Part shown: positions 1 to 64,000 of the stretch, piece by piece
Numbering within the stretch: position 1 is the first letter of the stretch
How the letters are laid out: each line of letters opens with the position of its first letter
From: Candidatus Omnitrophota bacterium
Lineage (GTDB): Bacteria > Omnitrophota > Omnitrophia > Omnitrophales > Aquincolibacteriaceae
Assembly (NCBI GenBank): GCA_022711115.1
Contig: JAKLFP010000001.1
Location: 389,183 to 453,182 of the forward strand
Direction of reading: 5' to 3'
Length of the DNA stretch: 64,000 bases
Translations under genes and position numbers: made by a program
The notes under the pieces: generated by a model
Databases searched by the model: none
What the model was told of the DNA's origin: nothing
Seen by the model: only the letters and a program-made list of their open reading frames with translations

Positions 1-1157
1 ATCGGCGTTTCCCCAGGGGAATCAACCATGAGACCCATAGCAGGTTTTATGCCGGCTTTCACAGTATTGTTTATTATTTCCTGCACGGACTTTAGCTCAA
101 AACCTTTATTCATTTTTTTAATCACGGATTGAGCGCCGCTTTCCACGCCATAGCTTAGGCAAGTACATCCGGATTTTTTTATTTTTTGCAACAACTCCAA
201 AGATAGATATTTTTCGGGACGGGCTTGTGAGAACCATTGAACATCCGCTTTTTCATTGATCAATAAATCACATGTTTCCGTCAATTGCTTTTCTGAAATC
301 GCCAGTGTGGAATCGGCTTTAAAGAATCTTGAAACGCCATAAGTTTTTTTCTGGTGTATAAATTCATGGCAAATGCTTTGCGGGGATCGCATTCTTGGTC
401 TCCCCCATAATTTGCTTTCATAACAAAAGGCGCATTGATGGGTACATCCTCTTAACCAGGAGATAGTAAGACTGATATAGTCGCGCCCCAGGGTATTTTT
501 ATAATCGTCAATAAAATCGGAAAAATCAGGATAGGGAAGAGAGTCTAGATCTTTTATAAATTCTCTGGGCCCGCCATCAATAATTTCTCCGTTTCTCATA
601 AAAAGCATTCCTGGACACGCCTGGATCTGGTCCGTTTTCTCCAAATTGTTCACTATATCCAGTAAAGTCATTTCTCCTTCACCGACAACGACGATGTCCA
701 CAAGTTGGGATTCTAGAGACGCCCTTGCACGCTCTTGATAACATTGGGGGCCACCGAATATGATGCGGATATTTTTGTTCTTTTCTTTGATTTTTTTAGA
801 AAGATAAAGTGCCATTTGCTCTGTGGAATACGAAATATAGAACCCTATGACTTTGGCTTCTGATTTCAGAATCTTATCTACCCATCCTTCTGTTAAATAA
901 TTCATCCTGGGGATATTTTTTTGAAGAAATTTGCTCTGATTTTCAAGAATACCACGATATTTTTCATACCATTGTTCTTGATCCTTTTTTTTAGCATCCA
1001 TATACGTTTGAATATTCAAATCCATCACAGAGACCTCTTTTCCGTTCTTTTTGAGAAAAGCCGAAAGAGAGGCTAACCCTAAAGGAAGAATACCTTCCGG
1101 TTGCTTGTGATTATTAAATAAATTAACCCATGGTGGGAAAATCAGTAGAGTTTTCAC
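1..1157 (-). CDS. B12-binding domain radical SAM protein (N-terminal part; gene continues beyond window start). Probable GTG start at 1157
   Basis: Manual minus-strand translation gives VKTLLIFPPWVNLFNNHKQPEGILPLGLASLSAFLKKNGKEVSVMD... (B12-binding domain N-terminus), later ...WLRGCTHQCAFC (CX3CX2C radical SAM cluster motif). Not in ORF track because there is no stop in the window. Confidence 0.6.
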   Translation of the reverse strand, partial: MKTLLIFPPWVNLFNNHKQPEGILPLGLASLSAFLKKNGKEVSVMDLNIQTYMDAKKKDQEQWYEKYRGILENQSKFLQKNIPRMNYLTEGWVDKILKSEAKVIGFYISYSTEQMALYLSKKIKEKNKNIRIIFGGPQCYQERARASLESQLVDIVVVGEGEMTLLDIVNNLEKTDQIQACPGMLFMRNGEIIDGGPREFIKDLDSLPYPDFSDFIDDYKNTLGRDYISLTISWLRGCTHQCAFCYESKLWGRPRMRSPQSICHEFIHQKKTYGVSRFFKADSTLAISEKQLTETCDLLINEKADVQWFSQARPEKYLSLELLQKIKKSGCTCLSYGVESGAQSVIKKMNKGFELKSVQEIINNTVKAGIKPAMGLMVDSPGETP

Positions 1158-1232
1158 CTTCTTGTTTTTCGCCTCGTTCTATCATGCCTGACACCCAAAA
1201 GAATCTCGTCAAAGCAATATGTGTTCAAATTA

Positions 1233-2324
1233 TCAAACCTCTCCATATTGACTCGTTTTTTCCAAGTTATAATGGTTCACGAGATATTCACTGAGCCTGT
1301 TGGCTATGATCTCATGCCCTTTTTTATTATAGTGAGGATCAATTTCAAAAGTAATCCCATGGCTTTTCCCTAAAACACCAGAAAGATCCAAATAATCTAT
1401 GTTTTCACGACTTAAAAACGCTTGCAACCACGGAATGGGGCCCTGATCAATATTGACAATTAAGAGTTGCATTTTTCTCTTTTGAAGTTGATTCTTTAAA
1501 TTTTTGAAATTCTTTTCAGCCTCTTCCATAACCATTTTCTTTTGCGCAGAAGTTCTTACCCTATACCCATGCTTACTGCCTTCGGACTCACCTTGTTTCA
1601 TAATATGATTCCAAAGTTCTCGCTCTTTTTTAGCCATAGAATGACGTATCAGAAGGATATTACAATTAACTTTCAGCCAGGAGTAAAGATAGCTAATTCC
1701 CAAAACATGGTTAAATTTTGAATATATGCTTCGCGTGAAAGAATTTATAAAATTATATGATACAATGTTTTCATCGACAATAAATGGTGAGTTTTCCATT
1801 GTTTTATAAATCGCTCTATCTAAATCAACCGCGATAATAGAACAAATAACCAGATCCGGTTTTAGAGAAAAACCATAATTTTCTAACCACAAGAACATCT
1901 GATGAATCCCATATCCGGGAACTCCGGCGTTAATGGAATAAATGCCTTTGACCTTTTTTTCCACCAAATCGGAAAATCGGCTTTCCACAGGAACTCCTAC
2001 TCCAAAAGTTTGGGAGTCGCCTAAAAATATTATTTTGAATTTATCTGTATCGGAAATTTCTTTTTCTCGCAGCCCTAAACTGTTAGTTGTGTAAATAATC
2101 TCATATTCGGAAGTGAAAGCATTTCTGCTGGCACTCGGTAATAATTTATATTGCAAGACGGGGTCTCGCTGATGTAAATGGGGGGTATGGTCAAAAGAGA
2201 AATTCCGATAAACCTCTATTTTTTTATGCGTTAAAAAGAAAAATATACGGGTACAGCCTTCGGCCAGAAGAAAAGTGCATAAAATATTAACGATACAAAC
2301 TAAAATTATTTTGGAGTATTTCAT
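1233..2324 (-). CDS. membrane-anchored SGNH/GDSL hydrolase-family protein (paralog 1 of 4)
   Basis: N-terminal TM helix; GDSQTFGVGV block (GDSx motif); C-terminal DPHYNKKGHEII block (DxxH). Paralogous to 13320-14522, 26102-27190 and 52885-53766. Confidence 0.6.
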   Translation of the reverse strand: MKYSKIILVCIVNILCTFLLAEGCTRIFFFLTHKKIEVYRNFSFDHTPHLHQRDPVLQYKLLPSASRNAFTSEYEIIYTTNSLGLREKEISDTDKFKIIFLGDSQTFGVGVPVESRFSDLVEKKVKGIYSINAGVPGYGIHQMFLWLENYGFSLKPDLVICSIIAVDLDRAIYKTMENSPFIVDENIVSYNFINSFTRSIYSKFNHVLGISYLYSWLKVNCNILLIRHSMAKKERELWNHIMKQGESEGSKHGYRVRTSAQKKMVMEEAEKNFKNLKNQLQKRKMQLLIVNIDQGPIPWLQAFLSRENIDYLDLSGVLGKSHGITFEIDPHYNKKGHEIIANRLSEYLVNHYNLEKTSQYGEV

Positions 2325-2413
2325 ATCATCTTTTTTGATTTAAAAATGCGAAACAGACCAAAAAAATAGAAAAATTTTAAGGAATTTTTTAAAAATTTAC
2401 CTTCTCTAGAAAT

Positions 2414-3603
2414 TTAAACGGGCGGGGTTTGTTCCCGTGTGGCTTCGATATAAAAAACGCCTATCTTTAGCCCTCCCCATAACGCTCCCAGAACATAGGC
2501 CCAGTTAAGAAGATAGCGAAGTAACGTATAGGCAATCCAGCGGCTTTTTTTTGAAGAAATCCAGCTTCGGAAAGTCAGTCTTCCACAAAAAAACAACCAT
2601 ACCAGAAACCACCCTAGAGCAAAGAACATGAGCGCATTATAAGCTTTAAAAAATAAGGAACATACTATGGCTAAAAATAAGAGATGAAGCATGTGGAATG
2701 GTGTCAAAAATATCAGCGCATAAAAAGGGAGGGGAAAACCCAAAAGAGTAGAAAATTGTACGGAAGACCATCCCATGCCTTTGTGCGTTGGCAAAAATAT
2801 CTTGATTGATTTGGAAGTGTGCTTTTTAAAAATATAAGGATGATAATAGCCATATCGAAACCATTGCTTGAGCAAGGCCCCTAGAGTTGTCCTGTGTTTA
2901 TGATGAATGAGAGCTTTCGGCTCAAAAAACAATTCCCATTTTGTTTTCGCCAACCGAATGCCCCATTCCACATCTTCTCCAGTTTGGTACTGCCCATCAA
3001 ATAATCCTACTTCATGAAGCGCTTCTCTCCGAATGGCTAAATTAGCCGTAGCAAATATGGGCTGGATCATTACAGAATCCGTTTTGGGTAGGTAGCCTCG
3101 CTCATAACCTTTGGTGAACAAAATATTCGTGATCATTGTGAATGATTTTCCTTTGAGCTGGATCCTACACGCATGACCGCGTCCGCAATGCAGTAATCCT
3201 CCACCAGCGTTCCTTTCACGCGACAGGCTAGGATTTCCCCTCCGACCATACCAATGGCTGGGTCTCTTAAAAAAGGTAACTCCAGATGATGCAACCATTT
3301 TTTATCCGCAACGCAGTCGTCATCTGTAAAAACGACAATATCCCCTGTCGCATTCAAGATACCAGTGTTTCTAGCTACAGGAATTCCTTTTTTATTTTCA
3401 AATATATATTTAATCGGAAGTTCTTCTTCGAAATGTTTGATGACTTCTCTTGTATGATCTGAGGAACCATTATCAACAACAACCACTTCGTCCGGGAACC
3501 GGACTTGTTGGACAAGAGATGACAGAGCGTCCTCTAGCATGGTCGCTCTATTAAAGGTCACTATGATAACTGAAATTTTTAATTTTTTTTGATCAATTGT
3601 CAT
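2414..3603 (-). pseudogene. family-2 glycosyltransferase with C-terminal TM domain, split by a frameshift into ORFs 3133..3603 and 2414..3298 (pseudogene or sequencing error)
   Basis: 3133..3603 encodes the GT2 N-terminus (ISVIIVTFNR...VVVVDNGSSDHT...FTDDDC). 2414..3298 continues the GT2 fold in another frame (FDGQYQTGEDVEWGIRLAKTKWELFFEPKALIHHKH) followed by TM helices. The two ORFs overlap by 166 nt. Confidence 0.5.
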
Positions 3604-3610
3604 ATTCCAC

Positions 3611-5284
3611 TCAACTATACAATATTTTCAATGTTTTTAAAGTGGATAAAAAATACGTTTCGGTGTCCGATGATTCACCATTGAGGTCTTTTCTATATTC
3701 TTCATGAAAGGTCTTCAACCAAGGCATTTCTGGAAAACTCGATTCAGGATACCCTTGGTAGACTTGGCTGCTGGACAATGGAACAAAAATTCTTTTCTTT
3801 GCCAGCGAGTCTTCAACAAGCTTTAATCGCAATGCTTGCCAGAAAAAAAGCTGAAATTGAATATTCGACAAACGGACAATCGTGGGCTCGGCGAGGATGT
3901 TCAGAATCATTCTCTTGTCTTCCTCCAGCGATCCTAAAAAGTCTTTCAAAAAATGATTCACTAAAATGCTCTGGCTTGTTTGGCATTGTAAAGGCCCTCC
4001 TAAAATTGACGCGTAAGGTGTGCTAACGTACAAAAAAATAAGCGGCATCAGGTTTGGTGAAAAAAGCGCTGACCGCATCAGCGGAGGTTCCTGTTTACTG
4101 AGCGATACCGCGCCGTACGAAGTGATACCATATAAGGACAGCCGTTGTGGAGCTTCATTCTTTGCCATGACTTTATTAAGTTCATCGATCATTTCGAAAG
4201 GAATATTGTTTTTACTTTTAATAAACAGGCCTATATTCGACTCATTGATGCAAACAAGATCTAGAGGGGATATAAAAATAGATTCAATATCCTCTTGATA
4301 TTTTTCATGAATAATCTTAACGATGGAGTCTAATTTTTTCTTATTTTCATGCGAAATAATTATATCGGCCGATTCAAAATCCAGGCGAAGGTTGTCAGGA
4401 CTCCACTCATTACCATCGTCGTAGTCCGCTATCGCGCTTAGAGCTTCGAGGGTTTTGGTGAGTGCCGTCATATAGAATTCATAACTACTGGAAACAAAAC
4501 AAGAATCATATGTTTGGAAGCCGTTTTTTTTAAACGCTAGCAACCTTTCGATATGAATTTTATTTCTTTCATCAAATTCCGGCTGAATGCCTTTTAGGGC
4601 GTCACCTCTGTCAAGCCAGTCCTCATGGTTCTTTGCCGACATAAGTGACCGGCTAACATCCGCATTGACTTTATAGCAGACATAATTTTGCATGCGCTTA
4701 TTCTTGTGGTTTTTTTTAAGGATAAAATGATCTATAAAAAGCGAATGGACAAAAGCGAGGTGGCCTAGGAGCAACTCTTTCCTTTGAGCCCCTTTTAATT
4801 CCGGGTATTGGCTAAAAATATCTTTACCATATAAAAGCTTGCCGTTTTTTTTAGTTTCATTAAAGAGTTTGAATTTGGCATAAAGATGCTTCAGGTAGAT
4901 ATCGCTTTTGTACCGATCGTGATAGATCTTTTCGATTTCCGCTTCAGTAAAGAGACCTCTTTCATCATATTTTATCAAAGGAATAAACCTGCAGAGGCTG
5001 CGGTATGTTTTTTCAACAATTGGTTTATCGTCCGGACCATTGCCAACAATGACAATGAGATCAATGTCGCTTAACCCGTAAAAGCATTCTCCTGTTACGA
5101 ATCCGCCGGTCAGGTAGATCGCTGCTACTTCCTTTTGTTTTTTAAGAATTGTGACGGTCATTCGCAACAAAAAACCGTAACACTGCTTGTAAACCCAAGT
5201 CCACGGCCAATAGTTCGTATGGATAATAAAATTTTGTATCAATCGCTTCAGCATAGAGAGGTTATTTATTTTGTGGCAACACAA
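3611..5284 (-). CDS. large nucleotidyltransferase-fold (Pol-beta/MNT superfamily) protein, unknown function
   Basis: LTGGFVTGECFYGLSDIDLIVIV matches hG[GS]x9-13DhDh of minimal nucleotidyltransferases; 557 aa; paralog at 7324-8871. Confidence 0.5.
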   Translation of the reverse strand: MCCHKINNLSMLKRLIQNFIIHTNYWPWTWVYKQCYGFLLRMTVTILKKQKEVAAIYLTGGFVTGECFYGLSDIDLIVIVGNGPDDKPIVEKTYRSLCRFIPLIKYDERGLFTEAEIEKIYHDRYKSDIYLKHLYAKFKLFNETKKNGKLLYGKDIFSQYPELKGAQRKELLLGHLAFVHSLFIDHFILKKNHKNKRMQNYVCYKVNADVSRSLMSAKNHEDWLDRGDALKGIQPEFDERNKIHIERLLAFKKNGFQTYDSCFVSSSYEFYMTALTKTLEALSAIADYDDGNEWSPDNLRLDFESADIIISHENKKKLDSIVKIIHEKYQEDIESIFISPLDLVCINESNIGLFIKSKNNIPFEMIDELNKVMAKNEAPQRLSLYGITSYGAVSLSKQEPPLMRSALFSPNLMPLIFLYVSTPYASILGGPLQCQTSQSILVNHFLKDFLGSLEEDKRMILNILAEPTIVRLSNIQFQLFFWQALRLKLVEDSLAKKRIFVPLSSSQVYQGYPESSFPEMPWLKTFHEEYRKDLNGESSDTETYFLSTLKTLKILYS

Positions 5285-6057
5285 ATAAAAAATTTACTTT
5301 CTTCTATATTGTTTTCCGAAATGACCAGGTCCTCGAGAGAAGCAACCTTAGGGAAAGGAAGGTTCATGATCTTTTTGGATAAATATTGACGAATGCTATT
5401 GGGGATAAGATTCTTGATCTTATAAGGATTTTCTCTCAAAAATATATTGTTTTTCGTAGCATCTTTGATGGCCCGGGGATAAGCCCCGATTTTTTCTTCG
5501 TAATGATCGGATCGCCTTTGTCCGTACATCTTTTGAATACAAAAATGACGGCCCACCAAAGCCTGAAATTCATCAAGACAATATTCTTTTACATGAAATT
5601 GGTGGGCGTCTCCTTTTAAAAGACCATACACCTTGTTGTTAGGCGTTGAAATCATAATCGTTCCTTGCGGGCATAAAACCCTTTTCATTTCCGCTAACAT
5701 GGAATCTGGATTAGTGATGTGTTCTATGGTTTCAAAAGAAACGATGGTGTGGAAAGCAGCTTCGGAAAATTTAAGACGGGCAGCATCCATAACTTGAAAC
5801 GATAGATTTTCGGAACGATAGTTTTTCTTACAGTAATCAATAGCCTCTTCCGATAGATCCACTCCAACAACACTAGCAGCGCTGTTTTTTGCCAGCAATT
5901 GAGACCCATACCCGCTGCCGCAGGCGACATCAAGGACATTTTTATTTTGCAAGAACTCTTTAGCGAAAAGATATCGCTGCATGTGCTCCCAATAAATTTC
6001 ATCCCTATTATTGGATAGGGTATATCGCTCAGAAGTTTTGTTCATCAATTTAACCAT
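5266..6057 (-). CDS. class I SAM-dependent methyltransferase
   Basis: VLDVACGSGYGSQLLA (motif I GxGxG) and downstream acidic motif. Confidence 0.7.
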   Translation of the reverse strand: MVKLMNKTSERYTLSNNRDEIYWEHMQRYLFAKEFLQNKNVLDVACGSGYGSQLLAKNSAASVVGVDLSEEAIDYCKKNYRSENLSFQVMDAARLKFSEAAFHTIVSFETIEHITNPDSMLAEMKRVLCPQGTIMISTPNNKVYGLLKGDAHQFHVKEYCLDEFQALVGRHFCIQKMYGQRRSDHYEEKIGAYPRAIKDATKNNIFLRENPYKIKNLIPNSIRQYLSKKIMNLPFPKVASLEDLVISENNIEESKFFICVATK

Positions 6058-6571
6058 GGATGTTTTTAAAAAAGCTAAATGAAAACCAAAATTAACTTAT
6101 GAATGGGACTTGGATTTGAATGCCTTTTTATAAGTTATACCGCTTTCCTTATTTGACCGTCAATCTCTTTGATTTTGATGTTCGTCCCCGGTCTTCCTTT
6201 GTTTTTGCTCTCTATTTCGATGTTGCGAAACTTCATAATGTAAAAATTCCGTGCTGCAAGTTAACACACTATAAGATGGAGAATAACAGTTTATTTTTTA
6301 TGTTTCTTTATAAAACAAAAAAACACCTCTAAATAACTTTATCAATTTCGGTGCTTTTCATTTCGCTTAGGATTTGCTAGATTGCTTTTTGGAAACAAAT
6401 CCATTTTGCTCTTAAAAAACTTCACAAAAAAAGATACACGATGAACCGAAAAAAATCCTTATTTAACCATGGCGGTCACGCATAAAAGGGGTTAATTTTT
6501 ATCGGCCTATTATTAAGAGGCTGGAAACTTTTTATCGCTATAAAACATTTGAGATATTCAACGCGATTTAC

Positions 6572-7294
6572 ATGGAAACCATTACCTCTTGTAATAGACG
6601 TTGTTATTATTGCCCAAATTCAAAATTCGACAGAGGGTTGATGAAGAATACGAAAAGAATGGACACGGGATTATTCCATAAGATCATTGATGAGCTAGCG
6701 GCGTTGGGGTGGAGCGGAGAAATTGCTCCGAATTTCTATGGTGAACCTTTATTAGATGATCGCATGGTGGAACTAGTGAAATATGCGCGCAACAAAATAA
6801 ACGGTTCTATGATCACTCTTTTTACAAATGGCGATTTTTTGACCGTAGAATTATACCTGAGATTGGTGAAAGCGGGCGTTAGTGCGTTTTGTATAACGGA
6901 ACATCCGGATGGAACCCCGCCGTTTATTAACGAAATATTAGAGTATCGAAAAGCACACGGAGACGATCATGTTAAGGTGGAGTATAAAAAATTAACCATG
7001 ATTTATAGCCGCGAGGGAGATGTCCCCATTGATGAGGTGGCTCCTAAGGATTGTGCTAACGCCGCATACAGAAAAATCGGCATTGATTGGGATGGGAACG
7101 TCGTGTTTTGCTGTAACGATTATTTCGTTACCGTTAAACTTGGTAATGTAAGAAAGGAAAGATTAATCGATGTGTGGAGAAAACCTTATTACAAAAAACT
7201 AAGGAAAAAACTCTACAGAGGCCAATCAAAGCTTGAGATATGCAGAAAGTGTAAATACGGAACAGTCGCAAAAAAAACACTCTCCCTACCTTAG
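6572..7294 (+). CDS. small radical SAM protein with SPASM/twitch-like C-terminal Cys cluster (paralog A)
   Basis: CNRRCYYC (CX3CX2C) at the N-terminus; C-terminal ...DGNVVFCCNDY...GNV...LIDVW...CRKCKYG. Paralogs at 29396-30229 and the C-terminus of 43065-44966. Confidence 0.65.
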   Translation: METITSCNRRCYYCPNSKFDRGLMKNTKRMDTGLFHKIIDELAALGWSGEIAPNFYGEPLLDDRMVELVKYARNKINGSMITLFTNGDFLTVELYLRLVKAGVSAFCITEHPDGTPPFINEILEYRKAHGDDHVKVEYKKLTMIYSREGDVPIDEVAPKDCANAAYRKIGIDWDGNVVFCCNDYFVTVKLGNVRKERLIDVWRKPYYKKLRKKLYRGQSKLEICRKCKYGTVAKKTLSLP

Positions 7295-7323
7295 GCTGCC
7301 ATTGCAAACATGGAATGTGATTG

Positions 7324-8871
7324 TTAACCCGTAACAAAAGGTTCTAGTTTATCAACCAAATAACGCTGGCAGAGGTAATAATCCCGAGAGAATTCGTCAG
7401 ATTCTTTTAAGTTGCTCGCCTTTTGAAAAACATCTCTTTCTAAAAGCTGAACAATTTTGGATGTCTCAGGCTCCCCTGCAAAGCATTGCTGGTATATTTC
7501 CTTCCCATTATCCATAGAGGGAATGATATCTGTTTCAAACAAAACCCTGTTCACAACAAGATGATTCAAGATTCTTTTTTGGTGTTTAAACAAGTCAATA
7601 CCTCTAAGGCTAAAGCCTTTTTTCATTTCTGACATGGCGTTGAGCATATATAGTTTTCGTATTAACTCTTTATGAGGTTGTATGGCACTCATCAATTGCC
7701 ATGGAGCTTGTCCGACGAGCGTCTGAGCTGATTTTAAGTAAGCTTGATACCAAAAAGGATCGTGTGAGCCGAAAGCTTTGAGTGAATCCTGCATCCAAAA
7801 ATTGACACTTTCGGGATTGAAAGAATCATTGGTTGGGGTGAGGTAATTTTTTTTCGTGATCTGGAGTAATTTTTTGAGGTCTTCCAGGGTCGCTGTGTTT
7901 TTTGCTATAACCAAAAGCTGCGAGTTAAAACAGATAATAGCAGCTATGGCCCCAGCAACATCCCGGTTCAGATGATGCGCATATTCCAGTTGTTTGGGAG
8001 AAATCATTTGGATGTTGTTTTGACAAACAGAAGAAGGCCCTTCCGCATTGGGCATAGAAAAAAACTTCTCAGCCGCAGCGTTGATCCATTTGAATAATCG
8101 AACGCAGGCCTGAGAAATTTCTTCTTCCCCCTGTTTGGAGAAGAAATCGATGCTTTGAATTGATTCGCTTTTTTTACAAATCTCTTTGAGCAAGGGGTCA
8201 TCGACTCTTTCTATAATAAAAGTTTCGTTATTCCGAAAAATGTCATGCCCTTCTGCAACGAGATTCATGTCCGTAAGGATGTGGCAAATTTTAAAAGTGT
8301 TTTTATAGAAGTCCCGTAAACATTCTCGATGAAGTGAGTTGGCTTTTAGATAATCACACACTAAAAGGCGGTGAGCCCATAGGGCTCGAAAGAAAAGACC
8401 AGAAAGCGCGGTTCTTGGCAAAGGGCGCATGACGGAATCTAGGTTAACGGAGTCGCCCGCCACAAGGCGCCATGCGTTGGGGTTGATCAGGAAGAAATGA
8501 TTGCTGAGTTCCTTTACAAATTTTACATCCTGCTGTGAAAAAATGCGTTCAAGCTTGGGAATCTTAAAGAAAGCCGTAAGACGAGCGGTATCTCTAAAAA
8601 TGCGAGAAACGGCTTTGTATTCATTTTCTGGGGACAGGGGGCGAAGAAAAGCAAGCGCATCCATGTCGCTTGTACCAAAAAAATAATTACCTTTCGCCAT
8701 GCTACCGGTCACATATAAAGATTGTATCTCAGGGTATCTTCTTAAAAATTTAATGAAGAGCCAGAGTAAAACTTCCTGAAAATAGCTAAAAACGTGTTTG
8801 ATGATGGAAACTCTCTGAACACCGAGAAGGAAAATCTTAATCTGCCTGGATACTTTTGTTTGCTTTAGCAT
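7324..8871 (-). CDS. large nucleotidyltransferase-fold protein, unknown function (paralog of 3611-5284)
   Basis: YVTGSMAKGNYFFGTSDMDALAFL fits the GSx(n)DxD nucleotidyltransferase motif; 515 aa. Confidence 0.5.
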   Translation of the reverse strand: MLKQTKVSRQIKIFLLGVQRVSIIKHVFSYFQEVLLWLFIKFLRRYPEIQSLYVTGSMAKGNYFFGTSDMDALAFLRPLSPENEYKAVSRIFRDTARLTAFFKIPKLERIFSQQDVKFVKELSNHFFLINPNAWRLVAGDSVNLDSVMRPLPRTALSGLFFRALWAHRLLVCDYLKANSLHRECLRDFYKNTFKICHILTDMNLVAEGHDIFRNNETFIIERVDDPLLKEICKKSESIQSIDFFSKQGEEEISQACVRLFKWINAAAEKFFSMPNAEGPSSVCQNNIQMISPKQLEYAHHLNRDVAGAIAAIICFNSQLLVIAKNTATLEDLKKLLQITKKNYLTPTNDSFNPESVNFWMQDSLKAFGSHDPFWYQAYLKSAQTLVGQAPWQLMSAIQPHKELIRKLYMLNAMSEMKKGFSLRGIDLFKHQKRILNHLVVNRVLFETDIIPSMDNGKEIYQQCFAGEPETSKIVQLLERDVFQKASNLKESDEFSRDYYLCQRYLVDKLEPFVTG

Positions 8872-9857
8872 CGGTTTTTTGTTTTATCAGTAATGGTTGC
8901 GGCTTGATTTTGACAATGCAGTGCTTTTAGATAAAGCCCCAACCAAAAGCTTAAGATGAACAGCATCAGGGCCGGTGAAAAAAATAAAAAGCGAAGCAAC
9001 TTTTTGACCCTCATCGCGGTGCGAAGGAAATCGTAATATGTGACACCTACGGATCTTGGCATGTGCCAAAAAAAAATCATACCGGGATGCTTTAAGGCAT
9101 CGGTAAGTTGTTTTGAAATGATATTTGCTTTTTTGCTCGCCTCAAAGGTGTAGGCGCCGTAACGATATCGTTGATTGAGAAAATCCCAAAAGGATTTTTG
9201 TTCCCAGTGTTCGATCTTGAGCGAAGGAAGATAAAAAGTTGAGATTCCTTTTTTAGCCAAACGAAAAGCAATCTCGGCATCCTCTCCACCCTGGAGGGTT
9301 TCGCTGTACATCCCCACAGCAGAGAAAATGTTCTTGTCGAATATAGGCCCATTGACTGCGGAAATATTATTGCTTTTTATAACCTTATGGTCGGAATACT
9401 CTTCCTGAATACTGCGCCAGAGAGTCAATTCCCGATAAAGCTGTTGAATAATGCTTCCAAGGCCCTGGCCGCAAGAAATAAGATGCGAAGTAAGCACTTG
9501 GGCTTGGGGATGTGTAGTAAAAAATTCTTTTACTTGAGACAAGTAATCGGGCGACAAACAAAAATCGTCATCAATAAATACCAGAAAGCGGCCTCGAGAA
9601 TTCTTGATTCCCTTATTTCTTGCGGCGGCAACGCCTTGATGATCCTGGAAAATATAGGAAATAGGCAGCAATCCTTTAAAGGCATCGACATTTTTCCGGT
9701 TATCGCAGGAAGAGCCGTCATCCACAACAATAACTTCAAACATCTCTTTGCTGAAATCTTGCCTAGCTACGGCTTCTAGGCAGGCCCTTAGCGACCTAGG
9801 CCTTTCATAAGTCAGAATGATGACGGAAAAAAAGAGTTTAGAATGATCCGGTGACAT
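8865..9857 (-). CDS. family-2 glycosyltransferase with C-terminal TM segment
   Basis: FSVIILTYERP...FEVIVVDDGSS...FIDDDF; tandem paralog of 9812-10858. Confidence 0.7.
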   Translation of the reverse strand: MSPDHSKLFFSVIILTYERPRSLRACLEAVARQDFSKEMFEVIVVDDGSSCDNRKNVDAFKGLLPISYIFQDHQGVAAARNKGIKNSRGRFLVFIDDDFCLSPDYLSQVKEFFTTHPQAQVLTSHLISCGQGLGSIIQQLYRELTLWRSIQEEYSDHKVIKSNNISAVNGPIFDKNIFSAVGMYSETLQGGEDAEIAFRLAKKGISTFYLPSLKIEHWEQKSFWDFLNQRYRYGAYTFEASKKANIISKQLTDALKHPGMIFFWHMPRSVGVTYYDFLRTAMRVKKLLRFLFFSPALMLFILSFWLGLYLKALHCQNQAATITDKTKNRC

Positions 9858-10858
9858 CCAAAGTTCTCCCTTCTATTGGACCACCTTGCTTTCAATGCTT
9901 CGATGGCTTCCGGAACGAAAGGCTCTTTCATAAAATCCGAGCAAAAAGAAACAGCAAAAAACCAAAATAAACGGGAAGAAAAAAGAAGTTGTTTGCTTTG
10001 ATTGGTTTTTTTAGCCGTGCTGAATAATTTTCGACACATGGAAAAGAGGGATAAAGGAAATCGGTAAAAGCAAACGGCGAGAAAGGAGAAGCAAGCAGTT
10101 CCGAGACAATTAAATTCTTTTTTCGTTTCTCCTTCAACTTCAAACGCATGCTGTCCATATCGATAGCGTTGATCGAGAAAGCCCCAAAAGGACTTTTTTT
10201 CCCAATGCAAAATGTAAAAATCGGACACGAAATAAACGGGAATGTTGTTTCGCGATAACCGAAAAGTCAACTCCGTATCTTCCCCTCCCACTATCTTTTC
10301 ATTGAACATCCCGGTTTTAGCAAACACATCCCGTTTAAATACTGCGGCCCTTGAGGCGGGAAGGTGGTTGCTCTTGATAATTCTTCCGGTAAGTTCTTCG
10401 TCGGCAATCCTTCCCCAGAGAGCTAGTTGCGTGTAAAGTTGTTGGATGATTCTTCCCAGACCATGCCCGCAGGATAAGATGTTAAATGTCAGAACGCTGG
10501 CGTCGAGATAACGATCAAAGAAATCATGGGCTGTTTTTAAATAGCTTTTGGGAAGGGTATAGTCATCGGCTATGAATACAAGGAATTGGCCCCGGGAATT
10601 TCGGATCCCTTGGTTGCGTGCCGCTGAAATCCCTTGGTGATCCTGATAAACATAGGTAATCGACAAAGGTTCTTTAAACGAGTCAACGACAGGGCGAACG
10701 GCGCATTTTGACCCATCGTCAACAACGATAACCTCGAACTTTGATTTTTCAAAATCTTGTTCCGCAATGGACTGAAGGCAACAGCGCAGGGGATCGGGTC
10801 TATTGTAAGTCAGGACGATCAAGGAAAATAAAGGGGCAGAAGAATCGACTTTTAGCAT
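9812..10858 (-). CDS. family-2 glycosyltransferase (tandem duplicate of 8865-9857)
   Basis: FSLIVLTYNRP...FEVIVVDDGSK...FIADDY; overall collinear similarity to the upstream neighbour. Confidence 0.7.
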   Translation of the reverse strand: MLKVDSSAPLFSLIVLTYNRPDPLRCCLQSIAEQDFEKSKFEVIVVDDGSKCAVRPVVDSFKEPLSITYVYQDHQGISAARNQGIRNSRGQFLVFIADDYTLPKSYLKTAHDFFDRYLDASVLTFNILSCGHGLGRIIQQLYTQLALWGRIADEELTGRIIKSNHLPASRAAVFKRDVFAKTGMFNEKIVGGEDTELTFRLSRNNIPVYFVSDFYILHWEKKSFWGFLDQRYRYGQHAFEVEGETKKEFNCLGTACFSFLAVCFYRFPLSLFSMCRKLFSTAKKTNQSKQLLFSSRLFWFFAVSFCSDFMKEPFVPEAIEALKARWSNRRENFGCHRIILNSFFPSSF

Positions 10859-11009
10859 AGCTCTCTTTTCTGTAAAACGTTTTAATGAATTTTGGGGTTA
10901 TGCATTACAAAACAAATCTGAATCTCAGTCCAAACAAATCTTTCGAGAGTTAATTTTAAAGAATATTTAACAAATATCAATCGCCAGGGGATTTACGGCA
11001 AAAATCTAA

Positions 11010-11948
11010 TCACTCGGCTCTTTCCTCCGCATGGCAAACTGCCTCATGCTGAGCCATCCTCCGGTTTTCACGAATTTTGATGATCCTGCGTTGTTTATTC
11101 TTTTCCCAGTAATATCCCCACTTCAAGGCTAAAATCCTCATTTCTAAAATAATTTTTATGATCAGCGCTTTTTTAAAAGAAAACACGCCTCGCATACTCT
11201 TAAGGCTATCATCATAGTTAAAACGAAAATAATTTCCCCATTTTTGGCGGAGCCAGTATCCTCCCCTCCCGTAATGAAAGAAACGTTTGGTGTCGGCAAG
11301 AATACCCGCTGAAGGTCGATGGATGAGGAGATTGTCGATAAAACCGATCTCGACATTTTCTTTTTCAAGACGTCGAAATAAATCTTCGTCCTCTCGAGTG
11401 ATGAGTTGTTCATCGAATTTCATTTCGAATTTTCCTAATCTTTTTTTATGGACCCCGAGATTCCCCGTCCCTATATACCGTGCTTTAAGTTTTTCCGAAA
11501 AATTATCGGAGGGAACAATGCGGACCTTATCGGCTATGCGTGAGTAATAGTGCGTTGCTTCCAGGAAAATGGATTGGTAATCGCAATAATGACAGCCGGC
11601 TTGGATAAATGCAAAACCGGGATTATTTGAAAATGCCCGAATGAATTTTGCGATCCAATCCGGGGGAGCGATCATGTCATCATCCGCAAAAAGAACGATC
11701 TCCCCTTCCGCAAGCGCGAATCCCCTGTTTCTCGCAGCGCTAGGCCCACGATTTTTTTGGTAGGCATATTTTATTTTTAAGGATGCTGAGAAATTTTCAA
11801 CAAACAGGCGGGTTTGATCCATGCTGCCATCATCAATGACAACGATTTCGTATTGTTCCTTGCTCACACTCTGTTTTTGCAAAGAATTGAGGAGGTCTTT
11901 GAGTTGTTGGCATCGGTTATAGGTGGGAATAACGACGGAAATATTCAT
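11010..11948 (-). CDS. family-2 glycosyltransferase
   Basis: ISVVIPTYNR...YEIVVIDDGSMDQT...FADDDM. Confidence 0.7.
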   Translation of the reverse strand: MNISVVIPTYNRCQQLKDLLNSLQKQSVSKEQYEIVVIDDGSMDQTRLFVENFSASLKIKYAYQKNRGPSAARNRGFALAEGEIVLFADDDMIAPPDWIAKFIRAFSNNPGFAFIQAGCHYCDYQSIFLEATHYYSRIADKVRIVPSDNFSEKLKARYIGTGNLGVHKKRLGKFEMKFDEQLITREDEDLFRRLEKENVEIGFIDNLLIHRPSAGILADTKRFFHYGRGGYWLRQKWGNYFRFNYDDSLKSMRGVFSFKKALIIKIILEMRILALKWGYYWEKNKQRRIIKIRENRRMAQHEAVCHAEERAE

Positions 11949-11959
11949 GAACGTTTGCC

Positions 11960-12964
11960 TTATATTTTTTGGGCCACGATAAGCTGGTCTTTTTGGTGGA
12001 TGGTCTTAAAGCCGCATTCTTTAAGAATTTGGCGCATTTCCCGATACGTGGGTTGCCAACCGCTTTGCCCTTTGCGACCGAGCACGGCAAGGGCTTGAAC
12101 AAGCGCCATGAAAGAACCTTTAAAATTGTCCTCAAGAAAAAATTCCCACACCAGCACTTTTCCTCGACGGGGTAGCGCCCGGTACACCTGTCTCAGGATC
12201 TTTTTTATGTTCGCTTCATTCCAGTCGTGTAGAACATTCGCGAGCAAGACAACGTCTGCCCCTTTCGGAAGGACATCAAAAAACGATCCTGACCATAAGC
12301 GAACCCGTCTTTGCAAATGCGCCTTTTGAATCTCTTTGAGCATAAAAGGATGAACTTCCGGAAGATCCACTAAAATGGCTTTAAGGTGCTTGTGCCTTTT
12401 TAGAATGCTGATGGACCAGCCTGCAGAGGCGCAGCCCAAATCCATTAACGCGATATGCTTTTTGAAGTTATAGATTCTGGCAAGATCCTCCCCCCAAAAA
12501 ACTCTCCGGGCATGAAGCCAGCCGGAATAGAAAGCGGGATCTATTTTTCTTGCCCCTTGTTCCCGCTTAAGCCGGTGCCAGATCTGTTCCGGAGGTCTTT
12601 TTAAATAACGGTTTAACCGGGAAGGAGATTTCCTCAAATCCGAAAGATGCCGAAGCCATGCTAATGAGGACTGATGCTTGCATAAAAGATATCGCCGGCT
12701 TATCGGGGTAAGTTGAATTCGATTTTGAGAATATTTTATTAATTCCAATCGAGCAAGGTATTGCATAAAGACTCGCGTCGACGGGGCCGGCATTTTCAGT
12801 TTTCGGCTTATTTGGAGCAAGGTCAGCTTTGGATGCTCTCGAAACAAGGAAAAAAAGCCCGTTTTAATGGCAAGTTGCAAAAAAGAGTCTGTGAGACCGC
12901 CTAGGGCATAAGACACTAGGCTCTCAGGATAATCAAAATTAGCTGATCTTATGGAATGTTTCAT
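11960..12964 (-). CDS. SAM-dependent O-methyltransferase-like protein (class I MTase with N-terminal dimerisation or winged-helix region)
   Basis: LMDLGCASAGWSISIL (SAM motif I) followed by LVDLPEV, typical of the plant/bacterial O-MTase family. Confidence 0.55.
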   Translation of the reverse strand: MKHSIRSANFDYPESLVSYALGGLTDSFLQLAIKTGFFSLFREHPKLTLLQISRKLKMPAPSTRVFMQYLARLELIKYSQNRIQLTPISRRYLLCKHQSSLAWLRHLSDLRKSPSRLNRYLKRPPEQIWHRLKREQGARKIDPAFYSGWLHARRVFWGEDLARIYNFKKHIALMDLGCASAGWSISILKRHKHLKAILVDLPEVHPFMLKEIQKAHLQRRVRLWSGSFFDVLPKGADVVLLANVLHDWNEANIKKILRQVYRALPRRGKVLVWEFFLEDNFKGSFMALVQALAVLGRKGQSGWQPTYREMRQILKECGFKTIHQKDQLIVAQKI

Positions 12965-13319
12965 AGATGGCTGCAGTCATTAAACGCAATGTTTGCGGGA
13001 TATAATACCCGTAAAGAACTTCCCTGAAAAGGAAAGAAAGAAGTCCCGACGTTTTTCAGCATGCGGCCGAAAGTGAGTCTACCCGTGTTTATCGAGAAAA
13101 AGAAGGCCCATTGAACTGTTCGGAAGTGAAGGCGGGGCCCGGCCAGCACCACTCCTCATGAGATCCGCCTGGGAGATATGAATGAGCGAATTTTCGACGC
13201 CGGCTGAAGGGATTTAGAGGAATCGTTATACTAAAATCTAAAGATTTTTTTATTTACTTGGAAAGAATGCGATGACCACGGCTAAAATGAGCCTTTCTCG
13301 CTGCGCAAAGTTAACTCCG

Positions 13320-14522
13320 TTATGTTTTTGTTGCCGTGACCGTTTCATCATGAAACGGTTTCACTTTATTTAAAACGGATCTGCAAAAAGCAAGAACCGG
13401 TTCTTTGATGGTTTCCGCATAGACGCTATTTCCAATCTCGTTAAAGTGCCCTTCGGGAAAATAGATATCTTTAATTTGGTAACCCTTTTTTTCCATCAGG
13501 GACCTTATCTTGTCCGTGGGATCAAAAAAATAAACCCCTTGTTGTTGCGGGAAAGTTTCAGCTAACAGGGATTTTTTAAAATGTTCGCAAACACCGGGAC
13601 GTTTTTCGTTTTTGGCCATCGCTTTTGAATTCGGCGTCCAGACAATCAACAGCGGTATATGATTTTCCCGGCAAAAAAGGGTCAGGCGACGCACATGCGC
13701 CAAACTGACGCGAGCGGCATCTTGAGGAGTCCTGGTGCTTGCAGGGTATAGGCTACCGGGTGTTTCAGCTGTCACATTTGGGAAACAAAACTTTTTGATC
13801 AAGACAAACAAGTGAGAATGCTGATTGAACCATGGATAAGGCGTACGCGTAAGAAGATATCTCTTAAAAGGAGTAAAGACTTTTTCATCTTTTAATATGA
13901 CTTGGCCGTCCCTGACGGCAAACGAGCAAGCTCGATAGTTAGGATTTTGATTAATATTATCAGCGATATCGTTTGAATTCATGAAATAGATGACGGCATC
14001 AACATGAAACATTTTTTGAAAACGTTTTAAAGCCTTGAAGACATGTCCCGTGGAATAAGTGCTGACCCCCCCATTTAAAAGCTGGATATCTCCTGTCTCC
14101 TTCAAGACTTGGGCTTTAAGGATGCCGTAAAAAGAATTATTGATTTCGACGCCCCAGCCGAATAAAAAGGAGTCCCCTAATGCCAGTATTTTTTTTACAT
14201 GAGCTGCGGGGTTTACGCTCTGATCCATCCTTAAGCCATATTCGTTAGTATCAACCTGGAATGAATAATATTCTTTCGTTAGAACGTCATCATACTTCTG
14301 GTTCGGGCCGTTCACTTGCCCCAAATCTTCATGCGGCATTAAATAGGGCCTCACAAGGGATTGGGGAGAAAACTTTCTAACGATCCATTCCCCCAAGAGA
14401 ATGGACAGGGTGAGAGATAACAGCAGTAAAAAAGAATTCGATGCAAAAACCAGCCCTCGAGATTTCTTTTCAAGAAAATTCATGTTAAACATGATGCGGT
14501 GATTCAAAAAATTTAGAAGCAA
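13320..14522 (-). CDS. membrane-anchored SGNH/GDSL hydrolase-family protein (paralog 2)
   Basis: N-terminal TM; LGDSFLFGWGV; C-terminal EGHFNEIGN. Confidence 0.6.
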   Translation of the reverse strand: MLLNFLNHRIMFNMNFLEKKSRGLVFASNSFLLLLSLTLSILLGEWIVRKFSPQSLVRPYLMPHEDLGQVNGPNQKYDDVLTKEYYSFQVDTNEYGLRMDQSVNPAAHVKKILALGDSFLFGWGVEINNSFYGILKAQVLKETGDIQLLNGGVSTYSTGHVFKALKRFQKMFHVDAVIYFMNSNDIADNINQNPNYRACSFAVRDGQVILKDEKVFTPFKRYLLTRTPYPWFNQHSHLFVLIKKFCFPNVTAETPGSLYPASTRTPQDAARVSLAHVRRLTLFCRENHIPLLIVWTPNSKAMAKNEKRPGVCEHFKKSLLAETFPQQQGVYFFDPTDKIRSLMEKKGYQIKDIYFPEGHFNEIGNSVYAETIKEPVLAFCRSVLNKVKPFHDETVTATKT

Positions 14523-14720
14523 AAAACATGCCGGGGGGAGTCTCCATGAAAGTTATCTCCGCTTTTTTAGGTAATAATAGAGCGCCTGAACAAAGAAGGT
14601 TTTTCATCTTTTTTGATCTTTATCAAAGCGCCTTCAATAGACTGCTTTTAATTTTTTCCCGCTTCATATAATATACGGCGTGTATATTTTCTTTTGATAA
14701 AGAGCGGGCAATAAAACTTT

Positions 14721-16508
14721 TTGAGTAAAAAAACACTTTATTCCACTATGAAGATATCGGCAGAAAAAGAAAAAAAGCTGTCTCCTTTATTTCTCATTAT
14801 TCTTCTTGGAATAGGGCTCTATGCGATGATTCTCAATGCCCCGTTTTGTTTTGATGACAACGCAAAGATCGTCAGCAATTCGGCTTTAAAAGATACGGCG
14901 ACTTTCGAGCAAATATGGAAAATCCCGTATGCAAAAACAAACTTTCTTACCTTCGTCACTTTTGCCCTTAATTACCGTTGGGGGGGCATGAACCCCTTCG
15001 GATTCCATCTTGTGAATATCGTCTTGCATCTTCTCAGCGTCTTTTTAAGTTACCGGCTGGTGCTTATTTTCTTTTCCTGTCCCGCCTTCAGCTTATCCCC
15101 CTTGAGCGCATGGAAAAAATCTTTTGCTCTTATCGCGGCGCTCATCTTCCTATGTCACCCCCTTCAAACCCAGTCCGTCACGTATGTTTGGGCGCGTTCG
15201 GAAATATTATCTGCCATCTTTTGTTTTTTGTCCTTGCTGTTTTATATGAACGGGCGGCTAAAAAATAGGAAGCCGTTGCTTTTTCTTTCTTTCTTTTTGT
15301 TTTTGATCGGCATCTTCGCAAGAGGAAATATGATCATTTTCCCGCTTCTTGTTTTTTTAATCGAGATCACATTTTTCAGATCAACACCTCTGAAAATCAC
15401 TCGTCTATCTTCAAAAGGATGGCTGTTTCTATTGGGTTTAGGCCTATCGGCGATTCTTGTCGGAGTCTTTTTTTCGCAACTGGTGAACTTTTTTAACATC
15501 TCTTACCTTTTCAAGAACAGTTATATGCCCCGCACCCATTACCTCTTAACACAGTTTAGTGTTATCGTGCAGTACATCAAACTTTGTATTATCCCGCTGG
15601 GGCAAAATCTCGATTATGATTTCCCTTTTTCAAACTCTCTGTTCGAATTCCGGACTTTCGGTTCTCTTATGATATTGCTTTCTATTTTGGTTTCGGCCGT
15701 GCTCTGTTTTAAAAAGCATAGATTGATATCCTTTGGAATTTTCTGGTTTTTTATATGCCTCCTGCCGGTTTCCAGCATTATTCCCCTTTCAACCGTAATC
15801 TCTGAAAGTCGCGTCTACTTGCCGCTATTTGGCTTTTCTGTGCTTGTGACGGCTTTCATGTTTTCTTTCATCGCGGAAAAAAAGAAGGTGGTCCGGATTG
15901 CTTTTGTCGTCATCATGGGCTTAAGCGCCCTGACGATTGCCAGAAATTCTGTCTGGCGCTCATCGATCGCCATTATGGAAGACACTGTGAGAAAATCGCC
16001 TTTAAGCGGCCGGGCGCAGGCTAATTTGGGGGTGGCTTACAGCATGGCCGGACTTTATGACAAGGCCCTTGACAGTTATCGTACAGCCTTTGAGTTGGGT
16101 AGTAAAAGAGGCATGGATCGAAAATACTTGGCCCAAATTCTTATTAATTTAAGCTCTATTTACGGGTTGAAGGGCGATTATGAACGTGAAATTCACTATT
16201 GCCAGCAGGCGATTACTTATAATTCCAAAAATCCTCAAGCCTATAGCAATCTAGGACATGCGTATGCGTTAACCGGAGATTATGCCAAGGCGATAACATA
16301 CGGGCGTAAAGCCGTCGAAATTTCCCCGACTTTTGTTGAAGGATTGACAAACCTCGGTGTCGTTTACGGAAGAATGGGAAAGTACCGCGAAGCGGCCGAA
16401 CAGTTTGAGCGCGCGTTAAAACTTGACCGTGAGAATGAAAAGGCAAAACAGAATTTGCTTCTGGCGCAGCAATTGCTTAAAAATTCAAACGAACCTGCCC
16501 CTTTTTAA
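14721..16508 (+). CDS. TMTC/PMT-like GT-C membrane glycosyltransferase (DUF1736-type) with C-terminal TPR repeats
   Basis: Multi-TM N-terminal region with APFCFDDNAKIV and HLVNIVLHLL motifs shared with 39908-41716; C-terminal TPR repeats (AYSNLGHAYALTGDYAKAI...). Confidence 0.55.
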   Translation: MSKKTLYSTMKISAEKEKKLSPLFLIILLGIGLYAMILNAPFCFDDNAKIVSNSALKDTATFEQIWKIPYAKTNFLTFVTFALNYRWGGMNPFGFHLVNIVLHLLSVFLSYRLVLIFFSCPAFSLSPLSAWKKSFALIAALIFLCHPLQTQSVTYVWARSEILSAIFCFLSLLFYMNGRLKNRKPLLFLSFFLFLIGIFARGNMIIFPLLVFLIEITFFRSTPLKITRLSSKGWLFLLGLGLSAILVGVFFSQLVNFFNISYLFKNSYMPRTHYLLTQFSVIVQYIKLCIIPLGQNLDYDFPFSNSLFEFRTFGSLMILLSILVSAVLCFKKHRLISFGIFWFFICLLPVSSIIPLSTVISESRVYLPLFGFSVLVTAFMFSFIAEKKKVVRIAFVVIMGLSALTIARNSVWRSSIAIMEDTVRKSPLSGRAQANLGVAYSMAGLYDKALDSYRTAFELGSKRGMDRKYLAQILINLSSIYGLKGDYEREIHYCQQAITYNSKNPQAYSNLGHAYALTGDYAKAITYGRKAVEISPTFVEGLTNLGVVYGRMGKYREAAEQFERALKLDRENEKAKQNLLLAQQLLKNSNEPAPF

Positions 16509-16595
16509 AAAAGCGGCCATTCCTGCTAACAAAAGACTTCCCTCCGAAAACCAACTCAAATAAAAAGGATTTTGGGATAAGGTGGGTTGAGAGCT

Positions 16596-16650
16596 GCGGA
16601 TTGTTCCTATCGGCAATCCGCGGGGCGGAGGGGAATCGTATTTTTTATTT
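16596..16650. terminator. possible bidirectional terminator hairpin (GCGGATTG...CAATCCGC) followed by a T-rich run
   Basis: Perfect 8-bp inverted repeat between convergent genes 14721-16508 (+) and 16649-17110 (-). Confidence 0.35.
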
Positions 16651-17110
16651 AAACGTTCTGCAGTAAGCCTTGGAGTTTTGCGGGGTGCCGTACATTTTTG
16701 AGAATGATAACAACGCCCGCCGTACCGTACGGGACCAGGAATACATTTCCGTATCTCAGTATCTTTCCCCAAAAATCCTGCTTTATCTGGACTGAAACGA
16801 TCTGTGCCCGTTCGATTTCCACGTTTTTTTTAAAAAATAATCCGGACGTCAATGTCACCTTTTTGGAACTGATTTCATATGTCGCGGTTACCGCCGCATA
16901 GAGCGCTATAACAAGCCAGCTTGGAAGAAATAAAACAAAAAACAGACCTAGGCTCATGAGTCCGATGTACGGGTCGAAAAAGAACGGCGCGATACCCAGA
17001 AGAACAAAAACAAAAAAGCATCCCGGCAGACGGGCCGCTATCGTCGGCTGTCCTTTCCATATTTTTTTATTCACATCTTGCTCCATCGATAAAACCCTTT
17101 CGCTGGACAT
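16649..17110 (-). CDS. membrane-flanked bacterial PH-domain protein (DUF304/bPH_2-like)
   Basis: Two N-terminal TM helices then a beta-rich segment ...YEISSKKVTLTSGLFFKKNVEIERAQIVSVQIKQDFWGKILRYGNV. Confidence 0.45.
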   Translation of the reverse strand: MSSERVLSMEQDVNKKIWKGQPTIAARLPGCFFVFVLLGIAPFFFDPYIGLMSLGLFFVLFLPSWLVIALYAAVTATYEISSKKVTLTSGLFFKKNVEIERAQIVSVQIKQDFWGKILRYGNVFLVPYGTAGVVIILKNVRHPAKLQGLLQNV

Positions 17111-17127
17111 GGAAGTTAAATGGTTTT

Positions 17128-17964
17128 TTAGGGCGTTCCCTTTTCCGCCTTGATTTCCTCCGCTGTGTTGCCGCCAAGCGATCTTAAAAAAGCAACAAGT
17201 TCTTGCTCTCCGAAACGTTCGGCGATATCGAGCGCCGTGTTTCCGTCGGCATTGATCGCGTTGATATCCGCGCCCTTGGAAACAAGGTATTGAATCCCCT
17301 CAAAGTCCTTGCTGTACGCATGCCAAATCAAAGGCGTATTATCTTTAACGCTTCTGGCGTTCACGTCTGCGCCGAAATCTGCCAAAACCTTCATGATGTC
17401 AAGCTCCTGATTAAAAATCGGCGTCATATTGAATTCCTCGTTCCTCGCGTGAACATCAGCACCTCGTCCAATCAAGAACTTCGCCGTTTCCGGATCTTTC
17501 ACCACATGCAGCACGCTTTCTCCGAATTCGTTTTTCGCTTTAATGCTGCCCCCTTGATTGAGGAGCCGGCGGACCTCATCCGTCTGATTGTTCCGTACCG
17601 CTTCGATCAGTTTAATATTCAAATCGGACGCGGACGTCTCCGCTGTTTGCGCTGGTTTTTTCAGGACCGCGGGGATGAAAAAGCTCATGAAGATCAGCCC
17701 CGAGGATAGAAGGACGCTTATCAGGATCAGCAGGATCCGCCAGCGTCCGAATTTGCCGCGGTAAATAAAGCGGCCGGCGATCAGTCCGAGGATCGGGATG
17801 ATCAAGGCGACCGGCCCTTCCGCGCCGCACGGGGCAACGGTCAGACACAGCAGGGCGTAGGTAAATACAAAAACGAGTATAACAACATGCAGAAGAAAAT
17901 AAAGAAATCCGACGATTTTAAAAACCATCGTTCTCAAACCCTCATTTTTATTTGATACAATCAC
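17128..17964 (-). CDS. ankyrin-repeat protein with N-terminal TM helices
   Basis: ANK repeats (NTPLIWHAYSKDFEGIQYLVSKGADINAINADGNTALDIAERFG). Confidence 0.6.
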   Translation of the reverse strand: MIVSNKNEGLRTMVFKIVGFLYFLLHVVILVFVFTYALLCLTVAPCGAEGPVALIIPILGLIAGRFIYRGKFGRWRILLILISVLLSSGLIFMSFFIPAVLKKPAQTAETSASDLNIKLIEAVRNNQTDEVRRLLNQGGSIKAKNEFGESVLHVVKDPETAKFLIGRGADVHARNEEFNMTPIFNQELDIMKVLADFGADVNARSVKDNTPLIWHAYSKDFEGIQYLVSKGADINAINADGNTALDIAERFGEQELVAFLRSLGGNTAEEIKAEKGTP

Positions 17965-18748
17965 ACGCTAAAAAACCTTCTTTTCCCTCCGTCACGCGGT
18001 AAAGGTGGCCGGCAGCGGCCTGGGTAAATAAATGGCCTTGGGGCAGGCATTGCCTGAAAACATCGAGTGCTTTTTTATAATACGCCGCCGCCTTAGCGGG
18101 TTGTCCCATGTCACGGTAAACCTGGCCCATGTTGTGATAGGATCCGCCCAGGTCTGCGTCGGGCTTAGGGTTTTTTTGCCGTACCGCAAGCGCCTGCTCG
18201 TGGAACTGTAATGCTTTTTGGAGTTTGCCCTGTTTACGGTAGAGTTCGCCAAGGTCATGCAGCACCCGGATGGTTTCGAGATGCGTCCGGCCAAGCAGTT
18301 TTTCCCGGACGGTGTAAACGCGGTTAAATTCGCTTTCTGCTTTTTCGTACTGGTGATTGAACAGATGCAAAATGGCCAAGTTGCTTAGTGTCTGTGCCGT
18401 ATCCAAATGATCCTTTCCTAAGGATTTTTCGCGAATGGTCAGAGCTTGGTTAAATAAAGGTTCTGCGACAATGTATTTCTCCTGATAAAAATAAGCCGTT
18501 GCGAGATTATGCAGGATCTGCGCCCGCAGAAGGTTTGCGGGCATTTTCTGGCGCTCCCCTGCCTTCAATGCCTCGAGAAATTCTATCGAAGCCAAGGGAT
18601 AATCATGCTTCTCATAAGAACGGACGCCTCTTTGGTTGAGGTCGGCCACAGAGCTCCATGGATTCTCCGAGGTCATCGATTGGGAGGACATCCCGACAAA
18701 GGTCAAGACCGCCATACCAAGAAGAAAAATCCGCCGCTTCATATTCAT
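17948..18748 (-). CDS. secreted TPR-repeat protein
   Basis: Signal peptide MNMKRRIFLLGMAVLTFVGMSS; repeated TPR units (ATAYFYQEKY..., LSNLAILHLFNHQYEKAE...). Confidence 0.6.
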   Translation of the reverse strand: MNMKRRIFLLGMAVLTFVGMSSQSMTSENPWSSVADLNQRGVRSYEKHDYPLASIEFLEALKAGERQKMPANLLRAQILHNLATAYFYQEKYIVAEPLFNQALTIREKSLGKDHLDTAQTLSNLAILHLFNHQYEKAESEFNRVYTVREKLLGRTHLETIRVLHDLGELYRKQGKLQKALQFHEQALAVRQKNPKPDADLGGSYHNMGQVYRDMGQPAKAAAYYKKALDVFRQCLPQGHLFTQAAAGHLYRVTEGKEGFLACDCIK

Positions 18749-18799
18749 TTATCTTCTCATTGAAAGGTTGTTTGTTTTATATGGATCAAAGTTGTTTCT

Positions 18800-19759
18800 T
18801 TATCTTTTGTTACTTTCAAAAGACATTTGCTCTTGGTATTGTTCACGACGTTTCTGCTTTTGTTGACTCACCGTCTGGCCGTAGGTCGGAGAAAAAAGAT
18901 CTTGATCAATCGCCTGACCCGCTGGCGCCTGTCCCGGTTTGTAGGGAACTCCCATTAGATGGATGCTTTCTTGCTGTGCGGGAGGATGGTTGGAAGATGA
19001 AGCTGGAACAGCAGAAACGCCCAAGAGGGTGATCGTCTTCTCGCCGGAAGACGCTTGTTCCGGAAGCCCTGTGCCGGGATGACCAAAGCCTGGAACAGCC
19101 ATGGAGGGCGGGAAAGGCATTTCTTCGTTTTTGGGTTGCAGCTTAAAAGTGACTTTTAATCCTTTTCTTGGCTGGGTTACTTTATGGATGGGGACCGCCT
19201 TGACCTGCTTCCCGTTAATGTCTGCCACCTTCCATGTGCCAACCTCCATTTCCATGCCGGCGGCTGTTACATATTTAAGTTCCGCAATATCATCCACGGC
19301 CGGCACCCGGTTCCCTTTCAACTCGATCAGAACATCCTCACCAAAAACCCCTGTAACTTCTCCTACTACGTCGTTTTTAGCCGGCACCGAAGTCTTTTGG
19401 GACGATGAAAACGGCTGGCTTTGAGAATTGACAAGCTGGGGCTGCCAGTTAAACGCGGGAACGATATTCACTTTCATTCCCTGACTGGGTCGCATATTCA
19501 AGCTGACAATCTCAAGTGTGTACCGGTTGCCGTTGATCGCGACGATCTTAAAGCGGCCGATGAGCATCTCCATAACTCCGGCCGTGTAGCTCAATTCGAT
19601 CTCGCTCTCAACGGGGAAACTTTCCGGTCCGTCAGTCTCAAGAATCACACTCTTGGAATTTTCTTCAAGTACGGTGCCGGTCATCGGACCGGCAGCAAAA
19701 AGCGGGAGTGCCTTCAAAACAAACAAGGCTGTTATAAAAACAAAAAAGATTTTTTTCAT
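18800..19759 (-). CDS. secreted hypothetical protein with internal tandem domain duplication
   Basis: Signal peptide; two similar ~90-aa modules (SYTAGVMEMLIGRFKIVAINGNRYTLEIV / VTAAGMEMEVGTWKVADINGKQVKAV); Q/P-rich C-terminus. Confidence 0.5.
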   Translation of the reverse strand: MKKIFFVFITALFVLKALPLFAAGPMTGTVLEENSKSVILETDGPESFPVESEIELSYTAGVMEMLIGRFKIVAINGNRYTLEIVSLNMRPSQGMKVNIVPAFNWQPQLVNSQSQPFSSSQKTSVPAKNDVVGEVTGVFGEDVLIELKGNRVPAVDDIAELKYVTAAGMEMEVGTWKVADINGKQVKAVPIHKVTQPRKGLKVTFKLQPKNEEMPFPPSMAVPGFGHPGTGLPEQASSGEKTITLLGVSAVPASSSNHPPAQQESIHLMGVPYKPGQAPAGQAIDQDLFSPTYGQTVSQQKQKRREQYQEQMSFESNKR

Positions 19760-19908
19760 AGATTTCCTTTAAAGTCGTGACAAAAAAATCCAAGAAATGA
19801 TTTTTTAGGCCGCGTCATGGTACGCGATTTCTTTTTATCATGATTTTTCCTGGCCTCGAAAAACTGGCGAACCCAAAAAGCCATTGTTTCAATGAGCGGG
19901 CAGCTCTC

Positions 19909-22900
19909 TTAATTATTAAAGGTAAAGCCGCCCCGGTTACGGTCACCCCAGATACCTTGGAAATTGTTATCGGGACTGCTGCCTCCGGAATGGCTCCCCG
20001 AAGAGGCGCTTCCGGACCTGAATTGCTCCAGAACAGTTTGTCCTCCGCCGCCGCTGCTTACACCCTTACTTCCTGTAGCGCATACGCCCACCAACTCGAT
20101 GGCGCCCGGGCAAATAGCTCCACCGCCCGTTGTCCCGCCGCCACCGCCTGTCGTGCCGCCTCCGAAATTAAACCCTCCGCCTCCTCCGGTATTGACCGGA
20201 GGCTTCCAACCCCCCTGGCTGACGATCTGCGCCTGATTCCGGATATTCTGCAGCATCATGTTGTTGAATTGTTGTTGCTGTTGTTGCTGCTGTTCCCATT
20301 GCTGCTGTTGCTGCTGCCGTTGCCATTCCATCTGCTGCATATCCTGTTGGAACTGAAAATCGTTTTGCTGCTGTTGCTGCTGCAGGGCTGCCGTTGCCGC
20401 TTGCATGGCCGCCAAAAGGTCCTGCTGACCTTGCGGCGCCCACGCGCAATTCATCGCCTGAGCAACCAGTGCATGCGCGGCATCGAATTGCTGGCTGTCG
20501 AGAAGCCCGTAAAAATTATTCTGGTACGAAACGCAGTCGATGCAGGCGGTATTGCTCGTGTTCCAAGTCAGGCCGAGCTGACAGACGCATGCCGGCCGGC
20601 CTTGTGGGTCATAACCGGGCTGCGTTCCAGGGACGGTGCATTGGATCATCGGCCGTCCAAAATACTGGACGATCACACTGCTCCCGGCCTGGGCCTGCGT
20701 GTTAGGACCCGGGCTTTGCGACCGGATCATATACGCGTCCTCCGCGCGCTGGGCGTCGCCGAGCGTCCTGGCGTCCGGATTAAAACCGGCTTGCTGCAAA
20801 ACCCCCATCGCTTGTTCAAATTGCATACCGATCACGTTTGGCACGGGGATCATCTGACCTTCTCCCGGCTGTCCGCCCTGGATCGGAGAATTCATCAGGT
20901 CTTCACCGAGCGTCACGCAAAAAGCCGCGTCCACGGCCGCGTCTTCAACGCGCTTCATATAATCCGCGGCCATCTGCCCGAGGTATTCGACGTTCTCAAC
21001 CGTTTTAAGCATCTGAGAGACCGTACTGCCTTCGGCTTCACCAAAAAGCTGCGTCCATTCGGCGTGCTGCGTCTTAATCTTGGAAAGGTTCGTTTTCATT
21101 TCTGTGATCTGCGTTTTCAAAGGGGCGATCACGGCCGCGGTTTCGTCAGGGCATTTGACCACGTTCTGGGCCGCGCCCTCGACCCGGCTTTGCATCTCTT
21201 CGATCTTGTCCAAGGTTTCCTTCCCTTCAGGGGTATCCTTGATGGGCTGCAGATTTTTCCTGAGATCCGCGGCCACGGTGTCGATCTTCGCGAGGATCGG
21301 TGCGATCGCGGCCACTTTTTCGCGCGCCGCGTTGACCTTCTCATCGGCTGTCGCTATCTTTTGTTCCAGCGCGTTCACTTTTGCGATCAGATTATCAAGC
21401 TCCTGAAAACCCTGGAGTTCCGTCCTTCCCGTTACCGCCTCATCGTAACCGCTCCGGACATTCTTGCTGTTGGTCTGCACGATCTGAAATTTTTCCCGCG
21501 CCTGAGAGAGCATCGGCCTGAGATCCGCTTCATCCGCCCTTACGGACTGCATGATCTTCTGCCGCTCTTCCTGGGATGTTGCGTATTTGATCGATTGCGC
21601 CTTCTCGCAGACGCGCACGCTGAGTTGTTCCATTTGCGATGCCGACGTGGCGAGAAATTTTGTTCCTTCTTCCGCGTCGTCCTGGATCCTGTTTATTTCC
21701 TGCGTGAGTTGTTTGACCCGCTGTGCCTTTATCTCCAGGTTCTTGGCTTTTGATTCGTAGGTCGCCACCTGGGATTTGATTTCCGCGAGCCCGGCCTGAA
21801 CCTCTTTGGTGATCACCGCGCAATCGTTGCAAAGCGCTCTCGCTTCGTTCGCGAGCGCTTCGGCCTGGGCCACAAGCTTCTCAAGCTCCCCAAGTTGATT
21901 CGATGTTCTCATATAATGCTGCTCGAATTCCGCGATCAGTTTATCAAAGGCTTCGTCATGGACCTTGTGCCGCTCGACCGCCAGGTCCTGGTCCGTCGGG
22001 CCCTTAGGCTGTAATTCTTTGTCGCGTTCCGAGGTGTCGGATTCCATGCCTACCGCGATCTGTAAAACCTCTCCCTGACTTGCCGGAATATCGCTTAACA
22101 CCTGCAGCCATGTGTCTCCGGGCTGGGCTTTACCGTTGACCAGTCGCCAAAGCTGCCGCCAAAGATCATGATGGGAAACACCGCCCAGCGTGGCTTGATC
22201 AAAACTTTTCGGATCGCTGTCCAGCGCCGAATCGGGGACATATTTGCGTTTGATCTCGGTCAGCTTTGCCGTCATGTCTTCTCTGATCTTCCCGGGCAGC
22301 TCCGCCCATTGGCCATAGGAAGTTTCGTCGCCCGAAGCTTTGCCCATCAAAAAATAGGGGCCGCTCAGGAGCCGCAGTTTGTCATCTTCTTTGGGATAAT
22401 TCCCGTACTGCTTTTCGGTCTCGTTCCTCGTGTCGCGGATCTTTTTGTAAGTTTTCAGGTATTGATCGATGATGCGCGTCTTTTCCTCAAAGACATCCCA
22501 GACATCCGCCTCGCCCATCATTTCCCGCTTGATCCCGCGGCTCATGTCCCAAAGCCAGACCAGCAGGTTCATGAAATCCCCGCCCGCTTCCTCCGTCAGC
22601 TTGTCCATCATCTGCTTTTTGATCCTGAGGTCTTCCGCGATCTTCTGGAGCTCCTCGAACATCTGGACGACCTGCCCGCTGATCTCCGCCTGTTCGGCCG
22701 CGCGCCGCTGTTCCAGGAGCTCAATCACGTGCTTCACGAATTCCAGCTTCACAACCTCCCATCGCGTGTACCACATGTCGGAAAAATGTTCCTTGAGTTT
22801 CGGCCCGACCAGTTCATGCTTCATCATTTCTTCCATCATCACAAGCCATGGGTCCTGCTCGGCCACTGTCTCACGCAGCATATCGTTGACCTTGAACCAG

Positions 22901-25458
22901 CCCGTGATCCCGTCAAGGGTGTACTCCATCTGTAGCCGCCGCTGCGCCTGAGGCAGTTTCAGCTGCGCGTACATTTCGCGGATCTGCCCCTGCTTTTTGT
23001 CAACAAACGCATCCAGATCGATCTCTTCGCCCTGATAGGTGACGGTGAGCAGTTTCCAGTTCGTCAGTTTGATCTTGTCGCCAACCGTTTCGACGTTAAG
23101 AAGCTTGAACTTCGCGTTTTCATAAAGATCGTCGATGAATTTGTCGACCTCCGTGCTCCAGTACATCTTCCATGTCTTCTCGCCCATGGATTCTCCGATG
23201 CTCTCGGCCACTCCAAGGAGCGCCACGGGAGGTATTAATGTTGTAAGTGTGTCCCAGCCGGCGGCCATGTATTTTCCCATATAAAGATTTGTCGCCGCGG
23301 AACCGAAAGGCACCCTCCGTTTGAAAAATTCACCCGCCAGGGCGCTCCATTCCCCCTGCCAGAAAAGGCCCACATACGCGGGGATTTCGTCGATCAAATT
23401 CATTGTGATTAAAATTTTGGAGGTTGCGCGGCCCGCGGCGCTGGAATTCATGGCGTCCCCGAAAAATTGGTTGGCGTCCTTAATTTTCTGGCGGACCAGG
23501 CTGTCCATAATGTACTTATTGACCCGCTCCGAGCGCCCGCGCCAAAGTTCTTCCTTGATATTGAGCCACTGGGTCCAGCCGTCGCTCAGCTTGCCTCCGG
23601 GCCGGTCCAGAAACTTCGCGACTTTGTCCGCCCAGCGGAACTCCTGAGCTCCCTGAATGTATCCGTCCCATTGAGTCTGCATCTCCCCGCGGAATTCCCC
23701 CATAAGCTTGTCATCAAGAACATCCAGCATCGTGTTGATCGTCTCAGGCATTGAAAGCAGTTTGGCCGCCGCGAGATTGATGGCTATCGGTTTTTTTGCT
23801 TTCAGCATGGAATCGATGAATTTATAGTCCTGCAGTCCCTGGACATCGAGCAGCTGAAATCCCCAGGTTTTCATGAACGATTTGTAGTCCCCGCGGAATT
23901 TCTCGAGCTGGCTCTTGAAGCCCGGGTCGATCTCCTTGATCCCCGCGATCTCGTCATTGAGCACGCGGGATTCGATCTCAATCATCTCATAAAGCTGGTT
24001 GAGCTCTTTCGCAATGCGTTTCGCTTCGGGATTATCCGGCGCTTTGGTCAGATCTTCCGGAGGCTGCGGCAGCCTGCCGATATCCGCGTTGAGCTTTTTC
24101 ATCTGCAGGTCAAATCCCTTGGCGACATTTTTCCACATGAGTTCCGAGCAGGAATTATAAAATTCCTTGATGATCGCCTCTTTGACTTCGATCTCGGGCT
24201 TGGATTGCCCGGTCTCATTCTCCGGCCCTAATTTCACATCAACCGGGAACGGTTTCCCGATCTCCTGGAAGTATTTCCGGATGATGTCGACCTGATTCAT
24301 CCCCTCAGCCCGTTTGTTCTCCTGCAGTAGTTTCGCGAAATCGGAGAGCGCTTTATTATCGGGTTCGGCGCCCGCCTCGCGGAGATATTTATTGCTCCGC
24401 TCAACATATTTTGTGGCCTTCATGAAACACTCGAGATCGGTGTAAACATTTTTCTTCACGATGTCGTGCTCGAAATGCCGGAGCATCTCGAGGCTCATAC
24501 CGGGCTCGACTTCCCATTTCAAGGCAATGAGATCGGCCATGCCGACCTTCGCGAACTTGGCGTCAAGCACCACCTGCGTCATCGCGTCATCCCCCAGGAC
24601 GATCTCGCCGATGGTTCCGTTATCGAGGTCCAGGATCTTGATCTTGGGTTTTTTATCCCGCTCTGTGGTGTACTTTCTGAAATTATCCTCGCCGTATTTC
24701 GAGCCGTGTTTAGCAACGTAAACCTCGTCCTTGCCCATCCCTTGCGGCGTGCACACAGTATCGAACTGTTCGGCTGTCAAATTCGTTCTTTGTTTGATGA
24801 AATCATCGAATTCCTGCTGCATGGCTACCGAAAGCTCAAGGTCGCCGCAGATGAGGGTAAAATCGATATCTCCGGCGAATTGCATCGCTTCAAGGGATTC
24901 GGTCGGCCAGCTCCCGATCTCTCCGAGGAACACTTTGAATTTATAACCGTTGATATTGTTCTTTCCTTTGAATTTCCGCGCCACATGTTCAATGCCTTCG
25001 AGCACGATCTGTCTTCGCCAGGAAAGAAGGTCCTTTTCGACTTTGGACCCTCCTTCCGCGTAGAGTTCGCCGAGAAAATATTTCAGCCCCTTCTGACCGG
25101 TCCTTCCCTGGTAGTCCCCGATCTCTTTTTTGACCTGCATCAGAAGGTGGCGGCGTTCGAGGCCATCCGGCATTTCCATGCGGGATAGTTCGTGATAGAA
25201 AGTTTCCGGCGTCATCGCGCCCGCGGCCACCTTTCGAAAATTCTCCGCGATCTTGATCTTGACATCGGAGTATTCCTGGAAAAGCTCGATCGGCGGGACC
25301 TGGAAAGAGTCTTTATCTTCCTGGTCCGGGTTATCGGGAGACGCCGCGAAAAGATCGCCGGAAGGAATCACTGCGATCAGAAATGCCAGGAAAGGGATAA
25401 GGGCTATTGCGAAGAATATTTTTTGCTGGTGACTGCTTTTCTGCAGGAGGCAACTCAT
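19909..25458 (-). CDS. giant (1849 aa) secreted/membrane-anchored protein: N-terminal TM/signal, long coiled-coil regions, PASTA-like domain, Cys-rich module, polyQ and Gly-rich C-terminal tail
   Basis: Single ORF with markedly higher GC than flanking DNA. PASTA-like VPNVIGMQFEQAMGVLQQAGFNP...IRSQSPGPNTQAQAGSSVIVQY. QQQQQ.. and GGGGG.. tracts at the C-terminus. N-terminal region contains IGSWPTESLEAMQFAGDIDF, a possible nucleotidyltransferase-like GS...DxD motif. Confidence 0.6.
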   Translation of the reverse strand: MSCLLQKSSHQQKIFFAIALIPFLAFLIAVIPSGDLFAASPDNPDQEDKDSFQVPPIELFQEYSDVKIKIAENFRKVAAGAMTPETFYHELSRMEMPDGLERRHLLMQVKKEIGDYQGRTGQKGLKYFLGELYAEGGSKVEKDLLSWRRQIVLEGIEHVARKFKGKNNINGYKFKVFLGEIGSWPTESLEAMQFAGDIDFTLICGDLELSVAMQQEFDDFIKQRTNLTAEQFDTVCTPQGMGKDEVYVAKHGSKYGEDNFRKYTTERDKKPKIKILDLDNGTIGEIVLGDDAMTQVVLDAKFAKVGMADLIALKWEVEPGMSLEMLRHFEHDIVKKNVYTDLECFMKATKYVERSNKYLREAGAEPDNKALSDFAKLLQENKRAEGMNQVDIIRKYFQEIGKPFPVDVKLGPENETGQSKPEIEVKEAIIKEFYNSCSELMWKNVAKGFDLQMKKLNADIGRLPQPPEDLTKAPDNPEAKRIAKELNQLYEMIEIESRVLNDEIAGIKEIDPGFKSQLEKFRGDYKSFMKTWGFQLLDVQGLQDYKFIDSMLKAKKPIAINLAAAKLLSMPETINTMLDVLDDKLMGEFRGEMQTQWDGYIQGAQEFRWADKVAKFLDRPGGKLSDGWTQWLNIKEELWRGRSERVNKYIMDSLVRQKIKDANQFFGDAMNSSAAGRATSKILITMNLIDEIPAYVGLFWQGEWSALAGEFFKRRVPFGSAATNLYMGKYMAAGWDTLTTLIPPVALLGVAESIGESMGEKTWKMYWSTEVDKFIDDLYENAKFKLLNVETVGDKIKLTNWKLLTVTYQGEEIDLDAFVDKKQGQIREMYAQLKLPQAQRRLQMEYTLDGITGWFKVNDMLRETVAEQDPWLVMMEEMMKHELVGPKLKEHFSDMWYTRWEVVKLEFVKHVIELLEQRRAAEQAEISGQVVQMFEELQKIAEDLRIKKQMMDKLTEEAGGDFMNLLVWLWDMSRGIKREMMGEADVWDVFEEKTRIIDQYLKTYKKIRDTRNETEKQYGNYPKEDDKLRLLSGPYFLMGKASGDETSYGQWAELPGKIREDMTAKLTEIKRKYVPDSALDSDPKSFDQATLGGVSHHDLWRQLWRLVNGKAQPGDTWLQVLSDIPASQGEVLQIAVGMESDTSERDKELQPKGPTDQDLAVERHKVHDEAFDKLIAEFEQHYMRTSNQLGELEKLVAQAEALANEARALCNDCAVITKEVQAGLAEIKSQVATYESKAKNLEIKAQRVKQLTQEINRIQDDAEEGTKFLATSASQMEQLSVRVCEKAQSIKYATSQEERQKIMQSVRADEADLRPMLSQAREKFQIVQTNSKNVRSGYDEAVTGRTELQGFQELDNLIAKVNALEQKIATADEKVNAAREKVAAIAPILAKIDTVAADLRKNLQPIKDTPEGKETLDKIEEMQSRVEGAAQNVVKCPDETAAVIAPLKTQITEMKTNLSKIKTQHAEWTQLFGEAEGSTVSQMLKTVENVEYLGQMAADYMKRVEDAAVDAAFCVTLGEDLMNSPIQGGQPGEGQMIPVPNVIGMQFEQAMGVLQQAGFNPDARTLGDAQRAEDAYMIRSQSPGPNTQAQAGSSVIVQYFGRPMIQCTVPGTQPGYDPQGRPACVCQLGLTWNTSNTACIDCVSYQNNFYGLLDSQQFDAAHALVAQAMNCAWAPQGQQDLLAAMQAATAALQQQQQQNDFQFQQDMQQMEWQRQQQQQQWEQQQQQQQQFNNMMLQNIRNQAQIVSQGGWKPPVNTGGGGGFNFGGGTTGGGGGTTGGGAICPGAIELVGVCATGSKGVSSGGGGQTVLEQFRSGSASSGSHSGGSSPDNNFQGIWGDRNRGGFTFNN

Positions 25459-25643
25459 CGTTTTTGGCCGGAACAGCCCTCTTGTTATCTTTTCGATGAT
25501 GTTGAAGCCAGTTTCCGCAATGAGGTGAAAACTGTATCTCTATTATAACAGGAAAGTTGTTTTCCTCATTATCTTTAGAATGAGGCCATTATGATGAACT
25601 TACTGGCGCGTTATTTGCCATGTTCTTCGAATTTATTTAAGAG

Positions 25644-25717
25644 CGCGCCCGGCAGGAGTCGAACCTGCAACCTTCTGATCCGTAGTCAGATGCTCTATCC
25701 AATTGAGCTACGGGCGC
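25644..25717 (-). tRNA. tRNA-Arg (anticodon ACG)
   Basis: Cloverleaf read manually: acceptor GCGCCCG/CGGGCGC, anticodon stem TCTGA/TCAGA, loop CTACGGA, T-arm GGTTCGACTCC; CCA not encoded. Confidence 0.85.
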
Positions 25718-26101
25718 ATGAGACTTAATTATAATGATTACAACAACTTACAGAAAACAAGCTTTTCAAATCCTGATCGCTAAAACAGCTCGTGTGGCAC
25801 ATTTGTGGCAGTCTGTTCGCAGCCCCGTGGGGCACCTGCGAGACAAGACTGTGAGTAGTGGCGTATTATAAGCGTTTTTTTGGGAAATGCAAAAAAATCT
25901 AGACCCGAATTTTCCACACGGGTAAGTTCAAACGTTGGCGGTAGGTCTCGCCTTTAAGTAGGTTTATCTTCCGTTCCGGAAGATCTCCCCGGGCTGTAAG
26001 ATGCTGCCGATGCTTCCCGAGCCAAAGCGATGTCCCGAGATGGAGCGTGTGCTTGCCGTAGGGCCTGTTGATGCCGCCTTGCCATAGATGTGACGTTCAG
26101 T

Positions 26102-27190
26102 TTATAAAACCCCCGCTTCACTTAAAGCCTTATGAAGCTGATGGGCAACAAAGTTATTGCCCTCTAAAGTCATGTGCCCTCTTCGGCCATAAAAAAAGGC
26201 GTCCAAAACTTCCGGGTTTGTTTTTATAATTCCAAAAAAAGGGACTGCCAGATCGACCACTTGAATTGTCTTATCATCAATGCCGCTCAGCACGGCGTCG
26301 ACAATGCTTAGCTCGTCTAAATTCGTGTCATGAGTGTATTGCACAAGAACGATGATGTGTTTCAGGCGATCTGTCGGAATCATGGCCCTGAGGTACCGGA
26401 ACATCAAATAACCGGTGGAAACAGCCTGATCCTGGGAATAGGCCTCGTCATCCCCCCACTTTTCCTGGAGCCAGTGGTCGGGAAAAGCGGTCTTCATGGC
26501 ATAGTGGAGAAAGGCGCTGTAGCCGAATATTTTTCGGGCCAACCAAAGACCGTCTTTCTCAGCGGGAAGTATGGGAACCGGAATATTTTTTGTAACAAGC
26601 CGGTCGCCTGAAAGTTCTATGTAGGGCTTTGCGACACCGTGTCTTTTAGACTGTCTGCAGCGAAGCACATCGTCGGCAATAAAGCTCAAGATCAGAATAT
26701 CCGGGTTGTAGACCCGGACCAATTGGCCGGCCCTGAGAAATATCTGATCAAGCCCGTATGCAAAAACACCGCCGTTCACGACCCGCTTTCCGGATATTTT
26801 TTCCAAAAGCGCCGGCCATGTCTCGCCATCCGATACGTCGGCCCCAAAGGTGAACGAATCGCCCACGGCCAAGATCGATACGGGACCGGAGGCTTCTTCG
26901 GCCTTACCGGTGCCGTTGGAACGAATACCATTTTTAAGGATGGTAACCGTCTTTCCCCACGAATTTTTATCCCCCGAGTAACCTTCTTGGGGGATCCACC
27001 CTAGATGGGAATCATATTGGCAGGGGTAGGAGGACTTCAGGATGTTTATATTTTGCTCCGCAAAATTCACAAAGGCATATTCCCCCTTGATGACGCGAGT
27101 GGCCAGCTCGAGTACTATGAAAACTACCAGCAGGGCAAGCGCGGAGATGAGCGGATTTATAAACGATATCTTCTTTTCAGAATTCATCAA
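26102..27190 (-). CDS. membrane-anchored SGNH/GDSL hydrolase-family protein (paralog 3)
   Basis: N-terminal TM; AVGDSFTFGADV; C-terminal RGHMTLEGN. Confidence 0.6.
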   Translation of the reverse strand: MMNSEKKISFINPLISALALLVVFIVLELATRVIKGEYAFVNFAEQNINILKSSYPCQYDSHLGWIPQEGYSGDKNSWGKTVTILKNGIRSNGTGKAEEASGPVSILAVGDSFTFGADVSDGETWPALLEKISGKRVVNGGVFAYGLDQIFLRAGQLVRVYNPDILILSFIADDVLRCRQSKRHGVAKPYIELSGDRLVTKNIPVPILPAEKDGLWLARKIFGYSAFLHYAMKTAFPDHWLQEKWGDDEAYSQDQAVSTGYLMFRYLRAMIPTDRLKHIIVLVQYTHDTNLDELSIVDAVLSGIDDKTIQVVDLAVPFFGIIKTNPEVLDAFFYGRRGHMTLEGNNFVAHQLHKALSEAGVL

Positions 27191-27448
27191 AAGGTGCCAT
27201 TCTATGATTTCGTCTCTTTCCTTTGGTCAAACATTTTACTCCGAACGCGTTGGGCCGCACGGCCTGAGCCGCCCCTGATGTTTTAAATTATAATCTTTTG
27301 CTTGGCTCATTTGAAGGAATTCGTGTGGAAAACGCCAATGAAAAACTTCAAAGCTCTCCAATTGAGGGGCCTATGATGATTGATTCTCGCAGAAGTGAAA
27401 AAATCTGTTTTTGAAAAACGTTTGCTTTTTAGGACAAGCGCTATAAAT

Positions 27449-28453
27449 TTACTCGACAAGCCTTAACTTTTGCATGGTGGTGTTTATTTGAGAGTTCTCC
27501 CGGACAATAAAAGACGAAGACGTAGATTCTACAATCTCAGCCTGGATGCCGCGTGTACCCATAGCGCCAGTTAAATTGACGGAAAGAATCCGCAAGGCGA
27601 CAATGCTCACGATTGTATATTCGAAAAGACTTCCCTGCTCCACCACTGTTGTGTAAACGGGGTAGTAGGCGATCTTCCCGATCATGTCTGTAAGGTCTGA
27701 TAAAAGGGCCTGCCCCTTGCTTCCTGTTAAACCCGACGCTTGCAGAGACCCGCTCTCGGGAATGACAAAATCCTGATCGAAACCGCTTTCGATGTATTGC
27801 CGAAGTTCCGGGATATCGTTTGATCCTGAATCCAAATCCAGATATCCGAAATTGCCGGGACCTTTCGGCTCTAAAGACAGCGTGATGCGTTGGTTGACGT
27901 CAAAAGAGCCGTCCCCATCCTGATCCACGACGGATTTTAATACCGTAATTGGCATGAGGTGGCCGTTTGCTTTCACCCCCACGACACGTTGGTCCCGGGC
28001 CGCAACAGCACGACGAGAAAGCGCCATCTCTTCTTGCCCAAACATCTTCGCAAAAAACAACGCCACCTTTCCGGCCGGCACATTTTCATCCCTTGTCGCC
28101 CTGACCCTGCATGCATTAAAAGGAGTCTGATTTTCGTGAAATTTCTGGGCATCAAAGTCATAATTTCCCAGAATAACATTGTTGCTGATAAGCCCGACCG
28201 AAGCACTTCCCGCGGAATTTCTGCTGGCGAAGGACATCGCAATCCTATCTGCCTTATCTTTTTCAACTGAGAGGTCCACCATCACCGCTAAGGCTGCGGC
28301 ATCGGATGCGTTTTGCAATTCAGTTTGTGTAGCAATGAGATAACCCGCATCAATAGCCAGAGACATCATACAGAACATGGGTGTTGTAAAAATAAGCGTG
28401 GTCACCAAGGCGGTACCTTTTTGGGTCCTTAAAATTTGATTTAATTTGATCAT
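27449..28453 (-). CDS. TadG/TadE-like pseudopilin family protein (start adjusted to MIKLNQILR... at 28453 to avoid overlap with the upstream gene)
   Basis: KGTALVTTLIFTTPMFCMMSLAIDAGYLIATQTELQNASDAAALA resembles the TadE/TadG N-terminal region; remainder beta-rich. Confidence 0.5.
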   Translation of the reverse strand: MIKLNQILRTQKGTALVTTLIFTTPMFCMMSLAIDAGYLIATQTELQNASDAAALAVMVDLSVEKDKADRIAMSFASRNSAGSASVGLISNNVILGNYDFDAQKFHENQTPFNACRVRATRDENVPAGKVALFFAKMFGQEEMALSRRAVAARDQRVVGVKANGHLMPITVLKSVVDQDGDGSFDVNQRITLSLEPKGPGNFGYLDLDSGSNDIPELRQYIESGFDQDFVIPESGSLQASGLTGSKGQALLSDLTDMIGKIAYYPVYTTVVEQGSLFEYTIVSIVALRILSVNLTGAMGTRGIQAEIVESTSSSFIVRENSQINTTMQKLRLVE

Positions 28454-28457
28454 AAAG

Positions 28458-28886
28458 TCATCCTTCTTTCCGCATAACGGTGCTTGCACTAAGGGCATTG
28501 CCGGGAAAAATGAATGTCGGGATAATCGAATTAAAAGGAAGCGTTGCGGTAACTCTAACCCCCTCCATTCCATCCACATCAATAATCGATGCATTGATGA
28601 CTGCCCCTGCGCCAAGGTTTATGCTCGTCAAACTATATTTACAAGTACTGATTGCTGTTTTTACTGCCTTATCCCCGGAAATTTGCATGGCTCCAGTCCG
28701 GGCCCCTTCACGAACGGCTCTGTCGAGAACATGCTTGACACATATCGCCCGGCCCAAGTCGAACATGAATATCACCATTAGAATAATAATTGGAAGAACA
28801 AGCACAGATTCTACGAGTGCCTGACCGCACGAATTTCTTCTGAAAAACCCTCTTTTACCAGATGAATTGATAACTTCATTTTGCAT
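28458..28886 (-). CDS. TadE-like protein (Flp-pilus-associated pseudopilin family)
   Basis: GQALVESVLVLPIIILMVIFMFDLGRAI matches the TadE-like N-terminal signature. Confidence 0.6.
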   Translation of the reverse strand: MQNEVINSSGKRGFFRRNSCGQALVESVLVLPIIILMVIFMFDLGRAICVKHVLDRAVREGARTGAMQISGDKAVKTAISTCKYSLTSINLGAGAVINASIIDVDGMEGVRVTATLPFNSIIPTFIFPGNALSASTVMRKEG

Positions 28887-29395
28887 GTTTTTGGTTCTTT
28901 CTGGTGTTATTTTTAAATTATCACTTTCTTTATTATTATTATACCATTAAAAACCTTTTATAATATTCAAAAGTTATCTAAAGTATATAATAGTTATATT
29001 TTTATATAAGGATTAACATTAAATTGTTTATCTTGTTGCCAGAATAAAGCCTCGATGGATGAAAAATAATTCTTATCTATAATTAAACAAAAGAGTTACG
29101 TAAAAAACGACGGTTAATGTCTTTGCTGAAATTGTCTTCGAATCTAAGGGGAGAGCGATGGGAATTGCGTAGAAAGTGGATGCTCGTAAAGGGTTTTATT
29201 CATTTATCAGATCGAAGTTTGAGCTGATTGCGGTAAAACTAAAAATCATCAACCCCACCTTAAAAATTCAGGAGCGTTTCTTGCTAGTCATTTATCTATA
29301 GACAGCGACCCGAGAACCGTTTCTTGGGATTTTGAGGGAAGCCATACCGTGCCAAGGTGGCCTAAGCGCCTATTAAAGCAAGCTCGCTGGAGGCG
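28887..29395. promoter_or_regulatory. ~500-bp AT-rich non-coding region upstream of the TadE/TadG-like pair (promoter region; TATAAT-like hexamers present)
   Basis: No ORF >20 aa on either strand when scanned manually; ~25% GC. Confidence 0.4.
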
Positions 29396-30229
29396 CTAGG
29401 CTGGCGGCAAAGGACATTTCCCGCATAGCGGGTATCTTCTTCTCATTCCCTGTTCTAAATCTTTGATCATCTGAATATGCTTTGAAGAATACCAGATATC
29501 TTTAATCGGGATATGAAAGGCATTCCCTAAATGATATGCCGCCTGCATATCTTCGCAGCAAAGCGCCGTCTCGCCGTCATAGTGGACTATAAACCGTATG
29601 GACGGACGCCTGCAGGGCGCTGACGGGTACGCCTTTTTTTCTCTGATCATTCTTCTGTCGTATTCGACAAAGTTCCTTGGATAAACAAATTCCTTTTGTG
29701 AAAAATAAACCTGAGTGTCTTTCAGCTTTTTTTCCCAAAAGGCTTTTTCACCAGAAAGTTCTGCCTCCGACTTGTGGTCATAAAGACCTACAACGATATA
29801 ATCAAAGACCGCGGCGGCTTCCCTTGCCAGCTTCTCATTGGACCTTAGCACATCCCCGTTGGTGTGTTCATAAACACGCATGCCTCTTTTCCGGGCTTCC
29901 CATGCCATAGCAATGATCCGTTCATCCAGAAAGGGCTCGCTATGGTGATGAAAAGAAACCTGCCCGCTAAAGCCCATCTCCCGGGCCTGGTCGAGGATGC
30001 TCAGGGCTTTTTCTGTTGGCATCCTGGCGGCAACATGGCTTCCATCTCCATGTTTTCTCTTTCCCGACGCATCTCCATGACGCGGACAGAAAAAACAGTC
30101 GCGATTGCAATCCGCCTGCAGTTCGAGGAGCAGCTTTTGGAACAAAGCTATTTCGTGTTTTTCTTTTTTAAAAAATTTTTTGCTGAGAACGGATAAACCG
30201 CGCCCTATAAAACCGTGGCTGCTGCGCAT
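29396..30229 (-). CDS. small radical SAM protein with SPASM/twitch-like C-terminus (paralog B)
   Basis: CNRDCFFC (CX3CX2C); C-terminal ...DGETALCCEDM...GNAFH..IKDIW...CGKCP. Confidence 0.65.
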   Translation of the reverse strand: MRSSHGFIGRGLSVLSKKFFKKEKHEIALFQKLLLELQADCNRDCFFCPRHGDASGKRKHGDGSHVAARMPTEKALSILDQAREMGFSGQVSFHHHSEPFLDERIIAMAWEARKRGMRVYEHTNGDVLRSNEKLAREAAAVFDYIVVGLYDHKSEAELSGEKAFWEKKLKDTQVYFSQKEFVYPRNFVEYDRRMIREKKAYPSAPCRRPSIRFIVHYDGETALCCEDMQAAYHLGNAFHIPIKDIWYSSKHIQMIKDLEQGMRRRYPLCGKCPLPPA

Positions 30230-30367
30230 CTTTGGCCGCCCATTTCCTTTCTTGTCTTTCCGGAATTTATTTTTATCCGGTCAAGGCTTTTTGAGCGATC
30301 GGCTTCATTTTTTCGGTTCGTTTTTTAATCAAGGATTTGTCCTCGCATTTCCCGTGCTGGAATTGGG

Positions 30368-31318
30368 TCATTTTCTAGGATTCATTTTTAATTCGAAAGA
30401 CCGGCAACATTTGCTTTGTTCCAAGAAAAAATCATAAAGGTGAAAATGGTTAAAAACAGCCTTGATTTGTTCGTCATTTCCTCCGCCAAAATTATGGTCC
30501 CACAACCTGGTCTTCTGTGATCCCGGCACTACCGGCAGACTATCATCGTTAAACAAAGCTTTTACCTTTCTGTGGGGGATCCTGTTAAGCGCGGCCATGG
30601 CTTTTAGCCAGATATCGTCAGCTTTAGGACACAGTCTTAAAAACAATTCTTTGTTTAGAACCTCCTCGTGCAAAAGCCCGGGAGGATACAGAATGCCTCC
30701 TACCCCTGTGGCAAATAAAAAATGGCTGGGATCCGTGATGCCGGGCGAAAAGAAATTCCATTCGTGATACTTTTTAAAAGTTCCTGAAGCATCCAACAGC
30801 ATTTGATGGGCACGATAACAGATGATGCTTTTGGGATCGCGCCGGTGAGTTTCGTATAGCCCTTCGAGCCAGTCGGGGGCATAAATTCGATCGTCATCGC
30901 AGGTGGCAATGAGATCCTCCGGATTTTCCTTAAAGGCGTAGTAGTATTTTGTGTGAGGGCCTATATCTTCACAGAACCGTATCGTCAGACCGCGCCGGGC
31001 CTGCCGCCGAAGCCATGCCGGGATATCTTGTTCCCGGAGAGACTTGGAAAGCCAAAGGAAAATGGCATTTGGTTTTTTTGTTTGGCGTAGAAGAGACTCT
31101 ATCGTCATATAAAGCATAGGCAAACGGCTTGGGACTGTTGTCAGAGAAATAATAATCCGCGGACCTTTTAAGAGAAGGCTTATTCCGCTTTTTCTTCCTG
31201 TGTTTGCCCTTAAGAAACAAAGGATTTGAAAGAGAAACAGGAGACACGGTAAAACGAATTTTTTTCTGGCCCCTTTGTAAACGGCTTTTGCTGCCTTGGA
31301 GAGGTTGAGGGAATTCAT
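30368..31318 (-). CDS. putative GT-A fold glycosyltransferase (unclassified)
   Basis: N-terminal TM; ISLTTVPSR motif; DxD-like CDDD; no confident family assignment. Confidence 0.4.
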   Translation of the reverse strand: MNSLNLSKAAKAVYKGARKKFVLPCLLFLFQILCFLRANTGRKSGISLLLKGPRIIISLTTVPSRLPMLYMTIESLLRQTKKPNAIFLWLSKSLREQDIPAWLRRQARRGLTIRFCEDIGPHTKYYYAFKENPEDLIATCDDDRIYAPDWLEGLYETHRRDPKSIICYRAHQMLLDASGTFKKYHEWNFFSPGITDPSHFLFATGVGGILYPPGLLHEEVLNKELFLRLCPKADDIWLKAMAALNRIPHRKVKALFNDDSLPVVPGSQKTRLWDHNFGGGNDEQIKAVFNHFHLYDFFLEQSKCCRSFELKMNPRK

Positions 31319-31323
31319 AGCGT

Positions 31324-32247
31324 TTATTGTTCTCGCTTATATTCTTGAATCTTAAAGCCGAAAAGCCCCAGATACATGCCGGCTCCTATCAATAACATTC
31401 TGAGCCCTTTGAGGGTTCGGGCGTAGCCATAAAAAGGGCTCGAAAGAAGAAGTGTTATGCCACCCCACATGAATTGACCTCCCCGTTTAAGGCAAAAGAA
31501 GAGGCCTTCCAGTTCGCGTTGGACCAGATAATCTCCAATCCCGGATCTTAAAAACCGCCTGCAGATCCATCCGAGACGGGCTCTTTCCTCCGGAATCCAG
31601 TCATAAACGATCGCGTTAGCGGCCCAAACCCCCCGATAACCCACCTTGAACAGTCTTCGAAAAAACGACATGTCGCTTCCGCCGCTAACGGCAAGGCAAG
31701 GGTCGAATCTAAAATCTATTTCCTCAAGAAGCTTTGTTCGAATCATGACGTTATTGGTGGCGGCTGTGGTCAAAGGTTTTCCATCAGGATGTCTCGGGGA
31801 CTGCAAAAATCCTCCCTTGATAAGCCATTCCGGAGCTGAGGTTTCAAATTTTGCGACAATAGGCCCGGCGACCACATCCGCTGTGTGTTTTTTCTGCATC
31901 AACAAAAGCTCGTCAAGCCAGTGGGGAGAAGGCTCTTCGTCATCATCTATAAAAGCAACGAAATCCGTTTTTTTTTCGGCCCATTTCAGGGCTAAATTTC
32001 GGGCGTGCGGAATGCCTGGCGCGGATTCTTCCAAACAAAAGATCTTCCAGGGAGAGGTTTTTTCCATCGAATGACATATTTCCCGAACTTTTGGATCCGG
32101 CCCATTATCCACAACAACAATGGCTATGTCCGGGATCTCATTCTTGATAAAAGCAAGTCCCTCTAAAGATGCCAGGAGTCTCCGGAGCGGTTCGGGACGC
32201 TTGTAAGTGCAAATGCAAATGGCTATGCTTATGTTTTGTCCGCTCAT
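31324..32247 (-). CDS. family-2 glycosyltransferase
   Basis: ISIAICICTYKRPEPLRRLLASLEG...IAIVVVDNGPD...FIDDDE; similar to the N-terminal half of 43065-44966. Confidence 0.7.
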   Translation of the reverse strand: MSGQNISIAICICTYKRPEPLRRLLASLEGLAFIKNEIPDIAIVVVDNGPDPKVREICHSMEKTSPWKIFCLEESAPGIPHARNLALKWAEKKTDFVAFIDDDEEPSPHWLDELLLMQKKHTADVVAGPIVAKFETSAPEWLIKGGFLQSPRHPDGKPLTTAATNNVMIRTKLLEEIDFRFDPCLAVSGGSDMSFFRRLFKVGYRGVWAANAIVYDWIPEERARLGWICRRFLRSGIGDYLVQRELEGLFFCLKRGGQFMWGGITLLLSSPFYGYARTLKGLRMLLIGAGMYLGLFGFKIQEYKREQ

Positions 32248-32286
32248 TTTTTATTGAACCATCCTTGCGCTCAAAGACAGAAGGAA

Positions 32287-32652
32287 TTACCGCGATATGC
32301 CGGACCGCCGATAGCGATCTATCGTATCGTCCACAGACGGATAAGAAGCCACCTCTCCGTTCACATCAACAACCGGATAAAGATAGTAGCCGGTGTCCAG
32401 GCCGGCCTTTTCCATGCGCGAATACATTTCGCTTTGTGCGTTCGCATCGTTAATATCTTTGAATGTATAGGGGATTTTTTCTTTATTTAAGGCACGCTTG
32501 AACTTCTGGCAGGCGGAGCAATTTTCCATGCCATAGAGGGTGACGTAGGCATTGCCGGATACCGGCTCTGCAGGGCGGAATTTTCCGTGGGCAACACATC
32601 CCGTCAACATCAGTCCGGTAAGCATGAAAAGAAGCGGCTGTTTGAATATCAT
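32287..32652 (-). CDS. lipoprotein with glutaredoxin/thioredoxin-like CxxC fold
   Basis: Lipobox LTGC; YGMENCSACQKFKRALNKEKIPYTFKDI. Confidence 0.5.
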   Translation of the reverse strand: MIFKQPLLFMLTGLMLTGCVAHGKFRPAEPVSGNAYVTLYGMENCSACQKFKRALNKEKIPYTFKDINDANAQSEMYSRMEKAGLDTGYYLYPVVDVNGEVASYPSVDDTIDRYRRSGISR

Positions 32653-32708
32653 AAAGGTCCTTTTTCTTTTAAGTCTTTCTTCCTGATTCCCGTTTTAAAA
32701 TGAGCCTC

Positions 32709-32975
32709 TCAGAAAAGAGATAGGGGTAAAAGTTTTAATAAAATCCAAAGGATGCCTGCTATGGCAACCATAAAAAGTATCAGCAGAAGGCCTTTGAATA
32801 TGCGGAAAACCCAACGGCCTGCATACATAAAAATGAAAATAAAAAGCGAGATCTTAAAATGAATCCCGGCTTCACTTGAAAAATTTTTTTCCAAAAAAAT
32901 AAAAAGCGACAGTGCGGTGATAAAAAAACCAATAAGGATTAGTCCCTCTCTCACCAAGGCTTTTTTAACATTCAT
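32709..32975 (-). CDS. small integral membrane protein
   Basis: 88 aa, three hydrophobic helices; no other support. Confidence 0.3.
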   Translation of the reverse strand: MNVKKALVREGLILIGFFITALSLFIFLEKNFSSEAGIHFKISLFIFIFMYAGRWVFRIFKGLLLILFMVAIAGILWILLKLLPLSLF

Positions 32976-33171
32976 CCCGTCATCCTATCCCGTTTTCCTG
33001 AGAATAGGGCGATTATACTCCCGCAAAAATAAACTGCCTAGCGCAGATCCATCAAGAAAAGCTTTTAGAACACGATTGGATTAAAACTGGTTTTTGACAG
33101 TCGCTTTTTATTCAATTTCGCGACAAGCGCGTTTGAGAATTCTTTTTGAGGCGTGGGCTCAATGTCGTTTT

Positions 33172-36100
33172 TTAGAAGTCGAACCGTATCGTACCGTAAT
33201 AATTCTGGCTGGAGTATTTTTCTTTGATCTCCCAATCCCAGTTCGCCGTCAGCGTCATATTCCCTTTGCTTAAAAACGCGATCTCGCCGCCAAACAGAAT
33301 GCCGCTTCGCGCCGGTTTCGGACCATTTGTTTTGAAGGAAGGGCCGCCCCCCTGGAAAGAGGAAGTCGTTTCAAACTTGTCGCCGATATAATCATAAAGC
33401 CAGGCAACCTTGAGAGCGGGAATAAGCGTCCCGATGTTGGGCGACACATCTTCCAGCAGGAACGGATAAGCCAACTTCATCCCGAGCCCTTGTTCCAGAA
33501 AGTTGTAGCCCTGGCCGTTTACGTTCAGATTTAAAGCCCCTGCCCCTTTTTCTTTGTAGGCATTCTGGTAAAGATAGCTGTATTGAAGGGACGTAAACGG
33601 AGTCACCTGTAAATTCCTCGTGATATCAAAAAGAAAAGTGTAGCCTAGTTCGTAGCGGGTGGAATATTCCTGCGCATTAGAATCGTTCGTGGCAGTACGG
33701 CTGGTCGAACCGAGATAGATCGAGCGGCTGCCGTCATAGTGATTTTGTGTAAAGGCGGCCATACCGTCCACGTACCACGAATTTTCCCATGGGTCACGAA
33801 ATCCGCCTTTGACGCCTCTTTCAATTTCCGGTTCCTTGTCAAGAAGGAGAGAGTCATAACTCCCGTAAATCTGAGCCTGCCAGCTGTTAATGCTGGTTTT
33901 GGGGGTCCCGGGAGTTCTGGATCTTACATTCCCGTAACCATAGCCGCCCGCAAGGCCAAGTCTCGTGTGGCTGCCGAAAAGCTTATCGATGCCAAGTGTA
34001 GTCCCAAAAGTATAGACCCGGTATCCCTCGATTCCGTGATTGGCGTCTTGATGCGCGAAGCTTCCCAGTCCCTGCGCCCAAAAACCGATTCCATGAAATC
34101 CATCTCCTGTTGAAATGCCGGTACGCACACCCGCCTGCCGGTTGCTTACCATGCCATAAAACTGGTTAGCAATTTCGCGGGCACCTTGCATCGCTGCGCC
34201 ATTCGGGTCTGGGTACAGGGTATCGAGCGCATCTTCCAACTGCGTGCTGTCAAGACCATCCAAGGTCGCAAGGACAGAAAGCATATCGCTGTTTGTGGTC
34301 GTTTCACCGACAACTTCAAGGGCTGTTCCTGCCGCTGCGGCGTTCCCGTTTGTCGCGACATTCGCATAGGGCTGGGCACGATTTGCCGTCAAAATAAGAT
34401 CTCCTGATGAAGCGGCGGCAGAGAAGGTCAAGTGCGATGAGTTGGTTGTGATGGTTGACGGAACATTCATTCCCCCGCCGCCGGCACCGCCGGCGCCGTG
34501 AATGACTGTGAATGTGGTCCCGCTTGGAATATAAGTATTATCAATGGTCAAATTCAGCGTGCTGGTTGTGTTTAAAGCCGCGGTCCCGGTCGCGGCAATA
34601 TTGCCAAATACGGAGGCGCTGTTGATGGTCAGGTTCATTGTGGTGCTCGCCGCAGAGGCATCATAATTACCGTTCACGGTCAATGTATTCGCCCCCAAAG
34701 CAACCCCTCCGTTGGCGGCCACCACAAGATTTCCTGTCACCGCATGAGAACCGCCCATCGAAAGCCTGGCGCCTTTGTTGATCGTTGTGGTGGTTGCATA
34801 GATGTTATGGTTAAGAACAACCGTACCTCCGTCCGTAACTCCATCGCCAAGATTGACGGCCTTCAGGTGATTGGCCACTCCTGTCGCGCCAAGATCCCCG
34901 CCTGTGGCAGAACTTCCTAAAAAGGTCAGTGTTCCGGCCGTCCCTCCTGATGTATTTGTCACTGTTCCAAAAATGCCTTTTCCGGCCGCAAGTTTGACGG
35001 TCCCGTCCGCAGCGAAAACAACATTGGAAGAGGCTGTCGCGCTTCCCACATTCCCGTTAAAATTCGCCGTTCCTGTGCTGTCTATGGTTGTCGTTGTGGC
35101 ATAAATATCTGCGCTAAAAGTAGCCGCCACCAAAGCGGCATCCATTTCAATGGCTTTCAGCCGCGCCCCACCGGTCCCCACTTGTCCCGTGATGGTTGAA
35201 GTCCCTCCGGCCAATTCCAAAGTCCCTGTGTTCGCTGTAGCGGTGGTGACCGCGGCGGTAATGTTTTTTCCGGAAGCTAGTATGACCGTATTGTCCGCCC
35301 CATAATTCAAAGTTGTGCCGGTCAAGCTTCCGTTTAAATTCACATCTCCTGTACCGCTCACGGTGGTCGTAACAGCGTAAACATCGTTTTGGAATGTGGC
35401 GGCAGCCGCCAGGGCAACATCAACCTCGATAGCCTTCAAACGATTCGTAGTAGTCCCTATTTGTCCGTTAATAGTCGATCCGTCTCCAGCCTGCAAGGTT
35501 CCTGTGTTGGTTGTACCGGTTGTGATGGCGGCTGTAATTGTTTTATTGTCAGCCAAATTGACGGTGCCGTCTCCGGCAAAATTCAAGGTTGTTCCGGTCA
35601 GGCTGCCATTCAAGTCGACCGTCCCGGTGCCAGTCACGGAAGTAGTCGTGGCATAAACATCGCCTGCAAAGGTTGCCGTCTTCCCCGTCGCTCCCGCATT
35701 GACTGCCGCGAGAGCTGCATTTCCCGCCGCGCCTACCTGCCCGGTTACGGTGGAGGTCCCGGAAAGTGTTAATGTTCCGGCCGCGCTTCCGGAAGTGTTT
35801 GTTACCGCCGGAGTAATGTTTTTGCTGTCCGCAAGAACGACTGTTCCGTTGCCTCCAAAAACTAATCCCGAAGAAGTTGTCAGACTTTCATTCAGATTTA
35901 ATGTTCCTGCGTTGACGGTGGTGGCGCCAGTATAAAGATTTGCTCCGGCTAAAGTAAGCGTGCCGGCGCCGGTTTTGGTGAGTCCTCCGGTTGTCGCACC
36001 CGAAGCTCCGCTCAAGGTCAGATTATTGGTGGTAATATTAAAAACAGCCGTTTTCCCTGCAACGATAGTGAAGTTGCGGTCCGTACTGGCAGTGCTTCCA

Positions 36101-37812
36101 GTATAAGAAAGAGTGCCTCCGTCAAACACCAGATTGGCTGCAGCATTTGTGGCCTGCCCCAGGTTACCTGCTTCTCCACCATTGCCAATCGTTCCGACGC
36201 TTACGGTCCCATTGCTAAGAGTGGTCACCCCTGAAAAAGTATTGGTGCCGGTTAAAACAAGCGTCCCAGTCCCCGATTTGGTCAAACCTCCTGTCCCGCT
36301 CATGATGCCGGCATAGGTCGTGTTGTTCGTATCGCCAGTCGTCAGGGTGAAGCTTTGCAGATTAACATTCCCGCCACTTGCGCCGCCGCCCGCTAGAGAT
36401 CCTATCGTTTCATTTGCATTCAACTGGAGCGTGGCGCCAGCGGTATTATTTAAAGAAACCGCTCCGCTATCAGCAATGGCCGCACCGCCCGTCAGAACCA
36501 AGGTCCCCCCGCTGACAGTCGTTGTCCCGGTATAAAGATTGGTGCCGCTTAAGGTCAGCGTGCCTGCGCCTGTCTTCGTCAAGGCGCCGTTCGTGGCAAC
36601 CGCCGAGCCTGACATCGTCAGGTTATTTGTTGTGACATCGATCGTCGCTGTCTTGTCGGTATTGATGGTAAAATTGCGGTCCGTGCTTGCGGTAGTGCCC
36701 GTATATTGAAGTGTTCCTCCGTTAAAAACCAGGTTAGCTGCTGCGTTCGTAGCCTGGCCTAAATTTCCAGACGCGCCACCATTTCCAATGGTCGCAACGC
36801 TTAAAGTCCCAGCCGTCATGGTCGTCACACCGGTAAAGGTATTAACGCCGCTCAAAGTCAGCGCCCCGCTTCCTGCTTTAGTAAGGCCAACAGTATCGGC
36901 ACTGCCTCCGCTGCCGTTCTCTATAACACCAGAAAAGACCGTCGAGGTGTTGTCTCCTCCTGCCGTTAAAGTCACAGAGCTTAACGTCCCGCTTCCGCTG
37001 GTAACAGTTCCATTCCCCGCCAATGAACCGATGGTTTCACTAACGCCATTCATGTCCAAAAACGCCCCCCCAGCAACCGTGACTGCGCTAGCATTTGAAA
37101 TCACGTCTGCCGTACCAAGTGACAAAGTTCCTGCACTGATGGTCGTTGCACCAGTGTAGGTATTAGCTCCGGATAGGGTTAATGTCCCTGCCCCGCTTTT
37201 GGTCAAAGCCACTTGACCGCTGGCGCCATCGTCAATAATGCCTCCGATATCGACGCCGCCTGCGGCTGAGGTGACTGCTAGAGTCATAAGATGGGAAGCT
37301 CCTCCTGAGTCTGAACCCGTGATATCTCCATCAATTGTCAGTGAGTTTGTCGTGCTGTTGTTGGTCACGGCAAAAGTTTGGGTCGATCCCTCTGTGCCAA
37401 GAGTCAGATTTGCATCAAATGTTTGGTCTTGATTAACATTGGCATTCATCGTGATAGCGCCGCCGTTAGCTAGTATGAGCGTATCAGCTCCGGCTCCTCC
37501 CGCGCCAATCGTGTAGGCCGCAATAGGGCCATGGGCAGCCCCTCCAGGATCATCATTATCGAAAAGAATATTTAAAACCGTTTGGGTTCCAGCAAGATCA
37601 ATCGTCGTATTTCCATTTCCTGTGCCGTTAAATGTCGCTGTATCTGCGGCGCCCGGCACGGATCCGGGTGCATTGCTCCAGTTTCCGGTGGTATCAGACC
37701 AGGTGGCATCTGTTGTTCCCACCCAGTTGGCACTGGCACCAAAAACGGGAACAGGAACCGCAAGGCTTATAGCGAGAATAGAAAGGATCGCGATGAATTT
37801 TTTCATAATCAA
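33172..37812 (-). CDS. type Va autotransporter (1546 aa) with long beta-helical passenger domain and C-terminal beta-barrel
   Basis: Signal peptide; many repeats like GAGTLTLSGANTYTGATTISAGTLSLG; C-terminal barrel ending ...RFDF; high GC. Confidence 0.7.
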   Translation of the reverse strand: MIMKKFIAILSILAISLAVPVPVFGASANWVGTTDATWSDTTGNWSNAPGSVPGAADTATFNGTGNGNTTIDLAGTQTVLNILFDNDDPGGAAHGPIAAYTIGAGGAGADTLILANGGAITMNANVNQDQTFDANLTLGTEGSTQTFAVTNNSTTNSLTIDGDITGSDSGGASHLMTLAVTSAAGGVDIGGIIDDGASGQVALTKSGAGTLTLSGANTYTGATTISAGTLSLGTADVISNASAVTVAGGAFLDMNGVSETIGSLAGNGTVTSGSGTLSSVTLTAGGDNTSTVFSGVIENGSGGSADTVGLTKAGSGALTLSGVNTFTGVTTMTAGTLSVATIGNGGASGNLGQATNAAANLVFNGGTLQYTGTTASTDRNFTINTDKTATIDVTTNNLTMSGSAVATNGALTKTGAGTLTLSGTNLYTGTTTVSGGTLVLTGGAAIADSGAVSLNNTAGATLQLNANETIGSLAGGGASGGNVNLQSFTLTTGDTNNTTYAGIMSGTGGLTKSGTGTLVLTGTNTFSGVTTLSNGTVSVGTIGNGGEAGNLGQATNAAANLVFDGGTLSYTGSTASTDRNFTIVAGKTAVFNITTNNLTLSGASGATTGGLTKTGAGTLTLAGANLYTGATTVNAGTLNLNESLTTSSGLVFGGNGTVVLADSKNITPAVTNTSGSAAGTLTLSGTSTVTGQVGAAGNAALAAVNAGATGKTATFAGDVYATTTSVTGTGTVDLNGSLTGTTLNFAGDGTVNLADNKTITAAITTGTTNTGTLQAGDGSTINGQIGTTTNRLKAIEVDVALAAAATFQNDVYAVTTTVSGTGDVNLNGSLTGTTLNYGADNTVILASGKNITAAVTTATANTGTLELAGGTSTITGQVGTGGARLKAIEMDAALVAATFSADIYATTTTIDSTGTANFNGNVGSATASSNVVFAADGTVKLAAGKGIFGTVTNTSGGTAGTLTFLGSSATGGDLGATGVANHLKAVNLGDGVTDGGTVVLNHNIYATTTTINKGARLSMGGSHAVTGNLVVAANGGVALGANTLTVNGNYDASAASTTMNLTINSASVFGNIAATGTAALNTTSTLNLTIDNTYIPSGTTFTVIHGAGGAGGGGMNVPSTITTNSSHLTFSAAASSGDLILTANRAQPYANVATNGNAAAAGTALEVVGETTTNSDMLSVLATLDGLDSTQLEDALDTLYPDPNGAAMQGAREIANQFYGMVSNRQAGVRTGISTGDGFHGIGFWAQGLGSFAHQDANHGIEGYRVYTFGTTLGIDKLFGSHTRLGLAGGYGYGNVRSRTPGTPKTSINSWQAQIYGSYDSLLLDKEPEIERGVKGGFRDPWENSWYVDGMAAFTQNHYDGSRSIYLGSTSRTATNDSNAQEYSTRYELGYTFLFDITRNLQVTPFTSLQYSYLYQNAYKEKGAGALNLNVNGQGYNFLEQGLGMKLAYPFLLEDVSPNIGTLIPALKVAWLYDYIGDKFETTSSFQGGGPSFKTNGPKPARSGILFGGEIAFLSKGNMTLTANWDWEIKEKYSSQNYYGTIRFDF

Positions 37813-38295
37813 AGGATTCTTATGAGGATTAAGGATGTTCCCCTTTTTTAATTAAATATTTTCTTTTGATTTCAGTTTGCCGCTTTAAAATTGCCGTTAA
37901 GGGTTCGAAAAATATTTTCCATAGATCTCTGAAATCTTTTTAGAAATCTCTGTGTTTTTATCGTCTTTTATTTGTACCGGCTTAATCAAAATCTTGGCTG
38001 GAAAGGACTTACAACAGTTAGTGCGGAATGTTTTTGGGAGGGAAGCTGTCATGGATACTCCTGCTTTTTCGCACAGAAGAACCTTTTGTAGCTATGATCA
38101 TCTCTCACTGCTGGGCGGTTTAAAAAACGGAGGCGGAGAAATTTGGCTCCTCGGCTTCGCCTCGGTAGGCCACTCGCCCTGCGAATATGCCATCAAGGCA
38201 TTTTCGCTTGCAGGGCTTCTCTTCAAATCCCCTCACGACACCGTAGACGGGCTTCTCTGAAGCCGTCACGGTGCCGTCATTTTTAAAAAGAAAAA

Positions 38296-38389
38296 TGGCG
38301 GAGAGGGGGGGATTTGAACCCCCGGTGACGCTTTCGCGCCACAGCGGTTTAGCAAACCGCCGCACTAAACCGGGCTATGCGACCTCTCC
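38296..38389 (-). tRNA. tRNA-Ser (anticodon GCU)
   Basis: Manual fold: acceptor GGAGAGG..., anticodon stem GCGGT/ACCGC with loop TTGCTAA, long variable arm, T-arm GGGGGTTCAAATCCCCC, encoded CCA. Confidence 0.85.
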
Positions 38390-38538
38390 GCGAATTGTTT
38401 TCTTCCTTGTCCGGACTTTGTCCATTTTGACCTGCCGGCATTATGTTCTTTAAGCCTCCGTTTGGCAGAATCATCATGGCTTGAACCGGCATAATGTTTT
38501 CCTGTTTTTTGACTTCGTAAAATATAAACGCAAGCCAT
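38365..38538 (-). pseudogene. truncated GIY-YIG nuclease-family gene (YhbQ/UPF0213-like); 3' end runs into tRNA-Ser
   Basis: MACVYILRSQKTGKHYAGSSHDDSAKRRLKEHNAGRSKWTKSG matches the GIY-YIG core; expected C-terminal part absent; last 25 nt overlap the tRNA 5' end. ORF track start at 38559 is a TTG. Confidence 0.5.
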
Positions 38539-38585
38539 TTGTTTTCGCACTTCCGCCAAAGGCGGATCCGCCTCCAGCGGAAAAC

Positions 38586-38607
38586 CGGGCTATGCGACCT
38601 CTCCGCA
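38586..38607 (-). repeat. orphan 22-nt copy of the tRNA-Ser(GCU) 5' end (GGAGAGGTCGCATAGCCCGGTT), direct repeat with 38368-38389
   Basis: Exact 22/22 identity with the tRNA 5' end, diverging at the D-loop; followed by the palindrome GGCGGATCCGCC. Confidence 0.7.
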
Positions 38608-38768
38608 AATATCCGTCCTTCATCTGCAAAACAAAGTTCTTTCGAGGTATTTTCTTAGAAACGCTGAAATTATAAGGGTTTCCGTTATTATTGCAAAAGA
38701 TATTCCTTTTTAAATATTCCTTTACAGAGTTTAAGGTAGAATAGCCGCATTAAGGAGTTGCATAAACC

Positions 38769-39902
38769 ATGGACGAACAACCTATTCTCAGTATTATTCT
38801 CCCCTGTCTTAACGAAGAAGCCGGCCTGGAATTCTGTCTGCCGAAGATCCGCACGGTGATTGAACGTATGAAAATTCCTGCTGAGGTCATTGTGGTGGAC
38901 AACGGTTCCTCGGATCAAAGCGTTTCAGTTGCACAAAAGTTCGGCGTTCGCATTGTAAAGGAACCGCTGCAAGGTTATGGCTCAGCCTGCATGAAAGGGT
39001 TTGCGGTTGCTAAGGGAAAGTATTTTTTCCTGGCAGACGCGGACGGAAGCTATGACTTTGAGGAAATACCGAATTTCTTGCGCCTTTTAGAACAAAATTG
39101 GGATTTTGTTGTTGGTAATCGTTTTAAAGGGAATATCGAAAAAGGGGCCATGCCTTGGTCTCACCGCCATATCGGTAATCCTGTGCTCTCGTCTATGTTG
39201 CGTCTCTTTTTTAAAACCACCATTCATGATGTTCATTGCGGCATGAGGGCCATCCGCAAAACCGCTTATCAAAGGCTGACGCTTATGACAACGGGCATGG
39301 AATTCGCATCGGAGATGATTGTGATGGCCTTAAAAAAAAATCTTCGTGTCACGGAGATTCCCATCCACTACCATGTCCGCAAAGGCACGTCCAAACTGAG
39401 ACGCCTCTCGGACGGGTGGCGTCATCTGAGATTTATGCTTCTTTATAAACCTTTTGTCCTGTTTTTTTTACCGGGTGTTTTTTTATTGGCCTGCGGCATT
39501 ATTTCCATGCCTTTTTTTTATCTTGAAGAGCTTGAGGTGTTTCATCTTCAGTTTTACTATCACCCCATGTTCCTTTCCTCGCTTATGATTATCATGGGGT
39601 ATCAACTGGTTCTCTTCTCTTTATTCGCGAAGACATATGCCATTCATCACTTAGGAGATACTCCTGTTTTGGAAAAATTTTACCGTTATTTTAATATCGA
39701 GCGCGCTTGCGCTTTTGGATTGCTGACAGCCGCCCTGGGATGTGTTATCTACCTTGGGATCTTCATGAAATGGCTGCGCACTAATTTCGGGGCGTTGAAC
39801 GAGGTCAAAAATTCTATCTTGGGCCTGACCTTCATGGTCCTTGGGGTTCAAACTGTTTTTTCTGCTTTTATGCTCAGCATCTTGGGAATCAAGAAAAAAT
39901 GA
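38769..39902 (+). CDS. GT2 polyprenyl-phosphate sugar synthase (Dpm1/ArnC/GtrB-like) with C-terminal TM helices
   Basis: LSIILPCLNEEAGL...VIVVDNGSSDQS...FLADADGSYD then 4 TM helices. Confidence 0.7.
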   Translation: MDEQPILSIILPCLNEEAGLEFCLPKIRTVIERMKIPAEVIVVDNGSSDQSVSVAQKFGVRIVKEPLQGYGSACMKGFAVAKGKYFFLADADGSYDFEEIPNFLRLLEQNWDFVVGNRFKGNIEKGAMPWSHRHIGNPVLSSMLRLFFKTTIHDVHCGMRAIRKTAYQRLTLMTTGMEFASEMIVMALKKNLRVTEIPIHYHVRKGTSKLRRLSDGWRHLRFMLLYKPFVLFFLPGVFLLACGIISMPFFYLEELEVFHLQFYYHPMFLSSLMIIMGYQLVLFSLFAKTYAIHHLGDTPVLEKFYRYFNIERACAFGLLTAALGCVIYLGIFMKWLRTNFGALNEVKNSILGLTFMVLGVQTVFSAFMLSILGIKKK

Positions 39903-39907
39903 AGAAC

Positions 39908-41716
39908 TTATATTCCTTCCGCGCCGTTGCGACCGTTCGCCGCAGGCTTACCTAAAAGGGAGTCTGTCGCAGTTAAAAACTCCCGGGCTTTTTGAAGAAT
40001 GTTTTGGGCTCTCTGGTTGTTCGGGTCTAATTTGAGAACAAGTTCGGCGATTTTAACAGCTTCCGCATACTGCCCTCCCGTAAGACAGAATAAACCCAGA
40101 TCATTGATCCGCGTTCGAAGAATGACAGAGCTTCGGACACTAATTTTTTTATAAATAGACGCTTCAGCAAAAGCCTTTTCATAATCTCCGAGAAAAACAT
40201 AGGCGTAAATCAAATTCTGGCGGGCGACAGGTATGTTTGGATTGATATTCAAAGCCTGGACAAAGCAGGAGGCCGCTTTCTCATATTCTCCTAAATCCCC
40301 AAAAACAGCCCCCAGATTTACAAGAATCTGCGCCCTGTCATTATTCTCCGGCATCTTCAGCTTCAGGGCCTTCAGATAGTTAGCGGCTGCTTTTTGATAA
40401 TCTTTCTCCGCCCGGTACACGTGCGCAAGGTTGGCGTAAGGTCTTGCCTTGGCAGGAGATTTTTTGACAGTGTCTTCCCATAACCTCACGGCACTTGTCC
40501 AAACGTTATTCCTTTGATAGGTCAGAAATGAAAAAATCAAAATCATCCCGCAAAGAAATGCAGCGCCAATGCGAGGATTCTTTAAAAGAGAAAAAAGTCC
40601 CGCCGTCACGACAAGCACAAACCCAACTGACGGAAGGTAGAGACGATGTTCGAACATGACATCCCGAATAGGAAGAATGCTTGAAGTAGGCGCCAGAGTA
40701 AGAAAAAACCAGAGGATGCCGAACCCAGCCAGAGGATGCCGGCGAATCAGCTTAAATCCTGAAAAAAGCAAGACTAAGAGACAAAAAAGGCTAAGCAGGG
40801 TCGGACCATCGAACCATCCCGGGGACAAAGGAAAATCATAATCGATATTTTGACGGAAAGGAAAAAACAGCAGGCTTAAGTATTTCATGATAACGCGGAA
40901 TTGTGTCAGAAGATAGGTGCGGCCGGTAATCCCTAAGTCGTCATGAAGCGTAAAGATATTCGGAAGCTTAAAAGAAAAAAAAACGAAAATACTTATTAAA
41001 AAAATCGTTCCTAGAAGCAGCCAGGACTCTTTTAGTTTTGCTGTTCCTTTTTCTTTTGCATGCGCTCCGACGGAAATACCCCAAAAAACCGCTTCGCTTA
41101 AAAAAACTGACGCCGGCAAAGTAAAAACGGTTTCTTTTGTGAACATCCCCAGAATCGCTGCTGCCGCTGAGATAAAAAAAATCCCTGCTTTTTTCAAAAC
41201 CGGCCCTGCGATGATCCTCGCTTTCAGATAACAGCAAAGCGCAGACAGGTAGAAGACCGCAGCCAGGCACTCGAACCTTTGTGAAATGTAAGTGACAGAT
41301 TCTGTTTGAATGGGGTGGGACAAAAACAGCCAGCCGCATAGAAGGGCGATGGTTTGCCTGTGTTGCGAGCAAGGCCCGTCGCGCATCCGCGGGGTCTGAA
41401 ACAACAGCAGTACAAGCCAAACAACGCAAAGGGCTGTAAGGAGATGAATGGTCAGGTTCACGACATGATAACCAACAACATCGAAACCGTGAAAATAATA
41501 GTTTAAAGCGAAAGAAAAAAAAGAAATAAACCGTTTCCGGTATTCCACATTATTCCACAGGGTGTGGCTTTGCAGGCTCTGGATCGCCCGGTTCGTCTGG
41601 ATGAATTTTTCATCGTCAAAGACAAAAGGGGCTTTCAGGGTATTAGAATAGAGGAGGATACCCCATAAGCAGATTCCGATTAGATAAAAGGTGATTGTCT
41701 TTTTTGGGTTTTTCAT
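39908..41716 (-). CDS. TMTC/PMT-like GT-C membrane glycosyltransferase (DUF1736-type) with C-terminal TPR repeats (paralog of 14721-16508)
   Basis: APFVFDDEKFIQTN, YHVVNLTIHLL motifs, ~10 TM helices, TPR repeats at the C-terminus. Confidence 0.55.
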   Translation of the reverse strand: MKNPKKTITFYLIGICLWGILLYSNTLKAPFVFDDEKFIQTNRAIQSLQSHTLWNNVEYRKRFISFFSFALNYYFHGFDVVGYHVVNLTIHLLTALCVVWLVLLLFQTPRMRDGPCSQHRQTIALLCGWLFLSHPIQTESVTYISQRFECLAAVFYLSALCCYLKARIIAGPVLKKAGIFFISAAAAILGMFTKETVFTLPASVFLSEAVFWGISVGAHAKEKGTAKLKESWLLLGTIFLISIFVFFSFKLPNIFTLHDDLGITGRTYLLTQFRVIMKYLSLLFFPFRQNIDYDFPLSPGWFDGPTLLSLFCLLVLLFSGFKLIRRHPLAGFGILWFFLTLAPTSSILPIRDVMFEHRLYLPSVGFVLVVTAGLFSLLKNPRIGAAFLCGMILIFSFLTYQRNNVWTSAVRLWEDTVKKSPAKARPYANLAHVYRAEKDYQKAAANYLKALKLKMPENNDRAQILVNLGAVFGDLGEYEKAASCFVQALNINPNIPVARQNLIYAYVFLGDYEKAFAEASIYKKISVRSSVILRTRINDLGLFCLTGGQYAEAVKIAELVLKLDPNNQRAQNILQKAREFLTATDSLLGKPAANGRNGAEGI

Positions 41717-41806
41717 GGCTTATTTTTTAAAATGAATCTTCTTCTTGGCGCATTTGCTATATTTCCTGTCCAGAAAATCCTCTCTTTGGGAACTTTGCTC
41801 TGGCAA

Positions 41807-43048
41807 TTAGGCTAGAACTTTTTCTTTGGTCTCTCTTTTCTTCGTTTTTTCATATTCACAAACCCATGCGGGCTTTTCATCCATTTTGTCCGGAAAGTAC
41901 TTTTTGAGTCGGCTGTAAACAAAAGGGAGTCTATCTTTGAGGCCCTTCCCGCAAAAACCCAGAAATCTTATATAGGCATCTTTTATGTTTTCCAGAACTA
42001 TAGAAATGTTCTCATCCCTTTGCAAAAAATAATTTTTTACCTCCTGATGCAATTCAGGTTTGTCGGAGGCCCAAACTAAAACACCGTTTTCATCCTTTTT
42101 TACATCCGCATGAAAATCAAAATTATGGTTCATTAAAATTACATTTCGCTCGAAGTAACGTCTTTTTTCAAGGTCCCCGTGCCATAAACAAAGCGCTACT
42201 CCTGGAGTAAACGATACGCTCCCGTTTACTCTAGCATAAACGGCCTTTGCCCATGAGTCCCTGTCTTTTTTAAATGACTCGCCCACGAGTAACATTTGGG
42301 CGATCTCATCGTCTATTCCATAAAAGGCATAGGCCATAATACGATCTCCGCTTCCTATGATCAGCCGGTCGTAAAAACCAAACTCATCAAGAATTTCTTT
42401 TCTTGCGGCCCAGGCTCCCCCAACAACCGGCTTGTTTTTTGATTTCAACATGCACCTCGCATCTGTCTGGGTATAAACAAACCCGTCGCGTTTCTGTCCG
42501 TTCCCTATCCCTTCAGGGATATGCTCCGAGCTTTTGATATCAAACTGTCCTTGCTTCAAACGAACGAGCTGGGAGTAGGGCTGAACGACAAGATATTTTT
42601 CAAGCAAGCTGGCGGTTTCTTTTAACCAATCGTCCTTTTTTAAAAGAATATCACAGTCGAACCATGCGACCTTGTCGCAGTCGTTTGGCAAATGCTTTAA
42701 TCCGATATTGAGTAGCGCCTCTTTTTCCCAAAGAATATGTTTTTTGTCCACTCGCAGTTGAATCAAGCTGTCTGTTTCGTTTTTTTTGATTTCAAAAGGG
42801 TTGTCCCCGTAAGAAAGCTCGACCGTCAGGAGGTTGAGTCCTTGCTTTTTGCTGGCGTTGCGAAATCTTACATAATTCTCATGTTTATTTTTGAAACCAA
42901 CAGGATTAAAAAAAGCGGTTATGCCCCAAAATGTTCCTGTCAATTTTTGAACTCGTTCAGTCGCAGCCTTTAGGAGATCATCATTGTTCTTTGTCCCGAA
43001 CCTATCAGAAACTTCTTTTATTGCTTTCTTCTTATCAGGATACATTTT
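41807..43048 (-). CDS. hypothetical protein, possibly a nucleotide-sugar-dependent transferase (start adjusted to MYPDKKK...)
   Basis: No clear motif; acidic DCDILLKKDD segment; embedded in the glycan locus. Confidence 0.35.
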   Translation of the reverse strand, partial: KMYPDKKKAIKEVSDRFGTKNNDDLLKAATERVQKLTGTFWGITAFFNPVGFKNKHENYVRFRNASKKQGLNLLTVELSYGDNPFEIKKNETDSLIQLRVDKKHILWEKEALLNIGLKHLPNDCDKVAWFDCDILLKKDDWLKETASLLEKYLVVQPYSQLVRLKQGQFDIKSSEHIPEGIGNGQKRDGFVYTQTDARCMLKSKNKPVVGGAWAARKEILDEFGFYDRLIIGSGDRIMAYAFYGIDDEIAQMLLVGESFKKDRDSWAKAVYARVNGSVSFTPGVALCLWHGDLEKRRYFERNVILMNHNFDFHADVKKDENGVLVWASDKPELHQEVKNYFLQRDENISIVLENIKDAYIRFLGFCGKGLKDRLPFVYSRLKKYFPDKMDEKPAWVCEYEKTKKRETKEKVLA

Positions 43049-43064
43049 CCGGGTTTTTCTTCCT

Positions 43065-44966
43065 TTAGTTGCAACCGTGACACATGTTATGCTCTCGTTT
43101 CTTGCCCATTTTTTCATTCTCTTTATAAATTTTACTTTCAAAAATTTCCTTCAAGGGCTTGCCAAAGGCGTTGCCTAAGTTAAGCCTGCTTAATTGGTCG
43201 TGACAGCAGATAGTAACCTTTCCATCCCATTTGACTGTAGGAAGCAAGAAGGCGCATTCCTTTTTTTTAGGCTCGATCCTTTTCTTTTCATCATAAGTAA
43301 AACGCAAATAATCTTTCATTTCATCGGAAACAACGTTTTTAAAAAACTCTTCGCGCTCCTCTGCCGTTGCCTCTGAGGGAACGCAAAACCCGGTAGGGCT
43401 TATCCTTGCCTGCATGGGATCGCCTCCCAATCTGGCGATCAGTTTCGGCAAGTCCTTCCTTTGATGAAAGTTGTCCTTGGTGACATTCATTTTGACCAAA
43501 ACGCGTTCGGGATTATTTTTCGTCAAATCAAAAATTTCTCTCAGATTTTGACATACCAAATCATAGTCGCTTCCCCTCATAATCCGTTCATGCGTTCCTC
43601 TGTCCGTGCCGCCGATATTAACAAAAATGCGCGACACAGGACAGCTTGCCAGTTTCTTCATGTCGATATGGCAACTCAGATTCGTATGAACATCACCGAC
43701 GTTGATCCCTGCCTCATCGGCATAACGGACCATTTCAAAAAAATCCGGGTGAAGCAACGGCTCGCCTCGATGATAAGGAATAATCTTGATCTTGTTTTTA
43801 ATAAAAAACGAACGATTCAGGTTGATGATTTTTTTAAAGTTTTCAAAGTCCATTATCCCGATATCTTTTTTCTCAGAAAAGTACATCCAGCACCAAACGC
43901 AGCGGGCGTTGCACATACTGCTGGTTTCTATGGCTATAGTTTTGTTGCGGTATGGGAAAAATGTTTTTGTAATGGTTTTTTCTGCTTTTAAAAAAAATTT
44001 GAAACCTTTCTCCCAAAACCAGCCTCTGCTCTGATGGTTTGTCGCGTATATCGGGTAATGGAAACCAAAAGCGCCGCTTAGCGTCCCCAAACCCTGAAAA
44101 ACTTCCAAAACACTTCCCGTTTTTGAGCGTTTCTTAAAAACATCGCAAAGAAGATGAAGAGATCCTTTCGCGACAAGTATGAACCCTTCGATTGTTTTCT
44201 TAAAAAAGAATCGGACAACATGCTTGCTTGTGTTTTTTTGATACGATACTCTCAAGCTTCCCCCTCGAAAATAGCGCACGGCTAACCATTTCATGTTCGT
44301 TCGTTCTTTCAAGAACCTTTCATAAACAACAGCTTCTCCTGCGTGAATGATCCGGTATCCCAGCCGATGCAATTTCCGGAAAAATTGCACGTCGCCGCCC
44401 CCTATTTGGGAATCCTTTTTATCAAATAAAAAGTTGATTTCTTTAAAAACTTTGGCACAAATCAAAACATTATTCGTATAAGCCTCGTGATACGGCGTGC
44501 CTGTTAAAAGATGTTTTTGCTGAGGAAAATAGCGGACAAACTCTGCGGAAGCGCACGAGTCGAACGTCCGAATGGTAATGCCTTTTACAACGTCGGCGTT
44601 ATACTCCCTTTGAACAAATAAGAGTTCGTCCAGCCATGTCGGCGTCGCTTCTTCATCATCGTCGATGAAAGCAATGAATTCTGTTCTTGGTGAAACCGAG
44701 GCTATGGCCTTATTTCGAGCCTGACTAATCCCGCGTTCGTTCTCGACGATGTATCGGATCGGCCATGGCGTCTCCAAGGCGATTGCATCGCATATACCTT
44801 GGGTAACTTCGCTGGGTTCATTATCAACAACAATGATCTCTATTTCCGGTATGTTGTTTTTGAGAAACGTCAGCCCGTTGAGGCTTTTTAACAACCTCCT
44901 TAGTTCCTTCGGTCGCTTATAAGTACAGACGCAAAGGGAAACAAATGCCTTTTCGCTCACAGACAA
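43065..44966 (-). CDS. bifunctional GT2 glycosyltransferase / radical SAM (SPASM/twitch-like) fusion protein
   Basis: N-terminus VSLCVCTYKRP...IEIIVVDNEPS...FIDDDE; C-terminus CNARCVWC plus ...DGKVTICCHDQ...GNAFGKPLKEIF...CHGCN, paralogous to 6572-7294 and 29396-30229. Confidence 0.65.
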   Translation of the reverse strand: MSVSEKAFVSLCVCTYKRPKELRRLLKSLNGLTFLKNNIPEIEIIVVDNEPSEVTQGICDAIALETPWPIRYIVENERGISQARNKAIASVSPRTEFIAFIDDDEEATPTWLDELLFVQREYNADVVKGITIRTFDSCASAEFVRYFPQQKHLLTGTPYHEAYTNNVLICAKVFKEINFLFDKKDSQIGGGDVQFFRKLHRLGYRIIHAGEAVVYERFLKERTNMKWLAVRYFRGGSLRVSYQKNTSKHVVRFFFKKTIEGFILVAKGSLHLLCDVFKKRSKTGSVLEVFQGLGTLSGAFGFHYPIYATNHQSRGWFWEKGFKFFLKAEKTITKTFFPYRNKTIAIETSSMCNARCVWCWMYFSEKKDIGIMDFENFKKIINLNRSFFIKNKIKIIPYHRGEPLLHPDFFEMVRYADEAGINVGDVHTNLSCHIDMKKLASCPVSRIFVNIGGTDRGTHERIMRGSDYDLVCQNLREIFDLTKNNPERVLVKMNVTKDNFHQRKDLPKLIARLGGDPMQARISPTGFCVPSEATAEEREEFFKNVVSDEMKDYLRFTYDEKKRIEPKKKECAFLLPTVKWDGKVTICCHDQLSRLNLGNAFGKPLKEIFESKIYKENEKMGKKREHNMCHGCN

Positions 44967-45589
44967 TGCTCCTCATAGTGTTTTTGCTTTTTGTTTTTCT
45001 TTTCTCTTAGGTTTTCTAAGGCTTGGAGGGTCTTGTTGCGCACCTGACAAAAGAATAACTCTAAAGGTCCTGCCGGACCGCTTATGTTCTCATGGGGAAA
45101 GGCAGCTTCCGGGATTTTCTTGCCTAGAAAGGGGCATAAGACTTCCCACCCTTCGCCGCCGCATATATTCAGGAACAGGAGGTCTTTTTCCCTGCCTTTA
45201 AAGTATTTTTTGACGTCTTGGACGTGCGCCTCGTAGGCCATGGCAAATTTCTTCTTGTCAAAAAAATGTGCCCCAAATTGTTCGGCCCGGTATTTTAACA
45301 AAACGTCTTTCTCAGTTTCAGAAAAAACTTTTTTTCTGGAGAAATATTTTTTGCAGGACCTTAGCCATGCGTTTTTGTCTCTGACTGTTAAAATAAATTT
45401 AGACTTCGGATATTTTTTGTCATACTCCGGATATCGGGTTTGAAAAGGCATGTCACAAAACGCCTCGAATCTCTCAAGATCTTTTTCAGGGTCTAATGAA
45501 AAATGGAGGGTTTTAAAACCCAAGATTTCCAAGGCCTTCCGCAAACTGTAGGTGCCTGTTTTCGCCAATCCGATACCAAATATTTTCAT
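44957..45589 (-). CDS. sulfotransferase-family protein
   Basis: IFGIGLAKTGTYSL resembles the 5'-PSB loop (K/R-T/S-G-T-T/S) of sulfotransferases. Confidence 0.5.
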   Translation of the reverse strand: MKIFGIGLAKTGTYSLRKALEILGFKTLHFSLDPEKDLERFEAFCDMPFQTRYPEYDKKYPKSKFILTVRDKNAWLRSCKKYFSRKKVFSETEKDVLLKYRAEQFGAHFFDKKKFAMAYEAHVQDVKKYFKGREKDLLFLNICGGEGWEVLCPFLGKKIPEAAFPHENISGPAGPLELFFCQVRNKTLQALENLREKKNKKQKHYEEHCL

Positions 45590-45739
45590 CCGTTATTTTC
45601 CTAAAAATCTCTCTTTGTTTTAAACGGGGTTTTTGTTTCCTGCGCCACTCATGCGGTTTTATTGATCATCCATATTCGGATGTTTCCGCTATTTATCCGC
45701 ACTTTTTAAGAAACTAAAAACTGCGCTTTCTTTCCCGGG

Positions 45740-46678
45740 TTAAGAAGGTGGCAGTTTTTTGAAAAGATTTGTGATGCGACTTAATTTTATTTTAGCTTCG
45801 ATTCTCGAAGGAAAAAAAGAGTCTTTTTTTAGGTTAAATACAATCGCAAAAAGCTGTTTTGGTTTCCTGATAAAGCTCATTGCTTCGCACAAAACGATCC
45901 ATCCTTTCCGGATGCTGTTCTGCTTTGAATCCATGACCGCATTGGATATGCCTTCCCAGACGGCTCGTTTTTCAAACCAGTCCCTGCAAAGTCTTTCCGC
46001 AGGAATATGATGTTGAATTCTGATATCAGGGGCATAGATAATATCGTATCCTTGCTGTTTTAGCTGCGTCTGTGCAAAAGCCTCTTCCCCTGATAAAAGA
46101 TTATCCCCTTTCCTGCCTAAGTTCGGCAGAAAACCACCTATTTGCTCCAAAGATTCCTTTACAAAAGCCATGTTCCCACCAAAGAGCCTTGCTCGATCCA
46201 AAGACGCCGGTTCATCGCCATAGTCCAATACAGAAAGATATTTCAAAAGGTCATCTGTAATCCACGAAGCCCGTGTGCCGCCCCAAATAGGCTCTATTTT
46301 CCCACCGACAGCCCCGGCGTTTGCATGGGTTTCGAAGGCTTTTAGTATATTTGCAAGCCATAATTTATCCGCAATCGCATCATCATCCATAAAGGCCAGG
46401 TATTTTCCTGAGGCTTTTTTCACGCCGGCGTTTTTCGCGCGGGAAAGACCCTGGAGAGGCTCATAAAGATAGGTGATATGAACAGACTTTTTTTGAAAAT
46501 CCTGTACGATTTCTTTTGCTTTTCCAACAGGCCCGTTCTCAACCACAATAATTTCATACTGTTCTTCCGGCAACGATTGTCCGGTCAGGCTGAGAAGGGC
46601 CTCCGTTAAAAAAACATCTCTCCCGCAGGTGCAAACAACAACGCTGATGCGTGGTAAAAAATCATTTGTATTATTCAA
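45740..46678 (-). CDS. family-2 glycosyltransferase
   Basis: ISVVVCTCGR...YEIIVVENGP...FMDDDA. Confidence 0.7.
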   Translation of the reverse strand: MNNTNDFLPRISVVVCTCGRDVFLTEALLSLTGQSLPEEQYEIIVVENGPVGKAKEIVQDFQKKSVHITYLYEPLQGLSRAKNAGVKKASGKYLAFMDDDAIADKLWLANILKAFETHANAGAVGGKIEPIWGGTRASWITDDLLKYLSVLDYGDEPASLDRARLFGGNMAFVKESLEQIGGFLPNLGRKGDNLLSGEEAFAQTQLKQQGYDIIYAPDIRIQHHIPAERLCRDWFEKRAVWEGISNAVMDSKQNSIRKGWIVLCEAMSFIRKPKQLFAIVFNLKKDSFFPSRIEAKIKLSRITNLFKKLPPS

Positions 46679-46701
46679 TGATGTTTTCCAGAAGTTTAGG
46701 T

Positions 46702-47466
46702 TTATTTAATAGAGGTTGTTTGCTCTTTTTTAGAAAAAACGTAGTCGTTGACCACATCGTCCGGGTTGCCGCTTTTTTGTATCTGTCCTTTTTCGATCCA
46801 AAGGGCCCTATTGCAATACTTCCGAATGATTCCCAGCCTGTGGCTAGCCAGAATGACCGCTGAGCTTTTTCGAACAAATTCATTCAGTTTTTGCATCGCT
46901 TTTTCCTGGAAATCAATATCTCCGGAACTGCCAAGGGCCTCATCAATTAAAAGAATATCCGGATTATGCTTTTCAATGCTATGAATGGTCGTTGAGAAAG
47001 CCAGCCGGTTTATCATGCCCGAAGAAAACTGATAGACCTTGATATGGGTATACTCTTCGAGCCCAGAAAAAGCGATGATCTCATCGAGCTTCCTTCGAAG
47101 GTCCTGCGGGGACAGCCCTCTCATGGTTCCGACAAGCTGTATATTTTCCAGCATCGTCAGCTTGGGAACCAATCCTTGGGCATAGCCCGCCAAATAAACA
47201 GCCTTTCCGTTTATCTCTACAGAGCCCCCATCGGGAAGGTAGATCCCGCCTAAAATTCGCAGCAACGTTGTTTTTCCGGAACCATTGCGCCCGACGAGAC
47301 CGATGATCTCTCCGGAGCCGGCTTCGAACGACACTTCTTGAAGCGCCTGTCGCTCCTGTTTTTCCCCGGCCTTTAAAAGCCTTAAAAAAGCGGCTAAAGC
47401 TCCATCGTTATGGGCGATGTCCAGATCGAATTTCTTGGATAAATTACAGACTTTGATTCGAATCAA
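46702..47466 (-). CDS. ABC transporter ATP-binding protein, polysaccharide/teichoic-acid export type (Wzt/TagH-like)
   Basis: Walker A GLVGRNGSGKTTLL; signature FSSGMINRLAFS; Walker B ILLIDEAL. Confidence 0.75.
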   Translation of the reverse strand: MIRIKVCNLSKKFDLDIAHNDGALAAFLRLLKAGEKQERQALQEVSFEAGSGEIIGLVGRNGSGKTTLLRILGGIYLPDGGSVEINGKAVYLAGYAQGLVPKLTMLENIQLVGTMRGLSPQDLRRKLDEIIAFSGLEEYTHIKVYQFSSGMINRLAFSTTIHSIEKHNPDILLIDEALGSSGDIDFQEKAMQKLNEFVRKSSAVILASHRLGIIRKYCNRALWIEKGQIQKSGNPDDVVNDYVFSKKEQTTSIK

Positions 47467-47475
47467 GTTGTTCTC

Positions 47476-48252
47476 CTAAATCCTGCTTGCAAAATCTTTT
47501 TTCCTTATAGAAAAGGAAAAAAGACCTAAAAAAAACATTAAGACGCTCGACAGGACAACAAACACAGTCGTGCCAAGGTCAAGCGTTTGGCCGTTAATGA
47601 TGATGGCGCGGGCCGTTGAAACAAAATAAAAAATCGGGTTGAATAAATTGATTAGATAAAGGGCCCCTTCTTTGGGAGCAACATAAAAAATAGGCGTGGC
47701 AAACCATAACAAACGGCCCAAGACAGCCCAGACGTTTGAAAGATCCTTGATATAAACACCGATCGTCGCGAACAGAAAAGAGCATCCTAAAACAAACAAA
47801 GAAAAAAATAAAAAAAACAAAGGGTAAACCAAGAAACCGGTCAACGGCACCTTGAGACACAAAGCAAGAAATAAAAGAAGGACTATTTCACAGGCATGAG
47901 AAAAGGAGTATTGGATCAAGCCTGCGATCACAAAGGGTTCTTTGGCAATATCCATGGACTTGATGAAGCTTTCATTCGAGGTGATCGCTTTTATAGAAAA
48001 ATTCGTCGCCGCTAAAAAAAAATTGAAGACCACAAGGCCGACGAGAAGATAAAGAGGATAGTGAGGAATAATATTCTGATAAAGGGCGTGCCCAAATAGC
48101 AAAAGGATCGCAAAGGTTAAAAGCGGTTCCAGCAGATACCAAAAAATTCCGATAAAACTGCCCTCATTCCTCAGCTTAAACCTAACTTTAGCCAAGGACA
48201 GGCTGAGATAAAGAATATGTTTAATTTCATCTGGCGATATTTTCCTTATCAT
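47476..48252 (-). CDS. ABC-2 type transporter permease (Wzm/TagG-like)
   Basis: Six TM helices, 258 aa, immediately upstream of the ATPase. Confidence 0.65.
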   Translation of the reverse strand: MIRKISPDEIKHILYLSLSLAKVRFKLRNEGSFIGIFWYLLEPLLTFAILLLFGHALYQNIIPHYPLYLLVGLVVFNFFLAATNFSIKAITSNESFIKSMDIAKEPFVIAGLIQYSFSHACEIVLLLFLALCLKVPLTGFLVYPLFFLFFSLFVLGCSFLFATIGVYIKDLSNVWAVLGRLLWFATPIFYVAPKEGALYLINLFNPIFYFVSTARAIIINGQTLDLGTTVFVVLSSVLMFFLGLFSFSIRKKDFASRI

Positions 48253-48273
48253 TTTCCCTTTACCTTTTTCTAG

Positions 48274-49395
48274 TCACAAATTGGCCGTCGATAAATGCAT
48301 GGCCGTGCGTATCTTTTCAATAAAAACAGCTGTGGCAAAGCGCCCTGCGCGGGAAATGCACGTCTTCTTGTATTTTTCCGGTTCAACTTCGAGTTCCCGC
48401 CCTACTTGTAAAATAGCCTCTCGTAGCTTCTGTCCGTCGATGGAATCTATCAATATTCCTGTTTGTCCGTCGATAAGGGTTTCCCTGTACCCCCCCTCAT
48501 TTGGCGCAATGACCGGCTTGCCGGAAGCCATAGCCTCCACAACATTCATGCCGAAATCTTCATCCTGCGATGTTGCGATAAAACCTTTGCAGTGAGCGTA
48601 TAATTCTAGCAGCTCTTCTTTGGTCACCCAACTTCTTATCTCAACGTTTTCCGGTTTGTTTTTCATGCAATAGGCCGCATAGGCTTGAAAATGATCGGAT
48701 TGTTCATAGCTCCCCACAATGATCAGCCGTTCGCCCGGCAGCCTGGAAAATGCTTCCAGCTGCAAGTCGATTCTTTTGTGCTTGATAAGCCTGTTGACCG
48801 AAAGCCAGTAGCCGTTGGAAGGCTTGTAGTGAAAATTTTCTGCGTCAATGGGTGGATGGATAACGGTTGCTTTTTTTTGTAAATATTTTTCAACGCGTTT
48901 TTTTGTGTTTTCAGAATTACAAATTATTTGCTCTACGTCTCGAATATATCTCTTGTTCAAAGAACGGTTCAAAGAAACCCATAGATCAAAAAAAGGTCTC
49001 TTCCAAAAAACGACAAGATGGTTTCTTACATAAAGATGCAGGTCCCAGATTTCTCTGATCGGAGAGTGGACATACCAAAGATTGGGTTTGTTGTTGACCG
49101 CTCCGGACATCGCCCAGTCTCCAGCCATGATGAAGAAATCATACTTCCCTTTCAGGTTCAGCCTTCGAAACTTCCATAAGGCCATCTGCTGTCTCCATGG
49201 GGCGTTGACCGGGACTCTTCCAATAGAGAAAATCCTGGGCAACACATCCGAAAAACCCATTTGGTTGATTTTTTCTTTATCCATGTTTGTGGTGTAAAGG
49301 TCCGCGTTCAGTTCCCTGGCAAGCGTTAGAGACACGATCTCTGCACCGCCGATGTTGTCGATAAAATTATGAAAGATTGCGATTTTGTTTTTCAT
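48274..49395 (-). CDS. family-4 (GT-B) glycosyltransferase
   Basis: EDFGMNVVEAMASGKPVIAPNEGG (EX7E motif). Confidence 0.7.
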   Translation of the reverse strand: MKNKIAIFHNFIDNIGGAEIVSLTLARELNADLYTTNMDKEKINQMGFSDVLPRIFSIGRVPVNAPWRQQMALWKFRRLNLKGKYDFFIMAGDWAMSGAVNNKPNLWYVHSPIREIWDLHLYVRNHLVVFWKRPFFDLWVSLNRSLNKRYIRDVEQIICNSENTKKRVEKYLQKKATVIHPPIDAENFHYKPSNGYWLSVNRLIKHKRIDLQLEAFSRLPGERLIIVGSYEQSDHFQAYAAYCMKNKPENVEIRSWVTKEELLELYAHCKGFIATSQDEDFGMNVVEAMASGKPVIAPNEGGYRETLIDGQTGILIDSIDGQKLREAILQVGRELEVEPEKYKKTCISRAGRFATAVFIEKIRTAMHLSTANL

Positions 49396-49398
49396 TTT

Positions 49399-50661
49399 TT
49401 AGCGCCAAGAGGCAAAGACGTCCACGATTTCCTGAGCCGCAAGGGGCGCAACATCTTCTTTCACAAGGCTTGCAGGATAAAGCGTTTTTAGCCACTCCAT
49501 TTCTTTTTGCGTTCCAGGATGTTTGTTGTAATCCCAAACGAGTGTTTTAGGTAACAACCCCATTTCGGCAGCGCAGTGAAGGGGCCCCTTGTTTGTCTGG
49601 TAACTTAACCCGTCGATCGTTAGCGCCTTGCATCCGCGGGTAATAGCTTCATAAGCCGTACTGGAACCGTCCGTCACAATAAATTCATGTTCATCATACA
49701 GGTGAACCAGATCCTCCAACGTGTTTTGTCCTTTCATGTAGTGGCATTGTGTTTTTTGTAATGTTTTAATAAATTCGGACACAGGCTGTTCTGTTGTTTT
49801 GAGCGGCGGCGCAAAAGTAAGAGGATGAAGAATGATTTTGATTTCAAAGTCTTTCGCTAGGCCTTTAACGACTTCGTCAAAGCGGTTGGTGTCCTGGCGG
49901 TTGGAGGCAATACGCCAGTTACAAGAGACGAGCATGGCGCCTAACTTTCTCTTTGTTTTTCTGGCACTATTAAAAATACAGTTGAGTTTAGGCTCAAAAT
50001 GCGTGAAGCGGAGAGGCATGCCATCTTTAAGAATTTGATCACGAGCGAGCAAAGCGTTTTCGCTTAAACTCTCTGTTTTTAAGATGAGATCCCAAGAATA
50101 TTTTGGAATCATGAGTTTAAAATTTTGTTTTTTGACCCAAAGATAAGACTCAATAATTGCTTCTAGCCCAAAACCAGCGCTGTGCTGAAGACGGACAAGA
50201 ACGCGGTGCCAGCGTGTCAGAAAGGGGTTTCTAAAATCTCCCATCCCGCCAAGGACAAGATCCATTGTGTTTGGATCATGAAAACTGAATGTTGAAACCG
50301 TGGGACAATCCTCTACTTCTTTAAAGCGGCGCCAAATGAAACGGTCGTCATTTTTTGTAATTATTTTCAGATATTCCGCCCAATAGTTTCGGTCTTTTTG
50401 ATGAAGAATCGTTATCTTTTGTTCTTTCTTTTTTTTGATTCGTCTTATGACGACAGGTAGAAAATAATTTTTTGCTACTGTTTTTTTAAACAGGTAGGAC
50501 AAGCGGTAGAGTTTTTCAAAAGCTTTTTTAAAAAATCTTGAAAAAAACCTCTTTTTTTTTCCATTTCCAGAAAGGACGGCTTTACAAAGAGGCTCTTTGT
50601 TCATTTCTTTCGATTTCCTGGATGGCTTCCCGTACCTGCGCAATGGTTTGCTGTTTATCAA
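49399..50661 (-). CDS. TagB/TagF-like CDP-glycerol/polyol-phosphate transferase family protein (tentative)
   Basis: KIILHPL...EFIVTDGSSTAYEAITRGCKALTI resembles the Glyphos_transf C-terminal block (HP...LITDYSS...KPII). Start uncertain; the first ~27 codons of the ORF as drawn overlap the upstream gene. Confidence 0.4.
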   Translation of the reverse strand: MINSKPLRRYGKPSRKSKEMNKEPLCKAVLSGNGKKKRFFSRFFKKAFEKLYRLSYLFKKTVAKNYFLPVVIRRIKKKKEQKITILHQKDRNYWAEYLKIITKNDDRFIWRRFKEVEDCPTVSTFSFHDPNTMDLVLGGMGDFRNPFLTRWHRVLVRLQHSAGFGLEAIIESYLWVKKQNFKLMIPKYSWDLILKTESLSENALLARDQILKDGMPLRFTHFEPKLNCIFNSARKTKRKLGAMLVSCNWRIASNRQDTNRFDEVVKGLAKDFEIKIILHPLTFAPPLKTTEQPVSEFIKTLQKTQCHYMKGQNTLEDLVHLYDEHEFIVTDGSSTAYEAITRGCKALTIDGLSYQTNKGPLHCAAEMGLLPKTLVWDYNKHPGTQKEMEWLKTLYPASLVKEDVAPLAAQEIVDVFASWR

Positions 50662-51559
50662 AATTGGAGTTATAAAATATGCTCTTTGCTGAACGGGAGC
50701 TTTTTGCTTTTTTTATAAGCTCTGTATCAAGCCGCATGCCTCGTTTCAATACCGCGCTCTCCGCAAGGACGTTGTGAAAAAGAAGTGGTGCGTTCGTTTG
50801 GCTTGCCCTTCTCCACCGATTCAACCATGGAATGCGCCCCTGATCCATAATAAATATGACGGGTTTGCCCCGAAAGAAAAAGGGGGCGGCTACAGAACTA
50901 AGACCGCCTGCGCAACAGTGACAATACGCGAAAGCCTCCAGCAGTGCTTCCGGCGTCTTTATGAAAGTCAGGTTGTCCTTTTTTTCACATATTTCTATCA
51001 ACCTCTTTAGAGTTTTCTCCTCATTTTCCGGATGAGTGGTCAGATAGCCGTGAACATCATCGCCAAGATTTTCTAACGCATGGATGAGCACCTCCAGGTC
51101 ATCTTTTTTGGGGGATAACTCACAATAAAAAAGAACCGCTCCGGGCCGAACGGGCCTTTCGGGGATCTCAAAAAGCAATGTATAGCCGATTCGCCGAAGT
51201 TTGTTTTTTTTGATGCCGTACCTTAAATAGTCCCATTCGTGCGTCCATCCTGTTAAAAACACCAAATCAATATATTGATTAATAATAGCAACCCGCGGCT
51301 TGTTCTGATCAGCCCATTTTTTAAAGCTAACACCATGAAGTGTAAAGACTTGCCGCCCTTTCAGCTTGGGGTGCAGATTAAAATAAATGTCATTGAAAAA
51401 CCATATCACATCGGACCCGTCTTGTTGAAAGACTTCGTCCGGAAAGTTTTTTTCATCAATCCCGCAGGGATGCGCCACATAGTCGCCTCCCAGGAGCGAA
51501 TGAAAGAAGCGTTGGTGAATCTTTTGATGCGGAAGTCCTACAAAAAATTTATATTTCAT
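50582..51559 (-). CDS. TagB/TagF-like polyol-phosphate transferase family protein (tentative)
   Basis: AVLFYCE...YLTTHPEN...LLEAFAYCHCCAGGLSSVAAPFFFRGKPVIF pattern. Confidence 0.4.
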   Translation of the reverse strand: MKYKFFVGLPHQKIHQRFFHSLLGGDYVAHPCGIDEKNFPDEVFQQDGSDVIWFFNDIYFNLHPKLKGRQVFTLHGVSFKKWADQNKPRVAIINQYIDLVFLTGWTHEWDYLRYGIKKNKLRRIGYTLLFEIPERPVRPGAVLFYCELSPKKDDLEVLIHALENLGDDVHGYLTTHPENEEKTLKRLIEICEKKDNLTFIKTPEALLEAFAYCHCCAGGLSSVAAPFFFRGKPVIFIMDQGRIPWLNRWRRASQTNAPLLFHNVLAESAVLKRGMRLDTELIKKAKSSRSAKSIFYNSNFDKQQTIAQVREAIQEIERNEQRASL

Positions 51560-51562
51560 TTT

Positions 51563-52462
51563 TTATAATTTTTTTAAACGCTTTTTGCGGGGGGATTTTT
51601 CGTCGGTTTTTGAGAATTGAAAGCTTCCGGCTATTCGAGAAAAGGCATCTTGCAAACAGTATTTTATCCAGACAAAAACATCCTTTTGCAGCTCAAGAAA
51701 GATAGCTGTTGCGTAGTTGTTCCAACCGAATTTTCCAAGACGACGAAGAAGAAAAAGCGTCTTAGTTTTGATTCTCAGTTGTTGGGCTCGCTTTATACAG
51801 CCACGCTTGTGAAGAGATCTTTCGGACTTGGAATGCTCTCTATATTTTAAGAGCGGTTCGGAGAATTTATAAATCAAATTTTTATCGCTGCAAAAATGAA
51901 GCCACATCTCATAGTCTTCTCCAAAGTTAGGCAGCTTTTCGTTAAAGCGATATCTCTTTAAAATCTTCGTCCGGACCATAGTGGTCGGATTACAGATACA
52001 ACAGACGCGTTTCATGGTTTTTGTGATTTCTTTGTAAGAAATGCTGTTTTTTTCCGCCTCCCAAACTCTGGACAAAGTCCTGCCTTCAGCGTCAATTAAT
52101 ATCGCTGTGGAGGCGACGGCGCCGATGTCAGGGTTTTGATCTAAATAGGCTACCTGTTTTTCGATCCTTTCTGGAAAGGCTATGTCATCGGAGTTCATGA
52201 TCGCAAGGCATTCCCCTCGGGCCAAGGCGAGCCCTTCATTCATTCTTTGCGCAATGCCTTTATTTTGGCTATGGCTTATAAGACGAATACGGGCGTCGGA
52301 AAAAGAGCGGAGAATGTTGTCCGTTTGATCTTCCGAGCCATCGTCAATGATTAAAAATTCGAAATTCTCAAAGGTTTGATTGAGAACGCTCTCCACGGCT
52401 TCGCGGACGTATTTTTCTCGGTTGTAAACAGGCATTAAAACAGTAACCTTGGGATTTGGCAT
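51563..52462 (-). CDS. family-2 glycosyltransferase
   Basis: VTVLMPVYNREKYVREAVESVLNQT...FLIIDDGSEDQT...MNSDD. Confidence 0.7.
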   Translation of the reverse strand: MPNPKVTVLMPVYNREKYVREAVESVLNQTFENFEFLIIDDGSEDQTDNILRSFSDARIRLISHSQNKGIAQRMNEGLALARGECLAIMNSDDIAFPERIEKQVAYLDQNPDIGAVASTAILIDAEGRTLSRVWEAEKNSISYKEITKTMKRVCCICNPTTMVRTKILKRYRFNEKLPNFGEDYEMWLHFCSDKNLIYKFSEPLLKYREHSKSERSLHKRGCIKRAQQLRIKTKTLFLLRRLGKFGWNNYATAIFLELQKDVFVWIKYCLQDAFSRIAGSFQFSKTDEKSPRKKRLKKL

Positions 52463-52645
52463 TAGTTCTATAATAATTTGGTTGTCAATTTAGTGGAACT
52501 ACTTGTTAAAAGTTTGACTGCGCCGGCTTTATATAAATTGAAGATCTTGGCACGCCTTTTTCTTTTTCGGTCGAATCGCTTTACGCGCCAAAACCGTCGC
52601 TGCGCTAAAGCCAAAAAAGCGCCGTCAGTTTATCCCGCTGTTTCC

Positions 52646-53766
52646 TTAAATATTCGATAGTCTTTTTGTTGGGGTTGTGCCATTTGATACGCTTTCGCTT
52701 AACTGAAATTCATACTTCCTCGACAGCTCTTTTAATATCTCTTTGGCAATGATTTGATTCCCAAGATCATTGTGGTGCCCTTTTTGATAAATAAGTGTTG
52801 AGGACATGTCGTTTTTTTGAAGGAAAGCATTCAGCGCAACCTTGGTGTCCATAAAATCGATTTCCAGTTCTTCAAGCTTGTCCTTTAAAAAAGTCTCCCG
52901 CCAGGTGACCTGATGGAGATCGCGTCGCGCATAAAATAAAACGACAAGAAGAGGGTGTTGCTGTTGAAAACATATTTTTTTATACGTTCAAGAATTTTGG
53001 AGTTAATGGCTTTTTTTTGTTCTTCTTTGGAAAAGCCTCTTTCTAGATCAGGGATCTGGGATAAAATACCTCTCCAAAAAATCCGGAAGGCATAGCTTTT
53101 GATCTGAGGCGGATGGCTTTTGACATACTGGTCCGGATCCTGATTGAGAGGAGTTCCCTGAAGGGTTAAAGTGTTTTTTGAGATAAGAAAGTAAGGCTTC
53201 GCACCGCCTCGAATAGTCAGAATGGAACGGTCGAGATCATCGGATACAAGAATGCCGATGATAATGAAAGGAGCGTGAACTTTTTTATGAGTCATTTCGA
53301 ACATAAGAAGGATCTGGTCCAATCCGTACCCTCCGCAGCCCAGGTCGACTGCTTCCACCCCTGCAAGACGATCCGTCATAAGGTTGCAGATTTTGTTTTC
53401 TTCTCGCCCTGTTCCGCGCACAAAGGAATCCCCGTAAAAAAGGATCTTTTTTTTTGGCGAGGAAAGACGGGCGAGGCTAAGTTTTCGCAACCCTAAAGGA
53501 TTCTCAAAGGTTGTTGTGGCTTGACTCCACCCGAGCAGGGGATGGCGTCTTTTGTCATAAATATCCTTTTCTTTACCCAGAAGACGCCGCAGTTTCCAGT
53601 AGTCATCTTCCGTAGAAGAATTTGCATAGAGTTTGGGATGCCTGAGCTGCGGAATAGGAAGATATGGTGAAAACAAACTAAGACGGATGATTATTTCCAA
53701 AGTCAGCAGGGTCGCAAAGATGCTGCTCCCAATCAAAACCAACCGAATTTTCATTTCTTTTTTCAT
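52646..53766 (-). pseudogene. membrane-anchored SGNH/GDSL hydrolase paralog 4, disrupted: N-terminal ORF 52885..53766 and C-terminal fragment 52646..52852
   Basis: FYGDSFVRGTG in the 293-aa ORF. The conserved C-terminal His block (GHHNDLGNQIIAKEI) lies in the separate 68-aa ORF in another frame. Confidence 0.45.
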
Positions 53767-53949
53767 TTGTTGTTCAATAGCTGTTTCGTCGAAGCCTCGC
53801 GAGCAGTCCTCATAAAAAAGAATGCGTACGCTTCATACCGTTATTGCCGTCTCATGGTGAAGTTTTTTGCATCGTTTCTTTTGCGATCATGCCGCTTCGC
53901 TCGGAAGGAGTTTTGCTTGTTGCATAGTGCTTCTGCGTTTAAAAGTAAC

Positions 53950-54040
53950 TGGCGGAGAGGGCGAGATTCGAACTCGCGAGGCCTTTTGGGCCTACCCGCT
54001 TTCCAGGCGAGCGCACTAGACCAGGCTATGCGACCTCTCC
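53950..54040 (-). tRNA. tRNA-Ser (anticodon GGA)
   Basis: Manual fold: anticodon stem CTCGC/GCGGG with loop CTGGAAA, long variable arm, encoded CCA. Confidence 0.85.
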
Positions 54041-54106
54041 GTGTAAAATGAAAATGCGCTAAAGTTTATTTGTTTCCGTAAAAACGGTCAAGGCATGAAA
54101 TGGGGC

Positions 54107-55378
54107 TTAGGATAAATAGGTTTGTAAAGCTTTCGGGAATTCCACTCTTTCGTTTTCCGTTTGAAAGTTTTCTAAGAGGCAGAGCACGATTCTCGCAAGC
54201 GCTAGACCGGATCCGTTTAAGGTATGGATAAATTCCGCTTTTTTAGTTTTGGCATTTCGGTACCGAATATTCATCCGCCTCGCTTGAAAATCCTTGAAAA
54301 GACTGCAGCTGGAAACCTCAAACCATTTTTTGGTTGCCGGGGCCCAAACTTCCAAGTCATAGCACTTCGCTGCAGCAAAACTCATGTCCCCGCTCCCGAG
54401 CAAGACGACCCGGTAAGGGAGTTCCAGCGCCTGAAGAATGTCTTCCGCATCCTTCACAAGCGTTTCCAATTCATGCTCCGAACCTTCCGGTTTCACGAAT
54501 TTAACCATCTCAACTTTATCAAACTGATGCACCCTCGAAAGGCCGCGTGTATCTTTGCCGTAGGACCCGGCCTCTTTTCGAAAACACGGTGTGTATGCCG
54601 TATATTTGATGGGGAGGTCTTTCTCGTCTAAAATCTCGTCCCTCAAAAGATTGGTCACCGGCACTTCAGCGGTAGGGATTAAAAAATAAGAACCCTTTGC
54701 TTCCGTATCCTCTTCTGCTAGAGCATACATGTCCGCTTCCATTTTTGGGATCTGTCCAGTCCCTTTCATGGAAGCTCGATTCACGATTGCGGGCGGCCAG
54801 ACCTCGGTGTAGCCGTGTTTTTTAATGTGTAGATCGAGCATGAGATTAATGAGTCCTCGCTCGAGACGGGCTCCTTGCCCGAAATATACGGGAAAACCGG
54901 CTCCTGTGATCTTGCTTCCTTTTTCCATGGAAAGCCATCCGAGGCTTCCTGCAAGGTCCAAATGGTCTTTAATTTTATGCGCAAAAGTCCTAGGATTGCC
55001 CCATGACCGCACTACTTTATTGCCCTCTGACCCTTTTGAAACTGGAACATCATTGCTAGGTATGTTTGGGATATAAAGCAATATTTTGTCTATTTTTTCT
55101 GCTATCTCTCCCACCTTAGCATCAATTTCGCCTATTTTTTGGGAAATTGACCTCATTTCTGATATAACAACTTCCGTTTGTTTCCCTTGTTTTTTTAGGG
55201 ATGCAATCTCGTCATTAGCAGAATTGCGCTTGGCTTTGAGTTCTTCGCTTTCTTTTTGCAGGGAGCGTTTTTCAGCATCCAAGGAGAGAACTTCTTTTAG
55301 GTCTAGGGTGACACCTTTCGCAGAAAGCCCCTTTGCGACAGCTTCGGGATTTTCCCGGATGAACTTGAGGTCAAGCAC
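54107..55378 (-). CDS. serS: seryl-tRNA synthetase
   Basis: 423 aa; N-terminal coiled-coil arm MLDLKFIRENPEAVAKGL...; class II core motifs. Confidence 0.9.
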   Translation of the reverse strand: MLDLKFIRENPEAVAKGLSAKGVTLDLKEVLSLDAEKRSLQKESEELKAKRNSANDEIASLKKQGKQTEVVISEMRSISQKIGEIDAKVGEIAEKIDKILLYIPNIPSNDVPVSKGSEGNKVVRSWGNPRTFAHKIKDHLDLAGSLGWLSMEKGSKITGAGFPVYFGQGARLERGLINLMLDLHIKKHGYTEVWPPAIVNRASMKGTGQIPKMEADMYALAEEDTEAKGSYFLIPTAEVPVTNLLRDEILDEKDLPIKYTAYTPCFRKEAGSYGKDTRGLSRVHQFDKVEMVKFVKPEGSEHELETLVKDAEDILQALELPYRVVLLGSGDMSFAAAKCYDLEVWAPATKKWFEVSSCSLFKDFQARRMNIRYRNAKTKKAEFIHTLNGSGLALARIVLCLLENFQTENERVEFPKALQTYLS

Positions 55379-55390
55379 TTAAGGTTCCTT

Positions 55391-57901
55391 TTATTTCTTT
55401 TTATTTTTACTGTCCAGCAGTTCCAGCTGGCTTGCATTCGATGAATCCGAATCTTCGTCTTTGGCAACCACGCGTGTCGCGGAGGAGATTTTGTCTTTGT
55501 CTCTGAGGCGCATCACCTTAACGCCAAGGGCGTTTCGTCCTGATGTGCGGATCTGGTTGACAGGACAACGAACCACCATCCCTCCCGTGGTGACGATGAT
55601 GATTTCATCCTCTTCGGCAACGGTCAGAACATTCACAACTTTTCCGTTCTTTTCAGAAACCTTCACGTTGATGATCCCTTTGCCTCCCCGGGACTGGATG
55701 CGATATTGCGAGAAAAGCGTCTTTTTCCCGTACCCGTTTTCCGTAATGCTGAGCGCTGTAGCCTTAGGATCTACGATCTCCATAGCAATGACTTCATCAT
55801 TTTTCGCTAAATTAATACCTCGGACACCGCTTGCGGTCCGGCCCATGTCGCGAACATCGCCTTCTTCAAATCGAATGGCTTTCCCTGTTCTCGTCGCGAT
55901 AAAGATTTCATCTTTGCCTGAGGTGATCTTGCAGGCAACAAGCTCGTCTTTGTCGCGCAAGGAAATCGCATTTATCCCTGTGGAACGCGGCCTGGAGTAT
56001 TCGATCAGATTTGTTTTTTTGATGACTCCTTTAGCCGTCACCATGACGACATACCGCTTGTCGTCAAATTCCTTGACCATCAGATAACTGGAAACGGTTT
56101 CATTCTGTCCGAGCGAGAGGAAGTTTACAATCGCCTTGCCTTTGGCTTGCCGTGAGGCTTGCGGGATATCGTAAGCCTTACGCCAGTAAACCCGCCCTTG
56201 GTTCGTAAAAAAGAGAATGAAGTCGTGCGTCGAAGCAAGGAACATATGTTCGATAAAATCATCGTCGTCGCGAACGCCCGCGCCCGTCACCCCCGTGCCT
56301 CCGCGATGTTGTCTTCGATACATCGAGACAGGAATGCGTTTGATGTAGCCGGCATGAGAAATGGTGATTAAGACATCTTCCTGAGCGATGAGGTCTTCGA
56401 TATCGATCTCATCTTCCGCCGCAACAATCTGCGTTCTTCTTTCATCTCCATATTTTTTCAACAGTTCCTGGGATTCTTCTTTGATGATGTCCAAAACCTT
56501 TTTGCGGCTTTTGAGTACGGATTTGTAATATTCGATCTTTTTAATGAGTTCCAGATATTCTTCGTCGATTTTTTCACGTTCAAGCTGAGTCAAGCGCTGA
56601 AGCTGCAATTCCAAGATCGCTTTTGTTTGAATCTCAGTGAGCTTCAAAGCAGCCATCAAGCGTTCTTTGGCGAGCTCGGGGCTTTTGGATGTGCGGATAA
56701 TCTTTATCACTTTATCGAGATTCGCGATCGCTTTTTTATAACCTTCGAGAATATGCGCTCTTTTTTCCGCCTTATCGAGCTCGAAGCGCGTTCTGCGTGT
56801 AATCACCGTAACCCGGAAATCGATGAAGTTTTCTATCATCTGCTTGAGCGTGAGCACGCGCGGTTGTCCGTCCACAAGGGCCAGCATAATCACGCCAAAA
56901 GAAGACTGCATCTGCGTATGCTTATAAAGATTGTTTAAAATCACCTGCGGGATGGCGTCTTTCTTGAGCTCTATCACAATCCGCATGCCGTCCCGGTCTG
57001 ACTCGTCGCGTAGGTCAGAAACCCCTTCGATCTTTTTGTCTTCAACAAGCCGCACGATAGATTCGATCAGGCTGGTTTTGTTCACCTGATAAGGGATCTC
57101 GGTGATGATAATGGCGTCTTTTTTGCTGCGCCCTGTCTCGACCGCCGCTTTGGCGCGCATGACGATTTGCCCTCGACCGGTTTCATAAGCCTTCTTGATC
57201 CCTTCGCGCCCGACAATAAGCCCTGCGGTTGGAAAATCCGGCCCCTTCACTATTTTGGCAAGTTCTTTAACGGATGCATCGGGATTGTCGATGACCGCCA
57301 TGATCGCCGTCAATATTTCGGTCAAATTATGCGGAGGAATGTTGGTCGCCATGCCGACCGCAATCCCGCTGGAACCATTTACCAGCAAAGTAGGAAGCTT
57401 GGAAGGAAGCAGGGAAGGTTCGACAAGCGATTCATCAAAGTTCGGCACAAAGTCCACCGTGTCTTTGTCGATATCACTTAAAAGCTCCGCGCTAACGCTC
57501 GAAAGCCGGGCTTCGGTATAACGCATGGCCGCGGCACTGTCACCGTCGATGGAGCCAAAGTTTCCCTGGCCTTCCACCAACGGATAGCGAAGCGAAAAAT
57601 CCTGCGCCATACGCACCATGGAATCATAAACCGCGGTATCCCCGTGAGGATGATACTTGCCAAGCACTTCCCCGACAATGCGGGCGGATTTTTTGTAAGC
57701 TTTGTTATGAGTGATCCCAAGATCATTCATGGCGAACAAGATGCGCCGGTGCACCGGCTTGAGTCCATCGCGGACATCCGGAAGCGCGCGACCGACAATG
57801 ACGGACATCGAATAGTCAATATAAGAATCTTTCATCTCCTCTTCGATGGGCCGGGGAATGATTTTTTCGTTCATTGCATATAAGTTTTTCTCATCCGCCA
57901 T
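55391..57901 (-). CDS. gyrA: DNA gyrase subunit A
   Basis: 836 aa; ...[21 protein letters not shown]..., active-site Tyr region, C-terminal beta-pinwheel repeats. Confidence 0.9.
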
Positions 57902-57937
57902 AATTGCTTTCCTTTTTATCCTTCTTTATGAAATGTA

Positions 57938-60777
<2,840 letters not shown>

Positions 60778-60821
60778 AAAAAATTACTTTATTTGATTTT
60801 ATAAGAACTCTAAAACGTAAA

Positions 60822-61922
60822 TTAATTTATTTGCATGGGCATAATCACGTAAAGATACCCCTCTTTTCCCTTAATGAGCCCGGGCTTATCGGGTTCGGTG
60901 AGAGAAATATTGATTTTTTCTTCATCGAGATTTTTTAAAACATCTAGAAAATAATTTGGGTTAAAACCTATGGTGACCTCATTCCCTTTAAACTCTGCCG
61001 GAATTTCCTCTTTTGCTTCACCCATATTCGGTGATTTTGCGGAAACAATGATTTTATTTTTAATAAAATCAAATTTCATCGCTGGCGCTTCTGGAGAAGT
61101 GAGAAGAGAGGTTCGCCGCACCGCTTGAAGAAGTTCCTCCCTATTGACTAGTATTTGCGTTTTTTCTTCTTTAGGTATCACTTGTTCGTAATTAGGAAAA
61201 TTACCTTCAATAAGACTTGAGGTTAAAAATGTGTCTTCTAAATAAAAAATGACTTTGTTTTGGGTGTGGATAATCCGAACCTTCCCTTCCCAACATAAAA
61301 GTTTTAAAAGTTCGTGTATTGTTTTTGCCGGAACGATGATATCTGTATTTTTAAGACTTTTTTGTTTTACTTCTTTCTTAAAAAAAGCAAGCCTTCTTCC
61401 GTCTGTGGCTACAAATTTAAGGTTGTTTTCTTGTATGGATATAAGAACCCCGTTTAAAACATACCTTGTTTCATCGTGAGAGATCGCGAAGGCTGTTAAA
61501 GAAAGACTTTGTTTAATAATAGCTTGTTCTATCTCTAGTGCATTATCGAGTGAAAATTCCGGAAGTTTAGGATATTCATCCTTATCCAACCCCATAATTT
61601 TAAATTGGGATTTTCCGGTTTTAATATTAACGGTATTGTTTTTAGTAACACTAATCTCAACATCTCCCTCAGGAAGCTCTTTAATAATATCATGAAATTT
61701 TTTAGCTGGGACTGTAACACTTCCTTGTTGTAAAATTTCTAGACTTAATAAAGTAGATATTCCCACCTCCATATCCGTCGCAACAATCTTTAACTTTCCA
61801 TCCTTTTGGGTTTCTAATAATAAATTGTTTAAAATAGGAAGAGTGCTTGGTTTAGAGGCTGCGATATTGACGCATAAAGTTATTTTTTTTAATAATTCAT
61901 TTTTTTCAACCTTAATATCCAT
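60822..61922 (-). CDS. dnaN: DNA polymerase III beta sliding clamp
   Basis: 366 aa, three-domain clamp; downstream of dnaA. Confidence 0.9.
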   Translation of the reverse strand: MDIKVEKNELLKKITLCVNIAASKPSTLPILNNLLLETQKDGKLKIVATDMEVGISTLLSLEILQQGSVTVPAKKFHDIIKELPEGDVEISVTKNNTVNIKTGKSQFKIMGLDKDEYPKLPEFSLDNALEIEQAIIKQSLSLTAFAISHDETRYVLNGVLISIQENNLKFVATDGRRLAFFKKEVKQKSLKNTDIIVPAKTIHELLKLLCWEGKVRIIHTQNKVIFYLEDTFLTSSLIEGNFPNYEQVIPKEEKTQILVNREELLQAVRRTSLLTSPEAPAMKFDFIKNKIIVSAKSPNMGEAKEEIPAEFKGNEVTIGFNPNYFLDVLKNLDEEKINISLTEPDKPGLIKGKEGYLYVIMPMQIN

Positions 61923-62061
61923 AACCCACCCCTTTTGCTTTTATTATTCTATATTAAAAAAAATAGTAACCGTAGTAATAATGATTGTTATTTTGTGAAT
62001 AAGTATACAACTTATTTTAAATAATACATTTATAAAAATAAAACTTGTGGAAAAACCACTC
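61923..62061. promoter_or_regulatory. candidate oriC: very AT-rich dnaA-dnaN intergenic region with two near-consensus DnaA boxes (TGTGaATAA 61994-62002; TGTGGAaAA 62046-62054)
   Basis: Each box is 1 mismatch from TGTGGATAA, both in the same orientation, in ~20% GC DNA between dnaA and dnaN. Confidence 0.5.
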
Positions 62062-63429
62062 CTATTTTTTTAATAAAAAAGAAATCTTTTCTAATAAATC
62101 TCTTGTGTGGATATCACTTTCTTTTTCTTTTGAAATTTTATTACAAGCGTGAAGCACGGTTGTGTGGTCTTTTCCACCAAAAAACTCCCCAATTTCAGGA
62201 AGAGAATGTTTAGTAAACTCTCTTACAAAATACATAGCAATTTGACGAGGCCGTACAATAGAAACACTTCTCTTTTTAGCGCGAAGATCAGCGACCTTTA
62301 CATTAAAATAATCTGCCACCACCTTTTGAATACCTTCAATGGTGAATTTTTGAGCCTCTTCCTTAAAAGAATCTCTAAGGATTTCCTGAGCTAACTTTAT
62401 ATCTAGCTTAGAGTTGGTTAAAGAGCAAAAAGCGACTACCCGAATCAAAGCCCCTTCAAGTTCACGAATATTTGATTTTATTTTACTTGCGATAAAATAA
62501 GCAACATCATCTGGCACCACAACGGTCTCTTTTTCCATTTTCTTTTTTAAAATAGCCACCCGGGTCTCAAAATCTGGCGGTTGAATATCTGTTACAAGAC
62601 CCCACCCGAAACGAGAAACCAATCTCTCTTCTAGTCCCGGAATGTCACGAGGGGGACGGTCGCTTGTCACTACAATTTGTTTATGGGCATCATAAAGAGA
62701 GTTGAAGGTGTTAAAAAATTCTTCCTGAGTGGAATCTTTTTCAGCGATAAAATGGACATCATCTATTAGTAGAAGATCAAGATTTCTATACTTTGTTCTA
62801 AATTGAGGTGTTGAGCGAGTCTGAATGGCTGTGATAAGCTGGTTTGTAAATTTTTCACTAGAAATATATAAAATCTTAAAAGTGGGATGTTTTATTTTTG
62901 TTTCATGGGCAATGGCTTGAAGCAAATGTGTTTTCCCTAATCCTGTCGGACCATAAATAAAAAGGGGATTATATTGTTTTGCCGGTGATTCGCTAATAGC
63001 TAATGCCGCGGCGTGAGCAAAGCGATTTCCTGGGCCGATCACAAAGGCATCAAAAGTATAAGAAGAATTAATGCCTAAAGAGGCATCCTCCTTATCCTTC
63101 GAGGGAAGCATTGGAAGAGATGCAACACTTGCGACTGGCGTTGGGGTAACCACTTGGTAAAAGACCTTGACGGATTTTCCAAGCGTTTCTTCAGAGGCAG
63201 ATAAAATAAGATTTTGATAATGATCTTCCAGCCATTTTCCATAATAATTATCAGGAACACTCAAGGTGATAGAGTCTTCAGAAGCGGATAAAAGGGTTAT
63301 AGGCTCAAACCAAGTTTTAAAAGACCTTTCACTCAACTCCCGGGACAAAATAGAGCAGATTTTCTTCCAAAGATCTGAAAAATTATTATGAACAGCAGAA
63401 GAAGCGGCGTCTTGCATAAAGAAAAACAA
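62062..63429 (-). CDS. dnaA: chromosomal replication initiator protein DnaA
   Basis: Walker A GPTGLGKTHLLQAI; AAA+ domain; C-terminal DnaA-box binding helix-turn-helix. Confidence 0.9.
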   Translation of the reverse strand: MFFFMQDAASSAVHNNFSDLWKKICSILSRELSERSFKTWFEPITLLSASEDSITLSVPDNYYGKWLEDHYQNLILSASEETLGKSVKVFYQVVTPTPVASVASLPMLPSKDKEDASLGINSSYTFDAFVIGPGNRFAHAAALAISESPAKQYNPLFIYGPTGLGKTHLLQAIAHETKIKHPTFKILYISSEKFTNQLITAIQTRSTPQFRTKYRNLDLLLIDDVHFIAEKDSTQEEFFNTFNSLYDAHKQIVVTSDRPPRDIPGLEERLVSRFGWGLVTDIQPPDFETRVAILKKKMEKETVVVPDDVAYFIASKIKSNIRELEGALIRVVAFCSLTNSKLDIKLAQEILRDSFKEEAQKFTIEGIQKVVADYFNVKVADLRAKKRSVSIVRPRQIAMYFVREFTKHSLPEIGEFFGGKDHTTVLHACNKISKEKESDIHTRDLLEKISFLLKK

Positions 63430-63751
63430 AGCTCTTTTTTATTAACAGGTTATCAAGAAGAAAAAAAGAAAATTTAAAAAAAGTTAAGATAGGATAAAAA
63501 AACGAGAAAAAACAATCAAAAGAAAATCCACAGCTTGTAAACAATGTTAAACACGCCTTCAAAAGCCAAAATATAAGGAAAATTCCTCAAAAAAAAGATG
63601 CTTAGAAAAGAGCACCTATTTTACAACAGAAAAAAAATTTGTCTAGAATCTTTGTAAAAATTTTACAAAACAAAGAAGAAAAAAAGAAACACGCAAGAAA
63701 GAAAACAAAAGGCTGGATATTCTTCTTCGAATTAATTATACTTTCCGCCTT
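63430..63751. promoter_or_regulatory. divergent rpmH/dnaA promoter region, AT-rich, with a weak DnaA-box-like site (AAATCCACA at 63524-63532)
   Basis: 320-bp A-rich spacer between divergent rpmH and dnaA. Confidence 0.35.
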
Positions 63752-63892
63752 ATGGTTAAAAGAACATATCAACCTTCCAAACGTAAACGTCGTTCCAAGC
63801 ATGGCTTTCTTGCCCGGACTAAAACAAAGGGCGGACGCAAAGTACTTTGGCGCCGGCGCAAAAAGGGCAGGAAGAAACTGACCCAAGTTTAG
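63752..63892 (+). CDS. rpmH: 50S ribosomal protein L34
   Basis: Manual translation [46 protein letters not shown]; not in ORF track (<60 aa). Confidence 0.85.
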
Positions 63893-63894
63893 CG

Positions 63895-64000
63895 TTGGAT
63901 AGCAAAAAGCGGCTAAGGCCGGATCAGCGGATCCGAAAACAGGAAGCCTTCAAAAAACTCGTCGAGAAAGGATGTTTCACTCGAGGGGAGTTTTTTTATT
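63895..64000 (+). CDS. rnpA: RNase P protein component (N-terminal part, continues past window end). Probable TTG start
   Basis: LDSKKRLRPDQRIRKQEAFKKLVEKGCFTRGEFF immediately after rpmH. Confidence 0.55.
   Translation, partial: MDSKKRLRPDQRIRKQEAFKKLVEKGCFTRGEFFY

What the first reader, a model, noticed from the sequence alone, without database searches (positions are those of the whole stretch)
19909..25458. Giant 1849-aa protein: PASTA-like domain, long coiled coils, Cys-rich module, polyQ and polyG tail, possible N-terminal NTase-like motif
The architecture is N-terminal TM/signal, ~1400 aa that is mostly predicted coiled coil (E/K/Q-rich heptads), a PASTA-like beta-lactam/peptidoglycan-binding-type domain (VPNVIGMQ...SQSPGPNTQAQAGSSVIVQY) and a Cys-rich segment. 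It ends in a Q-rich and then G-rich low-complexity tail. This does not match a known family. The N-terminal region has a GS-x13-DID stretch reminiscent of nucleotidyltransferases. It could be a cell-envelope spanning fibre or sensor.
Basis: partly seen in the sequence, partly recalled or inferred. Interest (0 to 1): 0.7.

Follow-up and report, generated by a model that had tools for sequence, protein, structure and literature searches.

The report
Exported giant protein, nucleotidyltransferase-like head
This is a real 1849-residue exported protein of an Omnitrophota bacterium, from a rare undescribed family with an enzyme-like head (probably nucleotidyltransferase fold), a coiled-coil stalk and a peptidoglycan-binding tail; its function is unknown.

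Summary
The ORF at 19909-25458 (-) is real. It equals GenBank HOW58740.1, and the same protein occurs on four public contigs. Confirmed features: an N-terminal export signal, a PASTA domain above Pfam's cut-off, a Cys-rich module, Q-rich and G/S-rich tails, and the GS-x13-DID motif.

Coiled coil covers only about aa 1160-1525, not about 1400 aa.

Residues 40-1150 form a conserved, non-repetitive module that defines an unannotated family:
- 211 clusters at 50% identity among 1.84 billion proteins.
- 65 loci among 185,579 species genomes, scattered over many diderm phyla.
- Nearly always placed directly after an export signal and followed by variable binding domains.

The first 360 aa of the module model well (pLDDT 83). 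[quoted passage not shown] These residues are invariant or nearly so in 100 diverse members. No sequence or structure search reaches significance, so this is a probable new family of that superfamily, not a proven one.

Adjacent genes encode exported partner proteins: a 79-aa beta-domain, alone or fused to PDZ or Sel1 repeats, and Ank or TPR proteins.

My best reading is an extracytoplasmic head-stalk-anchor enzyme, possibly a toxin-like effector. The function remains untested.

The parts
19909..25458 (-). Gene for the 1849-aa protein (identical to GenBank HOW58740.1)
   Evidence: ORF list and translation. Exact match on four public contigs. GC3 is 0.68, the highest of the 34 ORFs measured across the window.
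25342..25458 (-). Export signal, aa 1-39: Sec-type signal peptide or signal anchor, with a possible cleavage site after LFA-A
   Evidence: Hydrophobic stretch at aa 11-41. 76 of 79 N-terminally complete family members have such a stretch just before the core. Cleavage was not tested.
24196..25284 (-). N-terminal domain, aa 59-421: predicted divergent Pol-beta-type nucleotidyltransferase fold plus helical lobes
   Evidence: AlphaFold2 model with mean pLDDT 83.3. Invariant residues in 100 members. Only weak matches to NTase-fold structures.
24859..24918 (-). Motif IGSWPTESLEAMQFAGDIDF, aa 181-200: hG[GS] followed by [DE]h[DE]h
   Evidence: G182, D197 and D199 are invariant in 100 of 100 members. 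In the model the motif lies at the end of strand 1 and the start of strand 2. Pattern definition from PMC2794190.
24757..24765 (-). F232-D233-T234: candidate third carboxylate (h[DE]h)
   Evidence: D233 is Asp in 99 of 100 members and Glu in one. It lies three residues before predicted strand 3.
22009..24195 (-). Conserved middle module, aa 422-1150: mostly helical with one small beta-sheet and no match to anything known
   Evidence: Collinear in all homologues. Invariant polar residues include D579, N663, E691, Y695, R715, D776, Y779, D869, Y1004, R1011 and D1044. The best-conserved block is aa 703-783, which contains the two most hydrophobic internal segments. The model here has low to medium confidence.
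20884..21981 (-). Coiled-coil stalk, about aa 1160-1525
   Evidence: Matches only to the coiled-coil arms of SMC, Rad50 and LmuB, far below their cut-offs. Pro and Gly make up 2-5% of residues in four of the five 63-residue windows. Homologues P0002-P0005 have an equivalent stretch.
20665..20847 (-). PASTA domain, aa 1538-1598
   Evidence: Pfam PF03793, E = 4.2e-7, 30.3 bits against a cut-off of 23.2. Conserved in position in the subfamily, and duplicated in some members.
20443..20646 (-). Cys-rich module, aa 1605-1672 (C1607, C1624, C1626, C1639, C1642, C1671)
   Evidence: The cysteines align with those of homologues from other phyla. The same unit is repeated several times in some members.
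20224..20433 (-). Q-rich stretch, aa 1676-1745
   Evidence: 33 Q in 70 residues. A Q-rich stretch is present at the same place in homologues.
19912..20223 (-). G/S-rich tail, aa 1746-1849, containing the loop C1783-x2-G-x3-L-x-G-x-C1793 (window 20080-20112)
   Evidence: Composition. The order Q-rich, then G/S-rich, then the Cys loop is conserved in the subfamily.
18800..19759 (-). Partner gene 1: exported 319-aa protein with two copies of a 79-aa beta-domain
   Evidence: No Pfam match. It has a signal peptide. The domain is found next to the giant gene in 11 loci, almost always on the same strand. In other loci it is fused to PDZ or Sel1 repeats.
17948..18748 (-). Partner gene 2: TPR protein with a signal-like N-terminus
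   Evidence: Pfam TPR_12, E = 3.8e-58. N-terminus shown. Exported Sel1 or HEAT repeat proteins hold this position in other loci.
17128..17964 (-). Partner gene 3: membrane-anchored ankyrin-repeat protein
   Evidence: Pfam Ank_2, E = 1.2e-26. It is 30-41% identical to the Ank proteins next to the giant gene in L001, L002, L005 and L012. It has three N-terminal hydrophobic segments here, versus one or two such segments in the homologues.
16649..17110 (-). Last gene of the same-strand run: bPH_2 membrane protein. Whether it belongs to the cassette is uncertain.
   Evidence: Pfam bPH_2, E = 3.3e-12. Two hydrophobic segments. It was not found next to the giant gene in other loci.

Best explanation
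The gene encodes a Sec-exported protein with a head, a stalk and an anchor. It works outside the cytoplasm together with exported adaptor proteins.

Shown:
- An export signal is followed at once by a conserved module of about 1100 aa. This module defines a rare, undescribed family.
- Behind the module, family members carry different binding domains. This protein has a coiled-coil stalk, one PASTA domain, a Cys-rich module and a Q-rich and G-rich tail. Others have PKD, discoidin, VWA or Ig-like domains.
- The neighbouring genes encode extracytoplasmic beta-domain, PDZ, Sel1, Ank or TPR proteins.

Inferred from predicted fold and invariant residues:
- The first 360 aa of the module are a divergent Pol-beta-type nucleotidyltransferase domain with a complete metal-binding triad (G182-S183, D197, D199, D233) and a conserved basic cluster (R327, H328, K347, K350, R354). 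The head is therefore a catalyst and not just a scaffold.

Inferred, weaker:
- The PASTA and Cys-rich tail fixes the protein to peptidoglycan, and the stalk holds the head at a distance.

Mechanism I think most likely, about one chance in three: the protein is built like an AB toxin or effector. The variable C-terminus binds the target surface. The conserved helical middle module, with its two moderately hydrophobic and highly conserved segments, delivers the head. The head then uses the target cell's NTP to nucleotidylate a substrate.

Almost as likely: the same machine stays in the producer's own envelope.
For: Family and export:
- There are 13 homologues in 5.8 billion clustered proteins, all sharing aa 40-1190.
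- A profile search finds 211 clusters at 50% identity, all long proteins where complete.
- The core starts at a median position of 47, and 76 of 79 members have a hydrophobic leader.

Catalytic head:
- The model has pLDDT 83.3, with helix 139-162, strand 176-181, I-G-S at 181-183, a short helix, strand 199-204 beginning at D197-I-D199-F, helix 207-225, F-D233-T, strand 236-239 and helix 250-261.
- This is the topology and motif placement that defines the fold (PMC2794190).
- The motif residues are invariant or nearly so (D233 in 99 of 100) in diverse members.
- A canonical NTP_transf_2 protein in the same window shows the same local pattern, YLTGGFVTGECFYGLSDIDLIVI.

Modular tail:
- PASTA is above the Pfam cut-off.
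- Other members carry VWA, PKD or discoidin domains.
- The tail architecture is conserved across phyla.

Partners:
-.

Hints of horizontal transfer:
- GC3 is 0.68 against 0.29-0.59 for the other ORFs measured in the window.
- The distribution is patchy over Omnitrophota, Desulfobacterota, Acidobacteria, Proteobacteria, Planctomycetota, Kiritimatiellae and Lentisphaeria, with two or three copies in some genomes.
Against: - The fold call rests on a predicted model. I could not inspect its coordinates, so I could not check that the three carboxylates lie close together.
- An exported NTase has no obvious NTP supply.
- For the toxin reading: no dedicated secretion or delivery genes recur in the neighbourhoods, and no known toxin or immunity family matches.
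- The partners are all extracytoplasmic. That suits a resident envelope complex at least as well as a toxin.
- The carriers include free-living chemolithotrophs and a phototroph with no known antagonistic lifestyle.
Confidence: 0.45

Rival explanations
1. The protein is a resident envelope complex of the producer. It would be anchored in or near the inner membrane by its uncleaved leader. The coiled coil would span the periplasm, and the PASTA and Cys-rich tail would hold on to the cell's own peptidoglycan. The head and middle module would act on an envelope substrate or sense its state, helped by the PDZ, Sel1, Ank and TPR adaptors.
For: - The leader of this member has a long hydrophobic core of about 20-28 residues, which could be a signal anchor.
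- All partner proteins carry signal peptides, or one to three N-terminal hydrophobic segments; with one or three, as here, the repeat domain would sit outside the cytoplasm.
- PDZ and Sel1 proteins are typical periplasmic adaptors (the typicality is my own knowledge).
- PASTA is a peptidoglycan-related module (its function is my own knowledge).
- No secretion-system genes are conserved nearby.
Against: - Most homologues have ordinary short leaders with Ala-x-Ala-type cleavage sites.
- Other family members carry discoidin, PKD, VWA and Ig-like arrays, which are typical of secreted or surface proteins.
- The periplasm lacks NTP, so the catalytic signature would need a different donor.
- The family is rare, patchy and compositionally foreign here. 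That is unusual for a core envelope component.
Confidence: 0.3
2. The protein is a surface adhesin or matrix protein. Its conserved N-terminal module would be structural, for example an assembly or oligomerisation platform, and the NTase-like signature would be a relic without catalysis.
For: - The variable C-terminal arrays of PKD, discoidin, VWA and Ig-like domains resemble adhesins.
- No significant similarity to any enzyme was found.
Against: - Relic active sites drift. Here G182, D197, D199, T237, R327, H328, K350 and R354 are invariant, and D233 and K347 nearly so (99 of 100), in sequences that otherwise share only about 30-40% identity.
- About 25 more polar residues are invariant in the middle module.
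- In adhesins the conserved part is usually the anchor or secretion domain, and no such domain is detected.
Confidence: 0.1
3. The ORF is an artefact or belongs to a known family: an assembly chimera, a fusion of several genes, or an SMC/Rad50-like protein.
For: - The gene is very long and has a low-complexity tail.
- There are weak matches to SMC, Rad50 and LmuB models.
Against: - The identical protein occurs on four contigs held by several public sources.
- GC3 is uniform along the gene.
- Homologues from other phyla are collinear from end to end.
- The SMC and Rad50 matches score 17-22 bits against cut-offs of 567-1087 and cover only the coiled-coil arms. No ATPase head is present.
Confidence: 0.02

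Closest known systems
Pol-beta-type nucleotidyltransferase superfamily (minimal NTases such as MNT/HI0073, aminoglycoside nucleotidyltransferase ANT, CD-NTases)
   Same: [quoted passage not shown] These proteins are the recurring weak structural matches.
   Different: No significant sequence, profile or structure match was found. The domain sits behind an export signal and is fused to a 730-aa conserved module, a stalk and binding domains. As far as I know, known members work in the cytoplasm or inside a host cell.
PASTA-domain proteins (class B penicillin-binding proteins such as PBP2x, and Ser/Thr kinases such as PknB/PrkC)
   Same: One PASTA domain above the Pfam cut-off lies in an extracytoplasmic part of the protein.
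   Different: There is no transpeptidase or kinase domain. The host is a diderm Omnitrophota bacterium. The PASTA domain lies near the C-terminus after a coiled coil and is followed by a Cys-rich module.
Large AB-type toxins with an N-terminal enzyme, a central delivery region and C-terminal receptor-binding repeats (large clostridial toxins TcdA/TcdB). This is an analogy from my own knowledge.
   Same: The order of parts is the same: a conserved enzyme-like head, a large conserved mostly helical region containing the most hydrophobic internal segments, and a variable binding tail.
   Different: No glucosyltransferase, cysteine-protease or CROP domains are detected. This protein has a Sec leader. 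The resemblance is in architecture only, and no homology was found.
Periplasm-spanning tethers such as TolA (N-terminal membrane anchor, long helical domain, C-terminal binding domain). This is an analogy from my own knowledge.
   Same: It has an N-terminal hydrophobic anchor or signal, a long helical stalk and a C-terminal domain that would bind an envelope layer.
   Different: The 1100-aa conserved module with catalytic-type invariant residues has no counterpart in TolA, and there is no sequence similarity.
Giant genes of Omnitrophota (bioRxiv 10.1101/2023.11.21.568195)
   Same: Same phylum. Both are long exported proteins thought to act on other cells' walls.
   Different: By its abstract, that work concerns proteins comparable to or larger than the ~40,000-aa Titin. 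Its text mentions neither PASTA, nucleotidyltransferase, ankyrin nor coiled coil. This protein has 1849 aa, and its family is spread over many phyla.

Membership tests
Pol-beta-type nucleotidyltransferase fold superfamily | [quoted passage not shown] | tested here: met
   The AlphaFold2 model (pLDDT 83.3) gives helix 139-162, strand 176-181, short helix 189-191, strand 199-204, helix 207-225, strand 236-239 and helix 250-261. This is a prediction, not an experimental structure.
Pol-beta-type nucleotidyltransferase fold superfamily | hG[GS] after strand 1 | tested here: met
   I181-G182-S183 follow strand 1 directly. G182 is invariant in 100 of 100 members. Position 183 is S in most members; G and K also occur in the sequences read.
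Pol-beta-type nucleotidyltransferase fold superfamily | [DE]h[DE]h on strand 2 | tested here: met
   D197-I198-D199-F200 lie at the start of strand 2. Both Asp are invariant in 100 of 100 members.
Pol-beta-type nucleotidyltransferase fold superfamily | h[DE]h on strand 3 (third carboxylate) | tested here: inconclusive
   F232-D233-T234 fits the pattern, with Asp in 99 of 100 members and Glu in one. It lies three residues before the predicted strand, and the following region (about aa 242-254) has low confidence. I could not measure distances in the model.
Pol-beta-type nucleotidyltransferase fold superfamily | Significant similarity to an established member, by sequence, profile or structure | tested here: not met
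Pol-beta-type nucleotidyltransferase fold superfamily | Transfer of a nucleoside monophosphate from an NTP to a hydroxyl acceptor | not testable with these tools
   Needs biochemistry.
PASTA domain (PF03793) | Score above Pfam's gathering cut-off | tested here: met
   30.3 bits against 23.2, E = 4.2e-7, aa 1538-1598, covering profile positions 2-61 of 64.
PASTA domain (PF03793) | Binding of peptidoglycan fragments or beta-lactams | not testable with these tools
   Needs a binding assay.
SMC / Rad50 / LmuB | ABC-type ATPase head halves at both ends of the coiled coil, and a score above the family cut-off | tested here: not met
   Scores are 17-22 bits against cut-offs of 567-1087. The matches lie only in aa 1162-1477, against the coiled-coil arms of the models.
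Polymorphic toxin systems (PMC3482391) | Conserved N-terminal trafficking domain, variable C-terminal toxin domain, adjacent cognate immunity gene | tested here: not met
   Here the enzyme-like domain is N-terminal and conserved, and the C-terminus consists of binding modules. No known trafficking, toxin or immunity family matches. Ank and HEAT repeat proteins are listed as immunity proteins in that paper, but the ones here are extracytoplasmic.
Autotransporter, S-layer or known adhesin families | Beta-barrel translocator, SLH domain or another known anchor or secretion domain | tested here: not met
   Pfam and NCBIfam detect none in this protein. A true autotransporter in the same window is detected easily.

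The most novel reading that the evidence does not exclude
The family is a previously unrecognised class of giant Sec-exported enzymes whose catalytic head is a nucleotidyltransferase working outside the producer's cytoplasm. One possibility is a new AB-type toxin or effector family with its own 730-aa delivery module and exchangeable receptor-binding tails. The other is the first resident extracytoplasmic NTase system of diderm bacteria, using a so far unknown donor.
Probability: 0.3. Interest if true: 0.8.

Novelty: new variant of a known kind. Interest (0 to 1): 0.6.

Why it matters
If the head is an active nucleotidyltransferase, this would be a new branch of a well-studied enzyme superfamily in an unexpected place and format. 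It would be exported, mounted on a stalk, and aimed by interchangeable binding domains. The family occurs in many environmental diderm phyla and has no annotation at all.

It raises a concrete and testable question: what does an NTase do where there is no NTP? The answer would be either a new toxin-delivery design or a new kind of envelope chemistry.

Three cultured carriers make experiments possible: Zhengella mangrovi X9-2-2, Zhengella sp. ZM62 and Blastochloris sulfoviridis DSM 729. This removes the need to work with uncultured Omnitrophota.

At the least, the result defines a new domain family of about 1100 aa, a 79-aa partner domain and a conserved gene cassette.

Tried and rejected
- Foldseek on the whole 1161-aa core model (pLDDT 62.8) returned only long helical proteins at E > 0.1, which I treat as noise.
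- Sequence searches of the whole protein, the core profile and the N-domain profile against PDB gave only a polyQ match to a huntingtin fusion, or nothing.
- PADLOC gave only coiled-coil and repeat-type matches, so this is not a known defence system.
- A Pfam scan of 29 N-domains at E <= 10 found no recurring enzyme family.
- hhalign of the N-domain profile against a canonical NTP_transf_2 protein of the same window gave no signal.
- I tried to collect PDB NTase sequences through that protein, but got too few to build a profile.
- The afdb50 fold library was not available.
- A second word-indexed homologue search with the alignment added only seven sequences.
- A search with the beta-domain partner found only four unnamed relatives.
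- Literature searches for exported NTase-fold proteins, or for this architecture, found nothing relevant.
- A crude 3.5-residue periodicity scan did not separate coiled coil from other helices, so I did not use it.
- The promoter and terminator scan of the cassette found no more sites than shuffled sequence.
- I considered terpene-synthase-like metal motifs for D579-x2-D582-D583. I dropped the idea because the spacing fits neither DDxxD nor DxDD (my own knowledge).
Full report

The minus-strand ORF 19909-25458 begins with ATG and encodes 1849 aa. The protein is identical to GenBank HOW58740.1, 'PASTA domain-containing protein [Candidatus Omnitrophota bacterium]'. It occurs on four contigs held by NCBI, JGI, ENA and Logan, the longest 521 kb.

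Third-position GC is 0.65-0.70 in all four parts of the gene. Homologues from other phyla are collinear over the full length. An assembly chimera can therefore be dismissed.

The listed features are present:
- a hydrophobic leader at aa 11-41;
- PASTA at aa 1538-1598, above Pfam's cut-off;
- six cysteines in aa 1607-1671;
- a stretch with 33 Q in 70 residues;
- a tail with 34 G and 12 S in 104 residues;
- IGS-x13-DIDF at aa 181-200.

**2.

The protein is not about 1400 aa of coiled coil. Matches to SMC, Rad50 and LmuB models are restricted to aa 1162-1477. They score 17-22 bits against cut-offs of 567-1087. So the coiled coil is a stalk of about 360 aa.

Residues 40-1150 are something else: a conserved module containing strands, loops and many invariant polar residues.

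**3. A family defined by the N-terminal 1100 aa.**

Only 13 relatives turned up among 5.8 billion clustered proteins, at 27-38% identity. All share aa 40-1190. The closest also share the stalk and tail. Others continue with VWA, PKD, discoidin or Ig-like domains.

A profile of the core was searched exhaustively against 1.84 billion representatives. It finds 211 clusters at E <= 0.001, of which 144 reach E <= 1e-30. Those with a complete core have a median length of about 1950 aa.

The core starts at a median position of 47. In 76 of 79 N-terminally complete members it follows a hydrophobic leader.

A scan of one genome per species (185,579 species) found 65 loci. They lie in:
- Omnitrophota;
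- several orders of Desulfobacterota;
- Acidobacteria;
- alpha-, beta-, gamma- and zeta-proteobacteria;
- Planctomycetota including Scalindua;
- Kiritimatiellae, Lentisphaeria and one Bacteroidota genome.

Some genomes hold two or three copies. The three cultured carriers are Zhengella mangrovi X9-2-2, Zhengella sp. ZM62 and Blastochloris sulfoviridis DSM 729.

None of the members that carry a name is called anything but hypothetical, PASTA-, discoidin- or TPR-containing. Pfam, NCBIfam, PADLOC and PDB sequence searches give nothing for the core.

**4. The head looks like a nucleotidyltransferase.**

In 100 diverse members, G182, D197, D199, T237, V246, P319, R327, H328, K350 and R354 are invariant. 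D233, E324 and K347 are conserved in 99 of 100.

An AlphaFold2 model of aa 59-421, built from 29 sequences, has a mean pLDDT of 83.3. Its elements run in this order:
- helix 139-162;
- strand 176-181, ending in I-G-S;
- a short helix;
- strand 199-204, beginning with D197-I-D199-F;
- helix 207-225;
- F-D233-T, followed by strand 236-239;
- helix 250-261.

[quoted passage not shown] A canonical Pfam NTP_transf_2 protein elsewhere in the window shows the same local pattern, YLTGGFVTGECFYGLSDIDLIVI.

- Foldseek lists ANT, CdnG, pol lambda, pol mu, TdT and DncV.

I read this as a probable, very divergent new family of the superfamily. Four of its defining features are met or nearly met. The criterion 'significant similarity to a known member' was tested and not met.

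**5. The rest of the protein.**

Aa 422-1150 is mostly helical with one small sheet (low to medium confidence). It holds about 25 further invariant polar residues.

The best-conserved block of the whole protein is aa 703-783 (FFKRRVPFGS...TLIPPVALLG). It contains the two most hydrophobic internal segments, with Kyte-Doolittle values of about 1.3-1.4. That is too low for classical membrane helices.

After the stalk, the order of parts is conserved in relatives from Desulfobacterota and other phyla:
- PASTA;
- the Cys module;
- a helical stretch bounded by two cysteines;
- the Q-rich stretch;
- the G/S-rich stretch;
- the loop C-x2-G-x3-L-x-G-x-C.

The low-complexity tail is therefore a selected feature, not noise.

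**6. Gene neighbourhood.**

Four genes follow the giant gene on the same strand:
- an exported protein with two copies of a 79-aa beta-domain (18800-19759);
- a TPR protein (17948-18748);
- a membrane-anchored ankyrin protein (17128-17964);
- a bPH_2 membrane protein (16649-17110).

The beta-domain occurs next to the giant gene in 11 loci, almost always on the same strand. It stands alone, or is fused to PDZ or to Sel1 repeats.

Ank homologues at 30-41% identity are adjacent in four other loci. Exported Sel1 or HEAT proteins fill the position elsewhere. All these partners carry a signal peptide or N-terminal hydrophobic segments, one or three in most, which would place them outside the cytoplasm.

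The cassette belongs to the subfamily that has the stalk and PASTA-type tail. It is not universal: in the closest orthologue (L007, 75% identity) the downstream genes differ. No secretion-system genes recur.

**7. Context in the window.**

The window is chromosomal and close to the origin, with dnaA, dnaN, gyrB, gyrA and serS. It is otherwise dominated by a surface-glycan gene region, an autotransporter and a TadG-like gene. These neighbours are not conserved around homologues.

The giant gene has the highest GC3 of the ORFs measured in the window, 0.68 against 0.29-0.59. Together with the patchy phylogenetic spread, this suggests acquisition by horizontal transfer.

**8. How it most likely works.**

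Shown:
- an exported modular protein with a conserved N-terminal machine, a stalk and an exchangeable binding tail;
- extracytoplasmic partners.

Inferred:
- the head is a metal-dependent nucleotidyl- or phospho-transferase;
- the tail of this member binds peptidoglycan.

The main difficulty is that an exported NTase has no obvious nucleotide donor. Two readings remain:
- (a) An AB-toxin-like effector, about 0.3-0.35. The tail binds a target cell. The conserved middle module delivers the head, which uses the target's NTP. This explains the conserved head with a variable tail, the rarity, the multiple copies and the foreign codon composition.
- (b) A resident envelope complex, about 0.3. The protein would be anchored by its leader, span the periplasm through the stalk, and hold its own peptidoglycan through PASTA. 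This explains the extracytoplasmic PDZ, Sel1, Ank and TPR partners and the lack of secretion genes.

A purely structural adhesin with a relic active site is unlikely, given the strict invariance of the catalytic-type residues. The artefact and SMC-like readings are refuted.

**9. Comparison with what is known, and novelty.**

The closest known kind is the Pol-beta NTase superfamily, for the head only, and the PASTA family, for one small domain.

The overall layout recalls large AB toxins or TolA-like tethers. That is analogy only; no homology was found. It is not one of the published Omnitrophota giant genes.

I rate it a new variant of a known kind: a new, unannotated family that probably belongs to a known enzyme superfamily, in an unprecedented exported, stalked and modular format.

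The interest is moderate to high. The signal is strong and the question is testable in cultured carriers, but the function is still open.

Noticed in passing
window 54107-63429: A cluster of origin-proximal housekeeping genes, all on the minus strand: dnaA (62062-63429), dnaN (60822-61922), gyrB (57938-60463), gyrA (55391-57901) and serS (54107-55378). The window is therefore chromosomal and probably next to oriC.
   Followed up: partly
window 1233-16508 and 29396-53766: A very large surface-glycan gene region. It holds many GT2 and GT4 glycosyltransferases, an ABC-2 exporter pair (46702-48252), a sulfotransferase (44957-45589) and a fusion of GT2 with radical SAM/SPASM (43065-44966). It also holds further radical SAM/SPASM proteins, methyltransferases and GDSL-like proteins.
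   Followed up: partly
window 3611-5284 and 7324-8871 (both minus strand): Two proteins of 515-557 aa with a canonical Pfam NTP_transf_2 domain at the N-terminus lie inside the glycan region. They are unrelated in sequence to the head of the giant protein.
   Followed up: partly
window 33172-37812 (-): A second long gene encodes a 1546-aa autotransporter with five PATR repeats and a C-terminal beta-barrel. Its GC content is also raised, with GC2 at 0.55.
   Followed up: no
window 27449-28615 (-) and 26102-27190 (-): A TadE/G-like pilus-assembly protein and a GDSL-like protein lie just upstream of the giant gene. They are not conserved next to homologues.
   Followed up: partly
window, whole: Codon composition varies strongly within the window. 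GC3 is 0.29-0.30 for dnaA and dnaN, 0.54-0.57 for gyrA and gyrB, 0.34-0.49 for most of the glycan genes measured (two reach 0.50-0.52) and 0.68 for the giant gene.
   Followed up: no
window 19840-21753 (+): A 637-aa antisense ORF lies almost wholly inside the giant gene, overlapping its C-terminal part. It is probably a by-product of the GC3-rich coding strand.
   Followed up: no
L003 6475-7650 (-) and 12796-15561 (+): In an Arenicellales genome the giant homologue lacks a PASTA domain, and a separate 921-aa PASTA protein follows it. An upstream FGE-sulfatase-domain protein carries the same 79-aa beta-domain as the partner gene.
   Followed up: partly
L005 13517-14107 (-): A Macro-domain protein lies two genes from the giant homologue, beside the Ank partner. 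This was seen in one locus only.
   Followed up: no

What the first reader, a model, noticed from the sequence alone, without database searches (positions are those of the whole stretch)
38769..41716. Dpm1-like polyprenyl-phosphate sugar synthase adjacent to a TMTC/PMT-like GT-C with TPR tail: candidate protein O-glycosylation module
The GT2 with four C-terminal TM helices (38769-39902) is the architecture of Dpm1/ArnC/GtrB enzymes that make polyprenyl-P-sugars. The convergent neighbour (39908-41716) and its paralog (14721-16508) have the multi-TM DUF1736-type core with the FxFDD and HxxNxxxH motifs and a TPR tail. Eukaryotic TMTC proteins with this architecture are protein O-mannosyltransferases using Dol-P-Man. 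Together these genes may form a periplasmic lipid-linked sugar transfer system onto protein or glycan acceptors.
Basis: partly seen in the sequence, partly recalled or inferred. Interest (0 to 1): 0.6.

Follow-up and report, generated by a model that had tools for sequence, protein, structure and literature searches.

The report
Bacterial TMTC-like glycosyltransferase with its donor synthase
Two neighbouring genes in an uncultured Omnitrophota bacterium encode an enzyme that loads a sugar onto a membrane lipid carrier and a bacterial relative of the animal TMTC enzymes that probably transfers that sugar to a target outside the cytoplasm. The pairing is credible and conserved in close relatives, but the family was already known from sequence and the target (protein or surface glycan) is unknown.

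Summary
**Observation.** It is confirmed. ORF 38769-39902(+) is a GT2 enzyme with four C-terminal hydrophobic helices. Its best solved relative is Pyrococcus dolichol-phosphate-mannose synthase. ORF 39908-41716(-) and its 36%-identical paralog 14721-16508(+) have an 11-helix membrane domain followed by TPR repeats. Both carry the FxFDD and HxxNxxxH motifs.

**Homology to TMTC.** Pfam (including DUF1736) does not match the membrane domain. A profile of the bacterial family nevertheless aligns end to end with animal TMTC1-4 N-domains (hhalign probability 100%, E 5e-39). An AlphaFold model of the domain matches only GT-C enzymes (AglB, ArnT, Pmt, STT3).

**Gene pairing.** It is conserved. Three related loci from other samples keep the order glycan cluster, GT-C, GT4, then a convergent 377-380-aa GT2. 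Polyprenyl-phosphate-type GT2 genes are the only recurrent neighbour across 83 family loci.

**Most likely function.** This is a lipid-linked monosaccharide transfer module acting in the periplasm.

**Open question.** The acceptor is unresolved. TMTC homology and the TPR tail favour protein. Operon embedding in an ABC-transporter glycan locus favours a glycan.

**Novelty.** Prokaryotic TMTC homologs were already noted in 2021, so this is a new member of a known kind. It is moderately interesting.

The parts
38769..39902 (+). GT2 polyprenyl-phosphate sugar synthase of the DPMS / AglJ / ArnC type. The catalytic GT-A domain spans residues 7-220 and is followed by four C-terminal transmembrane helices.
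   Evidence: PF00535 matches at E 2.9e-28. NCBIfam hits are AglJ 4.5e-41, Dol-P hexose transferase 9.5e-30, PpgS 1.9e-22 and ArnC 1.6e-12, all below the equivalog cut-offs. PDB 5mlz DPMS matches at 1.2e-15 with the DAD motif aligned. There are four hydrophobic segments. The orthologs, one of which (L082) is 71% identical, carry PF26629 GT2_TM_C.
40502..41716 (-). Membrane (GT-C) domain of the TMTC-like protein, residues 1-405, about 11 TM helices. Conserved extracytoplasmic-loop residues are D34/D35, R62, Y83-H84..N87..H91, H134-P135..R147, K194-E195..T199, D292, and E356-H357-R358-x-Y360.
   Evidence: The alignment shows invariant columns at these residues. The family profile hits TMTC1-4 at E 3e-37 to 1e-21, and hhalign gives E 5e-39. 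The AF2 model has pLDDT 86-90. Foldseek finds AglB, ArnT, Pmt4, STT3, DPY19, Emb and Pmt1/2 at probability 0.96-1.0 for all but one chain (EmbA 7bvc_A, 0.87).
39956..40492 (-). C-terminal TPR domain of the TMTC-like protein, residues about 409-587, about 5 repeats. It is predicted to be periplasmic.
   Evidence: Pfam TPR_1, TPR_2 and TPR_8 match. The AF2 model shows helix pairs over residues 409-587. Topology is inferred from 11 TM helices, the positively charged N-terminus, and all conserved motifs falling in the odd-numbered loops.
14721..16508 (+). Paralogous TMTC-like GT-C/TPR protein (595 aa). It is divergent from a second glycan-type cluster (1233-14522).
   Evidence: It is 36% identical to the 602-aa protein, E 3e-101. 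phmmer matches TMTC4 at 3.3e-18. It has TPR repeats. Its neighbours are GDSL, O-methyltransferase and GT2 genes.
41807..53766 (-). Co-oriented upstream glycan-assembly cluster. The GT-C gene is its last member. It contains an unknown 444-aa protein, a GT2-radical SAM/SPASM fusion, a sulfotransferase, a GT2, an ABC ATPase, an ABC-2 permease, a GT4, two unknowns, a GT2 and one more unknown.
   Evidence: Pfam assignments are. The GT4 at 48274-49395 is 71% identical to the GT4 that directly follows the GT-C gene in L082.
33172..37812 (-). Autotransporter with PATR repeats (1546 aa, 24% Ser+Thr). This is context only.
   Evidence: PF03797 matches at 9.3e-52 and PATR at 1.2e-37. It is adjacent to the GT2 gene here and in L082/L083, but not in L164 or L165.
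38296..38389 (-). tRNA-Ser(GCT), lying between the autotransporter gene and the GT2 gene.
   Evidence: Found by ARAGORN and Rfam.

Best explanation
The two convergent genes form a lipid-linked monosaccharide glycosylation module. It is attached to a surface-glycan locus of an Omnitrophota bacterium.

**Step 1 (inferred from homology).** The 377-aa GT2 takes a nucleotide sugar at the cytoplasmic face. It makes polyprenyl-phosphate-sugar, as DPMS, AglJ, ArnC and PpgS do.

**Step 2 (inferred, component not identified).** The lipid-sugar is flipped to the periplasmic face.

**Step 3 (inferred from homology, fold and conserved residues).** The 602-aa TMTC-like GT-C enzyme binds the lipid phosphate and a metal. 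The residues involved are K194/E195, D292 and E356-H357-R358-x-Y360. It uses the loop-1 D34/D35 pair to transfer the single sugar to an acceptor that its periplasmic TPR domain selects or docks.

**Acceptor.** I favour Ser/Thr of secreted or envelope proteins, as for TMTC1-4 and the P. aeruginosa pilin transferase TfpW, which has the same architecture. This preference is only slight over the exported glycan made by the adjoining operon. The identity of the sugar is unknown.
For: **GT2**
- It matches PF00535. Its best solved relative is P. furiosus DPMS, with the DAD motif aligned, followed by ArnC.
- The nearest NCBIfam models are all polyprenyl-phosphate glycosyltransferases.
- It has four C-terminal TM helices.

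**GT-C**
- hhalign gives probability 100%, E 5e-39, over 383 columns.
- The window protein is 30% identical to zebrafish TMTC2 over residues 19-404. The TMTC sequences came from PMC7801869 supplement.
- The same profile finds no solved GT-C chain at E<=10, so TMTC is by far the nearest characterised family.
- TMTC motifs M1 (DD), M4 (KETxxT), M5 (D[WY]) and M7 (E-x-R-x-Y-x-P-S-x-G) are invariant or nearly so.
- The AF2 model has pLDDT 86-90 and matches only GT-C enzymes.

**Linkage**
- In L082/L083, L164 and L165 (GT-C 48-53% identical), the order GT-C, GT4(/GT2), then a convergent 377-380-aa GT2_TM_C recurs. The outer flanks differ between loci. For L082, the GT2 and the GT4 are each 71% identical to the window's.
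- Across 83 family loci the only recurrent neighbour family is polyprenyl-phosphate-type GT2. It occurs in 16 loci by clustering and 19 with tblastn. Best models are PpgS, AglJ, ArnC and PgfS.

**Protein acceptor**
- TMTCs act on proteins (PMC7801869, PMC6801728).
- TfpW is a GT-C with 11 TM helices, a DDX motif in loop 1 and a periplasmic TPR domain, and it glycosylates pilin (bioRxiv 10.1101/2020.04.19.049825).
- The family is multi-copy: 115 genes in 79 loci.
- Outside this clade its genes are scattered among unrelated neighbours. 120 flanking genes matched 189 Pfam families, and only 6 were GT2.
Against: - No enzymology or glycoproteomics exists for any bacterial member.
- Pfam DUF1736 and PMT_2 do not match.
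- TMTC motif M2 (SHKSYRP, modelled as the sugar-binding site) is reduced to a single Arg. The acidic residue of M3 is not conserved.
- The TPR tail has about 5 repeats, shorter than in TMTCs.
- The two genes are on opposite strands, so they are not co-transcribed.
- 80 metagenome loci with 39-59%-identical GT2 homologs contain no TMTC-like gene. The synthase family therefore also works with other partners.
- No GtrA-like flippase is present in the window.
- Against a protein acceptor: in the closest orthologs the GT-C gene overlaps its GT4 or RgpF neighbours by 4 bp inside glycan operons with ABC exporters. This is the arrangement of glycan-decorating systems such as GacI/GacL.
Confidence: 0.5

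Rival explanations
1. The chemistry is the same but the acceptor is a glycan or lipoglycan. The pair would be a Gtr / Gac / CsbB-YfhO-type 'multi-component transmembrane glycosylation system'. It would add a side-chain sugar, from polyprenyl-P-sugar, to the polysaccharide built by the adjoining operon and exported by its ABC transporter. The TPR domain would dock the enzyme to the export or modification machinery rather than to a protein substrate.
For: - The GT-C is the last gene of a co-oriented glycan operon with Wzm/Wzt-type ABC transporter genes.
- In L082 and L164 it overlaps the downstream GT4 by 4 bp. In L165 it overlaps the upstream RgpF gene by 4 bp, and a fused ABC exporter lies just upstream.
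- The GT-C, GT4 and GT2_TM_C genes form a conserved core, while the rest of the cluster varies as O-antigen or capsule loci do.
- No other multi-TM transferase or ligase is present in the cluster.
- The paralog also borders a glycan cluster.
- A GDSL-TPR fusion in L167 shows that TPRs are attached to putative glycan-modifying enzymes in these clusters.
- Precedent: GacI makes GlcNAc-P-Und and the GT-C GacL transfers it to polyrhamnose (bioRxiv 10.1101/180810; review PMC8035078).
Against: - To my knowledge (not tested here), the characterised glycan-acceptor GT-C enzymes (ArnT, GtrC, GacL, YfhO, Emb/Aft) have no TPR domain. GT-C enzymes with TPR tails (TMTC1-4, TfpW) act on proteins.
- The nearest characterised homologs are protein O-mannosyltransferases.
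- Most family members elsewhere are not in glycan clusters.
- No GtrA- or Wzx-type flippase is in the window.
Confidence: 0.35
2. The GT-C/TPR protein is the terminal en-bloc transferase (oligosaccharyltransferase or ligase) of the cluster. It would move the ABC-exported, polyprenyl-diphosphate-linked glycan onto a protein or lipid acceptor. The adjacent GT2 would serve another purpose.
For: - It is the only periplasm-facing multi-TM enzyme in the cluster besides the ABC permease. No WaaL / Wzy_C-like protein was found.
- GT-C oligosaccharyltransferases (AglB, STT3) are among the top fold matches.
- TfpW has been proposed to act as an oligosaccharyltransferase.
Against: - By sequence the protein belongs with TMTC. 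HHpred in PMC7801869 places TMTC closest to ArnT, and TMTC, ArnT and PMT all use monophosphate-linked single sugars.
- The conserved linkage to a polyprenyl-monophosphate-sugar synthase is not explained.
- Many family members are far from any glycan cluster.
Confidence: 0.08
3. The adjacency has no functional meaning. The two genes are merely neighbours inherited together in one lineage, and the GT-C takes its donor from a synthase encoded elsewhere or is catalytically inactive.
For: - The genes are convergent and not co-transcribed.
- GT2 homologs elsewhere lack TMTC-like neighbours.
- Two close orthologs (P0010, P0015) sit next to murB with no GT2 nearby.
Against: - The pairing survives in four loci whose outer flanks differ: autotransporter and tRNA-Ser, autotransporter, TPR/spermine-synthase-like, and folB.
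- Polyprenyl-phosphate-type GT2 is the top recurrent neighbour family-wide.
- All predicted catalytic residues are invariant.
Confidence: 0.07

Closest known systems
Animal TMTC1-4 (CAZy GT105), ER protein O-mannosyltransferases of cadherins and protocadherins
   Same: - The N-terminal membrane domain is homologous end to end (hhalign E 5e-39; up to 30% identity).
- It has 11 TM helices.
- These motifs are collinear, at nearly the same residue numbers: FxFDD in loop 1, YHxxNxxxH, HPxxTExV..R, KE(T/Q)xxT, D[WY] in loop 4, and ExRxYxPSxG before TM10.
- The TPR domain is C-terminal, on the non-cytoplasmic side.
   Different: - The organism is bacterial, so the donor lipid would be a bacterial polyprenol rather than dolichol.
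- The SHKSYRP motif (modelled sugar contact) is lost apart from its Arg. The acidic residue of RxD is not conserved.
- Pfam DUF1736 does not match.
- There are about 5 TPRs rather than 8 or more.
- The gene sits in a glycan operon beside its own donor synthase.
- Neither activity nor acceptor has been tested.
P. aeruginosa TfpW, the type IV pilin D-arabinofuranosyltransferase
   Same: [quoted passage not shown] It uses a lipid-linked sugar to O-glycosylate a protein.
   Different: - tfpW lies directly downstream of pilA. Here no pilin gene is adjacent, and the Tad-type genes are about 11 kb away.
- Sequence relatedness to TfpW could not be tested because no TfpW sequence was available in the tools.
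Type III dolichol-phosphate-mannose synthase (P. furiosus DPMS, PDB 5mlz) and AglJ / ArnC / PpgS polyprenyl-phosphate glycosyltransferases
   Same: It has a GT2 GT-A catalytic domain with a DAD motif, followed by a membrane domain. Both its length (377 vs 374 aa) and its four-helix C-terminus match PfDPMS.
   Different: - The scores are far below every NCBIfam equivalog cut-off, so sugar specificity cannot be assigned.
- The TM region does not align at sequence level.
Multi-component transmembrane glycosylation systems (GtrA/B/C, CsbB-GtcA-YfhO, GacI/J/K/L)
   Same: The logic is the same: a GT-A polyprenyl-P-sugar synthase paired with a GT-C transferase, encoded with an ABC-transporter or rhamnan-type glycan cluster.
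   Different: - No GtrA- or Wzx-type flippase was found.
- The GT-C belongs to the TMTC clade and carries TPRs. To my knowledge none of those glycan-acceptor enzymes does.

Membership tests
GT-C glycosyltransferase superfamily | Polytopic membrane protein with 8-13 TM helices | tested here: met
   The AF2 model shows 11 membrane helices. Hydropathy finds 8-11 segments.
GT-C glycosyltransferase superfamily | Conserved acidic DxD / DD / DE motif in the first extracytoplasmic loop | tested here: met
   D34 is invariant and D35 is conserved in at least 90% of 49 and of 24 aligned homologs.
GT-C glycosyltransferase superfamily | Fold similarity to solved GT-C structures | tested here: met
GT-C glycosyltransferase superfamily | Uses a polyprenyl-phosphate-linked sugar donor | not testable with these tools
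   This is inferred only, from the conserved Lys/Glu/Asp/Arg residues that model as phosphate and metal ligands in TMTC.
TMTC family (CAZy GT105) | N-terminal membrane domain homologous to TMTC1-4 over its full length | tested here: met
   hmmsearch of the family profile against 12 TMTC N-domains gives E 3e-37 to 1e-21, covering profile positions 14-410 of 419. hhalign gives probability 100%, E 5e-39.
TMTC family (CAZy GT105) | Conserved motifs M1-M7 of Eisenhaber et al. 2021 | tested here: inconclusive
   M1 (DD), M4 (KETxxT), M5 (Asp kept, Trp replaced by Tyr) and M7 (E-H-R-x-Y) are kept. M2 (SHKSYRP) is reduced to R62 plus SFxLN. M3 keeps the Arg but not the Asp/Glu. M6 was not examined.
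TMTC family (CAZy GT105) | C-terminal TPR domain on the non-cytoplasmic side | tested here: met
   TPR Pfam matches cover residues 400-572. They follow TM11. Sidedness is inferred from the odd helix count and from the placement of the conserved loops.
TMTC family (CAZy GT105) | Match to Pfam PF08409 (DUF1736) | tested here: not met
   The membrane domain has no Pfam match at E<=10. None of the 120 best homologs has it in precomputed Pfam. This model covers only the loop-4 segment, which is diverged here.
TMTC family (CAZy GT105) | Protein O-mannosyltransferase activity | not testable with these tools
   This needs biochemistry or glycoproteomics.
Polyprenyl-phosphate glycosyltransferases (GT2: DPMS / AglJ / ArnC / GtrB / PpgS) | GT-A GT2 domain with a DxD motif, most similar to known members | tested here: met
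   Supported by PF00535, 5mlz at 1.2e-15 with DAD aligned, and AglJ, Dol-P hexose transferase, PpgS and ArnC as the top NCBIfam models.
Polyprenyl-phosphate glycosyltransferases (GT2: DPMS / AglJ / ArnC / GtrB / PpgS) | Equivalog-level match that would assign the sugar | tested here: not met
   All NCBIfam scores (141 bits or less) are far below the curated cut-offs (325-529 bits).
Polyprenyl-phosphate glycosyltransferases (GT2: DPMS / AglJ / ArnC / GtrB / PpgS) | C-terminal membrane anchor (four helices in type III DPMS) | tested here: met
   There are four hydrophobic segments over residues 229-374. PF26629 GT2_TM_C is recorded for the 377-380-aa orthologs.
Three-component Gtr-type glycosylation system | GtrA-type (or Wzx-type) flippase encoded with the GT-A and GT-C genes | tested here: not met
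   No small 3-4-TM ORF lies next to the pair. The only one in the window is an 88-aa ORF at 32709-32975. A flippase encoded elsewhere cannot be excluded.
TfpW-type pilin glycosyltransferases | Gene immediately downstream of the pilin gene | tested here: not met
   The neighbours are the GT2 gene and a 444-aa protein of unknown function. The Tad-type genes are at 27449-28615.

The most novel reading that the evidence does not exclude
These proteins are bacterial TMTC-type protein O-glycosyltransferases, part of a very large and unstudied periplasmic protein-glycosylation family with tens of thousands of sequence clusters. In this Omnitrophota lineage one member works with a dedicated DPMS-type donor synthase to modify Ser/Thr-rich surface proteins such as the adjacent autotransporter. 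If so, the animal cadherin O-mannosylation enzymes would descend from a bacterial envelope-protein glycosylation system. A simple two-gene bacterial model for TMTC enzymology and structure would also become available.
Probability: 0.3. Interest if true: 0.65.

Novelty: new member of a known kind. Interest (0 to 1): 0.42.

Why it matters
TMTC1-4 are disease-linked human enzymes. Their catalytic activity had still not been demonstrated directly as of the 2021 analysis (PMC7801869), and no solved TMTC-like structure turned up in the PDB searches here.

This analysis shows that a huge bacterial family is collinear with them, with most of the proposed catalytic and phosphate/metal-binding motifs invariant. 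At E<=1e-3 the family has 92,245 cluster representatives at 50% identity. In one clade, a member sits next to its likely donor synthase.

That gives a compact, testable two-gene system for three questions:
- Which lipid-linked sugar is used.
- What the TPR domain recognises.
- Whether bacterial members glycosylate proteins or glycans.

For genome annotation, these proteins should not be left as 'tetratricopeptide repeat protein'. They should also not be named 'protein O-mannosyltransferase' without evidence.

Tried and rejected
- **Pfam and NCBIfam on the membrane domain alone.** No match, even at E<=10.
- **phmmer and profile searches against PDB sequences.** Only TPR proteins were found with the full-length query. 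With the membrane profile nothing meaningful was found; the only hit at E<=10 was a spurious RNase match at E 2.4.
- **Foldseek with the full-length model.** The results were swamped by TPR structures, so a membrane-only model was built.
- **Reverse linkage test.** 80 metagenome loci with GT2 homologs contain no TMTC-like gene. The pairing is therefore not a property of the GT2 family as a whole.
- **Autotransporter as a conserved partner.** Rejected. It is adjacent only here and in L082/L083.
Rejected. All high-probability fold hits are GT-C glycosyltransferases. Transporter hits have probability <0.6 and TM-score about 0.15.
- **Search for a GtrA-like flippase.** None was found.
- **Promoter and terminator scan of the junction.** Nothing informative.
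- **Literature search for characterised bacterial TMTC homologs.** Only the 2021 remark that they exist was found.
- **A cyanobacterial 'Ogt' pilin glycosyltransferase.** It is a GT41 enzyme and is unrelated.

Full report
**1. What is at the coordinates**

- 38769-39902(+), 377 aa.
- 39908-41716(-), 602 aa.
- 14721-16508(+), 595 aa.

The first two are convergent, with five bases between their stop codons. The 602-aa protein is identical to a deposited protein of a Candidatus Omnitrophota MAG, annotated only as 'tetratricopeptide repeat protein'. The window also holds dnaA, dnaN, gyrB, gyrA and serS at its right end. It is therefore chromosomal and lies near the origin of replication.

**2. The GT2 gene**

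- Pfam GT2 covers residues 8-170 (E 2.9e-28).
- The best NCBIfam models are AglJ (4.5e-41), dolichyl-phosphate hexose transferase (9.5e-30), PpgS (1.9e-22) and ArnC (1.6e-12). All score far below their equivalog cut-offs.
- Its closest solved relative is Pyrococcus furiosus dolichol-phosphate-mannose synthase 5mlz (E 1.2e-15). Residues 7-220 align to 25-243, and the DAD motif aligns. ArnC structures come next.
- Hydropathy gives four C-terminal membrane segments.
- The 377-380-aa orthologs in related contigs carry Pfam PF26629 GT2_TM_C in precomputed annotation.

The sugar cannot be assigned.

**3. The membrane-TPR proteins**

The two paralogs are 36% identical (E 3e-101).

Standard libraries see only the TPR tail.
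- Pfam and NCBIfam match only the TPR region.
- The membrane domain alone matches no Pfam model, even at E<=10.
- Sequence and profile searches of the PDB with the membrane domain also find nothing meaningful.

A homolog search with the membrane domain found more than 2,800 relatives. All of the longer ones have TPR tails, and JGI names some of them 'protein O-mannosyl-transferase'. Alignments show a set of invariant residues:
- F31, D34 and D35
- R62
- Y83-H84, N87 and H91
- H134-P135 and R147
- T193-K194-E195 and T199-L200-P201
- Q289-N290 and D292
- E356-H357-R358, Y360-L361-P362 and G365

To test TMTC homology directly, I took the TMTC1-4 N-domain alignment from the supplement of Eisenhaber et al. 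2021 (PMC7801869) and ran three comparisons.
- hhalign of the two alignments gives probability 100%, E 5e-39, over 383 columns.
- The window protein itself is 30% identical to zebrafish TMTC2 over residues 19-404 (BLASTP 3e-25). The paralog gives phmmer 3.3e-18 to TMTC4.

The motifs line up collinearly (TMTC sequences; alignment).

| TMTC motif | TMTC sequence | Window / family sequence |
|---|---|---|
| M1 | FVFDD | FVFDD |
| M2 | SHKSYRPL..LTFRLNY | ..KRFISFFSFALNY (only the Arg and the SFxLNY part survive) |
| (no M number in ref.) | YHLVNxxLH | YHVVNLTIH |
| M3 | HPIHTEAVxGxVGRAD | HPIQTESVTYISQRFE (Arg kept, acidic residue not conserved) |
| M4 | KE(T/Q)GxT | KETVFT |
| M5 | LLLxPxxLxxDW | LLFFPFRQNIDY |
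| M7 | AERVLYMPSMGY | FEHRLYLPSVGF |

Structure prediction supports the same conclusion.
- An AlphaFold2 model of the whole protein has pLDDT 90.5, and the membrane-only model has pLDDT 86.
- Foldseek with the whole protein is dominated by TPR proteins.
- Foldseek with the membrane domain finds AglB, ArnT, Pmt4, STT3, DPY19, EmbA/B/C and Pmt1/2. Probabilities are 0.96-1.0 for all but one chain (EmbA 7bvc_A, 0.87).
- Transporters and receptors score probability <0.6 and TM about 0.15.

The refutation scenario (O-antigen ligase or transporter) therefore does not apply. The protein is a GT-C enzyme of the TMTC clade (CAZy GT105 per PMC6801728).

For topology, all conserved motifs fall in the odd-numbered loops, and the N-terminus is basic. 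After 11 helices the TPR domain (residues about 409-587, about five repeats) should therefore be periplasmic. This is an inference.

**4. Are the two genes a module?**

*From the GT-C side.* A scan of species-representative genomes found at least 587 relatives, and 79 loci were kept. Most are Omnitrophota. Others are Nitrospirota, Desulfobacterota, Hydrogenedentota, Armatimonadota and others.
- I clustered all ORFs from these 79 loci plus the four ortholog loci fetched by then (83 in all). The family itself is present 115 times, and 23 loci have tandem copies.
- The only recurrent neighbour is a GT2 family, found in 16 loci. With tblastn hits of the window GT2 added, the count is 19 of 83.
- The best NCBIfam models for these GT2 proteins are PpgS, AglJ, Dol-P hexose transferase, ArnC and PgfS. 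They are therefore polyprenyl-phosphate glycosyltransferases.
- Otherwise the immediate neighbours are very heterogeneous. Across 120 flanking genes there are 189 Pfam families, and only 6 are GT2.

*From the GT2 side.* 80 metagenome loci with 39-59%-identical homologs contain no TMTC-like gene, and the positive control worked. The synthase family therefore has other partners elsewhere.

*The closest GT-C orthologs* (46-56% identity) are the most informative.
- L082/L083, L164 and L165 all show the order glycan genes, GT-C, GT4(/GT2), then a convergent 377-380-aa GT2_TM_C. The glycan genes include RgpF, sulfotransferase, large GT4/GT2 proteins and an ABC exporter.
- There are 4-bp overlaps between GT-C and GT4, or between RgpF and GT-C.
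- The outer flanks differ: autotransporter, TPR/spermine-synthase-like, and folB.
- L082's GT2 and GT4 are each 71% identical to the window's GT2 and to the GT4 at 48274-49395. The window therefore has six extra genes, including the ABC-2 transporter, inserted between GT-C and GT4.
- Two orthologs sit next to murB without any GT genes.
- One ortholog sits near a short DPMS-like GT2 and pilMNO.
- One ortholog sits in a glycan cluster with a GDSL-TPR fusion.
- A neighbour-joining tree places the murB-linked genes inside the clade that has the glycan/GT2_TM_C context. That context is therefore probably ancestral for the clade.

I conclude that the GT2 and GT-C pairing is real for this clade. At family level it is enriched but not obligatory.

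**5. Mechanism**

*Shown.*
- The identity of the two enzyme classes.
- The conserved residues.
- The fold.
- The conserved gene linkage.

*Inferred.*
- The GT2 makes a polyprenyl-phosphate monosaccharide.
- This lipid-sugar is flipped. No GtrA-like flippase is in the window.
- The GT-C transfers the sugar in the periplasm, using D34/D35 with K194/E195, D292 and R358 as phosphate/metal ligands, by analogy with the TMTC models.

The acceptor is the open point.

*For a protein acceptor.*
- The nearest characterised family acts on proteins.
- The only characterised bacterial enzyme with this exact architecture, TfpW, glycosylates pilin.
- The family is multi-copy and mostly outside glycan clusters.

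*For a glycan acceptor.*
- In this clade the gene is an internal member of glycan operons with ABC exporters. This arrangement parallels GacI/GacL and other multi-component transmembrane glycosylation systems.
- No other periplasm-facing transferase is encoded in the cluster.

My estimates are about 0.8 that the pair is a lipid-linked monosaccharide transfer module. For the acceptor: about 0.45-0.5 protein, about 0.35 glycan or lipoglycan, and about 0.1 en-bloc transfer.

The autotransporter (24% Ser+Thr) is a possible but weakly supported target.

**6. Comparison with what is known, and novelty**

[quoted passage not shown] KEGG/JGI-style annotation already calls some of them protein O-mannosyltransferases.

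I found no experimental work on any bacterial member. The family is very large: 92,245 representatives at 50% identity with E<=1e-3, and 20,754 with E<=1e-30.

This finding is therefore a new member of a known kind. It adds one useful observation. In one Omnitrophota clade, the TMTC-like gene is conserved together with a type-III-DPMS-like synthase and a GT4 at the end of surface-glycan loci.

**7. Verdict**

The enzyme classes and the pairing hold. The DUF1736 Pfam match fails. The protein-acceptor claim is untested and has a serious rival.
- Interest is moderate (0.42).

Noticed in passing
window 43065-44966 (-); also 6572-7294 (+) and 29396-30229 (-): A 633-aa protein fuses a GT2 domain (residues 10-143) to a radical SAM + SPASM domain (residues 347-633). 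Two further stand-alone radical SAM/SPASM ORFs lie beside GT2 genes in the same window. This suggests radical chemistry on a sugar or glycan in these clusters.
   Followed up: no
window 19909-25458 (-): An 1849-aa protein has a single N-terminal membrane segment, and its only Pfam match is one PASTA domain. The 637-aa ORF on the opposite strand (19840-21753) is probably spurious.
   Followed up: no
L010:1-9521 (Omnitrophota SAG AM-312-C06): At least five TMTC-like genes lie head to tail within 9.5 kb. 23 of 79 related loci carry tandem paralogs, which points to rapid diversification of this family.
   Followed up: partly
L167:6595-8094: A 499-aa protein fuses a GDSL/SGNH-type domain to TPR repeats, in the same cluster as a TMTC-like gene. 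TPRs therefore seem to be attached to several putative periplasmic glycan-modifying enzymes in these bacteria.
   Followed up: no
L084-L163 (loci around GT2 homologs): In 12 of 80 loci the GT2_TM_C-type synthase sits near a polytopic membrane protein of about 595 aa that has no Pfam match. This may be another, unclassified GT-C-like partner.
   Followed up: partly
window 32709-32975 (-): An 88-aa ORF with three hydrophobic segments lies just downstream of the autotransporter gene. It is the only small multi-TM ORF in the window, and no GtrA-like flippase was seen.
   Followed up: no
window 41807-43141 (-) and 43065-44966 (-): The mechanically called ORFs overlap by 77 bases. The TTG start at 43141 of the 444-aa protein of unknown function is probably called too far upstream.
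   Followed up: no
L006, L011, L046, L080: A B12-binding radical SAM gene (471-505 aa) lies directly beside the short DPMS-like GT2, near a TMTC-like gene, in L006, L011 and L046. In L080 it also abuts the GT2, and a methyltransferase and an amine oxidase separate the GT2 from the GT-C. Homologs of this radical SAM gene occur in 7 of 83 loci overall.
   Followed up: no
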